From: a virus
Taxonomy: Duplodnaviria > Heunggongvirae > Uroviricota > Caudoviricetes
Strand: one strand, 5' to 3'
Length of the DNA: 64,000 nucleotides
IMG/VR virus record: IMGVR_UViG_3300033696_000004
Location: 36,031 to 100,030 of that record
The translations under genes and the position numbers were made by a program. The notes under the pieces were generated by a model. The model saw only the letters and a list, made by a program, of their open reading frames with translations. It was not told where the DNA came from and ran no database searches. Shown one piece after another: positions 1-64,000 of the stretch (position 1 is the stretch's first letter; each line of letters starts with the position of its first letter).

Positions 1-260
1 TGTTTACTTTATCAGAAAGTGTGTTACTATAAACACATAGAGACACTTTCTTTAAGCCCTCGTCCTCTTCCTCCTTCTTGGATGTTGGCTTAAAGAAAAG
101 GTTTCCTCCTTTTTGGTTAGTTGATGGTTAGAAATAAGGTTAACTTACAGCAACTACTTCTTACGCTATGATGAACTTCAGTCGCAGACTGAATGTTATC
201 CCAAAGAAAATGTTAACCTGTTCTTTTCTCAGCATTTATTATTCAATATGAGATTTTATT

Positions 261-503
261 ATGAAAAAATGTTTATTTGCAGTACTAGCTATGGTTCTTT
301 CTACTAACGCATTCGCTACTGGCGGTGGTACGGGTGGTGTTCCAACTGTTTCTGCTGAACAACTTGAGTCAACTTGGAATGGCAAACCAGGTGCGCAGAA
401 AACTTCTGCTTTCGGTGTTCTTATTCATTGGACTGCTGATTCATGTGGTGAATTGAATGGTACTCAGTTTGACGCTAATAAGTGTGAAACTAAAGGAAAC
501 TAA
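261..503 (+). CDS. small secreted protein of unknown function
   Basis: 80 aa ORF. N-terminal MKKCLFAVLAMVLSTNAFA looks like a Sec signal peptide with an AFA-type cleavage site. Sits upstream of the tRNA island. Confidence 0.45.
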   Translation: MKKCLFAVLAMVLSTNAFATGGGTGGVPTVSAEQLESTWNGKPGAQKTSAFGVLIHWTADSCGELNGTQFDANKCETKGN

Positions 504-555
504 ATAGAATTGATAGCGTTGATTTCGGTCAACGCTATAACAAAGTTGTTATCGG

Positions 556-631
556 GGATCTTTAGCTCAGTGGTTAGAGCGTTCGCCTGTTAAGTGAAGG
601 GTCATAGGTTCAAATCCTATAAGATCCGCCA
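556..631 (+). tRNA. tRNA-Asn (GUU)
   Basis: Hand-folded cloverleaf: acceptor ggatctt/aagatcc, D arm gctc..gagc, anticodon stem ttcgc/gtgaa with loop ctGTTaa, T arm atagg-ttcaaat-cctat, CCA encoded. Confidence 0.7.
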
Positions 632-713
632 ATAACAATTTACAAATGATGATTAAAATGGTAGATACCATGCCTTCGGGTTCAGTATTCGTATTCCAAA
701 TGAGGAATATAGA

Positions 714-1175
714 ATGCGACAAAAGCATTTAACGGATGAACAAATCATCGAAGGGTTTAACTCAATGAGTAAACCAAAGTTCAAATCGAGATTAGCTGTT
801 TACTTGGGTATTTCGATAAATACTGTAGTAAGGAGATGCAAGACTCTTGATTTGAAGTTTGATAAAAATGATAACATTGCCAACTTAGTAGCACATAGAC
901 AGAAAGTTCAAATCCCTCTATCTGAGATACTAGAAGGTAAGCATCCAAGTTATCAAACGCTTAAACTGAAGAAAAGATTAATTTCCAGCAACATTTTAGT
1001 TTACGAATGTTCTGAGTGTGGTATAATCGATTGGAATGGAAATCCCATTGCATTGCAATTAGATCATATAGATGGAAATCCACATAATCATGTATTATCC
1101 AATTTGAGACTAATTTGTCCAAATTGCCATAGTCAGACTGATACGTATTGTGGAAGAAACAAACAATCTGGGTAG
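714..1175 (+). CDS. HNH homing endonuclease
   Basis: 153 aa. C-terminal HNH/Zn motif CSECG...LQLDHIDGNPHNHVLSNLRLICPNCH. Inserted between tRNA genes, and its stop codon overlaps the tRNA-Tyr 5' end. Confidence 0.8.
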   Translation: MRQKHLTDEQIIEGFNSMSKPKFKSRLAVYLGISINTVVRRCKTLDLKFDKNDNIANLVAHRQKVQIPLSEILEGKHPSYQTLKLKKRLISSNILVYECSECGIIDWNGNPIALQLDHIDGNPHNHVLSNLRLICPNCHSQTDTYCGRNKQSG

Positions 1176-1255
1176 TTGGGTGAGTGGTTAAAACCAACGG
1201 GCTGTAAACCCGTCGCCTTTGCGCTTCGCTAGTTCGAATCTAGCACTGCCCACCA
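1170..1255 (+). tRNA. tRNA-Tyr (GUA), type II with long variable arm
   Basis: Acceptor gggtagt/actgccc, 3-bp D stem, anticodon stem acggg/cccgt with loop ctGTAaa, 14-nt variable arm, T arm gctag-ttcgaat-ctagc, CCA encoded. Confidence 0.7.
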
Positions 1256-1360
1256 ATTTAGAGATTTAGCGGATTGTCACGTAAAGGTGTTTGGCTACTT
1301 CTCTTTGAATTATGGTTGCCTGACGGCTATAAAAAGATGACTTCGAAGTCTGTCCACAAT

Positions 1361-1435
1361 TTTCCCATAGATTAATGGTTAGATCACCTCCCTTTCAAGG
1401 AGGCGGTACGGGTTCGAATCCCGTTGGGAAAACCA
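1361..1435 (+). tRNA. tRNA-Glu (UUC)
   Basis: Acceptor tttccca/tgggaaa, anticodon stem cctcc/ggagg with loop ctTTCaa, T arm acggg-ttcgaat-cccgt, CCA encoded. Confidence 0.65.
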
Positions 1436-1493
1436 ATTTAATGTGAGAATTATATTATGAATTATTATCCATCAACCTCTATAAAGAGATTTT

Positions 1494-1997
1494 ATGATAG
1501 AAGAATTCAAAATAGCAACGAAAACAAATTCACGTGGTGAAACCCAAGAGTTTTTGGTCAATTGTGATGGTTCGATAGTTAAGAATCCATCGACTGGTAA
1601 AGTATTGACTCCAGATCCAAAAGGGAAGTATTACAAGTATCGTATAAAATCAATACGTGCTTTGCTCCATTTCTTGGTATATAATGCATTCGTAGATCCA
1701 TCTTATGACGGTAGTGATACAAATTTGAAAATTGATCATGACGATGGTGATGAATATAATAACCATTATTCGAATCTTAACGTTATTTCACACTCAAATA
1801 ATGTGAAAAAATGCAAGCGTAATCCACCAATATCCGAAAATGAACTTCGTGAAATTGCTATTGACCGTTACGTCAACAATTTATCCATAATGAAGATTAG
1901 TCGGAAGTATAATCGGTCGGATTCTACTATACAGAATCTGTTTAGTGGTCGTCGCAATAAAAAGTTTCAAGAAATAAAATTGGAATTTATCAAATAA
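1494..1997 (+). CDS. HNH-type (HNH_3-like) homing endonuclease
   Basis: 167 aa. Motif LKIDHDDGDEYNNHYSNLNVISHSNN is typical of phage HNH_3 endonucleases. Second endonuclease ORF embedded in the tRNA island. Confidence 0.65.
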   Translation: MIEEFKIATKTNSRGETQEFLVNCDGSIVKNPSTGKVLTPDPKGKYYKYRIKSIRALLHFLVYNAFVDPSYDGSDTNLKIDHDDGDEYNNHYSNLNVISHSNNVKKCKRNPPISENELREIAIDRYVNNLSIMKISRKYNRSDSTIQNLFSGRRNKKFQEIKLEFIK

Positions 1998-2172
1998 TTG
2001 TTTACTTTCTTCTAAAAGAGAGTATACTAAAAGAATACCAAATAGGTTCAGTTCAGCAATCATAAACAAAATCATCTGTGAAATGAATAGTGTAGGTTCG
2101 AATCCTGCTGCGCTTGGTATAGCGTATGGTGTAACTGGCAGCACATAGTTATGAACCTGACAAATTAACAAT

Positions 2173-2249
2173 ACATGCGTAGCTCAGTTGGTTAGAGCAG
2201 GTCACTTTTAATGATCTGGTCGGTGGTTCGAGTCCACCTGCATGTACCA
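2173..2249 (+). tRNA. tRNA-Lys (UUU)
   Basis: Acceptor acatgcg/tgcatgt, D arm gctc..gagc, anticodon stem ggtca/tgatc with loop ctTTTaa, T arm ggtgg-ttcgagt-ccacc, CCA encoded. Confidence 0.7.
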
Positions 2250-2477
2250 ATTTCTTAATTAATAAGCATTCGGTGTTTATTAATTAAGGTGTTGGAACTT
2301 ACTTCATCATGATAAGATCTTTGGACTATAACCGTTATTGGTTATAGTTTTCAAAAGAATTTTGATAGATAAAGGTAACCTAAGTTCCATTAAGAATGTG
2401 TCTAAAATGAGAAAGCAGTACGTTAAAGATCCTCGTGGTGGTGATCCGCTTAACTCGACAGACCTTAAACAATTTCT

Positions 2478-2552
2478 GGGGTATTAGTATAATGGTTATT
2501 ATAAGGCGTTGTCTGCGCCATGATAAGGGTTCGATTCCCTTATACCTCGCCA
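2478..2552 (+). tRNA. tRNA-Asp (GUC), tentative
   Basis: Acceptor ggggtat/atacctc, T arm aaggg-ttcgatt-ccctt, CCA encoded, anticodon loop ttGTCtg. D stem and anticodon stem are imperfect. Confidence 0.5.
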
Positions 2553-2560
2553 AATTCTAT

Positions 2561-2692
2561 GGGTGTAGCTTATTATCAAGTGCGTTCAATCTAGAAACGA
2601 ATGCATAAAGGTATAGATAGGTCAAGCACTTTAATGTTAGTCTTGCAAGTAATAGCATTAATTCGTGGGTTCGATTCCCACTACATCTACTC
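2561..2692 (+). ncRNA. ~130-nt tRNA-like element (degenerate or expanded tRNA, or stable small RNA)
   Basis: gggtgta at the 5' end pairs (with 2 G-U) to tacatct directly after a good T arm gtggg-ttcgatt-cccac. The interior is ~55 nt too long for a tRNA and has no canonical D arm. Confidence 0.3.
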
Positions 2693-2812
2693 AACTTTTC
2701 CAATTAGTGATCTTATGAGAGTATTAACTAGAAAGGCTGACATTCAGCAAAACCTACTAATTATTTGAATCTTAATCAAACCATAGAGTAAGTTCAGCCT
2801 GAACAATTTAAT

Positions 2813-2889
<77 letters not shown>

Positions 2890-2895
2890 ATTTAT

Positions 2896-2971
2896 AGTTT
2901 CATAACTCAGTTGGGAGAGTGCTTCCCTTACAAGGAAGAAGTCGCTGGTTCGAGTCCAGTTGGAACTACCA
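2896..2971 (+). tRNA. tRNA-Val (UAC)
   Basis: Acceptor agtttca/tggaact, D arm actc..gagt, anticodon stem cttcc/ggaag with loop ctTACaa, T arm gctgg-ttcgagt-ccagt, CCA encoded. Confidence 0.7.
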
Positions 2972-3079
2972 AACAATGTGGTAAAATCGTGATGAACTGA
3001 CTATAGCAAACCTAGGAACTGCTGTAGGTGAAACATCATAAAGGGGAGTTGTAAAGATACTCACCACCACACCAAACAA

Positions 3080-3178
3080 TGAAGTAGCGTGGATGCTATG
3101 GGTTCGATTCCCTACAATCTCTGGATGGGTGAGTAGCTATAGATGCTACAATAGAAAGTGGTTCGACTCCACTTGACT
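3080..3178 (+). ncRNA. tRNA-like degenerate element containing two T-loop-like motifs
   Basis: gaagtag at 3080 partially pairs with tgacttc after T arm agtgg-ttcgact-ccact. An internal second ggg-ttcgatt-ccc motif is present. Preceded by the repeated leader ccaaacaatgaag. Confidence 0.25.
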
Positions 3179-3190
3179 TCGACAAACAAT

Positions 3191-3321
3191 GAAGATGCTT
3201 ACATTCGTGTAAGGAAATGCAGAGAAATCGGTAGGAAATAATTGGTAGCCTCTCACATAATGCGAATTAGCGCAGGACTGTTATGCTACTATCCGAAGTG
3301 AGTTCAAGTCTCACCATCTTC
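3191..3321 (+). ncRNA. ~131-nt tRNA-like element (perfect 7-bp acceptor plus T arm, expanded interior)
   Basis: gaagatg (3191-3197) is perfectly complementary to catcttc, which directly follows T arm gtgag-ttcaagt-ctcac. The interior is ~55 nt longer than a tRNA. Preceded by ccaaacaatgaag like element 3080. Confidence 0.3.
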
Positions 3322-3333
3322 ACCTTTTACAAT

Positions 3334-3418
3334 GCATTCGTGGTGGAATAGGCAGACACGCTAGGTTTAGGTCCTAGTGGAGAAATCCGTGAGAGTTCAA
3401 GTCTCTCCGAATGTACCA
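3334..3418 (+). tRNA. tRNA-Leu (UAG), type II
   Basis: Acceptor gcattcg/cgaatgt, 3-bp D stem gtg/cac, anticodon stem ctagg/cctag with loop ttTAGgt, 13-nt variable arm, T arm gagag-ttcaagt-ctctc, CCA encoded. Confidence 0.7.
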
Positions 3419-3525
3419 AATACGTATAGCGATTGTCTTCGCTTGACTTGCACGTATACGCCAAACGTATTCTAAACACTCAGACAACAAGCCCCAAATG
3501 CTTGTGTAATGCGGTCATCAATTTA

Positions 3526-3556
3526 AAAAGGAATCCTTCGGGGTTCCTTTTTTCGT
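3526..3556 (+). terminator. rho-independent terminator
   Basis: GC hairpin aggaatccttcggggttcct followed by a T run. Confidence 0.6.
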
Positions 3557-3623
3557 TTAAAGATGTTTCGAATTACAAAAACTATGCTATAATCAACACA
3601 ATTACTAACTAAAAGGAAAAATC

Positions 3624-4688
3624 ATGTTTTGGGATTCAATGCTATACATAATGAAAGTAACTGATGACTGTCCAATGCGTTGTGAGTATTGTACGGTTAA
3701 AGAAGAGTTCAAAGATAAAGAGATGGAAATCTCTACTATCGAAAATCTATTACGTAAGTCTAAGGGTATAGGCGAAATCCAGCTGACATTCTTGGGTGGT
3801 GAACCACTTATGTTGGGTGCTGAATGGTATCGTGAAGTATTTGCCCTAGCTGATCGTTACAGTCGTGAGATGAAATACAAAGTAACATACGAAATGTTCA
3901 CTAATGGTACATTCCTTAATGACGAACTTATGGACTTATTCGAAGAACATAAAGTTAAAATCTGGATGTCTTACGACGGTAAGGGTATCGGTGCTAAAGG
4001 TGGTAAACGCTCTCAGAAAATCCTACAGAAATACGGCTCTCGTTTGGGTGGAGTTAACGTTGTAGTACAAGACAAACATACCAGTTTGATTGATGTTTAC
4101 GAAGAATTACAAGGTTATGGTGTGCGTTACATGATGCATTATCTAAACCAGTACGATACTACTAATGTGGACTACTTCACAGATTTGATTCTAGAACTAT
4201 GCGATCATGTAGACAAGATTAAACGTCCTACCACTCGGTTTATGATGTATGACGACATGAAACGCCTTGCTAAATGGGACACAAATAAAACGCATTCATC
4301 TGCTACTGGTCGTGTTTATATTAATAACGACTTTGTGGTTCATACAGATGGTACTCTAAAAGGTGGTGTAGCTGCTTCTGACAATCCAGAATTTATTTAC
4401 GGTAACATCAACGAGATCAACCACATCATCGATGCTGTGTTCTCAGAGAATAACCAGAAACATAACCGTGATTACATAAAGAGTTTGGATCTTATCGGTG
4501 AGCATCAAGAAATCAATATGCTCACTCGTGGTGGTGGTTTCATCTGGAATAAACCAGACCAAGGAATACCGTTAGATAAGCCTAACATCCCTTACATTAA
4601 ACATTTCAAACGTGTCTTGGATCATGTTCGCTCAAAGAACACTGAACGTCCAGATGGTGTTAAACCAATGCAAACTCGCTGTTACTAG
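3624..4688 (+). CDS. radical SAM enzyme (function unknown)
   Basis: 354 aa. CPMRCEYC = CX3CX2C radical-SAM cluster motif near the N-terminus, and FLGGEPLM glycine-rich SAM motif. RBS aaaggaaaaatcATG. Early promoter upstream. Confidence 0.75.
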   Translation: MFWDSMLYIMKVTDDCPMRCEYCTVKEEFKDKEMEISTIENLLRKSKGIGEIQLTFLGGEPLMLGAEWYREVFALADRYSREMKYKVTYEMFTNGTFLNDELMDLFEEHKVKIWMSYDGKGIGAKGGKRSQKILQKYGSRLGGVNVVVQDKHTSLIDVYEELQGYGVRYMMHYLNQYDTTNVDYFTDLILELCDHVDKIKRPTTRFMMYDDMKRLAKWDTNKTHSSATGRVYINNDFVVHTDGTLKGGVAASDNPEFIYGNINEINHIIDAVFSENNQKHNRDYIKSLDLIGEHQEINMLTRGGGFIWNKPDQGIPLDKPNIPYIKHFKRVLDHVRSKNTERPDGVKPMQTRCY

Positions 4689-4695
4689 AGGTTTT

Positions 4696-5682
4696 ATGAA
4701 AAAAGTAGATTTAATTGTTGACATGCAATATGGGTCAACTGGAAAAGGTCTGATTGCTGGATACCTAGCAGAAAGGCATGGTTACGATACAGTAATTAAT
4801 GCTAACATGCCAAATGCTGGTCATACTTACATTAACAAAGCTGGTCGTAAGTGGATTCATAAGGTATTACCTAATGGTATCGTATCACCTAACCTTAAAC
4901 GTGTTATGATTGGTGCTGGTGCTGTATTCAGTCCAATGCAACTGCGTAAAGAAATTGAAAACAGCAAAGACCTCCTAGAAGGTGTTCGTATTATGATTCA
5001 CCCTAATGCGGTTCCTCTTACCGACGAACACGTGACTAACGACCAAGACGTGAGTAAGCGCATTGGTGGAACTGGTCAAGGTTCTGGTGGGGCATTACAA
5101 GCTAAGGTTAATCGTACTGCATTAGTTGCTAAAGACTATCAAATGTGGTTTAATAATTACGTGGTTACACACGATGAATGGAACCAAGCACTGATTGATT
5201 CGGACAAGATTTTAGCAGAAGGTGCTCAAGGATTCTCGCTTGGTGTTTCTGAGCGTTTCTATCCTTATTGTACGTCACGTGATTGCACTCCTGCTCGTTT
5301 CTTAGCAGACATGAGTATTCCAGTCCAGATGTTAAATGATGTGATTGGTGTAGTGCGTACGTATCCTATTCGCACTGGTGGTAATTCAGGTGGATTCTAC
5401 TCTGACCAAGTTGAAACTAGTTGGGATGAACTCAACCTAGACCCAGAATTCACTACAGTAACCAAGAAAGAACGTCGTGTGTTTACTTTTTCAAAGAAAC
5501 AAATAGAAGATGCTGTTTTTGGTATCAGACCAACTAAAATCTTCTTAAACTTCTGTAACTACAATACGGATGAAGAAGTAGGCGAACTTGTTAGTTTTAT
5601 CAACTCAGTTGCAGGAAACTACGGTGGTCGTGTTCGTTACTTAGGTCACGGTGCAACTTCACGCCATATAGAGACACTTTAA
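4696..5682 (+). CDS. adenylosuccinate synthetase homolog (short PurA/PurZ-like)
   Basis: ~328 aa from the ATG at 4696 (RBS gaggttttATG). Aligns by eye to the PurA P-loop (QYGSTGKG vs QWGDEGKGK), NAGHT, IGGTGQGSGG (vs TTGRGIGP) and AEGAQG (vs EGAQG). It is ~100 aa shorter than cellular PurA, and the catalytic Asp-Glu of the P-loop is replaced by Ser-Thr. Confidence 0.75.
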   Translation: MKKVDLIVDMQYGSTGKGLIAGYLAERHGYDTVINANMPNAGHTYINKAGRKWIHKVLPNGIVSPNLKRVMIGAGAVFSPMQLRKEIENSKDLLEGVRIMIHPNAVPLTDEHVTNDQDVSKRIGGTGQGSGGALQAKVNRTALVAKDYQMWFNNYVVTHDEWNQALIDSDKILAEGAQGFSLGVSERFYPYCTSRDCTPARFLADMSIPVQMLNDVIGVVRTYPIRTGGNSGGFYSDQVETSWDELNLDPEFTTVTKKERRVFTFSKKQIEDAVFGIRPTKIFLNFCNYNTDEEVGELVSFINSVAGNYGGRVRYLGHGATSRHIETL

Positions 5683-5685
5683 ATA

Positions 5686-5712
5686 AAAAGGAGCCTATGG
5701 CTCCTTTTTTAT
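5686..5712 (+). terminator. rho-independent terminator
   Basis: aaaaaggagcctatggctcctttttt hairpin plus T run after the purA-like gene. Confidence 0.6.
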
Positions 5713-5724
5713 TAGGAGAAATTC

Positions 5725-6321
5725 ATGCTAGTATTTTTACCAACAGCATCAAAAGAAATGCAAGATAAAGCGTTTGAGTACGCAAATAAAATAATGTCAG
5801 ATCCAAAGCAATTAGAAGCATTCCCTGCTACTGCTCCATGTCATGCGTTGTTGGGTAATCCAGATGGAAGACCATCTACATACACAGAACTAAGAGAAAT
5901 GCAAGTACAAGAAGAAGTAGATAGTTTTTATGCTACATACGATTTCGCTAGTGTTGATTCTAATGGTAATGTCGTTGGATTGATGGGATATAATACATCA
6001 AATACCGATGGGGTTGTGCGTGGTCACGGACCTTGGTTTGAACGTTTAGAAACAACTGGATTTACATTCAAACGAGACATTCCAGCCATTTACAAAGAAA
6101 CATTAAACAATACTCATGAGACAATGGTTTCTATATTCCAAGGTGAGTACAATAAGAAGTACCTAACACAGACATATAGAGATAACGATAAACTGAATGG
6201 ATTTGACCGTAACGTAACTAATGGTTATGTGTTGAAATCGTCACCAGTTAATCGTGTATGCAAAACCATGATGGGTACACATGTTCTTACTCGTTCGGTT
6301 ATACTGAAAGGTAATTTATAA
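5725..6321 (+). CDS. hypothetical protein
   Basis: 198 aa, RBS aggagaaattcATG. Co-directional and tightly packed with the rSAM/PurA-like genes. No motif recognised. Confidence 0.5.
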   Translation: MLVFLPTASKEMQDKAFEYANKIMSDPKQLEAFPATAPCHALLGNPDGRPSTYTELREMQVQEEVDSFYATYDFASVDSNGNVVGLMGYNTSNTDGVVRGHGPWFERLETTGFTFKRDIPAIYKETLNNTHETMVSIFQGEYNKKYLTQTYRDNDKLNGFDRNVTNGYVLKSSPVNRVCKTMMGTHVLTRSVILKGNL

Positions 6322-6881
6322 TGATTTATGAAATGAAAAATTTGGTCGCAGTTGACCAAGAGAAAGTTAAAGAATACATGAGAAATTACATTGCAGTAAG
6401 TCCACGTGTTGCTTTAACCGTAATGGATGATCCATCAATGGTTGACTTATCACCATCTAATGAGTTATTCTATGATTATCCTAAGCTTTGTCAAGAAAGA
6501 GAACGCCTTAATAAAGACATTACTCACTTTGACTTAGTTAGTATGCAAGATGGGGAAGTGTTAGGTTTGTTCTATTTTACAATTACTGGTACTGAAGGTG
6601 GATCGTTTACCATATATAGAACAGAACGTGATAAGCCGTTTGCATTTGGAAAGGATGTACAACGTGCGTATGATTATATGCACCAACGTACTACTGATTT
6701 CACTGTTGTAGTGTATCTTGATGGTGATAATCAAATAGAAGCAGATAGAATAAATGGTAGGGGTATAGTACATCACTTAGGTAAAGTTTATACAATTTAC
6801 CGTGAGTACTATACGTTGAAGAAGATGGGGGAACGTATAGCACCTTTGCTTATTTTACAAGTCCAAGGTGCTATGACTTAA
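6321..6881 (+). CDS. hypothetical protein
   Basis: 186 aa. Start overlaps the upstream stop (TAATG). No motif recognised. Confidence 0.5.
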   Translation: MIYEMKNLVAVDQEKVKEYMRNYIAVSPRVALTVMDDPSMVDLSPSNELFYDYPKLCQERERLNKDITHFDLVSMQDGEVLGLFYFTITGTEGGSFTIYRTERDKPFAFGKDVQRAYDYMHQRTTDFTVVVYLDGDNQIEADRINGRGIVHHLGKVYTIYREYYTLKKMGERIAPLLILQVQGAMT

Positions 6882-8393
6882 TTACAATCCGTTTTTGATA
6901 ATGTAGCTATTAACTATTACAAGAAGTTCGGTTCCCATTACCAATTGTCTATGTTCCTCTGACTGGGGAACATGGATTAGCTCGTAGGTTTCACCAGTAT
7001 ACACACGAATCATGTCACCCAGTATCTCGATCTTGCTGTAATTGTCTACATTATTATGGGTTTCTTGCACCTCATATACAGTAGTTTTACTATTGATACG
7101 ACGGCTCCATACTTCGAGTTCTAATGTATCTTTAGATACATGATTGATTAGTTCTTTTGGTACAATTAAGTGTGCATATTCTTGTAGTTCAGGTGGAACA
7201 CTATACACAACTTCGTGACCCATGCTAGATTTAACTGCTATCGTATAGTCGTTGTATTTGACAACTTCAGCTGCACCATCTTGTCCATCTTGTGTGATGT
7301 TAGATCTGGTTCCACTAATAACACTATCATGTGCTCCAGTTGCACCACCACCACCTCCAGCGTAAGAAGAACCAGCACCAGCAGCACCGTTACCGTTTCC
7401 ACCACCACCGTTTCCACCTCTACCAGCAAGATTTCCATTGTAAGTGCCACCATTGCCACCACCGCCACCACCGCTAAGACTACCGTTTCCACCACCTTGT
7501 CCGTTACCGTTTCCATCGGCTGCACCAGTACCGCCAGCTCCACCAGAACCGTTTCCGCATCCTCCACCGCCACCGCCACCGCCAAGTTTGATTTCACCTT
7601 TCGTTACAGCGTATTGTCTAGCACCACCACCACCACCGCCACCACCACCGCCTTGTATGTTATATGGTGAATTAATAGACCACGAAGTTGAACTACCACG
7701 CTGTAATCCAATACCACCACCACCGCCAGCAGAGCCGTTGGATTGTACATTACCGCCACGTCCACCATTACCGCCACGTCCTTGGATACGACCTCTACAG
7801 TCAAGGAAAACACTTTCGGCTTTTCCGCCCATGTTGTGACCATTGAATGCAGGAGTACCAGTTGATGTACCATACACCCATACACCCGTGTTTATAGTAA
7901 CGTTAACCTTTCCGTAAGCACCAGCACCAGCAGGAGGGTTGACGTTGTTTCTTAATACGTAGTTTGTTGCATTGCTACCAATAGTAATGTATAATTCCCA
8001 TGACTTACCACGTAGGTCATTCATAGAGATAGCACCAGATGGTTTTCCTGCTAATGATCTAACTTGTGCATCATTAAGATTGATCGATTGTGATGCTGGT
8101 CTACGCAATTCTGTATTGACCTGAGACATAGAAATTGTACCAGAAGGAAGTGTTCTGATAGAGACTGAACCTTTAAAGTCTGGATCTGTTTCTTTTTCTG
8201 GTGTAACATTATGTAGTTCCACGTATTCTGTGATTAGTTTGCGACTAATCGAACGTCTTTCCATCGTAGGTTCAATTAAGAAACGATGTCTACCTTTAGG
8301 GTATGTCAATTCGTAATAATAGCAGTTGTGGATTGGATCATAGTAAAGACCTTCGTTCTCCTTCAACCACCTAAGTTTTCTTTGTACTAACAT
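6882..8393 (-). CDS. glycine-rich repeat protein (possible late structural or adhesin-like protein)
   Basis: 503 aa and the only long minus-strand ORF. The central ~200 aa are poly-Gly/GN/GS tracts (GGGGGGGGGGARQY..., GGGGGGGGCGNGSGG...) flanked by ordinary N- and C-terminal domains. Resembles the glycine-rich motifs of T-even gp38-type adhesins. A CATAAATA (near-late-promoter) box lies upstream on the minus strand. Confidence 0.6.
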   Translation of the reverse strand: MLVQRKLRWLKENEGLYYDPIHNCYYYELTYPKGRHRFLIEPTMERRSISRKLITEYVELHNVTPEKETDPDFKGSVSIRTLPSGTISMSQVNTELRRPASQSINLNDAQVRSLAGKPSGAISMNDLRGKSWELYITIGSNATNYVLRNNVNPPAGAGAYGKVNVTINTGVWVYGTSTGTPAFNGHNMGGKAESVFLDCRGRIQGRGGNGGRGGNVQSNGSAGGGGGIGLQRGSSTSWSINSPYNIQGGGGGGGGGGARQYAVTKGEIKLGGGGGGGGCGNGSGGAGGTGAADGNGNGQGGGNGSLSGGGGGGNGGTYNGNLAGRGGNGGGGNGNGAAGAGSSYAGGGGGATGAHDSVISGTRSNITQDGQDGAAEVVKYNDYTIAVKSSMGHEVVYSVPPELQEYAHLIVPKELINHVSKDTLELEVWSRRINSKTTVYEVQETHNNVDNYSKIEILGDMIRVYTGETYELIHVPQSEEHRQLVMGTELLVIVNSYIIKNGL

Positions 8394-8440
8394 GCGATTC
8401 TTCCATTTTTGGTTTGATTATAATTTTATTTATGAAAGTT

Positions 8441-8469
8441 GTTTACTTTGGTTGAAATTGTGTTATTAT
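8441..8469 (+). promoter_or_regulatory. T4-type early promoter (GTTTAC -35, 17 bp spacer, TATTAT -10)
   Basis: gtttac at 8441-8446 and tattat at 8464-8469. Directs transcription into tRNA-Cys. Confidence 0.5.
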
Positions 8470-8481
8470 GAATACATAGAA

Positions 8482-8556
8482 GCACTGTTGCCAGAATAGT
8501 TATGGGGCGAATTGCAAATTCGTTGGAAGTAGGTGCAAGTCCTACACAGTGCTCCA
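8482..8556 (+). tRNA. tRNA-Cys (GCA), tentative
   Basis: Acceptor gcactgt/acagtgc, 3-bp D stem, anticodon stem gcgaa/ttcgt with loop ttGCAaa, T arm gtagg-tgcaagt-cctac (atypical G at position 55), CCA encoded. Confidence 0.5.
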
Positions 8557-8732
8557 TTTTAACGAGACTAAATAATAATGACAGTTGAAGAATTACTTAA
8601 AGAAATTGGTAATAAAGTGTTTACTCCTTCTGAAATTGATGTTATAATCAAACTTATAGAAGAACAAGAGCCTAAGCAATGCTCTGAAACAGAATTGCTA
8701 AATAGAACATACAGTCTTTAGTGTTTAAAGGT

Positions 8733-8804
8733 GTGGGCTTCCTCTAGCTGGTTAAGAGCACCGATTGTGATTCGGTCAACACGGATTCGAATTCCGTAGT
8801 CCAC
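8733..8804 (+). tRNA. tRNA-His (GUG)
   Basis: Acceptor gtgggct/agtccac, D arm ctct..agag, anticodon stem accga/tcggt with loop ttGTGat, T arm acgga-ttcgaat-tccgt. No encoded CCA. Confidence 0.6.
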
Positions 8805-8995
8805 CCCTTTACATATTAAGGAAACAGAGTATGTTAGTGTAAACTATTTTAATTTAACAAAATCTAACATTGGATTTAAGATAAAAGAAATCCAAGAATT
8901 GATTAACAAAACAAACAATCTTGTAGTCAAGAAACGTCTTATCGTTGAACTGACTTCGCTATTAGCCATACAGGATTTGTTTAAGAAAGAATAAT

Positions 8996-9071
8996 GGGTC
9001 GGTAACTCAGTTGGTAGAGTGTCGGATTGAAAATCCGATGGTCACTGGTTCAAATCCAGTCCGTCCCACCA
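8996..9071 (+). tRNA. tRNA-Phe (GAA)
   Basis: Acceptor gggtcgg/ccgtccc (one T-T mismatch), D arm actc..gagt, anticodon stem tcgga/tccga with loop ttGAAaa, T arm actgg-ttcaaat-ccagt, CCA encoded. Confidence 0.65.
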
Positions 9072-9214
9072 TAATTTTGTACAGACATGAGACTCAAAAC
9101 ATAGGCTGCTTGTTACAGGCTTAAAGAATGATATCTAACGCCTATTGAGAGAACAGCCGTTGTGGGAACACGTTTTGCTCATGGAAACCCTCTACAACAA
9201 ATTACAGGAATCTT

Positions 9215-9475
9215 ATGAAGATTTATAAGCCTCAAAATGTTGAAATTAACAAAAATGGTATTAGCTTCTTAGGAGCATTGACGTTATTGTTCATTGCTTT
9301 GAAGCTGACTGGTCATATTGCGTGGTCGTGGTGGTGGGTATTATCCCCATTATGGATACCATTCGCTATTGTTTTATGTGGTTTTATTTTAGTTTTATGC
9401 GGTATAGCTGCCAAAGTAGTATATACTGAACATTTAAGAAAGAAAGCTAATAAAATAAAAAATAATTTAAAATAA
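9215..9475 (+). CDS. small membrane protein
   Basis: 86 aa. Two hydrophobic helices (LGALTLLFIALKL, WWWVLSPLWIPFAIVLCGFILVLCGIAA) and a basic C-terminus. Confidence 0.5.
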   Translation: MKIYKPQNVEINKNGISFLGALTLLFIALKLTGHIAWSWWWVLSPLWIPFAIVLCGFILVLCGIAAKVVYTEHLRKKANKIKNNLK

Positions 9476-9477
9476 TT

Positions 9478-9506
9478 GTTTACTTTACTAGTAAATGTGT
9501 TATTAT
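9478..9506 (+). promoter_or_regulatory. T4-type early promoter
   Basis: gtttac 9478-9483, 17 bp, tattat 9501-9506. The -10 runs into tataaata, so it may also act as a late promoter. Confidence 0.45.
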
Positions 9507-9844
9507 AAATACATAAGTTGATTGGACGTTAATAGATGTTCTAGCCTAAGCTCTTAGGTCACGTTGATAACGGAGTCGTTCATTCAATTTAGTAAAACTT
9601 AGCTTTGTGTTGATATGTCGTATAGGCAAATGCACAATGTTAATGGGAAATGTTTCAGCAAACCATTAAAAAAAATCAAACTTAAATACTATAATTAAAG
9701 GTTGGAACGGATTGGGCTTAGGCAGAATCTTAGTACGCACAAGTAAATGTGTTAAAATAATCTAAAGTCACTGACTATGACCTCTTAACCTTTACATTTC
9801 CGTCTAAGTCAAAACATAATCAAGAGGGTTAAAATCCTCTTTCT

Positions 9845-9919
9845 AGGGATATGGTGTAATTGGTAACACAACAGACTTTGATTCTGTCGTTTTAGGTTCG
9901 AGACCTGATATCCCTACCA
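9845..9919 (+). tRNA. tRNA-Gln (UUG)
   Basis: Acceptor agggata/tatccct, D arm gtgt..acac, anticodon stem acaga/tctgt with loop ctTTGat, T arm ttagg-ttcgaga-cctga, CCA encoded. Confidence 0.65.
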
Positions 9920-10048
9920 ATTCTATAAGGTATTTCATGTTAGTTGAAACATACGTTAGTAAATGTGGTAACTACATAATCGAAGTGGAAACTGGACAAC
10001 CTATCCCTGATGGTTACATCAAAGGGAAAGACGAATAAATTGTATTGG

Positions 10049-10123
10049 AGTGGATTAGCTCAGGGGTAGAGCACAGTGCTGATAACGCTGGTGTCACTGG
10101 TTCAAATCCAGTATTCACTACCA
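10049..10123 (+). tRNA. tRNA-Ile (GAU)
   Basis: Acceptor agtggat/attcact, D arm gctc..gagc, anticodon stem cagtg/cgctg with loop ctGATaa, T arm actgg-ttcaaat-ccagt, CCA encoded. Confidence 0.65.
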
Positions 10124-10887
10124 ATACCATTTGTTTAGATGCATTTGTTATTATTCTCTATGTAAGACGTTAGTTTGACAAACTAACAACCTTCCGCATA
10201 AGTTGGTTTTAGAGAATGTTGTTTATTTCACGCAATGAGGATGATATTGCATCAAGGTGATTAACGTTGTAAATATCCTAGGGCGGTGTCTTTATCATCA
10301 AGGACATATTGAGGACATTTGTTGTTTGAATGACACTGGAACCGAAAGTGCTAACAGTGGTCTGCTACTCATTTGAAATTAAACTAAAACTCTGACTTGC
10401 CCCAGAAATGGTTGAGTCTCTTTCCATCTAAAAAATGGTTGTTGTCCGTGACACATAAAAGAGTTTAATTACAGGATCTTTTACCTTACTACAAGGGTTT
10501 ATGCATAAAGGCGCAGATGCATTAAATAATCCAATACAATGCTTCGGTAATGTTGGTATTCTAAGTCTGTAGAATTGACTTAGACGGGTATGTGGTCGGA
10601 GACAGACGATATGTAATTCCGATACTTGACTAGCAGGGTAAAACTAGAGGTCTCAATCCTAGACCAAATTAGAAAGCCGAATGGATAACTAATTCAAAAT
10701 CATTATGAGATAAGTCTCGTTGTGTAATGTTTCGTGGTGGTGAGTATTCCTCTTCGTAGAATGAATAAATACTTAGTAGGTGAGAGGGTTCTTACTATAA
10801 AATGATACCCGAAAAGTGCTGGCATTATCGTTCCCTATGCACTCTAAATTATCAAATGGAACCACGCTATCCGAAGGGATAGCATCT

Positions 10888-10962
10888 GCTTCTTTCATAT
10901 AATGGCTATTATGCCTCACTTGTAATGAGGTTATGGGAGTTCGAATCTCTCAAGGAGCACCA
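10888..10962 (+). tRNA. tRNA-Thr (UGU)
   Basis: Acceptor gcttctt/aaggagc, anticodon stem cctca/tgagg with loop ctTGTaa, T arm gggag-ttcgaat-ctctc, CCA encoded. Confidence 0.6.
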
Positions 10963-10968
10963 AATTCT

Positions 10969-11058
10969 GGAAGCGTGGTAGAGCACGGTTTATTGCAACT
11001 GACTTGAAATCAGTCGATCCGAAAGGATCCGTAGGTTCGAATCCTACCGCTTCCGCCA
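10969..11058 (+). tRNA. tRNA-Ser (UGA), type II
   Basis: Acceptor ggaagcg/cgcttcc, 3-bp D stem, anticodon stem actga/tcagt with loop ctTGAaa, long variable arm cgatccgaaaggatcc, T arm gtagg-ttcgaat-cctac, CCA encoded. Architecture is close to T4 tRNA-Ser. Confidence 0.7.
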
Positions 11059-11065
11059 AATTCAT

Positions 11066-11139
11066 GCGTCACTGGTATAAGGGTTGTGCCTTAGCCTTCC
11101 AAGCTAATGATAGGAGTTCGAATCTCCTGTGACGCTCCA
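11066..11139 (+). tRNA. tRNA-Gly (UCC)
   Basis: Acceptor gcgtcac/gtgacgc, anticodon stem ttagc/gctaa with loop ctTCCaa, T arm aggag-ttcgaat-ctcct, CCA encoded. D arm is non-canonical. Confidence 0.6.
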
Positions 11140-11161
11140 ATTCACTTAACGGACAAACACT

Positions 11162-11389
11162 ATGACTATTACTATCGTAGATGTCATGGTTGCACATCAC
11201 CTTGGTGGTGCTAAAGAACTAGCACATTTCAACAACCAAGAAGATGCATATCGTTTAGTTTCTCGCTTAGACGAAGAAGCATTTGCATTTGCTGATGTAA
11301 TTTATCATGTGAAAACTGATGACACTAGCGACCATTTACAAACAAGATTCACACTATTAGAGAATCTACAACATGAATTACAACCTTAA
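11162..11389 (+). CDS. hypothetical protein
   Basis: 75 aa ORF directly after the tRNA block. Confidence 0.4.
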   Translation: MTITIVDVMVAHHLGGAKELAHFNNQEDAYRLVSRLDEEAFAFADVIYHVKTDDTSDHLQTRFTLLENLQHELQP

Positions 11390-11645
11390 TCACATTATTA
11401 TCTACTACAAAGATGAAGACCCGTACTACGAAGACGAGTTAACATTCCGTGGAAAATCTCCAGATGATGCACTAGGTTTTATAAAAACGATAGACGAAAG
11501 TCAATTCATAGGTTTAGTCATTGAATTGGAAGAAAATCGTGTCATTCATTCAGGTTCTATTGATCCATTGGATTACGAAATCGATGAAGTAGATGATTAT
11601 AAAAAAGCTATTGATGTATTGGATAAATTATCCGATGAATACTAA
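11373..11645 (+). CDS. hypothetical protein
   Basis: 90 aa acidic ORF overlapping its upstream neighbour. Confidence 0.4.
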   Translation: MNYNLNHIIIYYKDEDPYYEDELTFRGKSPDDALGFIKTIDESQFIGLVIELEENRVIHSGSIDPLDYEIDEVDDYKKAIDVLDKLSDEY

Positions 11646-12054
11646 ACAAATTGGAATAATAACAGAGACAAAGTTTGTATTCGAGTGTTCGAAGTTAGGT
11701 CTGACTGTAAGTCAACCTATTGGTGACAATGCACCATACGACTTCATTGTTGATTTCAATGGAATCCTGAAACGTATACAATGTAAAAATTTACGAAAAT
11801 CTGGATTGAAATACATAGCAGAAACAAATAAAAAAACTGGACATAAGCGTGATACGAAAGTATTATACAAAGGTCTATGTGATTATTTCTTCTTATATAA
11901 CATAGAAGATGATAAGTTTGCATTCATAGATGTTGACAAATGTTCAGTTTCGGTTACACTATGGTCTAGTAAAGATAAATCCGAATCTGATTCGAGAATC
12001 CGATTTATAGAAGATTATAATGAAATAAAGAATAATTGCGAGTTGGAGAAGTAG
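11593..12054 (+). CDS. possible PD-(D/E)xK-fold nuclease-like protein
   Basis: 153 aa (start uncertain, 11593 or 11635). Spacing of D...E.K-like residues: PYDFIVDFNG...KRIQCK. The last 18 nt overlap tRNA-Met. Confidence 0.35.
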   Translation: MIIKKLLMYWINYPMNTKQIGIITETKFVFECSKLGLTVSQPIGDNAPYDFIVDFNGILKRIQCKNLRKSGLKYIAETNKKTGHKRDTKVLYKGLCDYFFLYNIEDDKFAFIDVDKCSVSVTLWSSKDKSESDSRIRFIEDYNEIKNNCELEK

Positions 12055-12112
12055 CTATCTCGTTGGGTTCATATCCCAAAGGTCACTGGTGCAATTCCAG
12101 TACTCGCTACCA
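12037..12112 (+). tRNA. tRNA-Met (CAU) with initiator-like features
   Basis: Acceptor tgcgagt/actcgct with a 1:72 T-T mismatch, D arm gaga..tctc, anticodon stem ttggg/cccaa (three consecutive G-C pairs) with loop ttCATat, T arm actgg-tgcaatt-ccagt, CCA encoded. Confidence 0.6.
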
Positions 12113-12118
12113 AATTAT

Positions 12119-12191
12119 AGGGGGTTAGTTCAGTTGGTAGAACGTTGGATTCCAAATCCAAATGCCGAGGGTTCAAGTCCTTCATCCCCTG
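12119..12191 (+). tRNA. tRNA-Trp (CCA)
   Basis: Acceptor agggggt/atcccct, D arm gttc..gaac, anticodon stem ttgga/tccaa with loop ttCCAaa, T arm gaggg-ttcaagt-ccttc. No encoded CCA. Confidence 0.65.
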
Positions 12192-12197
12192 CATTCC

Positions 12198-12227
12198 AAA
12201 AGGAAGTCTTCGGACTTCCTTTTTTCG
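12198..12227 (+). terminator. rho-independent terminator
   Basis: ggaagtcttcggacttcc hairpin plus T run, ending the tRNA transcription unit. Confidence 0.6.
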
Positions 12228-12245
12228 TATCTAAGGATTATAAAA

Positions 12246-12785
12246 ATGAGTTTTAAACATACAGAAGCATCAATGCAGAAATTGATATACTCTAACCAAC
12301 ATAGATTTTGTACGTCGTATGAAGTAATGGTTCCTAACTGTTATAATACACATGATAATGAATGCGATTTGTACGCTATTAGAAAGAGTGGGTTATGCGA
12401 CGAGATTGAAATCAAGATTTCACGTTCTGATTTCTTATGTGATTCGAAGAAGCATGTTGCTTATAGAAGATCGAGTGGATCTGAATACCGTGAGTATAAC
12501 ATGTTAACAGAGTCTGTCAAGAAAAAGACTATTCCACCTTGGTCTAAAACTAAACATGACTGTTTATGTGATGGTATTCTAAGTAACTACTATTGGTACG
12601 TTGTTAAGGAAGGTATCGCAGAAGCTCACGAAGCACCACCATGGGCTGGTTTCGTTACCGTTGATGACAATGGTCGGATGAAGGTTATACGCTCTCCTAA
12701 GCGATTACATAGAGGAAAACTGACAACAGAAGAGATGTATAAAACTGCTCGTAAAATGTACTTTAGATACTGGAATTTGGTATAA
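12246..12785 (+). CDS. PD-(D/E)xK nuclease-like protein
   Basis: ~179 aa from the ATG at 12246 (RBS aagga). The listed 12162 start would run through tRNA-Trp and the terminator. Motif ECDLYAI...DEIEIKISRSDF has D...E.K spacing. Confidence 0.4.
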   Translation: MSFKHTEASMQKLIYSNQHRFCTSYEVMVPNCYNTHDNECDLYAIRKSGLCDEIEIKISRSDFLCDSKKHVAYRRSSGSEYREYNMLTESVKKKTIPPWSKTKHDCLCDGILSNYYWYVVKEGIAEAHEAPPWAGFVTVDDNGRMKVIRSPKRLHRGKLTTEEMYKTARKMYFRYWNLV

Positions 12786-12789
12786 AATT

Positions 12790-12819
12790 GTTTACTCTAC
12801 ACGAGTCTGCTGCTATAAT
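12790..12819 (+). promoter_or_regulatory. T4-type early promoter
   Basis: gtttac 12790-12795 and tataat 12814-12819. Confidence 0.5.
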
Positions 12820-12849
12820 CAACACATAATTAATCAATGAGGAAACGAA

Positions 12850-13455
12850 ATGAAAACATCTATTATTTGTGTACTTGACCGTAGCGGCTCTATGTCACAC
12901 ATCATGAACGAAGCAGTTGGTACATTTAATGGTTTCGTAGACGGTCAACGTGAAGTTGAAGGCGAAGCAGAAGTATCTCTATACGCATTCAACTGGGAAA
13001 TCAATAAAGTTTTTGATAAGGTTCCACTTCCACAAGTTAAACCTCTCGAACTAAGCCAAGTTATTCCCACTGGTGGTACATCATTATATGATGCTATCGG
13101 TCGTGCTATCTTAGAATGCAATAACGAAAATGCTATTGTTCTTATCCAAACAGATGGTGAAGAAAATACATCTAAAGTCTTTAACGACAAGACAATCAAA
13201 GAAATGATTCGTGTTAAAGAAGCAATGGGTTGGGAATTCCACTTCATTGGTGCTGGTGTTGACGCATTCAAAGCTGGTCAAAGCTTCGGTATTGCTGCAT
13301 CAAATTGTCTAAACGTAGCAGCTAGTGCTAAAGGCATGGGTGATATGGGTGCTTACTTCTCAAGTACAACTCAGTTATACCGTTCGTCTAAAGCTCATAA
13401 ACCGACACCGTTTGACGTTGGTGGCAACCAAAACGGTTGGACTGAATCTAAATAA
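12850..13455 (+). CDS. von Willebrand factor A (vWA) domain protein
   Basis: 201 aa. MIDAS motif DRSGSM near the N-terminus, then TGGTSLYDAI and QTDGEEN motifs typical of vWA. Confidence 0.65.
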   Translation: MKTSIICVLDRSGSMSHIMNEAVGTFNGFVDGQREVEGEAEVSLYAFNWEINKVFDKVPLPQVKPLELSQVIPTGGTSLYDAIGRAILECNNENAIVLIQTDGEENTSKVFNDKTIKEMIRVKEAMGWEFHFIGAGVDAFKAGQSFGIAASNCLNVAASAKGMGDMGAYFSSTTQLYRSSKAHKPTPFDVGGNQNGWTESK

Positions 13456-13457
13456 TA

Positions 13458-13486
13458 AAAAGATCCCTTCAGGGGATCTTTTTTCG
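13458..13486 (+). terminator. rho-independent terminator
   Basis: agatcccttcaggggatct hairpin plus T run. Confidence 0.6.
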
Positions 13487-13516
13487 TATCTACAAATCAA
13501 TAAGGAATGAAAATAA

Positions 13517-13888
13517 ATGAAATCATATTTATTCAGAACATCAAAGTTAGAACATTTCATAGCAGTATGTGATGATTCTAAAAATGAAGCAACTGTAATT
13601 ACATCATCGTGTCCGACCATCACGTCGGGAGATGTAATTGACTACAATGAACTTACGCATCATGCACAAATCAGAGAGATTCCTGTTGAATATGGAACAC
13701 GTGTTGAAGGTGGTCAACACCTAAACGTTAATGTGTTAAACAAAGAAACTCTAGAAGATGCAATCATTAATCCAGATAAGTATCCTCAATTAACTATTCG
13801 GGTATCGGGTTATGCTGTTCGTTTTAATTCGTTAACATCAGAACAGAAAAATGATGTAATATCTCGTACGTTTACTAAGTCGATTTAG
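13517..13888 (+). CDS. grcA: autonomous glycyl-radical cofactor (GrcA/YfiD-like)
   Basis: 123 aa. C-terminal half is near-identical in pattern to the E. coli GrcA that I recall: [50 protein letters not shown], including the RVSGY glycine-radical motif. Confidence 0.8.
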
Positions 13889-13903
13889 TTTTGTCCATAA
13901 CTC

Positions 13904-13929
13904 CATTTATTATAGATCTATAATGAACA
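13904..13929 (+). promoter_or_regulatory. 26-bp regulatory element, copy 1 (catttattatagatctataatgaaca)
   Basis: Palindromic TATAGATCTATAAT core containing a -10-like TATAAT. The identical 26-mer recurs at 41783-41808 upstream of gp55. Followed by the perfect inverted repeat ctggttgcaTtgcaaccag (13937-13955). Confidence 0.5.
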
Positions 13930-13995
13930 AAAACTTCTGGTTGCATTGCAACCAGATTTCATAGATAATAGATTCAATCATTAAGAGGAATAACT

Positions 13996-14634
13996 ATGTT
14001 TGTAAAATCTATTACCAGAAATGAATGTGAACCATTTATTCTAGGTATTCATTATGCTAAACGTTGGTGTTCTATTAGTTACGCATTTGGATTATATCAA
14101 CCTATAGAGAATGACTTTATGGGAAGAGATGAATTAATTGGTATCGTAACCTATGGTACTCCACCAAGTTCTACATTAAAATCTGGTATTGCTGGCGATG
14201 AACATAAAGAAAAGGTTCTAGAACTTAACAGGTTATGTTTGAAATACAATCGCAAGAATGAAGCTAGTTTCTTGGTTGGAAATAGCCTTAAACTATTACC
14301 TAAGAATCGAATTGTAGTAAGCTTTGCTGACATAGAGCAAGGTCACAATGGTTGTGTATATCGTGCAACTAACTTTACTTACCATGGTTTATCTGCGAAA
14401 CGTAAAGACTGGAAGGTAAAGGGTCTAGAACACTTACATGGTATTACTATTGCGGATCAGTTTCGTGGCGTAGAGAACCGTGGTAAGGCTATTCGTGAAC
14501 ATTATGGTGATGACTTCTACATGCAAGAACGTCCACGTAAACATCGTTACATCTTTGTTACTGGTGATAAGCGTCAGAAGAAGATTTTAAAATCCGCTAT
14601 CAAATATCCAATAGAAAAATTTATCAAAGAATAG
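13996..14634 (+). CDS. putative Mom-like DNA-modification protein (acyltransferase fold), tentative
   Basis: 212 aa. Motif pattern GIHYAKRW...LIGIVTYGTP...ELNRLCL...VVSFADIEQGHNGCVYRATNFTYHG matches my memory of the phage Mu Mom family signature (HHY..., SYAD..GH.G.IY.A.N). This is recalled from memory, not a database hit. Confidence 0.4.
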   Translation: MFVKSITRNECEPFILGIHYAKRWCSISYAFGLYQPIENDFMGRDELIGIVTYGTPPSSTLKSGIAGDEHKEKVLELNRLCLKYNRKNEASFLVGNSLKLLPKNRIVVSFADIEQGHNGCVYRATNFTYHGLSAKRKDWKVKGLEHLHGITIADQFRGVENRGKAIREHYGDDFYMQERPRKHRYIFVTGDKRQKKILKSAIKYPIEKFIKE

Positions 14635-14662
14635 TTTACTTTGATAAAAACTATGGTATTAT
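14634..14662 (+). promoter_or_regulatory. T4-type early promoter
   Basis: gtttac 14634-14639 and tattat 14657-14662. The downstream 5'UTR caattactaactaaaaaaggaaaaa is shared with the rSAM gene. Confidence 0.5.
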
Positions 14663-14720
14663 CTATTACATGTTGATGACCAAATCAACATTCAATTACT
14701 AACTAAAAAAGGAAAAACTA

Positions 14721-16121
14721 ATGACTTCATTATTCCAAGCTATGAGTACTGGAACTGGTCGCACTCATAACGGTGCAATTACTAACACGACTTCTTTCAG
14801 TAAGTGTCTAGATTTGTTTAACGTTATCGGTTCAAGTCGTGGTAAAGATTTAACTACAATGTTTGCTAACGCATGGAAAGAAAATCCAGATGTTGCTCTA
14901 CGTATCCTGCAATGGTCTCGTGACTGTCGTGGTGGTGCTGGTGAGCGTGAAGTGTTCCGTATCATCATGCGTCGTATGGCTGGTAACGCAAGCACTCGTG
15001 AACAAGCAATTACAATCCTGCGTAAAGTTCCAGCATTGGGTTACTGGAAAGACGTTGTTAAGTTGTACGAAGTTCAAGAATTCCGTCCAGTTATCAACGA
15101 AATGATTGCTGTTTCATTAGCTGCTGACGATGGTCTATGTGCTAAGTATATGCCACGTAAAGGTGTTACTGCTGCTCAACTTCGCAAAGCATTAGGCTTA
15201 GAAGCTCGTGAATATCGTAAACTGATTGTTTCTATGAGTAACACTGTAGAGCAAAAAATGTGTGCGAAGAACTGGAATGAAATTGACTTCAGTAAGATCC
15301 CATCTCTTGCTGCTGCTCGTTACCAGAAAGCATTCATGAAGAACGCAGAAACGAACTATAATGCATACATAGCTGCTCTTGAAAAAGGTGAAGCTAAGAT
15401 CAATGCGTCAACATTGTTTCCATACGATGTACTAAAATCGTGTATTAGTGGTGTATCTGCTGTTGCTGACCAGCAATGGAAAGCACTTCCAAACTACATG
15501 GAAGGTACAGACGAACGTGTACTACCATTGATTGACGTTTCTGGTTCTATGCACTGTTCAAGCGGTATCAATGGTATTGACTGTATGCACGTTGCAATCT
15601 CTCTTGGTATGTACTTATCAGACAAGCAAGAAGGTGAGTTCAAAGACACTTTCATGACGTTCGATAGTCGTCCACAGATGTTGAAAGCAAGCGGTACGTT
15701 GACTAACCGTTACAATCAGATTCGTCGTTCTCCATGGGGCGGTGGTACTGACATTCAAGCGGTATTCGATACGTTGCTGAATAAAGCTACCGAATCTCGT
15801 GTTGCAGCTGATAAGATGCCAACTACAATTGTTATCCTGTCTGACATGGAATTCAACTCATGTTACGTACGTGGTAAAGATGCATCTGCATTCCGTATGA
15901 TTGAAGCTGAATACGCTCGTCATGGTTATGCTCGCCCTAAGCTAGTATTCTGGAATTTGAATGGTCGTCAATCCAACAATCCAGTAATATTAGGTGAAGG
16001 TGGTACTTGTATGGTATCTGGTTTTAGTCCTGCAATCATGACTTCGGTTCTGTCTGCAAAAGATTTCGACCCATACAGCATCATGCTAGAAGCGGTAATG
16101 AAAGACAAATACGCTTTATAA
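14721..16121 (+). CDS. large vWA-domain protein (TROVE/DUF2828-like architecture)
   Basis: 466 aa. C-terminal MIDAS motif DVSGSMHCSS and a later SDMEFN motif indicate a vWA domain. The N-terminal ~250 aa is a helical domain. Confidence 0.55.
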   Translation: MTSLFQAMSTGTGRTHNGAITNTTSFSKCLDLFNVIGSSRGKDLTTMFANAWKENPDVALRILQWSRDCRGGAGEREVFRIIMRRMAGNASTREQAITILRKVPALGYWKDVVKLYEVQEFRPVINEMIAVSLAADDGLCAKYMPRKGVTAAQLRKALGLEAREYRKLIVSMSNTVEQKMCAKNWNEIDFSKIPSLAAARYQKAFMKNAETNYNAYIAALEKGEAKINASTLFPYDVLKSCISGVSAVADQQWKALPNYMEGTDERVLPLIDVSGSMHCSSGINGIDCMHVAISLGMYLSDKQEGEFKDTFMTFDSRPQMLKASGTLTNRYNQIRRSPWGGGTDIQAVFDTLLNKATESRVAADKMPTTIVILSDMEFNSCYVRGKDASAFRMIEAEYARHGYARPKLVFWNLNGRQSNNPVILGEGGTCMVSGFSPAIMTSVLSAKDFDPYSIMLEAVMKDKYAL

Positions 16122-16127
16122 TTTTTA

Positions 16128-16156
16128 AAAAGGCTACCTTCGGGTAGCCTTTTTTG
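16128..16156 (+). terminator. rho-independent terminator
   Basis: aggctaccttcgggtagcct plus T run. The identical hairpin is reused at 17082-17108. Confidence 0.65.
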
Positions 16157-16181
16157 TTACATGAAATAAAATAAAATTATG

Positions 16182-16210
16182 TTGACATTATTAAGTTATA
16201 TAGTTATTAT
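16182..16210 (+). promoter_or_regulatory. sigma70-like early promoter (TTGACA, 17 bp, TATTAT)
   Basis: ttgaca 16182-16187 and tattat 16205-16210. Confidence 0.5.
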
Positions 16211-16238
16211 AGTCACATAAACCAAATGGAGAAACATT

Positions 16239-17078
16239 ATGATTTTTAAAACTAACGCAAATGAATTTGAAATTGAAAATAAGACATTGTTGAATACTGA
16301 CATGGTATCTATTCTTGCTCGTCAGAACAATGCAAATCGTGACCTATCATGTGGTCTAGTTGATAAGATTTCATCTTCGGTTAAAGAATGTAAATGGTGC
16401 TTCGAGTTCCTAGAAGGAAAAACACTTTACGTTGATAAATCAAACGGAGAACTTCTTTCTGGTCAGCATCGCTTGAATGCAATGGTAAATAACAATTTGC
16501 AAAGCTGGTCGGTTGTTATCCAATACGTTGATAAAGATTGGTGGCTTGTGACTAGTAATGAGAAACGTTCGTCTGTGGATAAAACGACAATGGCATCTCG
16601 TCGTAAGTTTTCTGGGAAACAAGCTGCGTGTGTAGTTGCGTGTAATGGTCAAATCAAAGCCGTGACATCTGGATATAGTACGACATCTGGTGCTTCTGGT
16701 AAGAATAAGATGACAGAAGAAGATATGGTAGTCATGTACGGAGACAGTATCGAAGAATGTTGGAATCTCATTCCAGCACTAATTCGTCAAAATGACCAAT
16801 TATGTCGCTCAATTATCCTTTTGTATATCTGTGGATATTTGACGAAATCTCAAATTAAGAGTTTGATTAATCCAGAATCACGTTTGTATAAGGCGTGTGA
16901 ATGGTTGATTAGCGAAAAAGAATATGGTTACGCTATCAAGCAACTTGCTTACGGTGTAGCATGTATCAAACACGCAATGTCAACAACACGCAACACAAAA
17001 GACTACTCCAAAATTGATGAAAAGTATAAACCGCAATATGTTAAAACTGGAAAATACATTTTTTCAGATTTTTCATAA
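16239..17078 (+). CDS. hypothetical protein, possible ParB/Srx-like nuclease domain
   Basis: 279 aa. LSGQHRLNAM resembles the ParB-N GxxR/HR motif. Weak call. Confidence 0.35.
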   Translation: MIFKTNANEFEIENKTLLNTDMVSILARQNNANRDLSCGLVDKISSSVKECKWCFEFLEGKTLYVDKSNGELLSGQHRLNAMVNNNLQSWSVVIQYVDKDWWLVTSNEKRSSVDKTTMASRRKFSGKQAACVVACNGQIKAVTSGYSTTSGASGKNKMTEEDMVVMYGDSIEECWNLIPALIRQNDQLCRSIILLYICGYLTKSQIKSLINPESRLYKACEWLISEKEYGYAIKQLAYGVACIKHAMSTTRNTKDYSKIDEKYKPQYVKTGKYIFSDFS

Positions 17079-17081
17079 TAA

Positions 17082-17108
17082 AAGGCTACCTTCGGGTAGC
17101 CTTTTTTG
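17082..17108 (+). terminator. rho-independent terminator
   Basis: Same aggctaccttcgggtagcc hairpin as at 16128, plus T run. Confidence 0.65.
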
Positions 17109-17137
17109 TTTACAGATACCAATTTATAGTGTATAAT
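17108..17137 (+). promoter_or_regulatory. T4-type early promoter
   Basis: gtttac 17108-17113 and tataat 17132-17137. Confidence 0.5.
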
Positions 17138-17167
17138 CTTGACATAAATCAACAAAGAGGAAATCAA

Positions 17168-17818
17168 ATGAAATTAGTTGCTATTGAGGGAAGCATAGGG
17201 ACAGGTAAGTCAACGCTACTTCCGAAACTAGTGAAATCATTATGTGAGCGTACAAGTGATGAATGGGTACAACTCCAAGAACCAGTTAATGATCCTGAAT
17301 TCCTTCGCTTACTGCAAGAATTTACTCAGAATCCAGATGACGCAGTGAAGCGTATTGAATTTCAGATGTACATTACTAATCGTCGTTCTGAAATGCTAAA
17401 AGACATCGATCCAAATGGTAACTATGTTATTGAGCGTAGTTTGTTCTCTGACCTCGTATTCTGCCAAACGAATATGCTTGCTACTGAACGTCCAGATGGT
17501 GCTTACCTAGGTTATTATTATGACATTAAAGACCGTCTAGAACATTATCCACGGGTTAATGCGTTAATCTACTTGAAGTCTGACCCTTATAAGTCGTATA
17601 ACCGCATGTTGGAGCGTGGTCGTGCTGAAGAAGCTGGTACTCCATACGAGTACTTTATGGACTTGGAAGCGTTCCATGTAGCGTGTTTACCTCAAATCTG
17701 TCGCAACTACAAGACCCCTTACATTGAGATCGATTGGACTGATTTTGGTGATGTTGAAGAAGTTGCAAAGAAAATCGAATACACCCTAGCTTATCAAGAT
17801 CAAGTTGGTACATGGTAA
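17168..17818 (+). CDS. deoxynucleoside kinase (dNK family)
   Basis: 216 aa from the ATG at 17168 (RBS aaagaggaaatcaaATG). P-loop IEGSIGTGKST and the ERS/DR motifs of the dCK/dGK family. Confidence 0.7.
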   Translation: MKLVAIEGSIGTGKSTLLPKLVKSLCERTSDEWVQLQEPVNDPEFLRLLQEFTQNPDDAVKRIEFQMYITNRRSEMLKDIDPNGNYVIERSLFSDLVFCQTNMLATERPDGAYLGYYYDIKDRLEHYPRVNALIYLKSDPYKSYNRMLERGRAEEAGTPYEYFMDLEAFHVACLPQICRNYKTPYIEIDWTDFGDVEEVAKKIEYTLAYQDQVGTW

Positions 17819-17824
17819 TAATAG

Positions 17825-17861
17825 TTGACATAATAAGTGCATGTGATATTATCACATGCAC
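17825..17861 (+). promoter_or_regulatory. nrdB promoter with overlapping 12-bp inverted repeat operator
   Basis: ttgaca 17825-17830 and tattat 17847-17852. The perfect inverted repeat gtgcatgtgata-t-tatcacatgcac (17837-17861) is centred on the -10. Confidence 0.5.
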
Positions 17862-17880
17862 AAACAAATAGGAAAAAATA

Positions 17881-18903
17881 ATGTCAGATTCACCGCATAA
17901 TCTATATAAAACGTTGCCTATGTACCAAGAGCAAGTTGGTATGATTACGAAATACCCCGAATTTGCTAAACTCGCAGATGAACAAATGCATACATTTTGG
18001 CCCCATGATGAACCTAAAGTCGATGATGACATTCATGACTTGCGTACTCGCTTGACTCCATCCGAGTTGAATGGAATAACAATGGTTCTAAAGTTGTTCA
18101 CTTTATACGAACGTAAAGTGGGCGAAGATTACTGGTCTGGTCGTATTACACGTACTTTTAAACGTCCAGAAATTCTTCGTATGTCAACTATGTTTAGTGC
18201 AGTTGAAGAAAATTCACACGCACCATTCTACGATAAGGTTAACGAAGCTCTTTATCTAAACACGGAAGAGTTTTATAACTCGTGGAAGGAAATCAAAGAA
18301 CTAACAGACCGTATCGAATTTGTTGGTCGCTCAGTTAGTGACCCTGATGATGCTAAGTCGTTTGCAGCGTTTACTTTTATCGAAGGTTCTGTTCTTTATA
18401 GTTCGTTTGCATTCCTGAAGCACTTCCAAGCTCAAGAATGTGGAAAAGATTTGATGCGTAACATCTGTCGTGGTGTTGATTTATCCGTAGCTGATGAACA
18501 TGCTCACTCGTTAGGTGGAGCAATGCTTTTCAATCTTTTATGTACGGAAATGAAAGAAAACCATGGCATCGACATCCGTGCTCAGTTACAAGATGAAGTT
18601 TACAAAATGGCTCAAGAAGTATACGATCATGAATGTGGAATCATTGATCTAGTTTATTCTCAAGAAATTTCTGGCATCGATGGCGAAGATTCAAAGGTAT
18701 TCGTTCAATCACGTATCAATCTTTGTTTAAAAAACATGGGTTATGAACCTATGTTCATTATCAAATCAAACCCGATTGCGGAATGGTTTTATAAATCAAT
18801 CAATAGCAAAAAATTAACTGATTTCTTTACTGGTTCTGGTTCTGAATATAACATCAACTGGAATCGTACTGGTTTTTCATCTGTATGGACAAAGGCTCAA
18901 TAA
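17881..18903 (+). CDS. nrdB: ribonucleotide reductase small subunit (class I, NrdB-like)
   Basis: 340 aa. Two E..H iron-ligand motifs (SAVEENSH, ADEHAHS) in a ferritin-like helical context. Lies immediately upstream of the RNR large subunit. Confidence 0.75.
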   Translation: MSDSPHNLYKTLPMYQEQVGMITKYPEFAKLADEQMHTFWPHDEPKVDDDIHDLRTRLTPSELNGITMVLKLFTLYERKVGEDYWSGRITRTFKRPEILRMSTMFSAVEENSHAPFYDKVNEALYLNTEEFYNSWKEIKELTDRIEFVGRSVSDPDDAKSFAAFTFIEGSVLYSSFAFLKHFQAQECGKDLMRNICRGVDLSVADEHAHSLGGAMLFNLLCTEMKENHGIDIRAQLQDEVYKMAQEVYDHECGIIDLVYSQEISGIDGEDSKVFVQSRINLCLKNMGYEPMFIIKSNPIAEWFYKSINSKKLTDFFTGSGSEYNINWNRTGFSSVWTKAQ

Positions 18904-20589
18904 ATGTTTGAACAAATTTCTCAAGAACGTAAACAACTACAACTTACTGGTGAAGTTCCTATGTGGTATACCACACAGGGATACCTTATGTTCAAACGCA
19001 AATACGCATACCAAGGCGAAACTGTTCGTGGAGCGTTCCATCGCATTGCATCTCACTTATCACCACTTGACGGACATCCAGAAGCTTATCAACGTTTCTT
19101 TGATCTGTTGTGGTCTGGTAAGTTAGCACCAAGTACACCCGTTATGTGTAACGTAGGTACTGATCGTGGTATGTCGGTTTCGTGTGCTGGTAACTATGTA
19201 GGCGATTCGGTTGAAGCTTTCTATGATAGTCTATCTGAAGTTGCTATACTATCGAAGAATGGATTTGGTACTGCATCATACTTGGGTGATATTCGTCCTC
19301 GTGGTTCTCTAATCAAATCTACTGGAGAAACTGCTGCTGGTGTAGTTCCTGTTATCGATACTTACATCGATACCAAATCAAAGATTTCCCAAGGCGGTCG
19401 TCGTGGCGAATGGGCTGCTTATGTCAATGTCAACAGTGACGACTTCGATGAAATCATCGGTTATCTTCTAAAGAATCCTGCTGATACTAACATTGGTTGG
19501 GTTTACGAGAAAGAAGATTACGAAGCATTGAAGGCTGGTGACCCAGAAGCATTACGTCGCTGGAATGAAGTCTTGTATGTTCGTGCTCGTGTTGGTAAAG
19601 GTTACATGTGGAAGAACTGGATTGCTAACGAACTAGCTCCACAAGCGATCAAGAATAGCGGAATTAAGATTCGTTCTTCTCAATTATGTACAGAAATTGC
19701 ATTACCATCTGATGAATTTCATACATTCACTTGCATTTTAAGTTCATATAACTTATCATTATGGGATGAAATGACTGACGGAGACCTAAAGTGGGGTGTT
19801 CGTTTCTTGGATGCTATTTGTACCGATTTCTTAAATCAGGCTCGTGGCAAAAAGCACATGGAAAAAGCTGTACGCTTTACAGAAAAAGCACGTGCTCTAG
19901 GTTTGGGTACATTAGGTTTCCATTCTTACTTACAGGACAACATGATCCCGTTTGAGTCTGGTGAAGCCCATATGGTCAATAATCAAATCTACAAGCGTAT
20001 TTGGGATGTTACATTAGAAGCATCTAAAGAACTAGGTGCAGAAAAAGGTATCCCTGAATGGTGCGAAGGTACTGGTCAGCGTAACGCAACATTACTTACA
20101 ATTGCACCTAACATGAGTTCTGCTCTGTTGTGTGGTTCTAAGTCTCAGGGTGTAGAACCTATTGTATGTAACGCATACGAACAACAAACTAATGCTGGTA
20201 ACATGGTTCGTACTAACCCTGCTTTTGTTAAGCTTGCGAAAGAGAAGGGAATGTACTCAGAAGAATTGATGTCGGACTTGGCTATCAACTTCAATGGGTC
20301 AGTTCAACATTTGGGTTGGTTAACCGACCACGAGAAAGCAGTATTCAAGACTGGCTGTGAAATTAACCAAATGGCTGTTATTCGTTTAGCGTCTGCTCGT
20401 CAACGTCGTATCGACCAAGCGCAATCAATCAATCTTCAGTTCGCTGGAGACGAAAAAGAAGAAGTAATCGCTGCTGTGCATAAAGCGTTCATGGACGATC
20501 CACGCATGAAATCACTTTATTACTTACGTTCTGAGCGTGGTGTAAAAGCTTCTACTGGTGAGTCAACATGCGTTGCGTGTGAAGGGTAA
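18904..20589 (+). CDS. nrdA: ribonucleotide reductase large subunit (class I, NrdA-like, no ATP cone)
   Basis: 561 aa. Catalytic-core motifs (PVMCNVG, GFGTASYLGDIRPRGS, GGRRGEWAAYVNV) and a C-terminal CVAC redox pair. Confidence 0.8.
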   Translation: MFEQISQERKQLQLTGEVPMWYTTQGYLMFKRKYAYQGETVRGAFHRIASHLSPLDGHPEAYQRFFDLLWSGKLAPSTPVMCNVGTDRGMSVSCAGNYVGDSVEAFYDSLSEVAILSKNGFGTASYLGDIRPRGSLIKSTGETAAGVVPVIDTYIDTKSKISQGGRRGEWAAYVNVNSDDFDEIIGYLLKNPADTNIGWVYEKEDYEALKAGDPEALRRWNEVLYVRARVGKGYMWKNWIANELAPQAIKNSGIKIRSSQLCTEIALPSDEFHTFTCILSSYNLSLWDEMTDGDLKWGVRFLDAICTDFLNQARGKKHMEKAVRFTEKARALGLGTLGFHSYLQDNMIPFESGEAHMVNNQIYKRIWDVTLEASKELGAEKGIPEWCEGTGQRNATLLTIAPNMSSALLCGSKSQGVEPIVCNAYEQQTNAGNMVRTNPAFVKLAKEKGMYSEELMSDLAINFNGSVQHLGWLTDHEKAVFKTGCEINQMAVIRLASARQRRIDQAQSINLQFAGDEKEEVIAAVHKAFMDDPRMKSLYYLRSERGVKASTGESTCVACEG

Positions 20590-20642
20590 ATAATCAACTA
20601 AAGGGGCGAATAGCCCCTTATACTAACAATTAGGAAATCAAA

Positions 20643-20882
20643 ATGTCAAAACCACAAATTCTATTATTCGGTGCAGACTGGTGTCAAACATGTAAACTTA
20701 TGAAACCTATGCTTCAGCGTATTGGTGACGTTACTTACATCGACGTTGATGAAGACGTAGACACTACTGCGAAGTATGCAGTTCGTTCTCTTCCTACATA
20801 CATCAACTTAGAAACTGACGACCGTGGTACAGGTCCAGCTAAGAACATCGCAGAACTTAAAGAAGTTCTAGGTATTGAATAA
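20643..20882 (+). CDS. thioredoxin
   Basis: 79 aa. WCQTC active site (CxxC) and thioredoxin-fold layout. Adjacent to nrdA. Confidence 0.75.
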   Translation: MSKPQILLFGADWCQTCKLMKPMLQRIGDVTYIDVDEDVDTTAKYAVRSLPTYINLETDDRGTGPAKNIAELKEVLGIE

Positions 20883-20885
20883 CAA

Positions 20886-20909
20886 AGAGACCTTCGGGTC
20901 TCTTTTTTC
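20886..20909 (+). terminator. rho-independent terminator
   Basis: gagaccttcgggtctc hairpin plus T run. Confidence 0.65.
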
Positions 20910-20919
20910 GTTTTATAGG

Positions 20920-20948
20920 TTGACAACAAATTATAATCGTCTATACTT
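20920..20948 (+). promoter_or_regulatory. early promoter (TTGACA, 17 bp, TATACT) with conserved 5'UTR module
   Basis: ttgaca 20920-20925 and tatact 20943-20948. The segment ctatacttctcacatcaac is repeated verbatim at 29383-29401. Confidence 0.45.
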
Positions 20949-20987
20949 CTCACATCAACCAAACAGAGGAAATAAAAAGGAGTTGGA

Positions 20988-21233
20988 ATGATAAACTGGT
21001 CTAAGAGTAAGGGAATTAAAGTCACCATTGAATATGGGGAATATTTGGTGGATGGTAAGTTTCAATTAATTTACATGGTTTGTGTTGGGAATAATGTAAT
21101 AGAAGGTATTGCAAGATTCAAAATCAAACCAACGAAAAAGGAGTTGCGTAAACTAAAACAATCGTGGTATACTTTTGTCAAATGTTATGATTATGTCACA
21201 CCACCTAAATTCAACGGTAAAATTTTTAAATAG
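20988..21233 (+). CDS. hypothetical protein
   Basis: 81 aa ORF with RBS ggagttggaATG. Confidence 0.45.
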   Translation: MINWSKSKGIKVTIEYGEYLVDGKFQLIYMVCVGNNVIEGIARFKIKPTKKELRKLKQSWYTFVKCYDYVTPPKFNGKIFK

Positions 21234-21242
21234 GAAATAAAA

Positions 21243-22193
21243 ATGGGTTCATTCAATACATCATGCGCAGTTACAAATACACCAATTATTGAAGGTCAAG
21301 ACGTTCGTTTGTTCTTCCTTATTGCTGCTGGAAACTATAAAGGTTTGTTCGCTGGTTGTTCATGCTACTCGTATGACAACTATCAAATCCTAGGTCTGCC
21401 AGTTAAAGCAAAATACGATGACTATGGTCGTTATGCAATCGATGATGAACTAGAAGAATATACGCTAAACGAAATACGCAAGCGTTATGTGATGAATAAA
21501 GTAGCCGAAGGTAAAACAATCAAAGACTACAGTCATCATCATGACCACATGGAAATCGAAGCAGAAGACCTAGATTCTATGAAGATTCAAGACATGATTC
21601 ACAGTGGTCGTCTGAATGTTAGTACATACAACCGCGAGCCTGTTCATGTTCAATTCATGGCTGTACACGAAGAAGTGTTCCAGTACATGGTATCTGGTGA
21701 CATGCAAACGGGTTGGGGCGATGAACGTAAGACCATTAACGTTGAATCCAAGACGAACGAATTCCGTGAGTTGTATAACTGCGACCCGATGGATACTGAT
21801 TCATACCGTTCTGTCATGCGCTTATTGAAGACCCAACGTGATGAAGGTAAGCTGTCATCAGAAGAGTTTGAAGTTGCTATTAATAACTTAATGGATAAGC
21901 GTGATCTGTTCCGTTCTTTGGGTAGTGATAAAATTCGTAGTGAACACATCTACCAATTCAGCTCTGACGCACTGTTTAAGGTCGAATCTGAAACTAAGTT
22001 CAAGACTCTTGCTGAACTTTACTTTTTCGACGTACGTATGCAGCAACATAACTTAATGTACCAATCAACTATGTTGTCTGGTCAATGCTACGACTTTAAG
22101 TCCGAAGCAAAACGTTTCCGTGCATTAGCTGACATTATGGATAACCTCCATGCTGCTCGTGGTTGGGATGACGAAGACGAAGACGAAGAATAA
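21243..22193 (+). CDS. hypothetical protein
   Basis: 316 aa acidic protein. No motif recognised. Confidence 0.5.
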   Translation: MGSFNTSCAVTNTPIIEGQDVRLFFLIAAGNYKGLFAGCSCYSYDNYQILGLPVKAKYDDYGRYAIDDELEEYTLNEIRKRYVMNKVAEGKTIKDYSHHHDHMEIEAEDLDSMKIQDMIHSGRLNVSTYNREPVHVQFMAVHEEVFQYMVSGDMQTGWGDERKTINVESKTNEFRELYNCDPMDTDSYRSVMRLLKTQRDEGKLSSEEFEVAINNLMDKRDLFRSLGSDKIRSEHIYQFSSDALFKVESETKFKTLAELYFFDVRMQQHNLMYQSTMLSGQCYDFKSEAKRFRALADIMDNLHAARGWDDEDEDEE

Positions 22194-22250
22194 AAATAAT
22201 AGTTGACACGTTAAATTATTCTGATACTATCTACTGCATCAACTAAACGG

Positions 22251-22598
22251 ATGAAAATTATGAAACATTTCAACAATAAATCATTATTACCAGAAGTTAT
22301 CCTAGCTCTACCTAAAGAAGAATATAATGATGGTCTATCTACTGGAGACTCTTTTACTACGGATGAAGTAAAGGTTCGTATGGGTAAAACCAATTTTGGA
22401 ATCTACATGATTTCTGTATGCGCTACCAATGAAATGACTGGTGAGTTTTACAAGCCTAGTCATTTAGTCATTGCGACATTCGGTTATAAATCAAATGGGA
22501 TGATATCTTTCCATGGGAAGTTAAGTAGTCGTCGTACAATTCGTAAGCGTATCAATCAGTTAAAGAAACTGACTAAATTTAAGTTTACAACCAAATAA
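22251..22598 (+). CDS. hypothetical protein
   Basis: 115 aa ORF downstream of a TTGACA promoter. Confidence 0.45.
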   Translation: MKIMKHFNNKSLLPEVILALPKEEYNDGLSTGDSFTTDEVKVRMGKTNFGIYMISVCATNEMTGEFYKPSHLVIATFGYKSNGMISFHGKLSSRRTIRKRINQLKKLTKFKFTTK

Positions 22599-22616
22599 AC
22601 TTATAGTATTATAAAC

Positions 22617-22931
22617 ATGTTCTCAATTAAGGAATGGAATATGAATATTTTAGAAGATAAGCAACTTAAAAACCTATCAACTGAACGTCTTGTTGCATTA
22701 AAGAAGCAACTAAACAAAACTGTAGGTCGTCGTCGTCATGATGTCGAAAGTACAACAATCGAAACAACTCCTGAAGATTTTAAAATCTATCATGATTATG
22801 TAGATTTCGCTGTACGTGTTAAAGACATCTTATCGGATCGTGAAAATATCGACAACATCGGTCGTGGTCATAAACACAATCATGATAAGCGTGATCGTCG
22901 TCAAGGTGCGGATCGTAAACGTAATTATTAA
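22617..22931 (+). CDS. hypothetical protein
   Basis: 104 aa, basic C-terminus. Confidence 0.45.
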   Translation: MFSIKEWNMNILEDKQLKNLSTERLVALKKQLNKTVGRRRHDVESTTIETTPEDFKIYHDYVDFAVRVKDILSDRENIDNIGRGHKHNHDKRDRRQGADRKRNY

Positions 22932-22971
22932 TATTTGATGGGGAGTTCGCTCCCCAATTAAAGGTAATTCT

Positions 22972-23556
22972 ATGTTAACTAAAATTTTAAATTGGTTAGG
23001 CTTGAATAAGCCAGTCAAATCCAATAACATTGGTCTTAACTTTGATGGTACTATCCCATCGATTAAGTCCGAATTGGATAAGCTAGAAGCTAAAGACGAG
23101 AAGCTTAACGAAGCAAATCGTAATGAACGCGAAGCTGCAAGACGTAAAGACTTAGAAAACGACTTTATTCTTGGTGAAGTTAAGGAATGCATGACTACAC
23201 GTGAAAAACGTTTAGCTGAAATCAAGAAGAAATTCGAAGATGCTGCTAAAGAAAAGGAAGAAGAACGTAATTCTGGTACTTACCGTTATGTTCCACCTAA
23301 AGACCCACGCAAGCGTTTACGTTCTAAGTATAAAACTGATGGTAGTCGTAATATTAAACCAGTTTCTAAGCCTGATGCTAAATGTCGCTCAGAAGCTCGT
23401 CGTACAGCACGTACAAACAATGATGACTCTTACTACGATGATACTGCAACACGCAGTGCATCAAGTTACACGAGCCATAGTAGCCATGATTACAGTAGTT
23501 CATGTGATTCTGATTCGAGTTCAAGCTCATGTGGTTCATCTGGTAGTTGTGATTAA
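22972..23556 (+). CDS. hypothetical protein with Ser/Cys/Asp-rich C-terminus
   Basis: 194 aa. Coiled-coil-like N-terminus and a low-complexity SSCDSDSSSSSCGSSGSCD tail. Confidence 0.45.
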   Translation: MLTKILNWLGLNKPVKSNNIGLNFDGTIPSIKSELDKLEAKDEKLNEANRNEREAARRKDLENDFILGEVKECMTTREKRLAEIKKKFEDAAKEKEEERNSGTYRYVPPKDPRKRLRSKYKTDGSRNIKPVSKPDAKCRSEARRTARTNNDDSYYDDTATRSASSYTSHSSHDYSSSCDSDSSSSSCGSSGSCD

Positions 23557-23644
23557 AATAAATTAAAATAATAGTTTACAAACGGTCAAACGTTTGATAC
23601 TATAGGTTCATCGAGTTGAGGGAGACTTCTTCTTGATGAACAAT

Positions 23645-23766
23645 GTGGGGTTAGCTCAGTCTGGTAGAGCAAAAGAATGTTAAGTAAAGTCTGTCAAGAC
23701 TTTCTCCAGCAAACTTTAACTAAGTAAATCTTTCGGTCGGTGGTTCAAATCCATCACCCCACACCA
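23645..23766 (+). tRNA. tRNA-like gene A with 45-nt insertion 3' of an intact GUU (Asn-type) anticodon loop
   Basis: Perfect acceptor gtggggt/accccac, D arm gctc-agtctggta-gagc, anticodon stem aaaga/tcttt and T arm ggtgg-ttcaaat-ccatc with CCA encoded. Between the stem halves lie the loop atGTTaa and then 45 extra nt containing the hairpin agtct-gtca-agact followed by ttcTCCAGC. The insert is flanked by the direct repeat taagtaaa. Confidence 0.55.
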
Positions 23767-23770
23767 AAAT

Positions 23771-23890
23771 GGACGGTTAGCTCAATTGGGAGAGCACTTT
23801 ACGATAGTTATCCTGTTAAGGATACATTCAGCGTATTAATCATGCCTATTAAGCAAGTGGTTGCTGGTTCGAATCCAGCACCGTCCACCA
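23771..23890 (+). tRNA. tRNA-like gene B with ~50-nt anticodon-arm insertion
   Basis: Acceptor ggacggt/accgtcc, D arm gctc-aattggga-gagc and T arm gctgg-ttcgaat-ccagc with CCA encoded. The interior holds the hairpin ttatcc-tgttaa-ggata followed by caTTCAGC. Anticodon not assignable. Confidence 0.5.
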
Positions 23891-23914
23891 TTCTAAAATT
23901 TAGAATACTTTTGT

Positions 23915-24037
23915 CGAGGTGTAGCTCAGTGGCAGAGCACGTATAGAGGTTAATCTGACAAGATTACGTTCAGCACCCCATTCAAATTGCATATGGAGCA
24001 CGGTTGCGTTTGGTTCGATTCCAGACCACCTCGACCA
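23915..24037 (+). tRNA. tRNA-like gene C with ~46-nt anticodon-arm insertion
   Basis: Acceptor cgaggtg/cacctcg (perfect), D arm gctc-agtggca-gagc and T arm (g)tttgg-ttcgatt-ccaga(c) with CCA encoded. The interior holds the hairpin taatct-gaca-agatta followed by cgTTCAGC. Confidence 0.5.
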
Positions 24038-24050
24038 AAAGTATTTTAGC

Positions 24051-24173
24051 ATAGAAGTAGTTCAGTTGGTTAGAACACCGACCTTATAAAGAACGCAATC
24101 TGATAAGATTTGTATTCAGCAATTATTTCTAACGTCCCGTCGGGGGTCACAGGTTCGAGTCCTGTCTTCTATG
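24051..24173 (+). tRNA. tRNA-like gene D with 49-nt insertion 3' of an intact UAU anticodon loop
   Basis: Acceptor atagaag/cttctat, D arm gttc-agttggtta-gaac, anticodon stem ccgac/gtcgg, loop ctTATaa intact, then a 49-nt insert with the hairpin aatct-gataa-gatt followed by gtaTTCAGC, and T arm acagg-ttcgagt-cctgt. Confidence 0.55.
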
Positions 24174-24198
24174 CAAAATACTTAATAAAATAATTCGG

Positions 24199-24316
24199 AG
24201 AGAGTTGGGGTAATTGGAAGCCCACGTAGGAGTTATCCCGAAAAGGATACGTTCAGCATTCTACCACATCACTCATATAGATCGTGACACAGGTTCGATT
24301 CCTGTACTCTCTACCA
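24199..24316 (+). tRNA. tRNA-like gene E with ~45-nt anticodon-arm insertion
   Basis: Acceptor agagagt/actctct, D arm gggt-aattggaa-gccc and T arm acagg-ttcgatt-cctgt with CCA encoded. The interior holds the hairpin ttatcc-cgaaaa-ggata followed by cgTTCAGC, near-identical to the hairpin of gene B. Confidence 0.5.
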
Positions 24317-24360
24317 AATTATTTTAATTATTATTATTATTACACAGTGAAGGAAACATC

Positions 24361-24648
24361 ATGGAAATCATTACAAAGTCAATCACTAGTCCAAAAAAGA
24401 TTCGTGTTACTGTTTCTCCATCCGATAATCAAATTCGGTTGAAGACTAACCCAACCAATCCAAATAAAGATTTGGCATTGAAAGTTTGTCGTATGATGCA
24501 GCCTGATTTTGAAAAGTTAGAAAAGAGTATGCGTGGAGACATGTATTTCGCTGAACATGTAGTTCAAATTACACTGTATAATGATTCTAGATCTGAAAAA
24601 TCAGTTCATCGCTTCTCAAATGAAGCTGTTGCACTTTGTTTATTATAA
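24361..24648 (+). CDS. hypothetical protein
   Basis: 95 aa ORF with RBS gaaggaaacatcATG. Confidence 0.45.
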   Translation: MEIITKSITSPKKIRVTVSPSDNQIRLKTNPTNPNKDLALKVCRMMQPDFEKLEKSMRGDMYFAEHVVQITLYNDSRSEKSVHRFSNEAVALCLL

Positions 24649-24672
24649 TCAACCTGAAAGAAGGAAAGTAAA

Positions 24673-25170
24673 ATGGAAACACTTTTAGCATCAATTGGCG
24701 CAGTAGTTCTAACTTGGGGTTTCATCGTTGCAGTGTTTATTCTTGCTATAGTTTCTGACTATAACGAGTCACAAAAAGATGAATTCGGTTGGGCTGCTAC
24801 TTGGACTATTCTAGGTGCGATTTGTTTATACTTACTGATTGACCCTAGTCCTTGGGTTGCTGGTATTATTGCTGTATGTTGGGTTCCAGTTGGTCTTATC
24901 TGGGCTACAATTAAGTGGAAACTTCGTATTAGTAAAACAAAATACGAAATTGAAACTAAGAAATTGGAAAAGGGTTATCCTGCATACGAGATTTTGCGTA
25001 GTAAATTGGATATCGATGAAGTTAAGTCAACAGTTGCATACTGGACTTTATTCTTCCCAGTTAGTTTCGTGTCAACATGTTTTGTAAATGTGTTTGATTC
25101 TATTAAGTACTTAGTTACCGTGAAGATGGGTAAATTCTTCCGTAACATGGCAGAAGAAGCGTTTAAATAA
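24673..25170 (+). CDS. membrane protein
   Basis: 165 aa with 3-4 predicted transmembrane helices (VVLTWGFIVAVFILAIV, ILGAICLYLLI, VAGIIAVCWVPVGLIWATI). Confidence 0.5.
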   Translation: METLLASIGAVVLTWGFIVAVFILAIVSDYNESQKDEFGWAATWTILGAICLYLLIDPSPWVAGIIAVCWVPVGLIWATIKWKLRISKTKYEIETKKLEKGYPAYEILRSKLDIDEVKSTVAYWTLFFPVSFVSTCFVNVFDSIKYLVTVKMGKFFRNMAEEAFK

Positions 25171-25231
25171 TGGTTAAAATTCATAAAGGTCAACTATTCC
25201 GTTAAGTAAATTTAATTAACGGAGAAATCAA

Positions 25232-25699
25232 ATGTCAAGAACATATCGTCGCACTACTGGTGACCAAACAACAACTAGCATTGGTCAAAGTGAACTAAAT
25301 CCATACTACGGTCGTTCTCCTTGGAAGTATACTTCCATAAGGGTTCAAGAAGAACGTACTAGTTGGAAGTATGTTCCTCGGAATGAGGAATGGGCTGGTT
25401 ATCACGTTATTGTTAAAGAAATGGTATGGGTTAATAAGTTCACTGGCTATACGTGGGAAGATAACCCTTTAGATCGCTGCGAACTACTTGAAAATCAAGT
25501 TGATGCAATCAACTGGAAACGCAAGTGGAACCAAGATCGTCGGTTGGATTATTCTCATAAGACACTGAAAGAACACTCTAAATCATTACGTCGTAACGAT
25601 AACAAGCGTGAACTATCACGTATTGCGAAACTAAATAAATTCGAAGAAATGGATTATGTGGATTCAAAGAGGAATTCAGAACGTTGGTTCTTCGATTAA
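25232..25699 (+). CDS. hypothetical protein
   Basis: 155 aa basic, W-rich protein. Confidence 0.45.
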   Translation: MSRTYRRTTGDQTTTSIGQSELNPYYGRSPWKYTSIRVQEERTSWKYVPRNEEWAGYHVIVKEMVWVNKFTGYTWEDNPLDRCELLENQVDAINWKRKWNQDRRLDYSHKTLKEHSKSLRRNDNKRELSRIAKLNKFEEMDYVDSKRNSERWFFD

Positions 25700-25817
25700 G
25701 AATAGATGGTTATGTAAGGATGCAGATACTAATTGCAGCTACTCCGAACAGTTTCAATAAATCTATTCACACTCACCAAAAGGAGCCTAGTGCTCCTTTT
25801 CTTTTAGGTAAAATAAA

Positions 25818-26384
25818 ATGGCTAAACTATACTTCTATCACAGCGTAATGAACGCTGGCAAATCTACTCACTTACTTCAAGTAAACCACAACTATAAAGA
25901 ACGTGGTATGAAGACCGTCCTAATTACTTCTGGTATTGATGACCGTTATGGTGTTGGTAAGATTGCATCACGTATTGGTTTGTCTGCTGAAGCATTGTCA
26001 TTCCATGCAGATACAAACATGTTCGATTTGATTCCGTCTGGTGTTAGCTGTGTTATAGTTGATGAATGTCAATTCCTTACACGTAAGCAAGTAGAACAGC
26101 TTGCAGACTACGTAGATGAAGCTGGTGTACCAGTTATGTGCTACGGTCTACGTGTAGATTTCAAGCAAGGTCTATTCGAAGGTTCGGCTGCTTTATTTGC
26201 GTTAGCTGATAAGTGCGTAGAGATGAAAACCATCTGTCATTGTGGTAGTAAGGCTACTCAGATTGCTAAGGTTGATGAATCTGGACGTATGGTTGATTTC
26301 AACTCACCTCAAGTTGAAATTGGTGGAAATGACCGTTACATCAGCATGTGTCGTCGTCACTACAATGAATTAAAAGATTTTTAA
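25818..26384 (+). CDS. tk: thymidine kinase
   Basis: 188 aa. P-loop MNAGKST, a zinc-ribbon CHCG...C..H at the C-terminus, and overall TK1-type layout as in T4 Tk. Confidence 0.85.
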   Translation: MAKLYFYHSVMNAGKSTHLLQVNHNYKERGMKTVLITSGIDDRYGVGKIASRIGLSAEALSFHADTNMFDLIPSGVSCVIVDECQFLTRKQVEQLADYVDEAGVPVMCYGLRVDFKQGLFEGSAALFALADKCVEMKTICHCGSKATQIAKVDESGRMVDFNSPQVEIGGNDRYISMCRRHYNELKDF

Positions 26385-26448
26385 ATAAGTAGTTGACACC
26401 AACAATAGTTATGCTATTATAACCCCATCGAAACAAAGAGGAAACATT

Positions 26449-26769
26449 ATGAAAATTGAAACATCTAGTACATTTGATACTGAAAAAGTATGTCGTGTAC
26501 GTATAGAAATCTTCAATTCCCATCATAATTTTTATGATGAAGAACTGATTTACAAGAATTCTGCTTCTAAAGATGCTATCTACAATTTATGTGCAGGATT
26601 TACATCACGTATTAATGAACTACGTGGATTAAAATTTGATTTACAGACCAAGGTGACTGTTATATCATTACCACATGGTCAACAAGTATTAACTACTGAA
26701 GACGATAGTGAACTTATTAGTTTAAAGACACTATTTGTTATGTACGCAAATCAAATGATTCACGCTTAA
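26449..26769 (+). CDS. hypothetical protein
   Basis: 106 aa ORF after a TTGACA/TATTAT promoter. Confidence 0.45.
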   Translation: MKIETSSTFDTEKVCRVRIEIFNSHHNFYDEELIYKNSASKDAIYNLCAGFTSRINELRGLKFDLQTKVTVISLPHGQQVLTTEDDSELISLKTLFVMYANQMIHA

Positions 26770-26835
26770 TAAGTGTTGACAAAGTTGGGGGTTATGATAA
26801 CATAGCCCTATCTTAAACGACTTGGGAGTCAAGTT

Positions 26836-27948
26836 ATGAAAATCAATGAAATGAACAATCGCCAAATTAAAGAATCTGGTCTACACACTAAAGCCGTAGT
26901 AATCGGTCGGTTTGAACCAGTAATGCACCGTGGTCATGTATCCATGATCCATAAAGCTTTAGACGTAGCAAAAGAAGTGTTTATCGTAATCGGATCTGCT
27001 AGTGCTTATCCTGATGTGAAAAACCCAATTTCTGTTGATTTGCGTCAACGTTGTATCTGGAACATCTTGCGTGATGAATTCACGGTGGAACAATGTTCTC
27101 GTATCAAAACTCGTTATGTTAATGACTACAAATACAATGACGAGAAGTGGAAAACTGAAATTCGTATGCAAGTCGGTGAACGTCGTTGGGATAACATCGC
27201 AATGATTGGATTCGAGAAAGACCAAGATTCATACTGGTTAAATGAGTTTGGTTGGACAATGATTCCAGTTGAGCCTACTATGGTAAGCTGGTTGGGTTCG
27301 AGTGTTCCAATGAGTTCTACGTTTATCCGTGATCATTGGCTACGTACTGGTGAAATCTTACTTAAAGAAATGCTACCTCAAGCATGTGTTGATTTCCTAG
27401 AGAAGTTCACGTGGATTAATGGTAAATTCAGTAAAGAGTTCGACCGTCTAAACGAAGAACGTTTGAAGTGGGACAAAGAAATCAAGAAGTTTGATGATTA
27501 CCCATACATGGAATCACTACATGGTGTATGTGCTGACTCTGTAGTATTATGCAATAATCATGTTTTGTTAATCGAACGCAAGTTTGCACCAGGAAAAGGT
27601 GCATGGGCTTTACCAGGCGGTCACAAGAATAGTGATGAAACATTCCGTTATGCTGCATTGCGTGAACTGGAAGAAGAAGTTGGTCTGAAGGTATCGCCTA
27701 AAGTAATTCGTGGTTCTATCAAAGATTCTCAATTGTTTGATGACCCTAAGCGTACTGCTGTATTCTGTAAACCTACAGTTGCTCAGTTTATTGTATTGCA
27801 ACCCGACCACGATGGTAAATTACCACGTGTTCAGGGTGCTGATGATGCTAAACGTGCATTCTGGGTTCCACTTCATGAAATTAAAGAAAACCCACAGAAG
27901 CTATTTGATGACCATTCATGCATCATTAGTTACTTCACTGGTGTTTGA
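26836..27948 (+). CDS. natV: bifunctional NMN adenylyltransferase / Nudix ADP-ribose pyrophosphatase (NatV/NadM-Nudix type)
   Basis: 370 aa. N-terminal nucleotidyltransferase motif GRFEPVMHRGH (HxGH-like) and C-terminal Nudix box GGHKNSDETFRYAALRELEEEVGL. Confidence 0.75.
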   Translation: MKINEMNNRQIKESGLHTKAVVIGRFEPVMHRGHVSMIHKALDVAKEVFIVIGSASAYPDVKNPISVDLRQRCIWNILRDEFTVEQCSRIKTRYVNDYKYNDEKWKTEIRMQVGERRWDNIAMIGFEKDQDSYWLNEFGWTMIPVEPTMVSWLGSSVPMSSTFIRDHWLRTGEILLKEMLPQACVDFLEKFTWINGKFSKEFDRLNEERLKWDKEIKKFDDYPYMESLHGVCADSVVLCNNHVLLIERKFAPGKGAWALPGGHKNSDETFRYAALRELEEEVGLKVSPKVIRGSIKDSQLFDDPKRTAVFCKPTVAQFIVLQPDHDGKLPRVQGADDAKRAFWVPLHEIKENPQKLFDDHSCIISYFTGV

Positions 27949-27951
27949 TAA

Positions 27952-27977
27952 AAGGAGACCTTCGGGTCTCCTTTTTT
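27952..27977 (+). terminator. rho-independent terminator
   Basis: ggagaccttcgggtctcc hairpin plus T run. Confidence 0.65.
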
Positions 27978-28091
27978 GATCTAAATCACGCAAATAAATG
28001 TTGATTTCAATAGTTTGCGTGGTATAATGTTTACGTTGAGTTAACCAAATAGGAGTTTTTATGTTCAACACTCAATTTAAAAGGAAATATC

Positions 28092-29300
28092 ATGCTACAA
28101 TCTATTATAGGAATCTTATTCCTCCTAGCGTTAGGATATGCGTTCTCTGAGAATCGTAATGCGATTAGCTGGAGGGCTGTAATCGGTTCATTTGCAATAC
28201 TAATGAGTATTTCCGCATTTGTACTGGGAACCGATTTCGGTGCTGATGTTCTATTAGCAGCATCGAAAGGTGTTGGTTCTGTTTTTTCCTACGGAACTGA
28301 AGGTATTAAGTTTGTATTCGGTAACCTAGTTACATTCCAAGTTGAAGGACTTGGATTCATATGGGCTTTCCAAGTACTTCCAATGATTATATTCACCGCA
28401 TCGCTCACATCATTATTATACTACTATGGTATTATGCAATGGTTCGTTCGTATTATCGGTGGCGGTCTTCAGAAACTGTTAGGTACATCCCGTGCGGAAT
28501 CAATGAGTGCAGCTGGTAACATTGTACTAGGTCAAACTGAAGCACCACTTCTAGTTCGTCCTTATCATCCAATATTAACTCGTGCTCAAATATTTGCAAT
28601 CATGGTCGGTGGTCTTGCTTCAATTGCTGGTTCTATCCTAGCTGGTCTAGCTGGAATGGGTGTTGAACTCAAGTACCTGATTATGGCGTGTTTCATGTCG
28701 GCTCCAGCTGGTTTATTGTTCGCTAAATTAATCATCCCCGAAACTGAAACGACTATCGACGAAGTTCCCGAAGAACCCGAAGAAGATAAAGCAACAAGTT
28801 TCATTGATGCAATCGCAAAGGGTGCAATGACTGGTCTAGCAATCGCTGGTATCGTTGGTGCAGTTATCATTGCATGTATCGGTATCATGGCTTTGCTTAA
28901 CGGTATACTTGGTTATGTCGGTGGATTTGTTGGTTACGCAAGTCTGTCGGTTGACACAATCCTTGGATTCGTCTTCGCTCCTATCGCATGGATGATCGGT
29001 GTTCCTTGGTCAGAAGCAATGCAAGCTGGTTCTCTGATTGGTCAAAAGATCGCAATGAATGAGTTCGTAGCTTACGCAAGCTTCGGCACAATGGAATTGT
29101 CTGCTAAGACATCTGGTATCATCACAATTGCACTATGTGGATTCGCTAACATTAGTTCGGTTGCAATGGTTGTAGGTGCTATGAGTAAGATGATACCAAC
29201 AAAAGCTGGTATCATCGCATCTCTTGGTATGAAAGTACTATTAGCTGCTACTATGGCTAACCTAATGGCTGCTACAGTCGTAGGTCTGTTCATATCATAA
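28092..29300 (+). CDS. concentrative nucleoside transporter (NupC/CNT family)
   Basis: 402 aa polytopic membrane protein. Recognisable NupC signatures: GTEGIKFVFGN, FQVLPMIIF, and SESMSAAGNIVLGQTEAPLLVRPY matching the conserved SxAxxGN(I/V)FLGQTEAPLL(I/V)RPY motif. Confidence 0.75.
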   Translation: MLQSIIGILFLLALGYAFSENRNAISWRAVIGSFAILMSISAFVLGTDFGADVLLAASKGVGSVFSYGTEGIKFVFGNLVTFQVEGLGFIWAFQVLPMIIFTASLTSLLYYYGIMQWFVRIIGGGLQKLLGTSRAESMSAAGNIVLGQTEAPLLVRPYHPILTRAQIFAIMVGGLASIAGSILAGLAGMGVELKYLIMACFMSAPAGLLFAKLIIPETETTIDEVPEEPEEDKATSFIDAIAKGAMTGLAIAGIVGAVIIACIGIMALLNGILGYVGGFVGYASLSVDTILGFVFAPIAWMIGVPWSEAMQAGSLIGQKIAMNEFVAYASFGTMELSAKTSGIITIALCGFANISSVAMVVGAMSKMIPTKAGIIASLGMKVLLAATMANLMAATVVGLFIS

Positions 29301-29305
29301 TAGAA

Positions 29306-29329
29306 GGGAGCCTTTCGGCTCCCTTTTTA
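29306..29329 (+). terminator. rho-independent terminator
   Basis: gggagcctttcggctccc hairpin plus T run. Confidence 0.65.
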
Positions 29330-29415
29330 TTTGTCTAAAATAATTTAAAATTATGTTGACAGTATTCAGGTAATCCCCTATACTTCTCACATCAACTAAG
29401 AAGAAGGAAATAAAC

Positions 29416-29973
29416 ATGAAATACAAATTCGTACATAATAACTCGCTAACTAAGATTGAGAAAACTAAAGTCTACTTTGGTGAAAACTCTAAAAACTTGG
29501 TTTCATTCGGAAGTACATATACTAAAGATCAAGAAGTTAAATGTCTGTCATGTAATAAAGACACTCTTGTTCTACAAACTCCATCCAAATCGGTGTTATT
29601 ACAAAACTGTATTGTCATTGTTGATCTTACTAAACGTAATGTTGGTGTTGCTGATGATCATTCTTTCCACAATGCGGTAGCGGTTACACGAAATGGTAAC
29701 CAACCGTTGCAGATTTACGGTATTGTAATTGACGACACTGGTTGTCCATACACAATGGGTGATCGTGAAGTACGTGAAGTTAATCCAGTTAAACGTGGTG
29801 ATAAGTTAGTGAATAACCGTGGTCGTGAAATCACCGTTACATATGTTGCAGATGATGGTTCATTTGCTTATGAGTATTTGCGCAATTCACATAAAGTCGA
29901 ATTTGCATCTGCATACATGTCTATCAACGATCATGGTTCTGCTTCTTACGGTATCAAAAAAGAACTATTATAG
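29416..29973 (+). CDS. hypothetical protein
   Basis: 185 aa ORF downstream of a TTGACA promoter. No motif recognised. Confidence 0.45.
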   Translation: MKYKFVHNNSLTKIEKTKVYFGENSKNLVSFGSTYTKDQEVKCLSCNKDTLVLQTPSKSVLLQNCIVIVDLTKRNVGVADDHSFHNAVAVTRNGNQPLQIYGIVIDDTGCPYTMGDREVREVNPVKRGDKLVNNRGREITVTYVADDGSFAYEYLRNSHKVEFASAYMSINDHGSASYGIKKELL

Positions 29974-30353
29974 TGGATAAATTTACTGGAGAAGAGGTGT
30001 TCGAACACATTATCAATCTGAGTGCTATGTTGCAAGACGCAAAAAATGGAAAGTTCGATAGTAAACGTGAAATTTTAAAAGAATTTCGTGAAATCAAATC
30101 GAATGTGCTTGCAGCAGAGAAACTTTGTATTGATTCTCATATCGAACAAATGAATTGTATATGTTCCAAATTCAATAAGCCAGTGTGGACACTTCGTCGT
30201 AACCTTGTAGAATATTATTATCATTTCGAAAAGACTTGTAATAACTGTGGAAAGGTTCATACTACAACATTAAAGAAATGGAACAATCACACGGATCCTT
30301 CCCCAGAAGGATTCGAAGGTGCAACTAAAGCTTTCTATAACTTGGACATTTAA
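29973..30353 (+). CDS. hypothetical protein
   Basis: 126 aa. Possible zinc ribbon C..C...CNNC near the C-terminus. Start overlaps the upstream stop. Confidence 0.45.
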   Translation: MDKFTGEEVFEHIINLSAMLQDAKNGKFDSKREILKEFREIKSNVLAAEKLCIDSHIEQMNCICSKFNKPVWTLRRNLVEYYYHFEKTCNNCGKVHTTTLKKWNNHTDPSPEGFEGATKAFYNLDI

Positions 30354-30361
30354 GGAACAAT

Positions 30362-31402
30362 ATGAAAACAATTATGACAACAATCTTCGGTTCACATCTA
30401 TACGGTTTGAACACTGAAAATAGCGATATGGATTACAAGTCAATCTTTATTCCTGAAACAAAATACTTGGTTCTACAAACAGCAATACGTAACATCAGTC
30501 ATTCTACTGGTGGTCAAGATGCTAAGAACACAGCAGAAGATGTAGATACGGAACTTTTCGCACTACATGAATGGATTAAACTGGCTCTACAAGGTGAGAC
30601 TGTAGCACTTGACATGCTTCATACTACACCTGAAATGTTGCTTGAAACTTCTCCTACGTGGGAGTTCATTCAAGAAAACCGTTGGCGTTTCTACACCACT
30701 GACATGCGTTCATACGTGGGTTACGTGAAGAAACAAGCTGCTAAGTACGGTGTCAAAGGTACACGTCTAGATGCTCTACAGAAGAGTATCGATGAAGCTA
30801 ATGAAGCACTGTGCTTAGCTAATACGTATGATGGAGAAATTGATGTTAATACCATCAAACTAGGTGATGTTATTGACTACCTACCAGAAGATCATTACCG
30901 TAGTAAAGTTACCGACACCAAAGGTGAACATGAGTACCACTTCTACAAGGTATTAGAAAAGAAGTTTCAGACTACGCTGCGTGTAACTGAATACATCTCT
31001 ATCTTGCAAGGTATCTACAACTCTTACGGTTCTCGTGCTAAAGAAGCACAAGAGAACAAAGGTATCGACTGGAAAGCATTGTCACATGCTATCCGTGGTG
31101 GTTACCAGTTGAAAGAGATCTACACTACTGGTGACTTGAAGTACCCGTTAAAACAGCGTGAGTTCCTTCTAGCGGTTAAGCGTGGTGAACTTGATTTCAT
31201 CACGCAAGTTAAACCAGAACTTGAAAAAATTGTTGACGAAGTAGAGAAACTTGCTATAGAATTGGAAACATCTGGTAAGCTTCCACGTAAACCTGATCGT
31301 AAATTCTGGGATGACTTCGTATACAAAGTATACGGTGGAGAAATCTATCACGATTATGACCGTTACTTGGAAGAAGAAGACAATAACGAAAGTCATATGT
31401 AA
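30362..31402 (+). CDS. Pol-beta superfamily nucleotidyltransferase (function unknown)
   Basis: 346 aa. N-terminal GSHLYGLNTENSDMDY fits the GS-x9-13-DxD minimal NTase motif. The C-terminal ~200 aa are helical. Confidence 0.55.
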   Translation: MKTIMTTIFGSHLYGLNTENSDMDYKSIFIPETKYLVLQTAIRNISHSTGGQDAKNTAEDVDTELFALHEWIKLALQGETVALDMLHTTPEMLLETSPTWEFIQENRWRFYTTDMRSYVGYVKKQAAKYGVKGTRLDALQKSIDEANEALCLANTYDGEIDVNTIKLGDVIDYLPEDHYRSKVTDTKGEHEYHFYKVLEKKFQTTLRVTEYISILQGIYNSYGSRAKEAQENKGIDWKALSHAIRGGYQLKEIYTTGDLKYPLKQREFLLAVKRGELDFITQVKPELEKIVDEVEKLAIELETSGKLPRKPDRKFWDDFVYKVYGGEIYHDYDRYLEEEDNNESHM

Positions 31403-31463
31403 AAAGTAGTTGACAACATGATGGGAGGATGTCATAATCCTCCCATCAACAAAGGAGTTTATT

Positions 31464-32582
31464 ATGAAACAATTTACTAAACAACAGAGAACTAAACAGT
31501 TCGAAGGTAATAAAATGAACGCATTTACACAACGTAATAATCCAATCAAAACTCCAATCAAAACTCAAATTAATGGTGCAAAAATGAAAAAATTAGCAAT
31601 CGGTGTAGGCATTACTCTAGCAACTATCGCAGTTGGTTCTCAATTCTTCCTAACGGTACAGAAAGGTCACGTTGGCGTAGAAAGTAAGATGGGTGGTATG
31701 ATTGTGCTTGATAAGCATTATTCAGAAGGTCTACACTTCCCAGTTAACCCATTATCATCTTTCGTTGAAATCTCAGTCAAAGATGAATCTATACCGCTTA
31801 AAGGTATTGAAATTGACCGTGTTGGTAATGCATACTCTAATGGTAGCTATGTACTACAAACTGCTGACCAAATGACAACTGGAGTTGATGTAGAAATCTT
31901 GCTTCAACTTAAACCTAAGTTCGCACCATACTTCGTTCAACAAGTTGGCACATTCGATGGTGCGGTTGGTACATACATTACTCCAGCATTGCTTGAGTCA
32001 TTGATGAAACAAGGTTCATCTGTTGAATCTGCACAAGATTTGTTTAGTACTACAGCTAAACACAATCTAAAAACTGGAACAATGAAAGACATGGTTTCGT
32101 ACTTACAGAATCCAGAAATTATGGGTAAGTTATCTAATGGTTTCACTATTAAAGACGTTAAGTACCAACGTATGGTTCTTCCACCTCGTATCCAAGAGAT
32201 GATCAACCAAGCTAAAGAGCGTGAAGAGGCTGAAGACATTGCGGTATCCAACGAAACAATCCGCAAGACTGACGCAGATGCTAAGTTGTACGAAGAACAA
32301 AAACATGCTCTTGCAACCGAAGCACAAGCCGATGCTGAAGCTCACCGTCGTACAGTTAACGCAACTGCTGTAGAAAAAGAAGCTGATGCTAAGTTATACG
32401 CAATGCAAAAAGAATCTGCTGGTATCAAGAACTTAAATTCTTCAATTAATCCTCAATACATCCAGTACATGAACGCACAAGCAGCTGTAACAGCTGCACA
32501 GAACTACAAAGGCGGAGTACCACAATCGGTCACTACGCTTGGTGATGCTAACAACTTCATACCATTTATGAACATGAAGTAA
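31464..32582 (+). CDS. SPFH/band-7 (HflK/C-stomatin-like) domain protein
   Basis: 372 aa (true start may be an internal ATG). An N-terminal transmembrane segment, then LTVQKGHVGV...the SPFH core, and a long A/E/K-rich coiled-coil tail. Confidence 0.55.
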   Translation: MKQFTKQQRTKQFEGNKMNAFTQRNNPIKTPIKTQINGAKMKKLAIGVGITLATIAVGSQFFLTVQKGHVGVESKMGGMIVLDKHYSEGLHFPVNPLSSFVEISVKDESIPLKGIEIDRVGNAYSNGSYVLQTADQMTTGVDVEILLQLKPKFAPYFVQQVGTFDGAVGTYITPALLESLMKQGSSVESAQDLFSTTAKHNLKTGTMKDMVSYLQNPEIMGKLSNGFTIKDVKYQRMVLPPRIQEMINQAKEREEAEDIAVSNETIRKTDADAKLYEEQKHALATEAQADAEAHRRTVNATAVEKEADAKLYAMQKESAGIKNLNSSINPQYIQYMNAQAAVTAAQNYKGGVPQSVTTLGDANNFIPFMNMK

Positions 32583-32591
32583 TAAATTAAA

Positions 32592-32618
32592 AAGCATAGA
32601 CCGAAGTCTATGCTTTTT
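32592..32618 (+). terminator. rho-independent terminator
   Basis: agcatagaccgaagtctatgct hairpin plus T run. Confidence 0.6.
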
Positions 32619-32785
32619 CGTATGTAATTATGTTAATATGTGAATAGAATGCAACTTACTTTATTTGTTTATTCATATTTTGATATAATGTGACATAACT
32701 CGCGTTTTGTACATAAAGCATGGTGTATTATAGTTACATTCTTCTCTCTGAAGAATGTAACTCAACTAATTAAAAGGATAACATT

Positions 32786-33199
32786 ATGTCAAATTGTCAT
32801 GACGTAAATAATAAATTTATGGAATTAACTGAAACCGAATTCGTATCAATGATTGATGTGATCGACAATCCAGTAACGTTTGCTGCCCTGATTCGCACAC
32901 TATCGTGGAACATGATTAACAATGGTAACATCCACCAATACTTACACGACCGTGGAGCTTTAAAGCTTGAGTTTGGTTCTGTAACAATGGAAGAAGCAGA
33001 CCTACGCACTAAAGAAATTGAGTTCAGTTTTTATAACTCAAAATCTGTTACTGGATACGATTCAGAATTGCTATGTGATTTAGTAGCTGGTATGATTGAA
33101 TCTCTTGGTTATGAGACTGTATTGACGGACGTTTATTATGGAGTTAGTGATGTTCGTGAACGTGAAGAAATAGTTATTCGTGTTGCTAAGCTAGTTTAA
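32786..33199 (+). CDS. hypothetical protein
   Basis: 137 aa ORF. A 29-bp perfect inverted repeat (32733-32761) lies just upstream. Confidence 0.45.
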   Translation: MSNCHDVNNKFMELTETEFVSMIDVIDNPVTFAALIRTLSWNMINNGNIHQYLHDRGALKLEFGSVTMEEADLRTKEIEFSFYNSKSVTGYDSELLCDLVAGMIESLGYETVLTDVYYGVSDVREREEIVIRVAKLV

Positions 33200-33266
33200 A
33201 TTGATTGACATCATCTCTGGGGTGTGATAACATACCCAGATAATTATATACTTTGGAATTATAATA

Positions 33267-33839
33267 ATGCAAAATAAAAAGCCATCTATTTCTGCAAGAA
33301 TACGAACAGAATTGAAGTCGGAAGATCGTAGTATTTTGGTTACTCTTGGCAATAAGAAAACAACAGACCTATATAAAATGCTGAACTATCTAATATCAAA
33401 TAAAATTATTGATAAGAATGGTTTCAGTGAAGAACTTGATTATGACCAGTTACGAATAAACGCAAACCTATCTAATCAATCCACAACTGGAAATTGCTTA
33501 GGAAGAAGGCTGGATGATGGAGAAGTTGAGAATTACTTAAAGAATGGAACTCCAGCAACTGTTAGAAGTTTACGTTCTTTTATTTCAATTACTGTAAATG
33601 GAGTAAAGCAAGACGATTCCAAATTGAGAGCCAGTGAGATAAGAAAAGGGTCTAAGATTAAATTTGATGGATTCCGATTGCAATGTGTGACTTTATCTCA
33701 GTTTTATAAAGGTAAATCTGGAAAGCTTTTGGTAAAAATGGTTTATGTTCAACCAGAACCATATATCACTTATATACCACAAGATACGAGTACAATTGAA
33801 TTATCAACGTCAAATGATTTATCATTTTTGATGGATTAA
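33267..33839 (+). CDS. hypothetical protein
   Basis: 190 aa ORF after a TTGACA promoter. Confidence 0.45.
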   Translation: MQNKKPSISARIRTELKSEDRSILVTLGNKKTTDLYKMLNYLISNKIIDKNGFSEELDYDQLRINANLSNQSTTGNCLGRRLDDGEVENYLKNGTPATVRSLRSFISITVNGVKQDDSKLRASEIRKGSKIKFDGFRLQCVTLSQFYKGKSGKLLVKMVYVQPEPYITYIPQDTSTIELSTSNDLSFLMD

Positions 33840-33928
33840 TTGATTGACAAACCCTCTCAGTGTGTTATTATGACCACATTCCTGAGAGGGAACAAACAAA
33901 ACTTAATTAAACACTTGGGAGTCAAGTT

Positions 33929-35365
33929 ATGGAATTCTTCAATAAAAATCTAGCAGTAAGTACAGACAGCTACAAAGCATCTCACGCATGTAAATCACAA
34001 AATGAACATGTAAAAACGGTTGGTCAGTTCCCAGAAGGTACTACCCATACTTCTTATTACATCGAAGCACGTACCGAAGATGAAGAACTTGTTGCAGCTG
34101 GCATGAACTTCGTTGCTAAAGTCTTGGAGCAAGGCATCACATTAGTTAAAGTCAATCGTGCAAATCTAATCTACCGTGCTCACTTTGGTCGTGAAATCTT
34201 CAACTACGATGCTTGGGTTCGTATCGCTACTGAGTTTGGTGGTAAACTACCAATCGACATGTGGGCTGTTCCTGAAGGTACTATAATTCCTTCTAAGACA
34301 GCAATCGCAGTTATTGAAAATACCCATCCTGATTACCCATGGTTACCAGGAAATCTAGAAACATTCGCACTACGTGGTGTCTGGTATCCAACATCCGTTA
34401 CTACTAAGTCGTACCGTTGTTTGAAAGTTTTGAAAAAATACATGGATATGACTTCTGACCTAAAAGGTGAAGCATATACTACGACACTGAAAACCCGTTT
34501 ACATGACTTTGGTGCTCGTGGTGCTTCTTCTGAAGAGTCTGCTGCAATTGGTGGTCTAGCTCACCTTTATAACTTCATAGGTACTGATACCGTAGAAGCA
34601 TTGGTACTAGCTCAAGACCTATACAATGTTGCATGTGCTGGTTTCTCTATTCCTGCTCGTGAGCATAGTACAACAATCAGCTACGAAGACGAAGATGATG
34701 CATACCGCAACAGCATTGAGTTATACGGTGAAGGCTACTACTCTTGTGTAATGGACTCAACTGATTACGAAGCTGCTGTAGAACGTGTATGTTTAACCAT
34801 GAAAGATGACATCATTGCTAAGGGTGGTACGTTTGTATTCCGTCCTGACAGTGGTAGCATGATCGATAACATTATGTTCACGCTAAACATCCTTGGTAAG
34901 TACTTCGGTTACACTCGCAATAGCAAAGGCTACAAGGTTCTACATCCAAGTGTTCGTATCATCCAAGGTGATGACATTAACTCAGCTGACGACATCGAAC
35001 GTGTTCTGAGTTGGATGGAAACCCATCGTTGGGCTGCTGAGAACATTGCGTTTGGTATGGGTGGTGGTCTTCTACAGAAGGTTAACCGTGATACTCATAA
35101 GTTTGCTATGAAGCTAAGTGCTATCAAAGTGAATGGCGAATGGCGTGGTGTTCGTAAGTGTCCAAAGGGCGCAGAATGGAAAGCTAGTAAGAAAGGTCGT
35201 TTACGTACAATCCGTCGCCATGATGGTAAGTTGGAAACGGTTGACATCCTTACTAACGATACATTCGAAGGTAGTCTTGAAATGTTCAAGTTCATTCAAG
35301 ATGGTAAGTTAGGTTACACGGATACATTAGAAAACATTCGTAAGTGTATTGACAATAGCTTATAA
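33929..35365 (+). CDS. nadV: nicotinamide phosphoribosyltransferase (NAMPT/NadV)
   Basis: 478 aa. The N-terminus NLAVSTDSYKASH matches the NAMPT hallmark (..TDSYK.TH). Length and overall pattern are typical of NadV. Confidence 0.8.
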   Translation: MEFFNKNLAVSTDSYKASHACKSQNEHVKTVGQFPEGTTHTSYYIEARTEDEELVAAGMNFVAKVLEQGITLVKVNRANLIYRAHFGREIFNYDAWVRIATEFGGKLPIDMWAVPEGTIIPSKTAIAVIENTHPDYPWLPGNLETFALRGVWYPTSVTTKSYRCLKVLKKYMDMTSDLKGEAYTTTLKTRLHDFGARGASSEESAAIGGLAHLYNFIGTDTVEALVLAQDLYNVACAGFSIPAREHSTTISYEDEDDAYRNSIELYGEGYYSCVMDSTDYEAAVERVCLTMKDDIIAKGGTFVFRPDSGSMIDNIMFTLNILGKYFGYTRNSKGYKVLHPSVRIIQGDDINSADDIERVLSWMETHRWAAENIAFGMGGGLLQKVNRDTHKFAMKLSAIKVNGEWRGVRKCPKGAEWKASKKGRLRTIRRHDGKLETVDILTNDTFEGSLEMFKFIQDGKLGYTDTLENIRKCIDNSL

Positions 35366-35376
35366 TAATGTACAAT

Positions 35377-35405
35377 GGGAACTTCTTCGGAGGTTCCCAT
35401 TTTAT
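35377..35405 (+). terminator. rho-independent terminator
   Basis: gggaacttcttcggaggttccc hairpin plus T run. The same hairpin recurs at 40242-40270. Confidence 0.65.
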
Positions 35406-35417
35406 TAAGGAAATAGT

Positions 35418-35621
35418 ATGACATTTATTAATAAGAAAGCACATCGTATCCAACAGAGTATAGATCAACTAGAACGTGATAAGAACATCTGCAAATCACG
35501 TAAGAGACAATACTTGGATTATGTGGCTGAGTTGGATACTCGTGTTGAAACTATCGATTCTCGTATAGAAGAAACTAAACTTAATCTTGCTAATGTTATT
35601 AAGAGATTCAAGCATGATTAG
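35418..35621 (+). CDS. hypothetical small protein
   Basis: 67 aa coiled-coil-like ORF. Confidence 0.4.
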   Translation: MTFINKKAHRIQQSIDQLERDKNICKSRKRQYLDYVAELDTRVETIDSRIEETKLNLANVIKRFKHD

Positions 35622-35772
35622 CGATGAACGGTTTGAACGCTTCTGTTGGACTGAAAATAATCCACCTATAGTGATTCCTAAAGGCGACAAAGAAGCATTA
35701 CTAAAATGTCTAGCAGAAGCTAAGGCATTCAACGATAAGTATCGTTCTCAACCAAATAAGGAAACAGAATGA
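35587..35772 (+). CDS. hypothetical small protein
   Basis: 61 aa. Stop TGA overlaps the next ATG (ATGA). Confidence 0.35.
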   Translation: MLMLLRDSSMISDERFERFCWTENNPPIVIPKGDKEALLKCLAEAKAFNDKYRSQPNKETE

Positions 35773-35873
35773 GTATTGGTAAGTTGTTAGCGTTAATGAT
35801 TATTGCTGGTGTTAGTGGGTTTGCAATGGGATGGTTCATTGCTTCATTTTTAGATGTTACGGGTGCATTGTAA
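35769..35873 (+). CDS. 35-aa hydrophobic peptide (single transmembrane helix)
   Basis: MSIGKLLALMIIAGVSGFAMGWFIASFLDVTGAL. It is coupled ATGA to the upstream ORF and TAATG to the sirtuin gene. Not in the supplied ORF track (too short). Confidence 0.35.
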   Translation: MSIGKLLALMIIAGVSGFAMGWFIASFLDVTGAL

Positions 35874-36577
35874 TGGGTAAAATCTTTATTATTTCAGGTG
35901 CTGGTTTATCAGCTGAGTCAGGTGTTCCAACTTTCCGTGATGCAAACGGTCTATGGCATAATCATAAAATCGAAGATGTTTGTTATATCAGTACGTGGCA
36001 GCAAAACTATCACTTAGTTCACCGTTTCTATAATGAACGTCGTGTTGAAATGGGTAATGTGGAACCAAATGCAATGCATAAAGCTATTGCTGGTTGGCAG
36101 AAAGAGTTCGGTAAAGAAAATGTAATCAATGTTACAACTAACGTAGATGACTTACTAGAACGTGCTGGCGTTGAAGATGCAGTCCATCTTCATGGCGAAA
36201 TCACTAAGATTGTCGATACTCGCACTGGCGAAATAGAAGACATTGGTTACACTGCTTTCGATAGCAAATTCCTCGATACTGAAGTCCATAAACCTTACGT
36301 TGTATTCTTCGGTGAACATGCTCCAGAATATGAAACATTAAGCGCAATGACTAATTTTGACATGCAAGGTGGTGATATTGTTGTCTTCATCGGTATGAGT
36401 TTTGTAGTGGTTCCAGTTGGTATGTGTCTACCGTGGTGTCGTAATGTATCTACGATCAATATCAATCCTGATCCTAAGACTGGTTACGACCACGAATGGG
36501 ATTTACACATTGAGTCAACCGCAACGGAAGCTATCACACAACTGGATCGCATTATCCGCAATAATTTGACAAAATAA
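35873..36577 (+). CDS. Sir2-family NAD-dependent deacylase (sirtuin)
   Basis: ~234 aa from the ATG at 35873. GAGLSAESGVPTFRDANGLW is the canonical sirtuin NAD-binding motif (GAGIS..SGIPTFRG..GLW). HG motif at HLHGE. Confidence 0.75.
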   Translation: MGKIFIISGAGLSAESGVPTFRDANGLWHNHKIEDVCYISTWQQNYHLVHRFYNERRVEMGNVEPNAMHKAIAGWQKEFGKENVINVTTNVDDLLERAGVEDAVHLHGEITKIVDTRTGEIEDIGYTAFDSKFLDTEVHKPYVVFFGEHAPEYETLSAMTNFDMQGGDIVVFIGMSFVVVPVGMCLPWCRNVSTININPDPKTGYDHEWDLHIESTATEAITQLDRIIRNNLTK

Positions 36578-36631
36578 ATTGTTTATGTTACCAGATTTTA
36601 CTGTATAATAAATACTATTCCAAACGGAGGT

Positions 36632-37123
36632 ATGACAGTGAAACAGTTGAAATCTGGCAAAACATACAAAGAAGCAAAGGAGACATTATATCATCAACAG
36701 AATGGTAAATGTCTCCTTTGTGATCGTAACCTAGAATCAAACATTCAAAAGAACCATTTAGACCACGACCACGCTCTAACAGGATCTGATGCTGGTAGAG
36801 TTCGTGGATTGTTATGTAATCTGTGTAATGGTACTGAAGGTATAGTCAAACATAAGTTCAATCGTTCTGGACTAGTCAGACAAGAAGTTGATTACATCAA
36901 ATGGTTGGAAAATCTAGTCATTTATCTAAAGAAAGATTATTCTAGAAATGACTTCCATCCTCAGTACATAACTGATATAATAAAGCAGTTCTCTAGATTG
37001 TCTCTAAGTGAGATGAAAAATGAAATGCACAAAAGAGGTTATACCCATGAACAATCTGACAAAAAATCAGAGTTGGTTAAAAAATTCAGCAAACAATTTC
37101 GAAAGGAGCAACACAGCTTATGA
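36632..37123 (+). CDS. 49: recombination endonuclease VII (T4 gp49-like)
   Basis: 163 aa. Strong similarity to T4 EndoVII as I recall it: NGKCLLCDRNLE...NHLDHDHALTG..AGRVRGLLCNLCNGTEG..KHKFNRSGL...DYIKWLENL. Confidence 0.85.
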   Translation: MTVKQLKSGKTYKEAKETLYHQQNGKCLLCDRNLESNIQKNHLDHDHALTGSDAGRVRGLLCNLCNGTEGIVKHKFNRSGLVRQEVDYIKWLENLVIYLKKDYSRNDFHPQYITDIIKQFSRLSLSEMKNEMHKRGYTHEQSDKKSELVKKFSKQFRKEQHSL

Positions 37124-38997
37124 ACAACTGGAAAACCAATATGATCCATGAGATCAAAGAGCTATACAATGGTACTAATAATGCAGTTAACAACGAAAAT
37201 GCAAATAAAGATGCAATGGTTATTGCAACAAAGCGTGATTTACTTGCTGGTATCGTATCCAAATCATTTGCGTTAAATGAACTATTACCAGTACACATTG
37301 CCAAAGCTCATGTTGATGGCGATTTACATTTTCACGATTTGGATTATTCACCATTGGGTAGCTACTTCAACTGTATGATCGTTGACATACCTGAGATGTT
37401 TAAAGGCTTTACTATGGGTTCTGCCGAAGTTGAGACTCCTAAGTCGATCAACACTGCAATGAATCTAGTTGCTCAGATTGTTGCTAATGTGTCGTCTAAT
37501 ACTTACGGTGGTACTACCATCCAGCAGTTAGATGAAATCATGGTTCCTTATGTTCGTTCATCTTATAACAAACACTTATCATTGTTCCTACGTGTGTACG
37601 AAGGTGATGAACGCAAAGCTGCTATCATGGCAGAAGAACTGACCGAAAAGGAAGTGTATGACGCTTGTCAATCTCTTGAATATGAATTGAATACGATTTA
37701 TTCATCTAACGGTCAAACTCCATTCGTTACTATTAACTTTGGACTTGGTACTTGTTGGGAATCTCGTTTAGTTCAAAAGGGTATTTTGCAGACTCGCATC
37801 AACGGTCTAGGTAAGACTAAGAAAACAGCTGTATTCCCTAAACTAGTTTTCACAATTAAAGATGGAGTCAACCACAAACCGTTTGACCCCAACTACGATG
37901 TCAAGCAATTGGCATTGGAGTGTGCTTCTAAACGTATGTATCCTGACATACTGAACTATGATAAACTGGTAGAGATTACTGGTGACTTTAAAGCTCCTAT
38001 GGGATGTCGTAGCTTCCTTTCGCCATGGACTGATGCAAACGGTAAGTATACTACTATGGGTCGCAACAACATGGGTGTAGTTTCTGTGAACATTCCACGC
38101 ATTGCAATCGAAGCTAATGGTGACATTGAAAAATTCTGGGAACTATTAGACCAGCGTGTTGGATTTGTCAAAGAAGCTCTTGATGTTCGGGTTGACCGTC
38201 TGCGTACAGTACAAGCAAAAGAAGCTCCTATTCTTTACATGCATGGTGCTCTTGGTGTTCGTTTACAGCCAGAAGATTACGTATTCAGTATCCTAGAAAA
38301 TGGTCGTGCATCAGTTTCTATGGGTTACATTGGTTTACACGAAGCAGCAAATGCTATGTTTGGCGATGACGAACATACGGTTGAGTCTCCACGTAAAACG
38401 CATTTTACTGTTGAAATCGTTGAGCGTTTACGTAATTACACTGACAAATGGAAGAAGGAAAGCGGTCTAGGTTACAGCTTATACTCAACTCCATCTGAAA
38501 GCCTATGTGACCGTTTCTGTAAGCTTGACAGCAAGAAGTTTGGTGTTATCGCTGGTGTGAATGATAAAGAGTACTACACTAACTCTTTCCATCAATGTGT
38601 TCTTAAAAAGACAACACCTTACGAAAAGATTGACTTCGAAGCTCGTTACCCACAATATACAAGTGGTGGTTTCATCTCTTATGTTGAATTCCCTAACGTT
38701 AAGCATAACCTGAAAGGTCTTGAAACTATTTGGGATTACACATACACTCGTTTACCATACTTTGGTACGAACACTCCAGTTGATAACTGTAGTGAATGTG
38801 GTTTCTATGGTGAATCTAAGGCTACTAAGCAGGGATTTGAATGTCCATGCTGTGGCAACAAAGATCCTCGTACATTATCGGTTACACGTCGTGTGTGTGG
38901 TTACTTGGGTAATCCTGGTGCTCGTCCTTATTGTGTTGGTAAACAAGTTGAAGTTATTGGTCGTGTCAAGCACATGTCACCACTCGGAAAACTATAA
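37120..38997 (+). CDS. nrdD: anaerobic ribonucleoside-triphosphate reductase (class III)
   Basis: 625 aa. C-terminal glycyl-radical motif RRVCGYLG and a Zn ribbon CSECG...CPCCG. Followed by the activase gene. Confidence 0.85.
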   Translation: MNNWKTNMIHEIKELYNGTNNAVNNENANKDAMVIATKRDLLAGIVSKSFALNELLPVHIAKAHVDGDLHFHDLDYSPLGSYFNCMIVDIPEMFKGFTMGSAEVETPKSINTAMNLVAQIVANVSSNTYGGTTIQQLDEIMVPYVRSSYNKHLSLFLRVYEGDERKAAIMAEELTEKEVYDACQSLEYELNTIYSSNGQTPFVTINFGLGTCWESRLVQKGILQTRINGLGKTKKTAVFPKLVFTIKDGVNHKPFDPNYDVKQLALECASKRMYPDILNYDKLVEITGDFKAPMGCRSFLSPWTDANGKYTTMGRNNMGVVSVNIPRIAIEANGDIEKFWELLDQRVGFVKEALDVRVDRLRTVQAKEAPILYMHGALGVRLQPEDYVFSILENGRASVSMGYIGLHEAANAMFGDDEHTVESPRKTHFTVEIVERLRNYTDKWKKESGLGYSLYSTPSESLCDRFCKLDSKKFGVIAGVNDKEYYTNSFHQCVLKKTTPYEKIDFEARYPQYTSGGFISYVEFPNVKHNLKGLETIWDYTYTRLPYFGTNTPVDNCSECGFYGESKATKQGFECPCCGNKDPRTLSVTRRVCGYLGNPGARPYCVGKQVEVIGRVKHMSPLGKL

Positions 38998-39104
38998 TGA
39001 CCCCATCACAAGCAGCATGGCTTCAACGTATGAAAGACATGCAACGTTTACGTAAGTTAGCACAAGAGTTACGTGAAAACAAAACTAAAAAGTAGTTTAC
39101 AACC

Positions 39105-39138
39105 AAAGGGTGATCTGTTAAGATCACCCTTTCTTTTT
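39105..39138 (+). terminator. rho-independent terminator
   Basis: aagggtgatctgttaagatcaccctt hairpin plus T run. Confidence 0.6.
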
Positions 39139-39150
39139 GGAATAAACAAA

Positions 39151-39630
39151 ATGAAATACTGCAATTATCACAAAATCTATCCGTGTGACCTATCAAACGG
39201 TGAAGGTGTACGGTTAACAATTTTCTTCTCAGGGTGTATTCATGGCTGCAAAGGATGCTATAATACGTCAACGTGGGAACCAACATCAGGAGTACAATTC
39301 AATGAAGAAACAATTAACAAACTGCTGGACGACTGTGCTAATCATACTGGGCTGTCCCTTTCAGGTGGTGACCCTCTGCATCATTGTAATCGCTGGACTG
39401 TTTATGAACTTGTCTCTCGTTTTAAACAGTTATACCCAGAAAAGGATATATGGATGTGGACTGGATTCACCCATGAAGACATCAAAGATGAACCAGAAGT
39501 TGCAAAAATTCTACAACACATTGATGTAATGATTGACGGTAAGTATGAAAGGGATTTACCCCCACGTCAAGACCAGCCGTGGCGTGGAAGTTCAAACCAA
39601 CGCTTAATTAAAATTAAAGAAATCAGTTGA
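39151..39630 (+). CDS. nrdG: anaerobic RNR activating protein (radical SAM)
   Basis: 159 aa from the ATG at 39151. CNYHKIYPCD...GCIHGCKGCYN cysteine pattern of NrdG activases. Confidence 0.8.
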   Translation: MKYCNYHKIYPCDLSNGEGVRLTIFFSGCIHGCKGCYNTSTWEPTSGVQFNEETINKLLDDCANHTGLSLSGGDPLHHCNRWTVYELVSRFKQLYPEKDIWMWTGFTHEDIKDEPEVAKILQHIDVMIDGKYERDLPPRQDQPWRGSSNQRLIKIKEIS

Positions 39631-39653
39631 CAATTACTGATAATGGAGTTATT

Positions 39654-39938
39654 ATGATTGAAATCTTCGGATTTGATAAAGAAACGATGTACTGTCCTAA
39701 TTGCATGAAAGCCGTTAAATTCTGCGAAGATAACGGATATGAGTACAAATTTCATAGTGTTATTAGTGGTATCGAACGTGGACAATTCGTTCGTGACATC
39801 GATGTATGTACAGAATTAATGGATCGTATGGGAATTGAAAATACCGATAAAGTTATCGTTCCTAAGATCTTTGTCGATGGTGAGTACATCGGTGGTGTAA
39901 CTGACATGAAAAACCATTTTAAGTGTTTACAAAACTAA
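39654..39938 (+). CDS. nrdC: glutaredoxin (NrdC/NrdH-like)
   Basis: 94 aa from the ATG at 39654. CPNC active site at the N-terminus of a thioredoxin fold. Confidence 0.7.
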   Translation: MIEIFGFDKETMYCPNCMKAVKFCEDNGYEYKFHSVISGIERGQFVRDIDVCTELMDRMGIENTDKVIVPKIFVDGEYIGGVTDMKNHFKCLQN

Positions 39939-39965
39939 TTATTCTGGTATTATAAGGAAATCGAA

Positions 39966-40235
39966 ATGGTACGCAAAACATTTGTACAAGTATTAGATCA
40001 TGATCATTGTAGTAAAGCTACAGAAATCAAAAATCTACTCAATCGCTATCTTGTAAAACGCTTAGAACGTGTCAAGCAGGGAGATGTAATTGATGATAAA
40101 TGGCTTGACGACACAGAAGCTGGTTGTCAAACAATGATTCAGCACTTAGGTGTTCGTAAATCATTAGCACGTGAACATGCTGTAAACTACATTTTACAGG
40201 AACGTGGTATTGCTATTTTTGGCGTAACAAACTAA
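39966..40235 (+). CDS. hypothetical protein
   Basis: 89 aa ORF. Confidence 0.4.
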   Translation: MVRKTFVQVLDHDHCSKATEIKNLLNRYLVKRLERVKQGDVIDDKWLDDTEAGCQTMIQHLGVRKSLAREHAVNYILQERGIAIFGVTN

Positions 40236-40241
40236 TTATAA

Positions 40242-40270
40242 GGGAACTTCTTCGGAGGTTCCCATTTTTT
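40242..40270 (+). terminator. rho-independent terminator
   Basis: Same gggaacttcttcggaggttccc hairpin as at 35377. Confidence 0.65.
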
Positions 40271-41767
40271 ATGGACAGTGAAATGAAAGTAACCGCTAAC
40301 ATTCTAGAAGCAGTTCCAGCAGCTGGTAAAACCGCAGCAATGCTAAAAGATACAATCAAATCTGGGAAACCTACAATCATTGCGTCGATTTCACGCCAGC
40401 TGAATCGTCAGTCTTACGACTTCTATGTGAAGAATGGTGGGAAGAATGCAATAATTGTTGACTCCGACAACCGCAATGAGTTTGCGTCGGTATCCAAAAC
40501 AATAGAAAACTCTATTGGGGATGGAAGTCGTGTACTGTTTATCACGCATTCCGCATTATTGCAGTTTGAGAATTACGACCTATTCAAAGGTTACCAGTTG
40601 CTTATCGATGAAGTTCCCGACATGATCTCACTTGAGATGATGCGCTTTACGTATAACAGCTATAAGGTATTAGGTTACTGCGATCCCGTTGATGGTGAAG
40701 TTGGAGTACAATACAATCTAGTACTCGATGAAACTAAGCGTGAAGAACTGACTAAGATTGCAATGGATGGATTCTACAAGAATGATGACATTGCAGAAAA
40801 ATTATTGCCAGTGTATCGTAGTTTGTTGTATGGTTTTCCAGTGAAGTATCGCCTAGGTGATGATGGAATCAGTTGCGTCTATTACATTGAAGATTTAACC
40901 AACCAAAACTGGTCGGTATTCAATGGGATTACTATCGCATGTGCTAACTTTGCACAGACTTTTACTGGATACATTCTAAAGCATTGGAATAAATGGAAGT
41001 TCAAAGAAAGTCCGTTGAAATCCAACTTATTGTTTAGCGACTACAAGAATACAGATCGTATTAACGTGCATGTAATGGTAGACCAAAACTGGTCTCGTTA
41101 CGTTGCGGATAAGCAGATTGAAGGTAAGAACGTATTCAGTCACGTACAAGACCACGTCGATGGTATGTTCCCCAATAACGATTATATCTATACAATCAAT
41201 AACTACCGTTCTCGTATGGGTGGTATGCAGATTCAGTACAATCCACATGGGCTGAATTTATATTCTTCGGAAACAAACATTGTAGCTTTGTTTAGTTACA
41301 ACCCACAACCATGGCAGATACCTATTCTCAAAGAATTAGCAGTGATGCAAGGGTTAGATGAAAATGAATTGGTTGATGCGTTTATCGTATCTAAGTACTT
41401 GGAACCGATTTTCCAGTTATGTACTCGTGGTGACATGCGCAATTTCTATTCAACCGATAAAATTAATCTAGTTGTTCCAGACCAACGTGCAGCATTTTAT
41501 TTGAAGAATAACTACATGTCCAATGCTAAGGTATTTGCTCCAGTTGTAGTGATGCCCGAAGCCGAAGATAGGGTTGAACCATCACAGTTCAAGTGGAAGA
41601 ATCGTGGTGTATCTGCTGTATTAGAAATGAATCCATCAGAACGTCGTGCTTTCTATTATTTCCACAAAAAGAATGGTGTCGCTGCTGGTAAATTAGATCC
41701 AAATAATACTAAGGTATTGATGGAATCTAAAAACTGGCTAACTGAATATCGCAAGCGTAAAAATTAA
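40271..41767 (+). CDS. P-loop NTPase of unknown function
   Basis: 498 aa. Walker A-like AVPAAGKTAAM and Walker B-like LLIDEVPD. No closer assignment possible by eye. Confidence 0.45.
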   Translation: MDSEMKVTANILEAVPAAGKTAAMLKDTIKSGKPTIIASISRQLNRQSYDFYVKNGGKNAIIVDSDNRNEFASVSKTIENSIGDGSRVLFITHSALLQFENYDLFKGYQLLIDEVPDMISLEMMRFTYNSYKVLGYCDPVDGEVGVQYNLVLDETKREELTKIAMDGFYKNDDIAEKLLPVYRSLLYGFPVKYRLGDDGISCVYYIEDLTNQNWSVFNGITIACANFAQTFTGYILKHWNKWKFKESPLKSNLLFSDYKNTDRINVHVMVDQNWSRYVADKQIEGKNVFSHVQDHVDGMFPNNDYIYTINNYRSRMGGMQIQYNPHGLNLYSSETNIVALFSYNPQPWQIPILKELAVMQGLDENELVDAFIVSKYLEPIFQLCTRGDMRNFYSTDKINLVVPDQRAAFYLKNNYMSNAKVFAPVVVMPEAEDRVEPSQFKWKNRGVSAVLEMNPSERRAFYYFHKKNGVAAGKLDPNNTKVLMESKNWLTEYRKRKN

Positions 41768-41782
41768 ATTTGTTCATTTGTT

Positions 41783-41808
41783 CATTTATTATAGATCTAT
41801 AATGAACA
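41783..41808 (+). promoter_or_regulatory. 26-bp regulatory element, copy 2 (catttattatagatctataatgaaca) upstream of gp55
   Basis: Identical to 13904-13929. Preceded by the tandem ttgttcatttgttcattt and followed by the inverted repeat gttgcgtagcaac. Confidence 0.5.
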
Positions 41809-41916
41809 ATTTGTCGTTACACGACGTTGCGTAGCAACTTATCTTACTGTTGTCAAGTAAAATTGTTTATAATCTCCGTTATTGTGGTAGAATACTTCTA
41901 AGAACTGAAGAGGTAT

Positions 41917-42459
41917 TTGATGAAAAAGAATAATGACTATGTAGATAATAAACTGTTGCTAATAGCTATTGCTGAGTGGCAACAACGTCGTTTAACGACT
42001 CTTGATTTACCACTAACCGATGAAATAGGACGTGATGTAATGTTAATCTCCTATAACCTATCAAAACGGTGGAATTTTTCTGGCTATACAGATGATTGGA
42101 AAGAACAGATGATTGGTGATGGAATCGAAGCAGCTTTGAAAGCTGTTAAAAATTTCGATGCTATCCATTTCTCTAACCCACACGCATATCTTACTACCGT
42201 ATGTTTCCGTGCATTCCAAAATCGTATAAAGAAAGAACGTCAAGAGAGTGTAGGAAAATACAAGTACTTTGTGGAAGAAGTATACGATTTTACTAACGAC
42301 GAGATTTCGGCTAATGTTGATGTCGATTTCTACCAAGATATGGTTAATAAAATCGCTGAGTATGACGAAAGCAAGAAAAAACAATGCAAAGTCGAACCCG
42401 ATTGTGACGAAGAACTTCCGTTACTCGGCTTAGGTAAGATTTATGGAAATGAATTTTAA
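41917..42459 (+). CDS. 55: late-transcription sigma factor gp55
   Basis: 180 aa. Matches T4 gp55 as recalled: NNKLLL.AI..W..., LSKRWNFSGYT..WKEQMIGDGIEA..K....FD.....NPHAY.T..CF.AF.NRIKKER. Confidence 0.85.
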   Translation: MMKKNNDYVDNKLLLIAIAEWQQRRLTTLDLPLTDEIGRDVMLISYNLSKRWNFSGYTDDWKEQMIGDGIEAALKAVKNFDAIHFSNPHAYLTTVCFRAFQNRIKKERQESVGKYKYFVEEVYDFTNDEISANVDVDFYQDMVNKIAEYDESKKKQCKVEPDCDEELPLLGLGKIYGNEF

Positions 42460-42673
42460 ATACAATCTTGTTAATATTCTACAAGAAGTAAATGGCGAAC
42501 CCGACCTGATTCCCTATTGGATTAAATTAGATCTGATGGACAGAAACGTTCCCATTACAATAGACCCTACTAACATCAAAGATGATGTATTTTCAGTAGA
42601 GGTTGGATATATCACTTATAACACTAATGACTACGGGTTTTTAAATCTCATATGGACAGTAAACAAGAGCTAA
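42443..42673 (+). CDS. hypothetical protein
   Basis: 76 aa ORF at the position occupied by alpha-glucosyltransferase in T4. Confidence 0.35.
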   Translation: MEMNFKYNLVNILQEVNGEPDLIPYWIKLDLMDRNVPITIDPTNIKDDVFSVEVGYITYNTNDYGFLNLIWTVNKS

Positions 42674-43020
42674 ACATCGAAGAACAACAACACATCGAAT
42701 CTGAATACGAAGAAATTGAACGTAAAGCCAAAGAAATGGGTATCGATTTAGACCCATTCAAAGAACAAGCTGTACAACGTGCTAATAAGATACTGAAGAA
42801 AAGCAAGCGTGAGTTGCAACGTCTACAGAAACACGCTGAGAAATGCCTCCTAGAGCTTAATAAAGAAGGTTATATCTATGCAGTTGGTAAGATTCGTACT
42901 ATCATTCGTCAACCAATGTCGGATAAAGAATTAGAAATCCTTTACGAAACATCAGTGTCGTCTTTAGTTGAGATGATTAAAGAAAAATTCAAAGAAAGTG
43001 TTGATAATACTGAAAAGTAA
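42652..43020 (+). CDS. hypothetical protein
   Basis: 122 aa charged coiled-coil-like ORF. Confidence 0.4.
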   Translation: MDSKQELNIEEQQHIESEYEEIERKAKEMGIDLDPFKEQAVQRANKILKKSKRELQRLQKHAEKCLLELNKEGYIYAVGKIRTIIRQPMSDKELEILYETSVSSLVEMIKEKFKESVDNTEK

Positions 43021-43031
43021 TGTATACTACA

Positions 43032-43060
43032 GGGGAACTCGAAAGAGTTCCCCTTTTATT
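43032..43060 (+). terminator. rho-independent terminator
   Basis: ggggaactcgaaagagttcccc hairpin plus T run. Confidence 0.6.
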
Positions 43061-43117
43061 TTGAGGAATTGATTATGATTATTAAGACAGTATCTAATAA
43101 GTATCTATTGTATCGGG

Positions 43118-44212
43118 ATGTTAATTATGACGAAAGTAGCTAATTTTAAGCTAAGTGATTTATTTGCTTTGCTTGGTGACCTTCACTTAGGAACCAAGCA
43201 TGATGACGAGTGGACAGAACAGAATATTTTAGACTCAATTAAGTGGTTTACTACTGATTGCAAATCTAAAGGTATCAAGTATTGTCTACAAGCTGGTGAC
43301 TGGTTTGACGTTCGTAAGGGCATCAGTCAACGTACAATGGAATTCATGCGTGAAGAAATTGCACCATTATTCCAAGACACGTTTGACATGACTTATGTTA
43401 TCGTTGGTAACCATGACATGCATTACAAACATGAGATTACTCCTAACTCTTGTTATGAAGTGTTATCTCAATTTGATAAGTTTCATGTTATCCAAGAACC
43501 AGAAACAATTGACATCGATGGTGTTAAGATTGACATGATCCCTTGGATTTGTAAATCTAACTCAGAACAAATATTCGATTTCATTATGCAATCTGATAGC
43601 CCTTACTGTATGGGTCACTTTGAACTTAATGGATACTATTTCTACAAAGGCATGAAATCATCTGGGATTGAACCAGATTTCTTGGAGAAATATAAAAATG
43701 TTTGGTCTGGACACTTTCATACTATATCTAATGGTGGTAATGTACAGTATCTGGGAACTCCGTATACCCTCACACTTGGTGACGCAAATGATCCTCGTGG
43801 ATACTGGGTGTACAATACAGATGCAGCAGATATTAAATTTAATCAGAACCCAGTAACGTATCATCACCGTATCTACTTTGATGCGGATACGTGGAAGTTC
43901 AGTGCAAATGATCTCATGAATCTATTTGGTAACAAGACTGTTAAGTTGGTTATCGAGAAGAGTCATTCGGAGATCAAGAAGAAAGTCAACGTAGACCAGA
44001 TCCTAGACGACCTTGAACGTATTTGTTTCGAATTGAAGCATGAATACAAAGAGGAACTTGCTGGTGATGACTCTACCGATCAAGATGACGAAATTAAAAA
44101 CACTTTCGACATCATCAAAGAGCAGATTGAACTACTTGAGGAAACTAAAGAAGTTAAAGATCGTGTTCTGAAGATTTTCAATGGTTTGTATACTGAAGTA
44201 ATGGGTTCATAA
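43118..44212 (+). CDS. 47: recombination exonuclease subunit gp47 (Mre11/SbcD-like)
   Basis: 364 aa. Calcineurin-like phosphoesterase motifs LGDLHLG, GDWFD, GNHD and GHFH. Synteny with gp46. Confidence 0.8.
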   Translation: MLIMTKVANFKLSDLFALLGDLHLGTKHDDEWTEQNILDSIKWFTTDCKSKGIKYCLQAGDWFDVRKGISQRTMEFMREEIAPLFQDTFDMTYVIVGNHDMHYKHEITPNSCYEVLSQFDKFHVIQEPETIDIDGVKIDMIPWICKSNSEQIFDFIMQSDSPYCMGHFELNGYYFYKGMKSSGIEPDFLEKYKNVWSGHFHTISNGGNVQYLGTPYTLTLGDANDPRGYWVYNTDAADIKFNQNPVTYHHRIYFDADTWKFSANDLMNLFGNKTVKLVIEKSHSEIKKKVNVDQILDDLERICFELKHEYKEELAGDDSTDQDDEIKNTFDIIKEQIELLEETKEVKDRVLKIFNGLYTEVMGS

Positions 44213-45906
44213 TGAAATTAACATTTAAACGTCTGACGTACAAAAACATCACATCAGTAGGTGCGAAACCTATTGAGATTGATTTAGCTAATTTTCGCAA
44301 AATCCTTATCACTGGTAAAAACGGTGCTGGTAAGTCTACAATGTTGGAAGCACTATGTTTCGCATTGTTTGGTAAACCATTCCGCAATATTAAGAAAGGT
44401 CAGTTAGTCAACTGCGTAAACAAAAAAGCAATGTTGATTGAATTGTGGTTTAGTGATGGTAAGAACGACTACCACATCAAACGTGGAATCAAACCAAACG
44501 TTTTTGACATTACTCGCAATGGTGAAGAAATTAAAGAAGCTGCAAGCGTAAAAGACTTCCAAACATTCTTTGAAACTGATATCATCAAAATGAACATGGC
44601 ATCATTCAAGCAGACTATCATTCTTGGTACTGCTGGTTATGTACCGTTTATGCAGTTGACAGCTGCTAACCGTCGTGTTTTAATTGAGGACTTGATCAAC
44701 TTATCAATCTATTCTAAAATGGATAAACTGAATAAAGAAGTTGTTAAAGAAATCAAGCAACAAATGGATGCCCTTGAGATTAAATTAACTGGTCTACGTA
44801 ATGAGCATGACGCTCACATGACGCATATCAATAAGCAGAAGCAAATGTCAGAAGGCTTTGTTGCACAGCTTAAAGAAGCGCATAAGAAGCACGTAGACGA
44901 GGCTATGGTTCTACAGAAGGAAATCCTAAAGCTTACACAAGAACTGTCTGAGATTGTCGTAGGGGAAGATTTTACTGCTAAGTTGAATGCTTGCTCTAGT
45001 GCAATGACCCAAATCAATACTCGTATAGATTCAGTTCAACGTAACATTGATTTCTTTAGTGCTAATGATAGCTGCCCTACGTGTAAGCAAGCAATTAGTA
45101 AATCCCATAGTGATGTAGTTGTTCATGGTTTGTCTAACGATAAAACTCTTATGAAAGAAAAGCTTGACATTGCTAAAGGAAAGAGCGATAATTTCACCAT
45201 AACGCAACGTGCGTTCATTGAAGCAGCAAACGAAGTACGTAAGATTCAATCTGAAGTACATAATAGAAAGTTTATGTTGACTAATGAGATTGCTCGTGCT
45301 AAACTAGCCCAGAAGAACATCGATGATGCTCAGACGGAAGTTGAAATTGATACTACTCGTGTCGATGAACTAAACGTAGAAATTAAAGAAAAGCGTGAAG
45401 TCAAGACTGATTTGTTTGAAGAAATGTATGCTCGTAAAATCGTATTAGGTATGCTTAAAGATTCTGGTATTAAAGCTGTCGTTATGAAGCGTTACATTCC
45501 AGTGATCAATAAGAAGATCAATCAATACCTAAAAACATTAGGTGCTGATTATACGTTTACGTTAGACAGTGAGTTTAATGAAATCATTAAATCTCGTGGT
45601 CGTGAAGATTTCTCTTACACATCTTTCTCTCAGGGTGAAAAAGCTCGTATCGATTTATCGTTACTATTCACATGGCGTGACATTGCTACTTTAGTTTCTG
45701 GTACTGAGATCAATCTGTTGATTTTGGATGAAGTGTTCGACTCTGCAACTGATGGTGAAGGTGTTGAAGCTATCCATAGTATCCTTGAGACACTAAAGGG
45801 TAACATCGTTGTTATCTCACACCGTGAAGAACATGATGTAAATCGTTTTAATAAACATGTTAAGATGGTTAAAAAAGGTCGTTTCTCTGTGATGAACGAA
45901 GATTAA
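44212..45906 (+). CDS. 46: recombination ATPase subunit gp46 (Rad50/SbcC-like)
   Basis: 564 aa. N-terminal Walker A GKNGAGKST, a central coiled coil with a CPTC zinc hook, and C-terminal signature/Walker B LILDEVFD. Confidence 0.8.
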   Translation: MKLTFKRLTYKNITSVGAKPIEIDLANFRKILITGKNGAGKSTMLEALCFALFGKPFRNIKKGQLVNCVNKKAMLIELWFSDGKNDYHIKRGIKPNVFDITRNGEEIKEAASVKDFQTFFETDIIKMNMASFKQTIILGTAGYVPFMQLTAANRRVLIEDLINLSIYSKMDKLNKEVVKEIKQQMDALEIKLTGLRNEHDAHMTHINKQKQMSEGFVAQLKEAHKKHVDEAMVLQKEILKLTQELSEIVVGEDFTAKLNACSSAMTQINTRIDSVQRNIDFFSANDSCPTCKQAISKSHSDVVVHGLSNDKTLMKEKLDIAKGKSDNFTITQRAFIEAANEVRKIQSEVHNRKFMLTNEIARAKLAQKNIDDAQTEVEIDTTRVDELNVEIKEKREVKTDLFEEMYARKIVLGMLKDSGIKAVVMKRYIPVINKKINQYLKTLGADYTFTLDSEFNEIIKSRGREDFSYTSFSQGEKARIDLSLLFTWRDIATLVSGTEINLLILDEVFDSATDGEGVEAIHSILETLKGNIVVISHREEHDVNRFNKHVKMVKKGRFSVMNED

Positions 45907-45953
45907 AATTGACAATAGCCTAGGAATAGGCTATTATTTAAAAGGTAACTATT

Positions 45954-46328
45954 ATGTTGTTCAATTCACTTCTTGATCTTAAATTAGTTGAACCTAAACG
46001 TTCTTCTATTTTTGATAATCAAGTTAAAATTCGTAAAGCTTGGGTACATGTTGTAAACGGTACTCCACTTGAAATTCGCTTGCTTTCGTACCCACGTGAA
46101 GTACGTTTCGGAATGTATGCTGCTATTGACAACTGCGTTCGTTTAGAGTACATTCGGTTAATGCGTGAATATAACCAAGAACAGCGTGATTCTGGTCATT
46201 CTACAGACCGCACAATACTAGGTGTTCGTATTTTACATAAATCTGTGCAAATGGATCCACACATGCACTTAGCAAAAGCTGCAATGGATGCAATAGAAAA
46301 GCTTGCACCAACTATTGAAATGTCGTAA
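45954..46328 (+). CDS. hypothetical protein at the rpbA-syntenic position
   Basis: 124 aa ORF between gp46 and gp45, where T4 has rpbA (129 aa). Assignment is by position only. Confidence 0.3.
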   Translation: MLFNSLLDLKLVEPKRSSIFDNQVKIRKAWVHVVNGTPLEIRLLSYPREVRFGMYAAIDNCVRLEYIRLMREYNQEQRDSGHSTDRTILGVRILHKSVQMDPHMHLAKAAMDAIEKLAPTIEMS

Positions 46329-46407
46329 AATAACTGTTTACAAACGTAGTTAGGGATGTATAATAAGGCATCCCAAATAAACCAACATACTGATTTGAAA
46401 AGGTAAA

Positions 46408-47085
46408 ATGATGAAACTTTCTAAAAATACTCTAGCTGTACTTAAAAACTTTGCTGGTATCAACCCATCTATCTACCTTCGTAAAGGTAATGTGATTGCA
46501 ACTAAATCACTTAACAACGTAATCTATGCGGAAGCAAAGATTGAAGACGTAATTGATGCTGATGTTGGTATCTATGATGTATCTGAGTTCTTGTCTATTC
46601 TTGGTCTATTCAATACTGACTTCGAAGTTATTTCAATGCCACAAGATCTGCAAGCCGAGATTAAAGACGTTCGTTCTCGTGTTAAGTACACTTTAGTTGA
46701 TCCATCTGTTATCGTTTGTCCGTCTAAGAGTGTGGATTTCCCACCGCATGACATTCAGTTTGATTTGAAAGAAGAACTTTTCGATAAGCTTACCAAAGCT
46801 GCATCTACACTTGGTCTACCAGACTTAGTAGTTACGAATGTAAATGGTAAGATCGTTATGAAGGCGGTCAATGTTAAAGATCCATCTGCTAATGATTACG
46901 CAATTGAAGTTGCAGATTACGATGGTGCAAATAAGTTTGAGTTCTACCTAGCAGTAGAAAATCTAAAGATGGTTAAGTCTGACTTCAAAGTTAGCATTTC
47001 TAAACTTGGTGCTACTCACTTCGAAAGTGAAAACATCCGTTACATCGTTGCATTAGAAGCGAATACAACTCACGATTTCGCTTAA
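46408..47085 (+). CDS. 45: sliding clamp gp45
   Basis: 225 aa. Aligns along its whole length with T4 gp45 as recalled (MKLSK.T.A.LKNFA.IN....L..G..I.T.....YAEA.I.DVID.DV.IYD..., C-terminal YIVALEA.TTHDFA). Confidence 0.85.
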   Translation: MMKLSKNTLAVLKNFAGINPSIYLRKGNVIATKSLNNVIYAEAKIEDVIDADVGIYDVSEFLSILGLFNTDFEVISMPQDLQAEIKDVRSRVKYTLVDPSVIVCPSKSVDFPPHDIQFDLKEELFDKLTKAASTLGLPDLVVTNVNGKIVMKAVNVKDPSANDYAIEVADYDGANKFEFYLAVENLKMVKSDFKVSISKLGATHFESENIRYIVALEANTTHDFA

Positions 47086-47175
47086 TTAATTATGGTTGGG
47101 GGCTTGCTCCCAACTTTCAAATGAGTTATAATGATAGTTCATTTGAAAGTTCGTAACTACAATGAGGAAAATATA

Positions 47176-48147
47176 ATGATTTCAGTTGACGCTAATCCAA
47201 TGCAATTCCAATGGGAACGCAAATTCGCACCACAAACTTTAGCCGAGTGTATCCTTCCACAAGCTGACCGTGAAATGTTTGAAGGTATCATCAAAGAAGG
47301 TCGTATTCCTAGTATGACATTGGTATCACGCTCTCCTGGTACGGGCAAGACAACAATTGCGAATGTTCTTGTTAATGAAGTTAAAGCCATGATGTATTTT
47401 GTAAATGGTGCTGACTGTAAGATTGACTTTATTCGTAATGAATTAACTCGGTTTGCATCATCTATGGTTAATCCCGAAGAATACCCAGGTGGTAAAGTAA
47501 TCGTAATTGATGAATTTGACCGTAAAGCGTTAGCCGATGCACAGCGTCATATGCGTTCATTCATGGAAGCATTCTCGCATAACTGTACTGTTATCATCAC
47601 TGCAAACAATGCAGATGGTATCATCGAACCGTTATTCTCACGTGCTCCTATTGTCGAGTTTGGTAAAGCTACTGCAACCGACAAGATTAACATGCTAAAG
47701 CAAATGATTGTTCGTTGTCGTGAAATCCTAGAACATGAAGGTATTCCATGCGAAGACCAACGTGTACTTGCGGCTTTAGTTAAGACTAACTTTCCTGACT
47801 TCCGTAAAACTACTAAGCAATTAGACCGTTATTCCAAGCGTGGTCAAATCGATGCTGGTATCTTAACTGATTACGATCAAGCAAGTGACATTGAACAATT
47901 AATTGGAGCATTGAAAACCAAAGATTTTAAGACAATCCGTGGTTTGACTAATCGTTATGTTCACGATTACCCAACGTTTATTACTAAGCTGTATACTACT
48001 CTTTATGACCATGCTCAACCAGCATCAATCCCAAGCGTCATTATGACTATTGGTGAAAATCAGAAGTATTATCAGCAAGTAGCAAATCTGGAAATCCATT
48101 TGAACTACTTACTTATTCAGTTAATGATGGAAACGAATTGGAAGTAA
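47176..48147 (+). CDS. 44: clamp-loader large subunit gp44 (AAA+)
   Basis: 323 aa from the ATG at 47176 (RBS gaggaaaatataATG). Walker A SPGTGKTT, Walker B VIVIDEFDR, SRC-like motif, and C-terminal NLEIHLNYLLIQL as in T4 gp44. Confidence 0.85.
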   Translation: MISVDANPMQFQWERKFAPQTLAECILPQADREMFEGIIKEGRIPSMTLVSRSPGTGKTTIANVLVNEVKAMMYFVNGADCKIDFIRNELTRFASSMVNPEEYPGGKVIVIDEFDRKALADAQRHMRSFMEAFSHNCTVIITANNADGIIEPLFSRAPIVEFGKATATDKINMLKQMIVRCREILEHEGIPCEDQRVLAALVKTNFPDFRKTTKQLDRYSKRGQIDAGILTDYDQASDIEQLIGALKTKDFKTIRGLTNRYVHDYPTFITKLYTTLYDHAQPASIPSVIMTIGENQKYYQQVANLEIHLNYLLIQLMMETNWK

Positions 48148-48151
48148 AATC

Positions 48152-48757
48152 ATGAGTTTAGACTTCTTGTTAGGGGAAGATGATTCCCCTAAGCTCAATG
48201 AGCATCAAATTGCGTGGTTAAGTAAGGACTGGGATAAGACCAAGAAGTTAGCTGACTCGTTTAAAGAGAAATCAGCAAACGAATTCTTCTACATCCTAAA
48301 TCAGATTAACACTCAAAAGAAACGTATTAATCCAGAACACATGGAATCATACAATCAGTATGCAATTAACTCTGCATTAAGTGGACATATTGATTGTTCG
48401 TATCATGCATACGCTATGAACCTTCTAGGTGATGCTGTAAGCGATCAGATGCATTTTGATTACTTACTTCATGCAGTTCGGTCATCTAAGCGTTATGGTG
48501 GTGCTACTTCGATTGTAGACCCTATTGAAAGTATGGTAGATGAAGTATTCGCACGTGCAGTTGGTAAGTATTACCAAGTGAATCTTCAACGTGCCAAAGA
48601 ATACATTGATGAAGATTTCAATCCCGAACAGATTGGTCTTTTGAAAAAAATGTTATGTCCAACCATTGATGAATCGATGGTTAAAGAAGCATGTTCGTAC
48701 GCTAAAAAGTCGGACATCAATTGTGTATTGAAATCAATTGAAGATTGGAACAAATAG
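48152..48757 (+). CDS. 62: clamp-loader small subunit gp62
   Basis: 201 aa ORF immediately after gp44. Size and synteny match T4 gp62. Confidence 0.65.
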   Translation: MSLDFLLGEDDSPKLNEHQIAWLSKDWDKTKKLADSFKEKSANEFFYILNQINTQKKRINPEHMESYNQYAINSALSGHIDCSYHAYAMNLLGDAVSDQMHFDYLLHAVRSSKRYGGATSIVDPIESMVDEVFARAVGKYYQVNLQRAKEYIDEDFNPEQIGLLKKMLCPTIDESMVKEACSYAKKSDINCVLKSIEDWNK

Positions 48758-49131
48758 GTAAAATTATGAAAATGCTTGAAATTACATTAAACAGCGACGA
48801 CGACTTCCTTAAAATTAAAGAAACGTTAACACGTATGGGTATCGCAAACAACCAAGACCACGTCCTGTATCAATCTTGTCACATCCTACAAAAGCAACGC
48901 AAGTATTACATCGTCCACTTTAAAGAGTTATTAAAACTTGATGGGCGTGAAGTGAACATCTCGGAAGAAGACATCACTCGTCGTAATAACATTGCGAACT
49001 GTCTATCACAATGGAACATGTGTACTATCTTAGGTACTCATGAGTTCACCAACGAGAATCACTTCCGTGTGATTCCTCATAAAGATAAATCAAACTGGAC
49101 ACTGGTTCCGAAATACCAGATTGGAAAATAA
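48745..49131 (+). CDS. regA: translational repressor RegA
   Basis: 128 aa. Near-colinear with T4 RegA as recalled: ML/IEITL...DFLKIKETLTRMGIANN.D.VLYQSCHILQK...YYIVHFKE....DGR.V...EED..RRN.IA..L..W.. Confidence 0.85.
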   Translation: MEQIGKIMKMLEITLNSDDDFLKIKETLTRMGIANNQDHVLYQSCHILQKQRKYYIVHFKELLKLDGREVNISEEDITRRNNIANCLSQWNMCTILGTHEFTNENHFRVIPHKDKSNWTLVPKYQIGK

Positions 49132-49202
49132 TTGTATAAGGGAGTGTTGATACACTCCCGTTTTATAGAGTAGTATAATCAAGTTAACTAGAAGAGAATT
49201 TC

Positions 49203-51881
49203 ATGGCATTGTATACCCACGTTGAAGTGATTGGTGATAACATTTGCGAACGTTACATGGAAGACGGGCTTGAAAAGCAACGTCGTGTACCGTATCAACC
49301 TACGTTCTACCATCACACGAATCAACCATCCGAAATTAAAGACATCTATGATAAGTTTGTTGCTCCAAAGACTTTTCAGACTATAGGTGAGTCTCGTGGT
49401 TGGATTAAGCGCATGAAAGACATGAACCAAGAGGTTTGTGGAATGGATGATTACGCTTTACAATACATTCACGAGAACTATAGTGGTGCGTTGTCATACG
49501 ACTTGAATAACATTCGTATTGCGTTTATCGATATCGAAGTCTACTCAACTGATGGATTCCCGTTTCCTGAAATCTGTAAGTGGGAAATTGACGCAATCAC
49601 TCACTACGATTCAGTGGACAATACGTTCTATACATTCAGTACACGTGAATGGTGGCGTGAAAAATCTACATTAGACGAAAGCATTGTTAAGCGTGTTGAA
49701 TACAAAATGTTCAAGACAGAAAAGCAAATGATGTTAGCGTATGTTGCATTCTGGCGTTCAAAGACTCCTACGATTGTAACTGGTTGGAATAGTGAACTAT
49801 TTGATATTCCATACATTGTTAATCGTCTTAAATATCTGTTTGGCGATAGTGCTCCGAATAAGTTATCCCCATGGGGTAAAATTCGTGAACGTACAGTTAA
49901 AGGTCAAGGCGATAAAGAGTACCAAACCTATGAAATCCTTGGGGTTTCTGGCTTGGACTACTTGGCGTTGTACAAAAAGTTTACGTTCAAAACACGTCCT
50001 ACTTACAAACTAGACTTCATTGCATTAGTTGAATTGAAGACTCGTAAGTTAGAATACGAAGGAACGTTATCAACGTTAGCGGTCGATAATCCTCAACGTT
50101 ACGTAGACTATAACATCTACGACGTAGACATTATCTGTCAGTTAGATAAATCATTATTGTTGTTTGAACTGGTAGTATCTCTGAGTTACTATAGTCACAT
50201 GAACTTTGATGCGGTTGTATCTCCATTGCGTACGTGGGATGCGATTATATATAACAGTCTAATCGAACAGAATATTGTTGTTCCTGAGAACAAACAGTCT
50301 TCTAAATCGAAGTACGAAGGTGCATACGTTAAGGAACCATTTGTTGGTTATCACTGGTGGATCATGTCATTCGACTTGACATCACTATACCCACACCTTA
50401 TTATGCAATACAACATTAGCCCAGAAACAATTCGTGGTCGCTTTACTGCTCCACCGATTGAAGAGTTCATCGACAAGCGTCATGAATGGGATAATGAAGG
50501 GTTCTCATGTTGTCCAAATGGCATGATGTACACTAAAGAAAAACGTGGTATCATCCCAACTGAGATTGAAAAGGTATTCTTGCAGCGTAAATCTGCTAAG
50601 ACATCTGAGTTCGCAGCTAACTCGATGTATACGAAAGCTCAGATGATTTTGGATGCTCGTAATAACAGCCATACGAATAACGATGGTGATGCGAAATTCG
50701 ATAAAACAATCCAAATCGAGAAGTTCTTCGATTGGACTGAAGAACAACTTAGTGAGTTAACTGATTCACAACTGAAGTTCTTGATTAAGGTAGCGAAAGC
50801 AAAAGAGAAATCTTATAACGTTGAACAACAAGCACGTAAAGTACTGATCAACTCACTTTATGGCGCATTGGGTAACCAGTGGTTCCGTTATTATGACCTC
50901 CGTAATGCCGAAGCAATCACGACATCTGGTCAATTATCAATTCGTTGGATTGAACGTAAACTGAACGACTACTTTAACGAGATTTGTCGTACTGAGAACT
51001 ACCCGTATTGTGCTTACATAGATACCGACTCAGTTTACCTTCGTGTAAATAAGTTCGTTGACATGATGTGTGACCGTGCTGGTAAGACTCAAGAAGAAGT
51101 TGGCAAGACTAAACTCGTTGACATGCTAGACAAGTTTGCAGTTAATAAGGTTGAGCCATACATTGGTACATGTTACCAAGAACTAGCTGACTACATGAAC
51201 GCTTATGACCAAAAGATGTTTATGGATCGTGAGGTAATTGCCGATACTGGATTCTGGACTGCGAAGAAGCGTTATGCTCTGAACGTATGGGATTCGGAAG
51301 GTAAACGTAAGTATGATGAACATGGTAATCTTCAGCCTAAGTTGAAGATCATGGGTATCGAAACTCAACGTTCATCCACTCCAGTGTTCGTACAAGAAGC
51401 GTTGTATGAAAGCATTCGTATTATCCTACAGGAAGACGAAGAAACCCTACAAGAGTACTTCAAGGGCGTAGAAAGCGATTACAGTAACCGTGACTATCGT
51501 GAGATTGCATCGGTAACCAGTGCGAATAATATCATGAAAGCTGCAACCAGTGATTATTATCCACTCAAAGGATGTCGTGGACCTATCAAGGGCGTACTAG
51601 CATACAACCGTATGGCTGCGAAGGTTGATAACGTCGATTACATTCAAGACGGTTCTAAGGTTGCGCTGTTGACACTTAAAGAACCTAACATGCTTGGTAC
51701 TCAAACGTTCGCATTCCCATCTGGTGAATCCGTACCATCCGAGTTTGATGTTGAAATCGGTAAAATGATTGACTATCGTACAATGATGGCAAAGACGTAC
51801 ACAACCCCACTTGAAACGATCTGTGATGCGATCAAATGGGATTATGAAAAGAAAGCTAATTTAAACTGGCTTTTCGGGTAA
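49203..51881 (+). CDS. 43: DNA polymerase gp43 (family B)
   Basis: 892 aa. Exo I FIDIEV, Exo II YNIYDVD, Pol A DLTSLYPH, Pol C YIDTDS and KKRYA motifs. Size equals T4 gp43. Confidence 0.9.
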   Translation: MALYTHVEVIGDNICERYMEDGLEKQRRVPYQPTFYHHTNQPSEIKDIYDKFVAPKTFQTIGESRGWIKRMKDMNQEVCGMDDYALQYIHENYSGALSYDLNNIRIAFIDIEVYSTDGFPFPEICKWEIDAITHYDSVDNTFYTFSTREWWREKSTLDESIVKRVEYKMFKTEKQMMLAYVAFWRSKTPTIVTGWNSELFDIPYIVNRLKYLFGDSAPNKLSPWGKIRERTVKGQGDKEYQTYEILGVSGLDYLALYKKFTFKTRPTYKLDFIALVELKTRKLEYEGTLSTLAVDNPQRYVDYNIYDVDIICQLDKSLLLFELVVSLSYYSHMNFDAVVSPLRTWDAIIYNSLIEQNIVVPENKQSSKSKYEGAYVKEPFVGYHWWIMSFDLTSLYPHLIMQYNISPETIRGRFTAPPIEEFIDKRHEWDNEGFSCCPNGMMYTKEKRGIIPTEIEKVFLQRKSAKTSEFAANSMYTKAQMILDARNNSHTNNDGDAKFDKTIQIEKFFDWTEEQLSELTDSQLKFLIKVAKAKEKSYNVEQQARKVLINSLYGALGNQWFRYYDLRNAEAITTSGQLSIRWIERKLNDYFNEICRTENYPYCAYIDTDSVYLRVNKFVDMMCDRAGKTQEEVGKTKLVDMLDKFAVNKVEPYIGTCYQELADYMNAYDQKMFMDREVIADTGFWTAKKRYALNVWDSEGKRKYDEHGNLQPKLKIMGIETQRSSTPVFVQEALYESIRIILQEDEETLQEYFKGVESDYSNRDYREIASVTSANNIMKAATSDYYPLKGCRGPIKGVLAYNRMAAKVDNVDYIQDGSKVALLTLKEPNMLGTQTFAFPSGESVPSEFDVEIGKMIDYRTMMAKTYTTPLETICDAIKWDYEKKANLNWLFG

Positions 51882-52010
51882 AAATAGTTTAGGGGAAAGT
51901 TTACTTTCCCCTATTTCGTGTTATTATACATACATCCGAAACGTGATGTGAATTATAAATTATTAATAGAATGAGGAAATTAATCTAATGAAATCATAGG
52001 AATCTAATAA

Positions 52011-53087
52011 ATGAGCGATCTAAAAGAACGTTTGCTGAAATCGTCAGTAAACAAATTAACTGCATCTCTAGACAAATCAAAACTGTTCAACGAGAAAGAC
52101 CAAATCAAAACACGTGTACCAATTATCAACCTTGCATTATCTGGTGCGTTTGATGGTGGTTTAACGTCAGGTCTAACCGTACTTGCTGGTCCTTCTAAGC
52201 ACTTTAAATCTAACCTGTCATTGGTTATGGTTAGTGCGTACATGAAGAAGTACCCCGATGCAATTTGTTTGTTCTTCGACTCTGAATTCGGTACTACTGG
52301 TGATTACCTACGTTCAATGGGCGTAAACCCTGAACGTGTTGTTCATACTCCTATTCAGGACATTGAGCAGCTTAAATTTGATATGGTCAACCAACTAGAA
52401 TCGATTGACCGCAAAGATAAAGTTATCATCTTCATTGACTCAATTGGCAACACAGCTTCAAAGAAAGAATTAGAAGATGCTAAGAACGAGAAATCAGTAA
52501 CTGACATGACTCGTGCTAAACAAGTTAAATCGTTATTCCGTATGATTACACCCTACCTTACGACTAAAGACATTCCTTGTATCGCTGTAGCACATACTTA
52601 CGAAACTCAAGAAATGTTCAGTAAACAAGTTGTGTCTGGTGGTACTGGTATCATGTATTCTGCTGATACTGTTATGATCATCGGTCGTCGTCAAATCAAA
52701 GAAGGTACTGAAATTACAGGTTATGAGTTCGTACTTAACATCGAGAAATCTCGTTATGTTAAAGAAAAGTCAAAGCTTCCATTGTCTGTAACATTCGATG
52801 GTGGTATTAACATGTATTCTGGTTTACTTGACTTAGCGTTAGACTTGGGTTATGCTATTAAACCTAAGAATGGTTGGTATCAACCTTGTTACTTAGATGA
52901 AGAAACTGGTGAACTATCTCCAGATGAATCTAAGTCGTGGAGAGCGAAGGATACAGAATGTCTAACGTTCTGGAAGCCGCTATTCTCACATGAACCATTC
53001 AAGGCAGCGGTAACTCAACGTTACAAGTTGGGTGCTATTGCGTTTGACCAAGAAGCTATGGATGCTGAAGTAGCTGAGTTAATTTAA
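52011..53087 (+). CDS. uvsX: recombinase UvsX (RecA-like)
   Basis: 358 aa. Nearly residue-for-residue similarity to T4 UvsX across the N-terminal 300 aa (MSDLK.RL.K.S..KLTA.L..SK.FNEKD...T..P..N.ALSG...GG..SGL..LAGPSK.FKSN..L.MVS.YM..YPDA.CLF.DSEFG...). Confidence 0.9.
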   Translation: MSDLKERLLKSSVNKLTASLDKSKLFNEKDQIKTRVPIINLALSGAFDGGLTSGLTVLAGPSKHFKSNLSLVMVSAYMKKYPDAICLFFDSEFGTTGDYLRSMGVNPERVVHTPIQDIEQLKFDMVNQLESIDRKDKVIIFIDSIGNTASKKELEDAKNEKSVTDMTRAKQVKSLFRMITPYLTTKDIPCIAVAHTYETQEMFSKQVVSGGTGIMYSADTVMIIGRRQIKEGTEITGYEFVLNIEKSRYVKEKSKLPLSVTFDGGINMYSGLLDLALDLGYAIKPKNGWYQPCYLDEETGELSPDESKSWRAKDTECLTFWKPLFSHEPFKAAVTQRYKLGAIAFDQEAMDAEVAELI

Positions 53088-53123
53088 CATAAGGGGGTTC
53101 GCCCCCTTATTAACGGAGTTTTT

Positions 53124-53405
53124 ATGTCTGATGTCAATCTGGATAAAGTAAAAGATACTTTAAAAAAAGTCGAAAACGAAGTGAAAGCTGTATGGGAAAT
53201 AGACGGTATTTCGGTATACGTTAAGAACATACAGATTAATGATGGTGAGGTTGAAGTCGATTGGTTTACATTCCACCCCGACCCAAATCTTAACAAACTA
53301 GGAAGCAAGGTCGAGAATCTTGCGAAACAATTAATTGGTGATAAAACATGCTCGTCAACTCCATTTTCTCGAATCTTATCTACAATGAAGAATTTTTTCG
53401 TGTAG
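53124..53405 (+). CDS. hypothetical protein (gene 40 / uvsX.1 position)
   Basis: 93 aa ORF between uvsX and gp41. Its 3' end overlaps the gp41 start by 58 nt. Confidence 0.35.
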   Translation: MSDVNLDKVKDTLKKVENEVKAVWEIDGISVYVKNIQINDGEVEVDWFTFHPDPNLNKLGSKVENLAKQLIGDKTCSSTPFSRILSTMKNFFV

Positions 53406-54763
53406 CGTATCCTCATTTAAAGTCAGAGTATTTTACTACTGGTAATGAGCGTATTACATACGGGATCTTTCAGAAGTTCGTAGACAAATATGATAAGTTA
53501 CCTACGGTCAATGCATTATTGGTTGAACTTGAAACCAAGTCAAACATTAGTCAATCCGACTACGAAGAAACAAAAGAATTGATCGGGTCGTTTGTTAACG
53601 CACCTGAAGATTTTCAATGGTTAGTTGACTCAACTGAAAAGTTCTGTCAAGATAAAGCATTATATATTGCTACGTCTAAAGCCATTGAAATCCAATCAAA
53701 TGCATCATTGCCGAAAGAAGAACAGAATCTTAAACTAGCAGACGTTGGTGCGATTCCTGATATTTTGCGTGATGCGTTGGCGATTTGTTTTGATACTTCG
53801 GTAGGGCATGACTACTTTGAAGACTATGAACAACGTTGGGAAAATTATTCCAAGAAAGTATCAAAACTTCCATTTGGTTGTAACATTTTAGATAAGATAA
53901 CCAAAGGTGGTGTTGAACGCAAAACACTTAACCTAATCATGGCTGGTGTTAACGTTGGTAAATCATTAACACTATGTTCATTGACCGCTGACTACTTATC
54001 ACAAGGTCTGAATGTACTTTACATCTCTATGGAAATGTCAGAAGAGATGGTATCAAAACGTATTGATGCTAACTTAATGAACATCTCTATGGATGATTTC
54101 GAAACTCTCACGGGTGGATCGTACAAAGATAAAATTCTTGCCATTAAGAACCGTAATAAAATTGGAAAACTAATCGTTAAACAGTTCCCAACTGGTGGTG
54201 GTAACGTCAATCACTTTAACGCATTGATGGAAGAACTAAAAACTAAGAAAGGTTGGAAACCCGACGTAGTTATGATCGATTACCTTGGTATCTGTTCCAG
54301 TGCTCGTATTAAGACATTCAGTGAAAACTCTTACGCATTAGTTAAGTCTATTGCAGAAGAATTACGTGGTTTCGCAATCCGTTGGAATGTTGCAGTTTGG
54401 TCTGGTGCTCAAACTAACCGTAATGGTTGGAACTCAACTGACATCGAAATGGGTGACATTGCCGAATCTGCTGGTCTCGCAGCCACAGCCGACTTTATAT
54501 TAGCATTAATGGAAACCGACGAACTTGCAGAAATGGGTCAATATCTAGCCAAACAGATTAAGTCCCGTTATGGCGACAAGTCTAAATGGAATAAGTTTAA
54601 CTTGGGTGTTGATAAAGGTAAACAGCGTATTTACGAATTGGATGATGCTGGAACGACCAATCAGATTACACCTGATACCCCACGCGCAACCCAACTACCA
54701 AACGAACCAGAATCCAAAAAAGAGAAGTTAGATAACTTCGACATGTCTGATTTTACATTCTAA
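53348..54763 (+). CDS. 41: replicative DNA helicase gp41 (DnaB-like)
   Basis: 471 aa. Walker A GVNVGKS, and colinearity with T4 gp41 including SEYF, PDVGAIPDI, VPFK..IL.KITKGG and KQIKSRYGDK.KWNKF. Confidence 0.9.
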   Translation: MLVNSIFSNLIYNEEFFRVAYPHLKSEYFTTGNERITYGIFQKFVDKYDKLPTVNALLVELETKSNISQSDYEETKELIGSFVNAPEDFQWLVDSTEKFCQDKALYIATSKAIEIQSNASLPKEEQNLKLADVGAIPDILRDALAICFDTSVGHDYFEDYEQRWENYSKKVSKLPFGCNILDKITKGGVERKTLNLIMAGVNVGKSLTLCSLTADYLSQGLNVLYISMEMSEEMVSKRIDANLMNISMDDFETLTGGSYKDKILAIKNRNKIGKLIVKQFPTGGGNVNHFNALMEELKTKKGWKPDVVMIDYLGICSSARIKTFSENSYALVKSIAEELRGFAIRWNVAVWSGAQTNRNGWNSTDIEMGDIAESAGLAATADFILALMETDELAEMGQYLAKQIKSRYGDKSKWNKFNLGVDKGKQRIYELDDAGTTNQITPDTPRATQLPNEPESKKEKLDNFDMSDFTF

Positions 54764-54766
54764 TAA

Positions 54767-54789
54767 AGGGGCGAAAGCCCCTTTTTCGT
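54767..54789 (+). terminator. rho-independent terminator
   Basis: aaggggcgaaagcccctt hairpin plus T run. Confidence 0.6.
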
Positions 54790-54824
54790 TTCTATAAATA
54801 CTAATAAATCCACGGAGATCTAAC

Positions 54825-55562
54825 ATGTCAATCAAACGAGCAATGGATGTTGTCTATACGGCTCGGTTTTTGAACTTACTACGCAAACCTTTTGAAGAAT
54901 GGGGAGCCTTTAATAAAGGTATCATTGATAAAACTGGTAAAGTCGTAAAACGCAAAACCGATGACGACTGGACTAAGTTTCATCAAATGGTTGCATCAGT
55001 CAAGAAAATCCTAAATAAAGGCTCTAGTAAAGCTCCACAGCTTGCAGCATTGTATTTGTCATTCAAGACACTCAAGGAAGAATACAACCTTGACGTGAAC
55101 GTTAATGATCTATGCAAAGAGTTCCCTTTATTCGAAGATATGGTTGCTGGTGACGCTGGAGGTGACCCCACTAACATTGCATCTGGAAAAAATTCTGGTG
55201 CAGTTGTAAATAAAAATCCACAAACTTTAGGCAAAAAGAAGAGAAAGAAAATGAACGAAGTTATGACATTCTGTCAGTTCCAAACCGACATTAAAGAAAC
55301 AGTAATTGCTAAAGAAGTTGCAGATAAAGAACAAGCTGAGAAGATGAATGAAGTTCATTCATTCTCATTCAAAGCAATCGGTGCTAACTCTGTAGTAGTT
55401 GAAGCAAGTGAAATTGAAGTTAAGTCGGTATCGATTAACGGACATGCGTCATCTAAATCAATCGTTGAAGCTGAACTAGTAGAAGCATTCAAAGAACATG
55501 GTAAAGATGGTGTTCTGGCTTACATTAAAGAAGTGACTAATCTAGTATGGAAAACAATTTAA
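54825..55562 (+). CDS. hypothetical protein
   Basis: 245 aa ORF between gp41 and gp61. Basic KKKRKK patch in the middle. No motif recognised. Confidence 0.45.
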   Translation: MSIKRAMDVVYTARFLNLLRKPFEEWGAFNKGIIDKTGKVVKRKTDDDWTKFHQMVASVKKILNKGSSKAPQLAALYLSFKTLKEEYNLDVNVNDLCKEFPLFEDMVAGDAGGDPTNIASGKNSGAVVNKNPQTLGKKKRKKMNEVMTFCQFQTDIKETVIAKEVADKEQAEKMNEVHSFSFKAIGANSVVVEASEIEVKSVSINGHASSKSIVEAELVEAFKEHGKDGVLAYIKEVTNLVWKTI

Positions 55563-55624
55563 TTGTTGACAACTAAGATTTTTATGTTATCATACCCTCA
55601 TTAGTTAATAGTGAGGGTATTTTT

Positions 55625-56650
55625 ATGGACATGATAGCACGTCAAATGGCACGTGATCTTGCGTTCACTATGAAGTTGTCCAAAATCGTATCACACAACC
55701 CACTGAAGATTAACTTCAGTTGTCATATTTGTGGTGATGGTAAGGACTCTCATAGTACTCGTGGTTGGTTCTACGAGCATAAAGGGGATGTTCGTTACGG
55801 TTGTTTTAACTGTAACTATAACAATAAGTTCTCTTTTTACTTAAAAGAATTTCATCCAGATAAGTACCGTGAATACTTAATGGAACGTCGTAAAGACGAA
55901 AAGCCGAAAGAACAACCAAAAGAAGATGTATCTAAGTTTACTAAAGTGATACCAGTTATCAAAGAAACTGTTATTCAAAAGTATGCACAACGATTAGACT
56001 TGTTGCCAGATGGACATCCAGCAAAGAGTTATATGGTCAATCGTATGATTCCACTTGACAAACTCTGTCTATTTTGGTTTACTATGAACTGGCGTGGACT
56101 CACTAACGAAGTGGTTCCAGAAACGTATAAGTTTGTAGCAAATGAACCACGCATCGTGATCCCAATCTTTAATAAAGATGGTAGTATCTCAGCAATGCAG
56201 GGTCGTGCTTTACGTAGTACAGAAAAACTACGTTATGTGACAATCAAAGCAGACGAAGAATCGAATAAGGTTTTTGGTCTGGAGCGTATTGATTACGATA
56301 AATTGGGATTCTTCTTAGAAGGTCCGATTGATTCAGTGTTTATTGACAATGCAGTTGCAATTGTTGGTGGACAAATGGGATTAAATGAAGTACCATTAAA
56401 GAAACGCGCATGGGTGTTAGATAATGAACCTAGGTCACGTGATACATGTCGTCGTATTCTGAAACTTATCGAAGCTGGTGAAAACGTTGTACTTTGGGAT
56501 AAATGTCGCTGGACATCTAAGGATGTTAATGATATGATTCAGAAAGAAGGTGCAACAATCAAAGAAGTTAATGCGTACTTCAAAGAAAACGTTGTGAATG
56601 GTCTTGCTGCTAAGATGCGTTTTAATAATTGGATTAAATGTAAACTATAG
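55625..56650 (+). CDS. 61: DNA primase gp61
   Basis: 341 aa. N-terminal zinc ribbon CHICGDG...CFNC, then a Toprim-like core. Size and position as T4 gp61. Confidence 0.8.
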   Translation: MDMIARQMARDLAFTMKLSKIVSHNPLKINFSCHICGDGKDSHSTRGWFYEHKGDVRYGCFNCNYNNKFSFYLKEFHPDKYREYLMERRKDEKPKEQPKEDVSKFTKVIPVIKETVIQKYAQRLDLLPDGHPAKSYMVNRMIPLDKLCLFWFTMNWRGLTNEVVPETYKFVANEPRIVIPIFNKDGSISAMQGRALRSTEKLRYVTIKADEESNKVFGLERIDYDKLGFFLEGPIDSVFIDNAVAIVGGQMGLNEVPLKKRAWVLDNEPRSRDTCRRILKLIEAGENVVLWDKCRWTSKDVNDMIQKEGATIKEVNAYFKENVVNGLAAKMRFNNWIKCKL

Positions 56651-56659
56651 GAATGAAAA

Positions 56660-57091
56660 ATGATTGGTCAATCTATTGATGTTGAAGTGAAAGGTTCTAT
56701 CCCAACTAAAGGTTCTAAAGAAGCAACTGGTTATGACATCCGTCTACTAGGTGCTCATACTATTATGCCTGGTCAAAGTGTATTACTTCCATCCCAAACT
56801 TCGGTATCTGTACCAGAGAATGTAATTTGTTTTGCATTGCCTCGTTCTGGAATCACGAAACTAGGTCTAATTATGACAAACAGCATTGGTTTAATTGACC
56901 CAGACTATCTTGGTATTATTCACTTTGCTTATTTAAACATCAAAGATGAACCTGTTGAATTATTAGATGGTGAACGTCTAGGACAACTTACGTTTATTGC
57001 TAGTCTTGTTCCTAACTTCATTCCAGTTGAAGAGTTCAGCAAACAAACCGAACGTGGTGAAAATGGATTTGGTCATTCTGGTCGTGTATAA
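56660..57091 (+). CDS. dUTPase-fold nucleotidohydrolase (gp56 dCTPase/dUTPase-like)
   Basis: 143 aa. Trimeric-dUTPase motifs AxGxD (ATGYDIRL), RSG (LPRSGITK) and GLIDPDY. Syntenic with T4 gene 56. Confidence 0.65.
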   Translation: MIGQSIDVEVKGSIPTKGSKEATGYDIRLLGAHTIMPGQSVLLPSQTSVSVPENVICFALPRSGITKLGLIMTNSIGLIDPDYLGIIHFAYLNIKDEPVELLDGERLGQLTFIASLVPNFIPVEEFSKQTERGENGFGHSGRV

Positions 57092-57363
57092 TGTACGTAG
57101 TTGGATTTAGCGCAGACCAAGAGAACGTATATGGGCTATCTTGGACGTACAGTACAGACATTCGTATGTCCGAGCAAAACTGGTTGAACCAAGGTAAAGG
57201 TTCATTATGGTCTGATTACCAATGGTATGCAGAATTTGAATCAGAATCTGCATGGAAAGAATGCAAGTCAGAACTATACGATTTGAATTACCCAGATAAT
57301 CTAGATGAAATTTTGAAGGAACATGCAGTTCGTGTTTCTTCTACTTGGAATGATGATGAATAA
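57091..57363 (+). CDS. hypothetical protein
   Basis: 90 aa acidic ORF. Start overlaps the upstream stop. Confidence 0.4.
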   Translation: MYVVGFSADQENVYGLSWTYSTDIRMSEQNWLNQGKGSLWSDYQWYAEFESESAWKECKSELYDLNYPDNLDEILKEHAVRVSSTWNDDE

Positions 57364-57364
57364 A

Positions 57365-57895
57365 ATGAAAAGCTTGACCAAAGCTGAATTTGGTACACGC
57401 TGTGATAAAGATGCTGTATTCGTATGGGTTTACTGTAAGAAAACACGTCCATATAAAGATTACATGGATGGAACATGTGATTTCACTATTCCCACTATAC
57501 TTGCTCAATTCCGTTGGGATGGTAAGTTTGGTGCTATTGGTGGTGGCGTTGACGAAGGTGAATCTTTAGAAGAAGCACTTGAGCGTGAAGTTTGTGAAGA
57601 ATTAGGTTGCGCTATTGCTGGAACTCCTGTAGAATTGGTTTCACACGTTATGGAGTTCGAAGACGGATTTAAGTTTGGTGTCCATTCTTACTGTCAAGAA
57701 GTAAGTGAAATCGATATGTATCACTTGCAACACGTTGCTCCGTTAAACGCAAAAGACTTCAAACCTGAAGTTTCTGGATACTGTGTTCTGCATTGTGCCG
57801 ATAAGCTATTGCCAGAACTGTTTAAAAATAACTTCGCAGCTACTGCGAAAATCGAATTGAAAATGTTATTGGAGAAAATCAATGAGTCGCAATAA
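57365..57895 (+). CDS. Nudix hydrolase
   Basis: ~176 aa from the ATG at 57365 (just after the upstream stop). Canonical Nudix box GGGVDEGESLEEALEREVCEELG. Confidence 0.7.
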   Translation: MKSLTKAEFGTRCDKDAVFVWVYCKKTRPYKDYMDGTCDFTIPTILAQFRWDGKFGAIGGGVDEGESLEEALEREVCEELGCAIAGTPVELVSHVMEFEDGFKFGVHSYCQEVSEIDMYHLQHVAPLNAKDFKPEVSGYCVLHCADKLLPELFKNNFAATAKIELKMLLEKINESQ

Positions 57896-58193
57896 TCTTA
57901 GTATTCAAGTAGTTCCTAGTTTTATCAAACCATTAATGATGGCTGAGAAGAATGAGACAATTAGTCATATGTTTAAGCAAACATGCAGCTACTATAATTC
58001 CGATTACATCGAAACTGTAACTAAACGTATCAAACCAGTGTATGATTTGCATAATGTGGTAACTGATTATGCAAAATCTGAACCGTTTGGTACTACTCCT
58101 ACTTATCCATGGGTTTTCGTATCACCACGTGAAGCCGAAGCATTGACCGAATTCTTTCAATTCATGAAAGAAGCACCTTGGAAGAAACTATAA
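57882..58193 (+). CDS. hypothetical protein
   Basis: 103 aa ORF. Confidence 0.4.
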   Translation: MSRNNLSIQVVPSFIKPLMMAEKNETISHMFKQTCSYYNSDYIETVTKRIKPVYDLHNVVTDYAKSEPFGTTPTYPWVFVSPREAEALTEFFQFMKEAPWKKL

Positions 58194-58876
58194 TGCAAGA
58201 AATCGTAGACTTCTGTATTGACTACGAATCTCTAGGTCACGCCCCAGAGGGGGCGACCATTGACCTAGCAATGATTTGTTTTGTCGATAATCCACACAAT
58301 CCACCTACGTTTAAATCGTTGATTGACAGTGGAATTAAAATCAAGTTTGACTTACATAGTCAGAAAAATGATGGTGAATACCCACGTGTATTCGACCGTG
58401 ATGTATTTGAATGGTGGAAGAACCAGACTCCCAATGCAAAGCAAGAAGTTGTTCCACGTCCAGATGATTTGGACATTCACCAAGGCGTTAAGCTGGTTGA
58501 AGACTTCGCAAAAGAGCAAGGCGTTGACCCGTGGAAATCATTGGGTTGGTGTCGTGGTCAGTCATTCGATTTTGCGTTAATGCTTAGTCAAATCCGTCAG
58601 GTTTATCAGACTCGTGATACATTCAACCTAGAATGGTGTAAGTTCTGGAACCAACGTGACATGCGTACTGCAATCGAACGTACGTTGATGAAGCGTGGTA
58701 TGACTGAGTGTCCTTTACCTAACGGTACATTAGATGGTTTCGTCCACCACAACAGCTTACATGACGTTGCGAAAGACATCTTGATGCTAATCTATGCACA
58801 GCGTTATGCGATGGGTTTAGAAACTTGTCCATCCGAAGAAGATGCAGATCCTAACTCAATTAAAAAGAAACGTTAA
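58193..58876 (+). CDS. dexA: exonuclease A (DexA, DnaQ-like 3'-5' exonuclease)
   Basis: ~227 aa from the ATG at 58193. Extensive similarity to T4 DexA as recalled (IDFET.G, GIKIKFDL.SQK, EWWKNQ.P.A, DPWKS.GWCRG.SFDF, LE.CKFWNQRD.RT.IE, TCPLP.GTLDGF..H.S.HD.AKDI.M..YA.RYAMGLE). Confidence 0.85.
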   Translation: MQEIVDFCIDYESLGHAPEGATIDLAMICFVDNPHNPPTFKSLIDSGIKIKFDLHSQKNDGEYPRVFDRDVFEWWKNQTPNAKQEVVPRPDDLDIHQGVKLVEDFAKEQGVDPWKSLGWCRGQSFDFALMLSQIRQVYQTRDTFNLEWCKFWNQRDMRTAIERTLMKRGMTECPLPNGTLDGFVHHNSLHDVAKDILMLIYAQRYAMGLETCPSEEDADPNSIKKKR

Positions 58877-58879
58877 TAT

Positions 58880-58900
58880 GGGAGCTTCGGCTCCCTTTTG
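58880..58900 (+). terminator. rho-independent terminator
   Basis: gggagcttcggctccc hairpin plus TTTTG. Confidence 0.55.
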
Positions 58901-58913
58901 TTAAGGGAAAATT

Positions 58914-59750
58914 ATGAAATACGAAGGTGTAATTGGTTATACTGGGAACAAATCTAAACTTATCCCAATGCTTAATGACCTGTTTGATAAGTCTGGTTGT
59001 GATCGTCTAGTAGACTGCTGTTCTGGCGGTTTATCGGTGACATTGCATTCAAATTTCAATACAGTATTATCAAATGATGTTAGTAAGCCTATCGTGGACA
59101 TGTATAAGTTCATGGAATCTCGTAGCTATGATTATTGGTCGAAATGGGTCAATAACATGATTTCATCGTGGAAATTGAGCAACACCAATAAAGATGCTTA
59201 CTTACTATTGCGTGACATGCTGAATGACGCAATCAAACGCAACACAATCCGTCGTCACATTTTATTATACACTGCACATTGTTATTCATTTAGTAACATG
59301 ATACGATTCAACAATAGTGGACATTTTGATGTTCCATTTGGTCAACGTCGTTTCAATAAGAACACTGATAAGAAACTTAAACAATTCTTTGACATTATCG
59401 AAACCAAAGACATTACATTCAGCAACGAAAGCTTTACAAATTTAGATATCAAAGATAACGACTTGGTATACATTGACCCACCATATCTGATCACCGAAGC
59501 TGTCTACAATAAAGGTTGGACGGAAGAATGGGATAAAATCATGATGACATGGCTTGACATGTTGAATGTTCGTGGTGTAAAATTCGTGATGTCCAATGTG
59601 ACACACCATCGTGGTAAAATTAATCAGAAATTGATTGACTGGTCTACGAAGTATAATGTACACTCTAAAGACCATAAGTATGTCTCAAATGCTTACCAAG
59701 CTAAAGATATGAATAAAAAGACCATTGAGGTCATGATTTATAATTTTTAA
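58914..59750 (+). CDS. dam: DNA N6-adenine methyltransferase (Dam)
   Basis: 278 aa. Colinear with T4 Dam as recalled (IGYTGNK..L.P.L, VD.C.GGLSV.L, NDVSKPIV.MYK, LLYT.H...FSNMIRFN..G.F..PFG.R..NKN...K, VYIDPPYLIT.A.YNK, GVKF..SNV..H.GK.N..L..WS.KYNV). DPPY catalytic motif. Confidence 0.85.
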   Translation: MKYEGVIGYTGNKSKLIPMLNDLFDKSGCDRLVDCCSGGLSVTLHSNFNTVLSNDVSKPIVDMYKFMESRSYDYWSKWVNNMISSWKLSNTNKDAYLLLRDMLNDAIKRNTIRRHILLYTAHCYSFSNMIRFNNSGHFDVPFGQRRFNKNTDKKLKQFFDIIETKDITFSNESFTNLDIKDNDLVYIDPPYLITEAVYNKGWTEEWDKIMMTWLDMLNVRGVKFVMSNVTHHRGKINQKLIDWSTKYNVHSKDHKYVSNAYQAKDMNKKTIEVMIYNF

Positions 59751-59759
59751 GGAATTATT

Positions 59760-60017
59760 ATGCAATCTAAAATGAATCAACTTGAAAAAGTTCTTAATGT
59801 AATTCTTAAAGATGGTATTACTGTAGTTGAAGTAATCGAGTACGATGCATCAACTCAATCAATAAACACAGAACAAGAAATGATGCGTGTTAAGTTAAGT
59901 AATTACACTTATGACTTCTTCGAGAAGGATGCAGAACTTAATGAAAATACTTTCGTTAATGCTGCGATTATGGGTTGTCCAATCGACCACGATAAGTTGA
60001 AAGTATACTTCGCTTAA
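59760..60017 (+). CDS. hypothetical protein
   Basis: 85 aa ORF. Confidence 0.4.
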   Translation: MQSKMNQLEKVLNVILKDGITVVEVIEYDASTQSINTEQEMMRVKLSNYTYDFFEKDAELNENTFVNAAIMGCPIDHDKLKVYFA

Positions 60018-60060
60018 TAATACAAGAGGGGAAATATATCCCCTCTATTCTGGAGGATTT

Positions 60061-60345
60061 ATGAAAATTATGTTAATCATTGCTACTATTTTCCTGACTG
60101 GGTGTATCGATGATACCAAAACGGAAGAAGACATTCGTCGAATGGCAGTAACACGCACAGTTGGTGATATGGTGTGTGAAACTAAAGGTGGTTACGTGAG
60201 GTCAACGACCTCACGTGGATATGGTGATCGTTGGGAATGTGGTATAGGTTACGTTTCTGTTGGTTCTGTAAAAGAATTGAAACTGGATGAATCCAAGTTA
60301 CAAGAAAATATAAAGTTTTATAAACGAGTTTATCGTGTGAAATAG
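60061..60345 (+). CDS. putative lipoprotein
   Basis: 94 aa. MKIMLIIATIFLTGC is a signal peptide with an LTGC lipobox. Confidence 0.5.
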   Translation: MKIMLIIATIFLTGCIDDTKTEEDIRRMAVTRTVGDMVCETKGGYVRSTTSRGYGDRWECGIGYVSVGSVKELKLDESKLQENIKFYKRVYRVK

Positions 60346-60401
60346 TTTACACTAGCTTGATATCGTGTATAATGTACGTCTATTCTAAAGAAGGAGAATA
60401 T

Positions 60402-62300
60402 ATGAGTTTATCATTTTTATTAGACGAACAGGAAGAAATTGTGGCTAATCCAATTAAAGCTAAAGAAGCTATCGCAAACGACGAGTTTAAAGTATTAAGT
60501 AGTAAAGACCAAATCTTGATGCGTCCTGGTATGTGGATTGGTTCCACATCATTAGAGAACCATGAAATCTGGTTAGACGGTCAATTCCAGACAGTAAATT
60601 ATGTAGCTGGTCTGGTTAAATGTACAAACGAATTGATTGATAACTCAGTTGATGAAGCAATCCGTACAAAGTTCAAGTTTGCAAATAAGATCTCAATTAA
60701 AGTTGAAGGTAATACGTTTGTTATCGAAGATAACGGTCGTGGTATCCCACAAGATAATGTATCGTGTCCAGATGGTCGTGTTGTACTTCGTCCAGAAGCA
60801 GCGTGGACTATGGTTAACTCCAGTTCTAACTACGGCGAAAATCGTGAAACTGGTGGTATGAATGGTGTAGGTTCTGCTCTAGCAAACTACTTCAGTTCTG
60901 TATTCATTGGCGAAACTGGTAATGGCGAAAATACTTATATCATCAACTGTCGTGATAACTGTGATAATGTAGCAGTAGCAAACCGCAAGCACAAATGGCG
61001 TGGTACTAAGGTTACTTTCATTCCTGACTTCAGTCGTTTCGAAATCGACCGTGTTGATGAAAATACTATTCAGGTGTTACGTGAGCGTATTCAAACATTA
61101 TCAGTTGCTTATCCTGAAGTTGAGTTCAAGTTCAACGGTGAAAAGGTTGATAATAAGTTCAAGAAATATGCATCAAATCATTCAGAGAACACGATTTTAG
61201 TAGAACAAGATGGTATGTCATTCATCTTCTTTACTACAGATCAAGGTTTCCGTCAAAATAGTTTTGTTAACGGTATCCACACAAAAGATGGTGGTGTCCA
61301 CGTTAACACTATTTTCGAGAAAATAGCAGATGAATTGATTCCAATGGTTAAGCGTAAGTTTAAAATTGAAATCAACCGTGCTCGTGTTAAAGAATGTGTA
61401 TCGATGATCCTGTTCTTACGTGGGTTTAATAATCCTCAGTTTGCATCTCAGACTAAGGAAAAGCTAACTAACACGGTCAGTGAAGTAACTAAACATATTG
61501 GTGATCTTGACTACAATAAACTTGCACGTAAAGTTCTTAATGACGAAGCAATTATCATGCCAATCATTGAGACCGCACTTGCACGTAAACTTGCAGCAGA
61601 AAAAGCAGCAGAAACGAAAGCTGCGAAGAAAGCTAAGAAAGCACGTGTAGCAAAGCACGTCAAAGCTAACGGTCTAGATGACCCTACAGTTAAGACTATG
61701 CTGTTCTTGACGGAAGGCGACTCTGCTATTGGTTACATGCTGAAAGTCCGTGACAATAAGACACAGGGCGGTTATCCTCTACGTGGTAAGGTTCTTAATA
61801 CGTGGAACTTATCTCCAGCGAAAGTAATGGAAAACAAAGAATTGTTTGAAATTATGAGTATTTTAAACTTGACAATTGGACAACCAGCAACTAAAATGAC
61901 GTATGATTACGTTGTTATCATGACGGATGCTGATGTCGATGGTACAGGTTCGATCTATCCATTGCTTCTAGCTTTCTTCTTTAAGCATTGGCCCGAACTG
62001 ATTGAACAAGGTAAAATCCTGTTCTGTAAGACACCTGTTAAGATTTCATCTAACGCAAAAGGTGATACAGTTTGGTGTTATTCTGAAGAAGAGTGGCATG
62101 GTAAGACATTCACTGGTAAATGGGATCACCGTCACATCAAAGGACTGGGTTCATTAACAGAAGAAGAGTACGAACGTGTTGTACTTGAACCTGTATTTGA
62201 CGTAGTTCAAATTGATGATGATTCTGCCGAACTTCTTGAAATGTTGTTCGGTGATGATTCCGATAAACGTAAGGTATGGATTGATGGTGAAGGGAAATAA
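60402..62300 (+). CDS. 39: DNA topoisomerase II large subunit (gp39, GyrB/ParE-like, fused 39+60 form)
   Basis: 632 aa from the ATG at 60402 (RBS aaggagaatatATG). GHKL ATPase motifs (ELIDNSVDEAI, IEDNGRGIP, GGMNGVGS), a QTK loop and a Toprim region (LTEGDSA, MTDADVDG). Confidence 0.85.
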   Translation: MSLSFLLDEQEEIVANPIKAKEAIANDEFKVLSSKDQILMRPGMWIGSTSLENHEIWLDGQFQTVNYVAGLVKCTNELIDNSVDEAIRTKFKFANKISIKVEGNTFVIEDNGRGIPQDNVSCPDGRVVLRPEAAWTMVNSSSNYGENRETGGMNGVGSALANYFSSVFIGETGNGENTYIINCRDNCDNVAVANRKHKWRGTKVTFIPDFSRFEIDRVDENTIQVLRERIQTLSVAYPEVEFKFNGEKVDNKFKKYASNHSENTILVEQDGMSFIFFTTDQGFRQNSFVNGIHTKDGGVHVNTIFEKIADELIPMVKRKFKIEINRARVKECVSMILFLRGFNNPQFASQTKEKLTNTVSEVTKHIGDLDYNKLARKVLNDEAIIMPIIETALARKLAAEKAAETKAAKKAKKARVAKHVKANGLDDPTVKTMLFLTEGDSAIGYMLKVRDNKTQGGYPLRGKVLNTWNLSPAKVMENKELFEIMSILNLTIGQPATKMTYDYVVIMTDADVDGTGSIYPLLLAFFFKHWPELIEQGKILFCKTPVKISSNAKGDTVWCYSEEEWHGKTFTGKWDHRHIKGLGSLTEEEYERVVLEPVFDVVQIDDDSAELLEMLFGDDSDKRKVWIDGEGK

Positions 62301-62508
62301 GTTCTTTAAGAAGAAACCCGTCGTATTAGATCCACTTAGTATTGAAATGGATGAATACCAATTAGCATTGCTGTTCATCCGTACTTGGGAAAATCCTGAC
62401 TACGACGACATTCGTGATTCAATGGAAGAACACTTCGCAAAAGATGATTTCATTTATCATTGCGAAGATGAAAAAGAAAAAGAAATGATTGAAGAAATTA
62501 TCAATTAG
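62284..62508 (+). CDS. hypothetical small protein
   Basis: ~74 aa from the in-frame ATG at 62284 (listed ORF starts 62212 inside gp39). Acidic C-terminus. Sits in the gene 60 / rIIA.1 region. Confidence 0.35.
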   Translation: MVKGNKFFKKKPVVLDPLSIEMDEYQLALLFIRTWENPDYDDIRDSMEEHFAKDDFIYHCEDEKEKEMIEEIIN

Positions 62509-62637
62509 GTCTTGACTGTGTGGGGTGTTGTGCTATACTTCATCCCACACCACAACGGTGGTTAAATGATTAACTTTGAACTGAGGAATATATTATGAAT
62601 ATTATGATTAAATTTTTTATTAAAATGGTGATTTATT

Positions 62638-64000
62638 ATGAAACTGAATACAAACAATAGCGAAACTTTTAGCTCACACCAGATTAAACAACAAGAGTTC
62701 AAGATTACTGCAAGTGCTAAAGCATTTAAAATCTTGTCGTCAAATCTGTATCGTAACAAGATTCGTGCTATTATCCGTGAACTAAGTACCAATGCGTTGG
62801 ATGCACACATTTCTGCTGGTCATCCAGAGAAACCATTCCAATTGCACTTACCATCTCAGTTAGATCCAATCTTCTGGATTCGTGACTTTGGTATTGGTCT
62901 TTCTAAGGAACAAGTATTCTCATTGTACACTACGTATTTCGAGTCTACTAAGTCTGATTCGAATGACTTCGTTGGTGCATTAGGTTTAGGTTCTAAGTCA
63001 CCGTTTTCGTATGTTGATTCATTTACAGTTACATCATTTTACAATGGTGAGAAACGTATCTATGACATGTCGTTGAAGGGTGGTGTTCCTAACGTAGCCG
63101 AGTTATACAGTGGTACTACGGACGAAGAAAACGGTCTATTGATCTCAGTATCAGTAAATGATAATGATTTAGTTCGTTTCCGCAATGAAGCATCTTATGT
63201 CTATAAGACATTCAAAACAAAACCACGTTTTGTTGGTGCTGGTACTTCAGTTGACTTAGGTAATGTTGTTGATCATGGTAGCTATCGTATTGCTAGTGAT
63301 TCTACTTATACCAATGGCGTTTATGCTGTAATGGGCAACATTGCTTATCCTTTAGCAAATGAACTTGTTAACGGTACAGTTTTGGGTTCGATGTCGAATT
63401 CACGTAGTGTGTTTATTGATTTTGCGTTGGGTGAATTGGATATTACTCCATCTCGTGAAGAATTGTCTTACGACCCAGATACAGAAGCTATGCTGAAAGA
63501 CCGTTTGGATAACATGAACATTGTTCTATTGGTTGACATCCTTGAGAAATATAAAGATGAAACCCAACCACGTGACGTTTATCACAAGATCTCACAGAAA
63601 GAACCACACCAATTGGTTAACATTGTGATGAATAAGGTGATTATTGATGGTAAGTCAATTCGTCAGTGGCAAGAAGAATGTAAGTGGGAAAACAAAGTAG
63701 TCCACGACAGCTATAAGTATCGTCGTGTCGAAATGAATGGTGGGGAGCCACGTTCTAAGTTCCGTGGTAAGTCTTCTTGGGATAATGATGATCTAGGCGA
63801 AATTAGCCGTACTCAAATCAAAATCTTCTTGAATGATGACAAAAAAGCACCATTGCAAACTTTACGTGGTCTATACAAACTTGGTGAAATCAAAAACGAA
63901 GTTGTCTGGATGTTTGATACTCATGACATCAATCAGAAAACTATAGCAGATGATTTAATCGCTAAGTGGGGTACTCATACTGGATGTAAAGTCTTTATCA
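62638..64000 (+). CDS. rIIA: rIIA membrane-associated protein (5' portion, continues beyond the window)
   Basis: N-terminus matches T4 rIIA as recalled (KAFKILSSNLYRNKIRAIIRELSTNALDAH vs [30 protein letters not shown], and GLGSKSPFSY, D.APSREELS). The listed ORF track ends before this gene because it runs off the window. Confidence 0.85.
   Translation, partial: MKLNTNNSETFSSHQIKQQEFKITASAKAFKILSSNLYRNKIRAIIRELSTNALDAHISAGHPEKPFQLHLPSQLDPIFWIRDFGIGLSKEQVFSLYTTYFESTKSDSNDFVGALGLGSKSPFSYVDSFTVTSFYNGEKRIYDMSLKGGVPNVAELYSGTTDEENGLLISVSVNDNDLVRFRNEASYVYKTFKTKPRFVGAGTSVDLGNVVDHGSYRIASDSTYTNGVYAVMGNIAYPLANELVNGTVLGSMSNSRSVFIDFALGELDITPSREELSYDPDTEAMLKDRLDNMNIVLLVDILEKYKDETQPRDVYHKISQKEPHQLVNIVMNKVIIDGKSIRQWQEECKWENKVVHDSYKYRRVEMNGGEPRSKFRGKSSWDNDDLGEISRTQIKIFLNDDKKAPLQTLRGLYKLGEIKNEVVWMFDTHDINQKTIADDLIAKWGTHTGCKVFI

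What the first reader, a model, noticed from the sequence alone, without database searches (positions are those of the whole stretch)
33929..36577. NAD+ module: NadV plus translationally coupled micro-ORF chain ending in a Sir2 sirtuin, with NatV upstream
NadV (NAMPT, 33929-35365) and NatV (NMNAT-Nudix, 26836-27948) give the phage a two-step nicotinamide-to-NAD+ salvage route.

Immediately downstream of nadV is a chain of overlapping small ORFs (35418-35621, 35587-35772, then a 35-aa single-TM peptide at 35769-35873, ATGA-coupled). This chain ends TAATG-coupled into a bona fide sirtuin (GAGLSAESGVPTFRDANGLW).

A phage-encoded NAD-consuming deacylase or ADP-ribosyltransferase co-located with NAD+ regeneration is notable. 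Many bacterial defences (Thoeris, DSR, SIR2-HerA, pAgo-Sir2) kill by NAD+ depletion via SIR2 domains, and phage NadV/NatV-type NAD reconstitution has been reported as a counter-defence.

Here the phage carries both the regenerating enzymes and its own sirtuin.
Basis: partly seen in the sequence, partly recalled or inferred. Interest (0 to 1): 0.6.

Follow-up and report, generated by a model that had tools for sequence, protein, structure and literature searches.

The report
Phage NAD salvage genes beside sirtuin
An uncultured T4-like phage carries the known two-enzyme NAD+ rebuilding route and, right after one of its genes, a phage-type sirtuin with three small genes, a pairing already seen in phages such as KVP40 and RaK2.

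Summary
nadV is at 33929-35365 and natV at 26836-27948. Three tiled small ORFs and a 234-aa sirtuin (35873-36577) are all present.

The small ORFs look like real genes by codon usage. orfA and orfB also show purifying selection against a relative.

The sirtuin keeps the catalytic His, Asn, Arg and Phe and the class-III Y-x-x-R pair. It folds like E. coli CobB and SIRT5. It belongs to a phage-specific clade that has lost all zinc cysteines and the Gln of TQN(I/V)D. KVP40, T5, Mydo and RaK2 sirtuins are in the same clade.

The nadV-sir2 adjacency is conserved in 7 of 9 informative metagenomic relatives, and it recurs in RaK2-type jumbo phages. It is rare among other phage sirtuin loci (nadV within 4 kb in 3 of 42).

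The small ORFs fill a variable slot. The closest relative has none.

The orfA-orfB-orfC-sir2 unit appears to have its own early promoter, which overlaps the nadV stop codon and hairpin.

NAD salvage together with a phage Sir2 has been in print since the KVP40 genome. This is therefore a new member of a known kind. What the sirtuin does remains untested.

Side note: the window also encodes a PurZ homologue.

The parts
26836..27948 (+). natV: bifunctional NMN adenylyltransferase plus Nudix hydrolase, the second step of salvage
   Evidence: Pfam NUDIX 1.3e-18 and CTP_transf_like 4.6e-4. NCBIfam PRK05379-type 'bifunctional NMNAT/Nudix' 1e-70, below the curated cut-off. PHROG 395 1.6e-81. The motifs GRFEPVMHRGH, SSTFIRD and the Nudix box GGHKNSDETFRYAALRELEEEVGL can be read in the translation.
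33844..33871 (+). Sigma-70-type early promoter-like site upstream of nadV (TTGACA-16-TATTAT, TG-extended)
   Evidence: 11 of 12 matches. It is one of 18 such sites on the + strand, against 4 on the - strand and 1.5 +/- 1.2 in shuffles.
33929..35365 (+). nadV: nicotinamide phosphoribosyltransferase, the first step of salvage
   Evidence: Pfam NAPRTase 1.5e-38 and NAMPT_N 1.9e-19. NCBIfam PRK09198 scores 438 bits against a cut-off of 405. PHROG 448 1.4e-147. 54-81% identical to the nadV of relatives L003-L009.
35349..35376 (+). Early promoter-like site for the orfA-orfB-orfC-sir2 unit; it overlaps the nadV stop codon (TTGACA-16-TACAAT)
   Evidence: 11 of 12 matches. The same position in L005 carries a 12/12 site and L008 a 10/12 site. 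L003 has its site just after the hairpin.
35374..35406 (+). UUCG-loop hairpin followed by a T-rich tail, directly after nadV. Terminator or mRNA-stabiliser-like.
   Evidence: Centroid fold -17.7 kcal/mol, z = -4.4, 0 of 200 shuffles fold as well. An equivalent hairpin plus T-run follows nadV in L003, L005, L006, L007, L008, L009 and RaK2.
35418..35621 (+). orfA: 67-aa hydrophilic, probably helical protein of unknown function
   Evidence: Codon score 0.33. SD -6.1 kcal/mol. 77% identical over 43 aa to the contig-cut ORF in L012, with pN 0.17 and pS 0.70. No Pfam, NCBIfam or PHROG family.
35614..35772 (+). orfB: 52-aa protein of unknown function; its start overlaps the orfA stop (ATGATTAG)
   Evidence: Codon score 0.47. 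Homologues in L012 (73%) and L005 (50% over 44 aa), in both directly upstream of and overlapping sir2. pN 0.16, pS 0.54. Only 3 hits among 1.84 billion representatives. Weak SD, -2.9 kcal/mol.
35769..35873 (+). orfC: 34-aa hydrophobic single-span peptide; ATGA overlap with orfB and TAATG overlap with sir2
   Evidence: Codon score 0.38. GRAVY 1.62, best 19-residue window 2.16. SD -6.2 kcal/mol. No homologue anywhere. Unrelated small membrane ORFs occupy the same slot in L005, L008 and RaK2.
35873..36577 (+). sir2: 234-aa phage-type sirtuin, class III-like, without zinc cysteines
   Evidence: Pfam SIR2 1.5e-30 over the full profile. PHROG 2162 4.9e-59. E. coli CobB 1S5P 6e-29. AF2 model pLDDT 94.4; Foldseek to CobB TM 0.82-0.85, then Sir2-Af1 and SIRT5. 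G9 A10 G11, F21, R22, Y53, R56, N90, H107 and G108 are conserved. It has TTN in place of TQN and 0 Cys in the small domain.

Best explanation
**What it is.** This is the early-gene NAD+ block of an uncultured T4-like (Straboviridae-type) phage.

**Salvage route.** NadV converts nicotinamide plus PRPP to NMN. NatV adenylates NMN to NAD+, and its Nudix half can break down ADP-ribose. This is the KVP40-type 'NARP2' route.

**The sirtuin unit.** Directly downstream of nadV lies a separate early transcription unit, orfA-orfB-orfC-sir2.
- Its promoter overlaps the nadV stop codon.
- A transcript from that promoter would begin inside the 5' arm of the nadV hairpin. It would therefore not form the hairpin and not be stopped by it.
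- Within the unit the reading frames overlap, and the two starts with weak ribosome-binding sites (orfB and sir2) sit on the preceding stop codon. Translation is therefore probably coupled.

**The sirtuin itself.** Sir2 is a member of the phage-specific, zinc-less, Gln-less sirtuin clade.
- It keeps the NAD+ pocket, the catalytic His and the acyl-lysine/peptide-binding features of CobB and SIRT5.
- It most likely cleaves NAD+ to remove acyl groups from lysines of host or phage proteins, or to ADP-ribosylate them. Either reaction releases nicotinamide.
- NadV, encoded next door, recycles that nicotinamide, which is also a sirtuin inhibitor, and NatV closes the loop.

**The small ORFs.** They are real but dispensable cargo in a variable slot, not core parts of the module.

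**Shown versus inferred.**
- Shown: gene identities, motif states, fold, conserved synteny, and coding signal for the small ORFs.
- Inferred: promoter use, translational coupling, the sirtuin's chemistry and target, and the functional link to NadV.
For: **Domain and family hits.**

**Experimentally characterised homologous pathway.** KVP40 NadV and NatV make NAD+ and cancel Thoeris and DSR2 defence.

**Sirtuin features.**
- Best sequence match is CobB, 6e-29.
- Model pLDDT 94.4. Best folds are CobB, Sir2-Af1 and SIRT5, TM 0.77-0.85.
- GAG, F21, R22, N90 and H107-G108 are invariant or nearly so, as is Y53-x-x-R56. FGE and VVP are retained.
- No defence-SIR2 profile match.

**Clade.** Gln loss and Cys loss co-occur (68 Q + Cys, 50 neither, 5 mixed). 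The 50 form one nested clade with KVP40, T5, Mydo and RaK2.

**Synteny.**
- nadV-sir2 are adjacent in the window, L003, L005, L006, L007, L008 and L009/L010.
- The adjacency also occurs in RaK2.
- 22% of Sir2-bearing phage records carry a NadV-family gene, against 4% of all records.

**Transcription.**
- The promoter population is enriched 12-fold over shuffles and is strand-biased.
- The site is conserved in L005 and L008.
- Hairpin z-score -4.4.

**Coupling.**
- SD strength of the window sir2 is -3.8 kcal/mol, against -5.4 to -6.2 in nine relatives.
- The orfB SD is weak where its start overlaps an upstream stop and strong where it does not.
Against: - No phage sirtuin of this clade has a published activity in the library searched.
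- The clade has lost the zinc site that canonical sirtuins need for stability, and the Gln of TQN(I/V)D. The chemistry may differ, or activity may be low.
- The protein scores below every curated NCBIfam CobB cut-off (149 bits against 243).
- nadV-sir2 adjacency is absent from KVP40, L004 and L013.
- It is also absent from 39 of 42 other phage Sir2 loci.
- Within the clade, adjacency could simply be inherited synteny in a nucleotide-metabolism region.
- The promoter, the role of the hairpin and the translational coupling are sequence inferences only.
Confidence: 0.55

Rival explanations
1. The sirtuin works on RNA, not protein. Like Tpt1/KptA, it would transfer ADP-ribose from NAD+ onto a 2'-phosphate left after cleavage of tRNA or mRNA by host nucleases, as part of phage RNA repair. 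NadV and NatV would supply the NAD+ and clear the products.
For: - Iyer et al. [quoted passage not shown]
- The window's Sir2 is in the same clade as the Mydo and T5 sirtuins.
- In Mydo the gene sits between an RNA ligase and a DNA ligase.
- An RlaP 'RNA repair pathway' nucleotidyltransferase lies 4.5 kb upstream here and is conserved in L006.
- The phage carries 18 tRNA genes.
- The invariant Y53/R56 pair, which binds a carboxylate in SIRT5, could bind a phosphate.
Against: - There is no RNA ligase, kinase-phosphatase, 2H, cREC or PIN gene next to sir2 in the window or in any of its nine close relatives. The neighbours are nadV, endonuclease VII and nrdD.
- The peptide-binding FGE and VVP elements of protein deacylases are retained.
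- The proposal itself is computational and untested.
Confidence: 0.2
2. There is no functional module. nadV and sir2 are neighbours only because both sit in the conserved nucleotide-metabolism region of this phage lineage. The small ORFs are ordinary fast-turnover T4-type early genes unrelated to NAD+.
For: - The whole order RlaP-Band7-...-nadV-...-sir2-...-endoVII-nrdD-nrdG is syntenic in the relatives. Adjacency could therefore be inherited.
- The slot between nadV and sir2 holds unrelated inserts: nothing, membrane peptides, or a split homing-endonuclease-like gene.
- Each unit has its own promoter.
- Most phage Sir2 loci lack a nearby nadV.
- In T5 the sirtuin gene also lies near nrdD, with no nadV involved.
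Against: - The same nadV - small ORF - sir2 order, flanked by natV-like and nudE genes, occurs in the unrelated RaK2 jumbo phage lineage.
- Sir2-bearing phage records are about 5-fold enriched for NadV-family genes.
- orfB is found only directly in front of sir2 in all three loci that have it.
- The biochemical link is direct: the product of one enzyme is the substrate of the other.
Confidence: 0.2
3. The sirtuin is a plain NADase or toxin used by the phage against the host or against competing phages. orfB would be its regulator or immunity protein, and NadV/NatV would protect the phage's own NAD+ supply.
For: - SIR2 domains that only hydrolyse NAD+ are common in conflict systems.
- Like those, this clade lacks the zinc module.
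- A tiny clade-restricted ORF overlaps the sir2 start in three loci.
Against: - No defence-type SIR2 profile matches.
- The best folds are deacylases, not ThsA-, DSR- or HerA-type SIR2.
- The closest relative L003 and L006-L010 have sir2 without orfB.
- Destroying NAD+ while rebuilding it from costly PRPP would be futile.
Confidence: 0.05

Closest known systems
Vibrio phage KVP40 (Schizotequatrovirus): NadV + NatV (NARP2) and Sir2/CobB protein KVP40.0043
   Same: - T4-like phage with many tRNA genes.
- The same three protein families.
- The KVP40 sirtuin also lacks the zinc cysteines and the Gln (TAN).
- The NadV/NatV pathway is biochemically proven and shown to counter NAD+-depleting defence.
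   Different: - Sir2 is only 41% identical, and no DNA-level similarity was found.
- In KVP40 sir2 lies between small ORFs and topoisomerase gene 39, far from nadV. Here it follows nadV.
- The window's subclade has GMS where others have GTS or GST.
Klebsiella jumbo phage vB_KleM_RaK2 (Alcyoneusvirus): natV-like / HNH / nadV / ORF501 / sir2 / nudE cluster
   Same: - Same gene order: nadV, hairpin, promoter, small membrane ORF, sir2, all on one strand.
- NAD-related genes on both sides.
- Zinc-less, Gln-less sirtuin (TSN).
   Different: - Unrelated phage lineage, with about 33% identity.
- The RaK2 sirtuin lacks the Arg of the Y-x-x-R pair and has GNG instead of GAG.
- Its small ORF is not homologous to orfA, orfB or orfC.
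E. coli CobB and human SIRT5 (class III sirtuin lysine deacylases)
   Same: - Best sequence and fold matches.
- GAGxS, FR, N-x-D and H-G are present, as are Y-x-x-R, FGE and V-x-P.
   Different: - No zinc-binding cysteines.
- Thr replaces the Gln of TQNID, and GMS replaces GTS.
- Below the NCBIfam equivalog cut-offs.
Defence SIR2 NADases (ThsA, DSR1/2, SIR2-HerA, SIR2-APAZ)
   Same: SIR2 superfamily; uses NAD+; no zinc module.
   Different: - No sensor or partner domain, and no PADLOC match.
- Not among the top structural matches.
- Encoded by the phage among early metabolic genes.

Membership tests
Sirtuin (Sir2 family, PF02146) | Rossmann-type NAD+ pocket with the G-A-G-x-S loop and the F-R cofactor loop | tested here: met
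   GAGLSAESG at residues 9-17 and TFR at 20-22. These are invariant or nearly invariant in the 22- and 117-sequence alignments. The Pfam match covers profile positions 1-180 of 180.
Sirtuin (Sir2 family, PF02146) | Catalytic His (H-G) and the Asn/Asp of the (T)QN(I/V)D motif | tested here: met
   H107-G108 and N90 are invariant, and D92 is present in at least 90% of sequences. The Gln itself is replaced by Thr (TTNVD), as it is throughout the phage clade.
Sirtuin (Sir2 family, PF02146) | Four-cysteine zinc-binding small domain | tested here: not met
   There are 0 Cys between residues 109 and 141. CobB and 68 related sequences have at least 3. The small three-stranded domain is still predicted, with pLDDT about 80-97. 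KVP40-type sirtuins were already reported to lack the zinc site.
Class III sirtuins (CobB/SIRT5-like deacylases) | Y-x-x-R pair that recognises acidic acyl groups, and closest fold to CobB/SIRT5 | tested here: met
   Y53 and R56 are invariant in the subclade. The top Foldseek hits are CobB (TM 0.82-0.85), Sir2-Af1 and SIRT5.
Class III sirtuins (CobB/SIRT5-like deacylases) | NAD+-dependent lysine deacylase activity | not testable with these tools
   This needs an enzyme assay. No published assay of a phage sirtuin was found.
Bacterial CobB equivalogs (NCBIfam) | Score above the curated cut-off | tested here: not met
   The best model, NF001753, scores 149.4 bits against a cut-off of 243. All seven matching models are below their cut-offs.
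Phage sirtuin clade (PHROG 2162; T5.102, rV5 gp080, KVP40.0043) | Sequence membership plus the shared derived states (no Gln, no zinc Cys) | tested here: met
   PHROG 2162 4.9e-59. 1022 phage records match. It sits in one nested clade with KVP40, T5, Mydo and RaK2 in the NJ tree, all of them non-Q with 0-1 Cys.
Predicted viral RNA-repair sirtuin systems (Iyer et al. 2022) | Conserved neighbourhood with RNA ligase, cREC, 2H, Nudix, PIN, kinase or HAD phosphatase genes | tested here: not met
   The immediate neighbours are nadV, small ORFs, endonuclease VII and nrdD, both here and in nine relatives. Only an RlaP nucleotidyltransferase lies nearby, 4.5 kb upstream.
NARP2 (NadV/Nampt + NatV/Nmnat NAD+ reconstitution) | Nampt-type phosphoribosyltransferase (NAMPT_N + NAPRTase) | tested here: met
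   (above the curated cut-off). The active-site stretches HDFG, GTDT, RPDSG and GGGLLQ are present in the translation. Their assignment to human NAMPT residues is from memory.
NARP2 (NadV/Nampt + NatV/Nmnat NAD+ reconstitution) | An Nmnat partner in the same genome and no Adps (Prs-like) partner | tested here: met
   natV is at 26836-27948, with HxGH, ISST-like and Nudix motifs. No Prs-like domain was found in any of the 58 window ORFs scanned. Only this 64-kb window could be checked.
NARP2 (NadV/Nampt + NatV/Nmnat NAD+ reconstitution) | Restores NAD+ and overcomes NAD+-depleting defence | not testable with these tools
   Shown for the KVP40 genes, not for these.
Defence-type SIR2 NADase systems | Match to defence SIR2 profiles and an associated sensor or partner (SLOG, HerA, pAgo, TIR) | tested here: not met
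   PADLOC gives only PDC-S65 at E = 0.005, with no passing stretch. The protein is a single domain of 234 aa, and no such partner genes are nearby.

The most novel reading that the evidence does not exclude
The zinc-less, Gln-less phage sirtuin clade may have a chemistry other than lysine deacylation, for example ADP-ribosylation of an RNA 2'-phosphate or of another phosphorylated or acidic acceptor. In this T4-like lineage and in RaK2-type phages, NadV/NatV would then be kept next to sir2 mainly to feed and detoxify that reaction, not only to counter host NAD+ depletion. orfB would be a clade-specific partner of the enzyme.
Probability: 0.15. Interest if true: 0.65.

Novelty: new member of a known kind. 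Interest (0 to 1): 0.3.

Why it matters
Phage NAD+ rebuilding is now read almost entirely as counter-defence. Yet about a fifth of sirtuin-bearing phages also carry a NadV-family gene, and two unrelated lineages place the genes side by side. This hints that part of the pathway's job is to serve the phage's own NAD+-consuming enzyme.

No phage sirtuin of this widespread clade (T5, rV5, KVP40 and RaK2 types, over a thousand records) has a known activity or target.

This locus offers a compact, well-delimited operon for testing that question. It has a 234-aa enzyme predicted with high confidence, a natural variant series with and without the small ORFs, and a predicted promoter/terminator overlap.

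Beyond that, the finding itself is an expected feature of a KVP40-like gene set.

Tried and rejected
**Searches that found nothing.**
- Megablast of the 3-kb region against 50,697 phage records found nothing.
- Single-sequence scans of IMG/VR with Sir2 and with NadV found no relatives. An alignment-based scan did work.
- Rfam scan of 32500-37500 at E <= 1 found no RNA family.
- Pfam, NCBIfam and PHROG searches of orfA, orfB and orfC gave nothing credible. The PADLOC hits of orfA to PbeC and CorA-like (E about 1e-3 to 1e-2) were dismissed as coiled-coil noise.
- A profile search of orfB against 1.84 billion representatives gave only its own cluster, a 66-aa protein at 1e-4 and a repetitive 654-aa protein. 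It is therefore an orphan family.
- Lee et al. 2017 (PMC5388814) is not held in the library. What I say about it is from memory or second-hand.

**Ideas rejected.**
- That the 190-aa ORF upstream of nadV is a conserved third member of the module. It has no homologue in the relatives.
- That RaK2 ORF501 or the KVP40 flanking ORFs are related to orfA, orfB or orfC.
- That small membrane ORFs before sir2 are meaningful. Four loci have them, but they are not homologous, and such ORFs are common in these genomes. I leave this as an observation only.

**Tool behaviour.** The terminator scanner missed the nadV hairpin because the stem extends into the T-run. The hairpin was confirmed by folding instead.

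Full report
**1. What is in the sequence**

The window is AT-rich (38% G+C). Nearly all genes are on the + strand. It comes from an ENA metagenome scaffold of 128,588 bp (RIIS19-1_SAMEA5043646_METAG-scaffold_2).

Its gene content is that of a T4-like phage:
- Nucleotide metabolism: NrdA/B, thymidine kinase, dNMP kinase-like, endonuclease VII, NrdD/G.
- Replication and recombination: gp46, gp45 and gp44/62-type proteins, family-B polymerase, UvsX, gp41-type helicase, topoisomerase.
- 18 tRNA genes.

No phage record is similar at the DNA level. The best isolate matches are 58% (NadV) and 44% (Sir2, KVP40-type vibriophages).

- nadV is at 33929-35365 and natV at 26836-27948.
- orfA is at 35418-35621.
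- orfB ends at 35772.
- orfC is at 35769-35873.
- sir2 ends at 36577.

I make three corrections.
- orfB starts at ATG 35614 (52 aa, overlapping the orfA stop as ATGATTAG), not at TTG 35587. The 52-aa form is the one on record elsewhere, and the L012 homologue starts at the same Met.
- orfC is 34 aa, not 35.
- sir2 starts at ATG 35873 (234 aa). The upstream extension of the longest ORF has a non-coding codon score (-0.61), and all homologues begin at the equivalent Met.

**2. Are the small ORFs genes?**

I trained a codon-usage log-odds score on 33 long genes of the window.
- orfA scores 0.33, orfB 0.47 and orfC 0.38.
- Equal-length chunks of real genes score 0.46 +/- 0.16-0.20.
- None of 200 spurious stop-free ORFs of 30-75 codons inside real genes reaches 0.33; their maximum is 0.31.

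orfA and orfB have homologues in a metagenomic relative, L012 (77% and 73% identity).
- For orfA, pN is 0.17 and pS is 0.70.
- For orfB, pN is 0.16 and pS is 0.54.
- These match sir2 itself, at 0.13 and 0.55.
- orfB also matches the N-terminal 44 residues of a 70-aa ORF in L005 at 50% identity.

So orfA and orfB are protein-coding genes under purifying selection.

orfC has no homologue. It is supported only by codon usage, a good Shine-Dalgarno site and exact tiling. It is strongly hydrophobic (GRAVY 1.62).

None of the three matches any family. A profile search of 1.84 billion representatives shows that orfB is an orphan family.

**3. The enzymes**

NadV has NAMPT_N and NAPRTase domains. It passes the curated NCBIfam cut-off (438 against 405 bits).

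NatV has the HxGH and ISST-type nucleotidyltransferase motifs and an intact Nudix box. It matches the 'bifunctional NMNAT/Nudix' models at 1e-70, though below their curated cut-offs.

No Prs-like (Adps) gene was seen among the 58 ORFs scanned. The pair is therefore of the NARP2 type, not NARP1. For the KVP40 homologues, NAD+ synthesis and the defeat of Thoeris and DSR2 were shown experimentally.

Sir2 matches the whole Pfam SIR2 profile (1.5e-30) and PHROG 2162 (4.9e-59). Its best solved relative is E. coli CobB (6e-29).

An AlphaFold model built on 117 homologues is confident (pLDDT 94.4, pTM 0.91). Its best structural matches are CobB (TM 0.82-0.85), Sir2-Af1 and SIRT5, which are all lysine deacylases.

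In alignments:
- The GAG loop, F21, R22, N90 and H107-G108 are invariant or nearly so.
- So is the class-III pair Y53-x-x-R56.
- The FGE and V-V-P peptide-binding elements are kept.

Three things depart from canonical sirtuins:
- All zinc cysteines are missing.
- The Gln of TQN(I/V)D is Thr.
- GTS is GMS.

**4. A phage-specific sirtuin clade**

I scored 123 sequences: the database hits plus KVP40, D484, RaK2, T5, Mydo and CobB.
- 68 have Gln plus at least 3 Cys.
- 50 have neither.
- 5 are mixed.

In a neighbour-joining tree the 50 form one nested clade. That clade contains the window's subclade and all the isolate phages.

The lack of zinc ligands in KVP40-type sirtuins was already noted by Skliros et al. 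2016. The window's protein is thus a member of the widespread phage sirtuin family (1022 phage records) and not a recently captured bacterial CobB. It is also below all NCBIfam CobB cut-offs. It has no convincing match to defence-system SIR2 profiles.

**5. Neighbourhood in relatives**

Contigs encoding the closest Sir2 homologues (51-76% identity) show a conserved backbone: (RlaP)-Band7-...-nadV-[slot]-sir2-[slot]-endonuclease VII-nrdD-nrdG.

nadV is directly upstream of sir2 in the window, L003, L005, L006, L007, L008 and L009/L010.
- That is 7 of 9 informative loci.
- L004 and L013 are the exceptions.
- L012 is cut off by the contig end.

The slot between the two genes is variable:

| Locus | Content of the nadV-sir2 slot |
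|---|---|
| L003 | 88 nt only |
| L007, L009 | 40 nt only |
| L005 | two small membrane peptides plus the orfB-like ORF |
| L006 | a split AP2/HNH-like homing-endonuclease remnant |
| L008 | a 61-aa two-span ORF plus an 85-aa ORF |
| window, L012 | orfA-orfB, plus orfC in the window only |

The micro-ORF chain is therefore real but not a constant part of the module. L003, the closest relative (76%), lacks it.

Where orfB occurs (three loci), it is always the gene just before sir2, or before orfC-sir2.

**6. How general is the nadV-sir2 link?**

In KVP40 the sirtuin gene is far from nadV.

Among 42 IMG/VR loci with phage-type sirtuins (34-44% identity), nadV lies within 4 kb in only 3.

Two observations still argue for a functional link rather than pure inheritance.
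- A tblastn search with a NadV+Sir2 chimera gives 2811 records, against 2013 (NadV) and 1022 (Sir2) separately. About 220 records therefore carry both. That is 22% of Sir2 records against 4% of all records, and it is not corrected for phylogeny.
- In 16 records the two genes are joined in one place. The ones I could see are RaK2-type Klebsiella jumbo phages. In those, the order is natV-like, HNH, nadV, hairpin, promoter, an 88-aa membrane ORF, sir2, nudE. This lineage is unrelated, and its sirtuin is about 33% identical.

**7. Expression signals (inferred)**

Near-consensus sigma-70 promoters (at least 11 of 12 matches) are strongly enriched and strand-biased in the window.
- There are 18 on the + strand, 4 on the - strand and 1.5 +/- 1.2 in shuffles.
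- Most sit just upstream of gene starts.

One (33844-33871) precedes nadV. Another (35349-35376, TTGACA-16-TACAAT) overlaps the nadV stop codon, 42 nt before orfA. L005 has a perfect 12/12 site at the same place and L008 a 10/12 site. L003 has one just after the hairpin.

Directly after nadV there is a 12-bp UUCG hairpin with a T-rich tail (35374-35406).
- Its fold energy is -17.7 kcal/mol, with z = -4.4.
- Every relative and RaK2 has an equivalent hairpin.

The -10 element overlaps the foot of the stem. A transcript from this promoter would therefore start inside the 5' arm and could not form the hairpin. Transcripts coming from nadV could form it.

Ribosome-binding strengths fit translational coupling:

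| Start | Context | SD strength (kcal/mol) |
|---|---|---|
| orfA, orfC | window | -6.1, -6.2 |
| orfB | window | -2.9 |
| orfB | L012 | -3.8 |
| orfB-like | L005, no overlap with an upstream stop | -6.0 |
| sir2 | window | -3.8 |
| sir2 | nine relatives | -5.4 to -6.2 |

The weak starts are the ones that overlap an upstream stop codon.

**8. Interpretation**

The best-supported reading is a NARP2-type salvage pair plus a phage-type, CobB/SIRT5-like sirtuin.
- The sirtuin consumes NAD+ and releases nicotinamide.
- nadV next door can recycle that product.
- The three small ORFs are variable cargo in the same early operon.

The sirtuin's substrate is unknown. Lysine deacylation or ADP-ribosylation of protein is favoured by fold and motifs. 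The RNA-repair proposal of Iyer et al. 2022 applies to the same clade, but the immediate neighbourhood here does not support it.

No experimental study of a phage sirtuin was found.

**9. Comparison and novelty**

The closest known cases are:
- KVP40, which has the same three families and a zinc-less sirtuin, but the genes are not adjacent.
- RaK2, which has the same local gene order.

The co-occurrence and the idea of nicotinamide recycling between the phage Sir2 and NAMPT are already in the literature.

What is new here is modest:
- A divergent uncultured T4-like lineage in which nadV-sir2 adjacency is conserved.
- Two small conserved orphan genes in front of sir2.
- A predicted promoter/terminator overlap.
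- The clean correlation of Gln loss with zinc-site loss across the clade.

I rate this a new member of a known kind, with interest 0.3.

**10. Outside the finding**

The window also encodes a homologue of the PurZ enzyme of 2-aminoadenine phages.
- It matches the phiVC8 PurZ structures at 1e-118 and is 57.6% identical to phiVC8 PurZ.
- This is unusual for a T4-like phage and deserves its own follow-up.

A Mom-family protein, a Dam-type methylase and a CNT/NupC-type nucleoside transporter are also present.

Noticed in passing
window 4612-5682 (+); the true start is probably near 4684: The ORF matches the solved structures of Vibrio phage phiVC8 PurZ (6FM1/6FKO/6TNH, E = 1e-118) and S-2L PurZ (7ODX, 2e-55) far better than it matches cellular PurA (about 1e-19). 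It is 57.6% identical to phiVC8 PurZ. All 25 phage records listed (of 204 that matched) are about 40-kb Vibrio phages. The organism tally is led by Arthrobacter, Vibrio, Microbacterium and Acinetobacter phages. A T4-like phage with PurZ would suggest a 2-aminoadenine (Z) genome. No DatZ or MazZ relative was found in the two ORFs downstream.
   Followed up: partly
window 556-12192 (+): 18 tRNA genes in two clusters, interspersed with small ORFs, an HNH-like ORF (1494-1997) and a PD-(D/E)XK endonuclease ORF (11593-12054).
   Followed up: no
window 13996-14634 and 14721-16121 (+); 58914-59750 (+): A Mom-family protein (PF25680, 3e-35) is followed by a DUF2828/DUF7788 protein. A D12-class Dam-type adenine methyltransferase lies further on. 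Together with the PurZ homologue, these point to DNA base modification in this phage.
   Followed up: no
window 28092-29300 (+): A phage-encoded concentrative nucleoside transporter (CNT/NupC family; all three Pfam domains, 3e-69) lies between natV and the RlaP gene. It could import nucleosides for the phage thymidine kinase, or pyridine nucleosides.
   Followed up: no
window 30362-31402 and 31464-32582 (+): An RlaP 'RNA repair pathway' Pol-beta-type nucleotidyltransferase and an SPFH/Band-7 membrane protein lie upstream of nadV. Band-7 is conserved in that position in L003, L005, L006, L009 and L013, and RlaP is conserved in L006.
   Followed up: partly
L007 515-982, L008 2676-3158, L009 1132-1575: In three relatives a NADAR-domain gene (an ADP-ribose-processing domain family) sits two or three genes upstream of nadV. 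The window has no counterpart.
   Followed up: no
L006 5424-6004: The nadV-sir2 slot of this relative holds two ORFs (55 and 130 aa). By my reading of their translations they look like a frame-split AP2/HNH-type homing-endonuclease gene. L005 has a SegE-type GIY-YIG gene after sir2. The region appears to be a target for mobile endonuclease genes.
   Followed up: no
window, whole length: There are 18 near-consensus sigma-70 promoter sites (at least 11 of 12 matches) on the + strand, against 4 on the - strand and 1.5 +/- 1.2 in shuffles. Most lie directly before gene starts. Only 2 exact T4-late-type TATAAATA motifs were found. The window is largely an early-gene region read by host RNA polymerase.
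   Followed up: partly
window 57323-57895 (+): A second Nudix hydrolase (Nudt16-like, 1.6e-16) lies next to dUTPase and a 3'-5' exoribonuclease-like ORF. It is possibly the NudE/decapping-type enzyme of T4-like phages.
   Followed up: no
L005 5577-5790; L008 5584-5769; L014 (RaK2) 5751-6017; window 35769-35873: Non-homologous small membrane ORFs recur between nadV and sir2 in four loci from two phage lineages. Whether this is more than the general abundance of such ORFs in large phages was not tested.
   Followed up: partly
A homologue follows the sirtuin in one IMG/VR locus as well (L029). Its real family was not checked.
   Followed up: no
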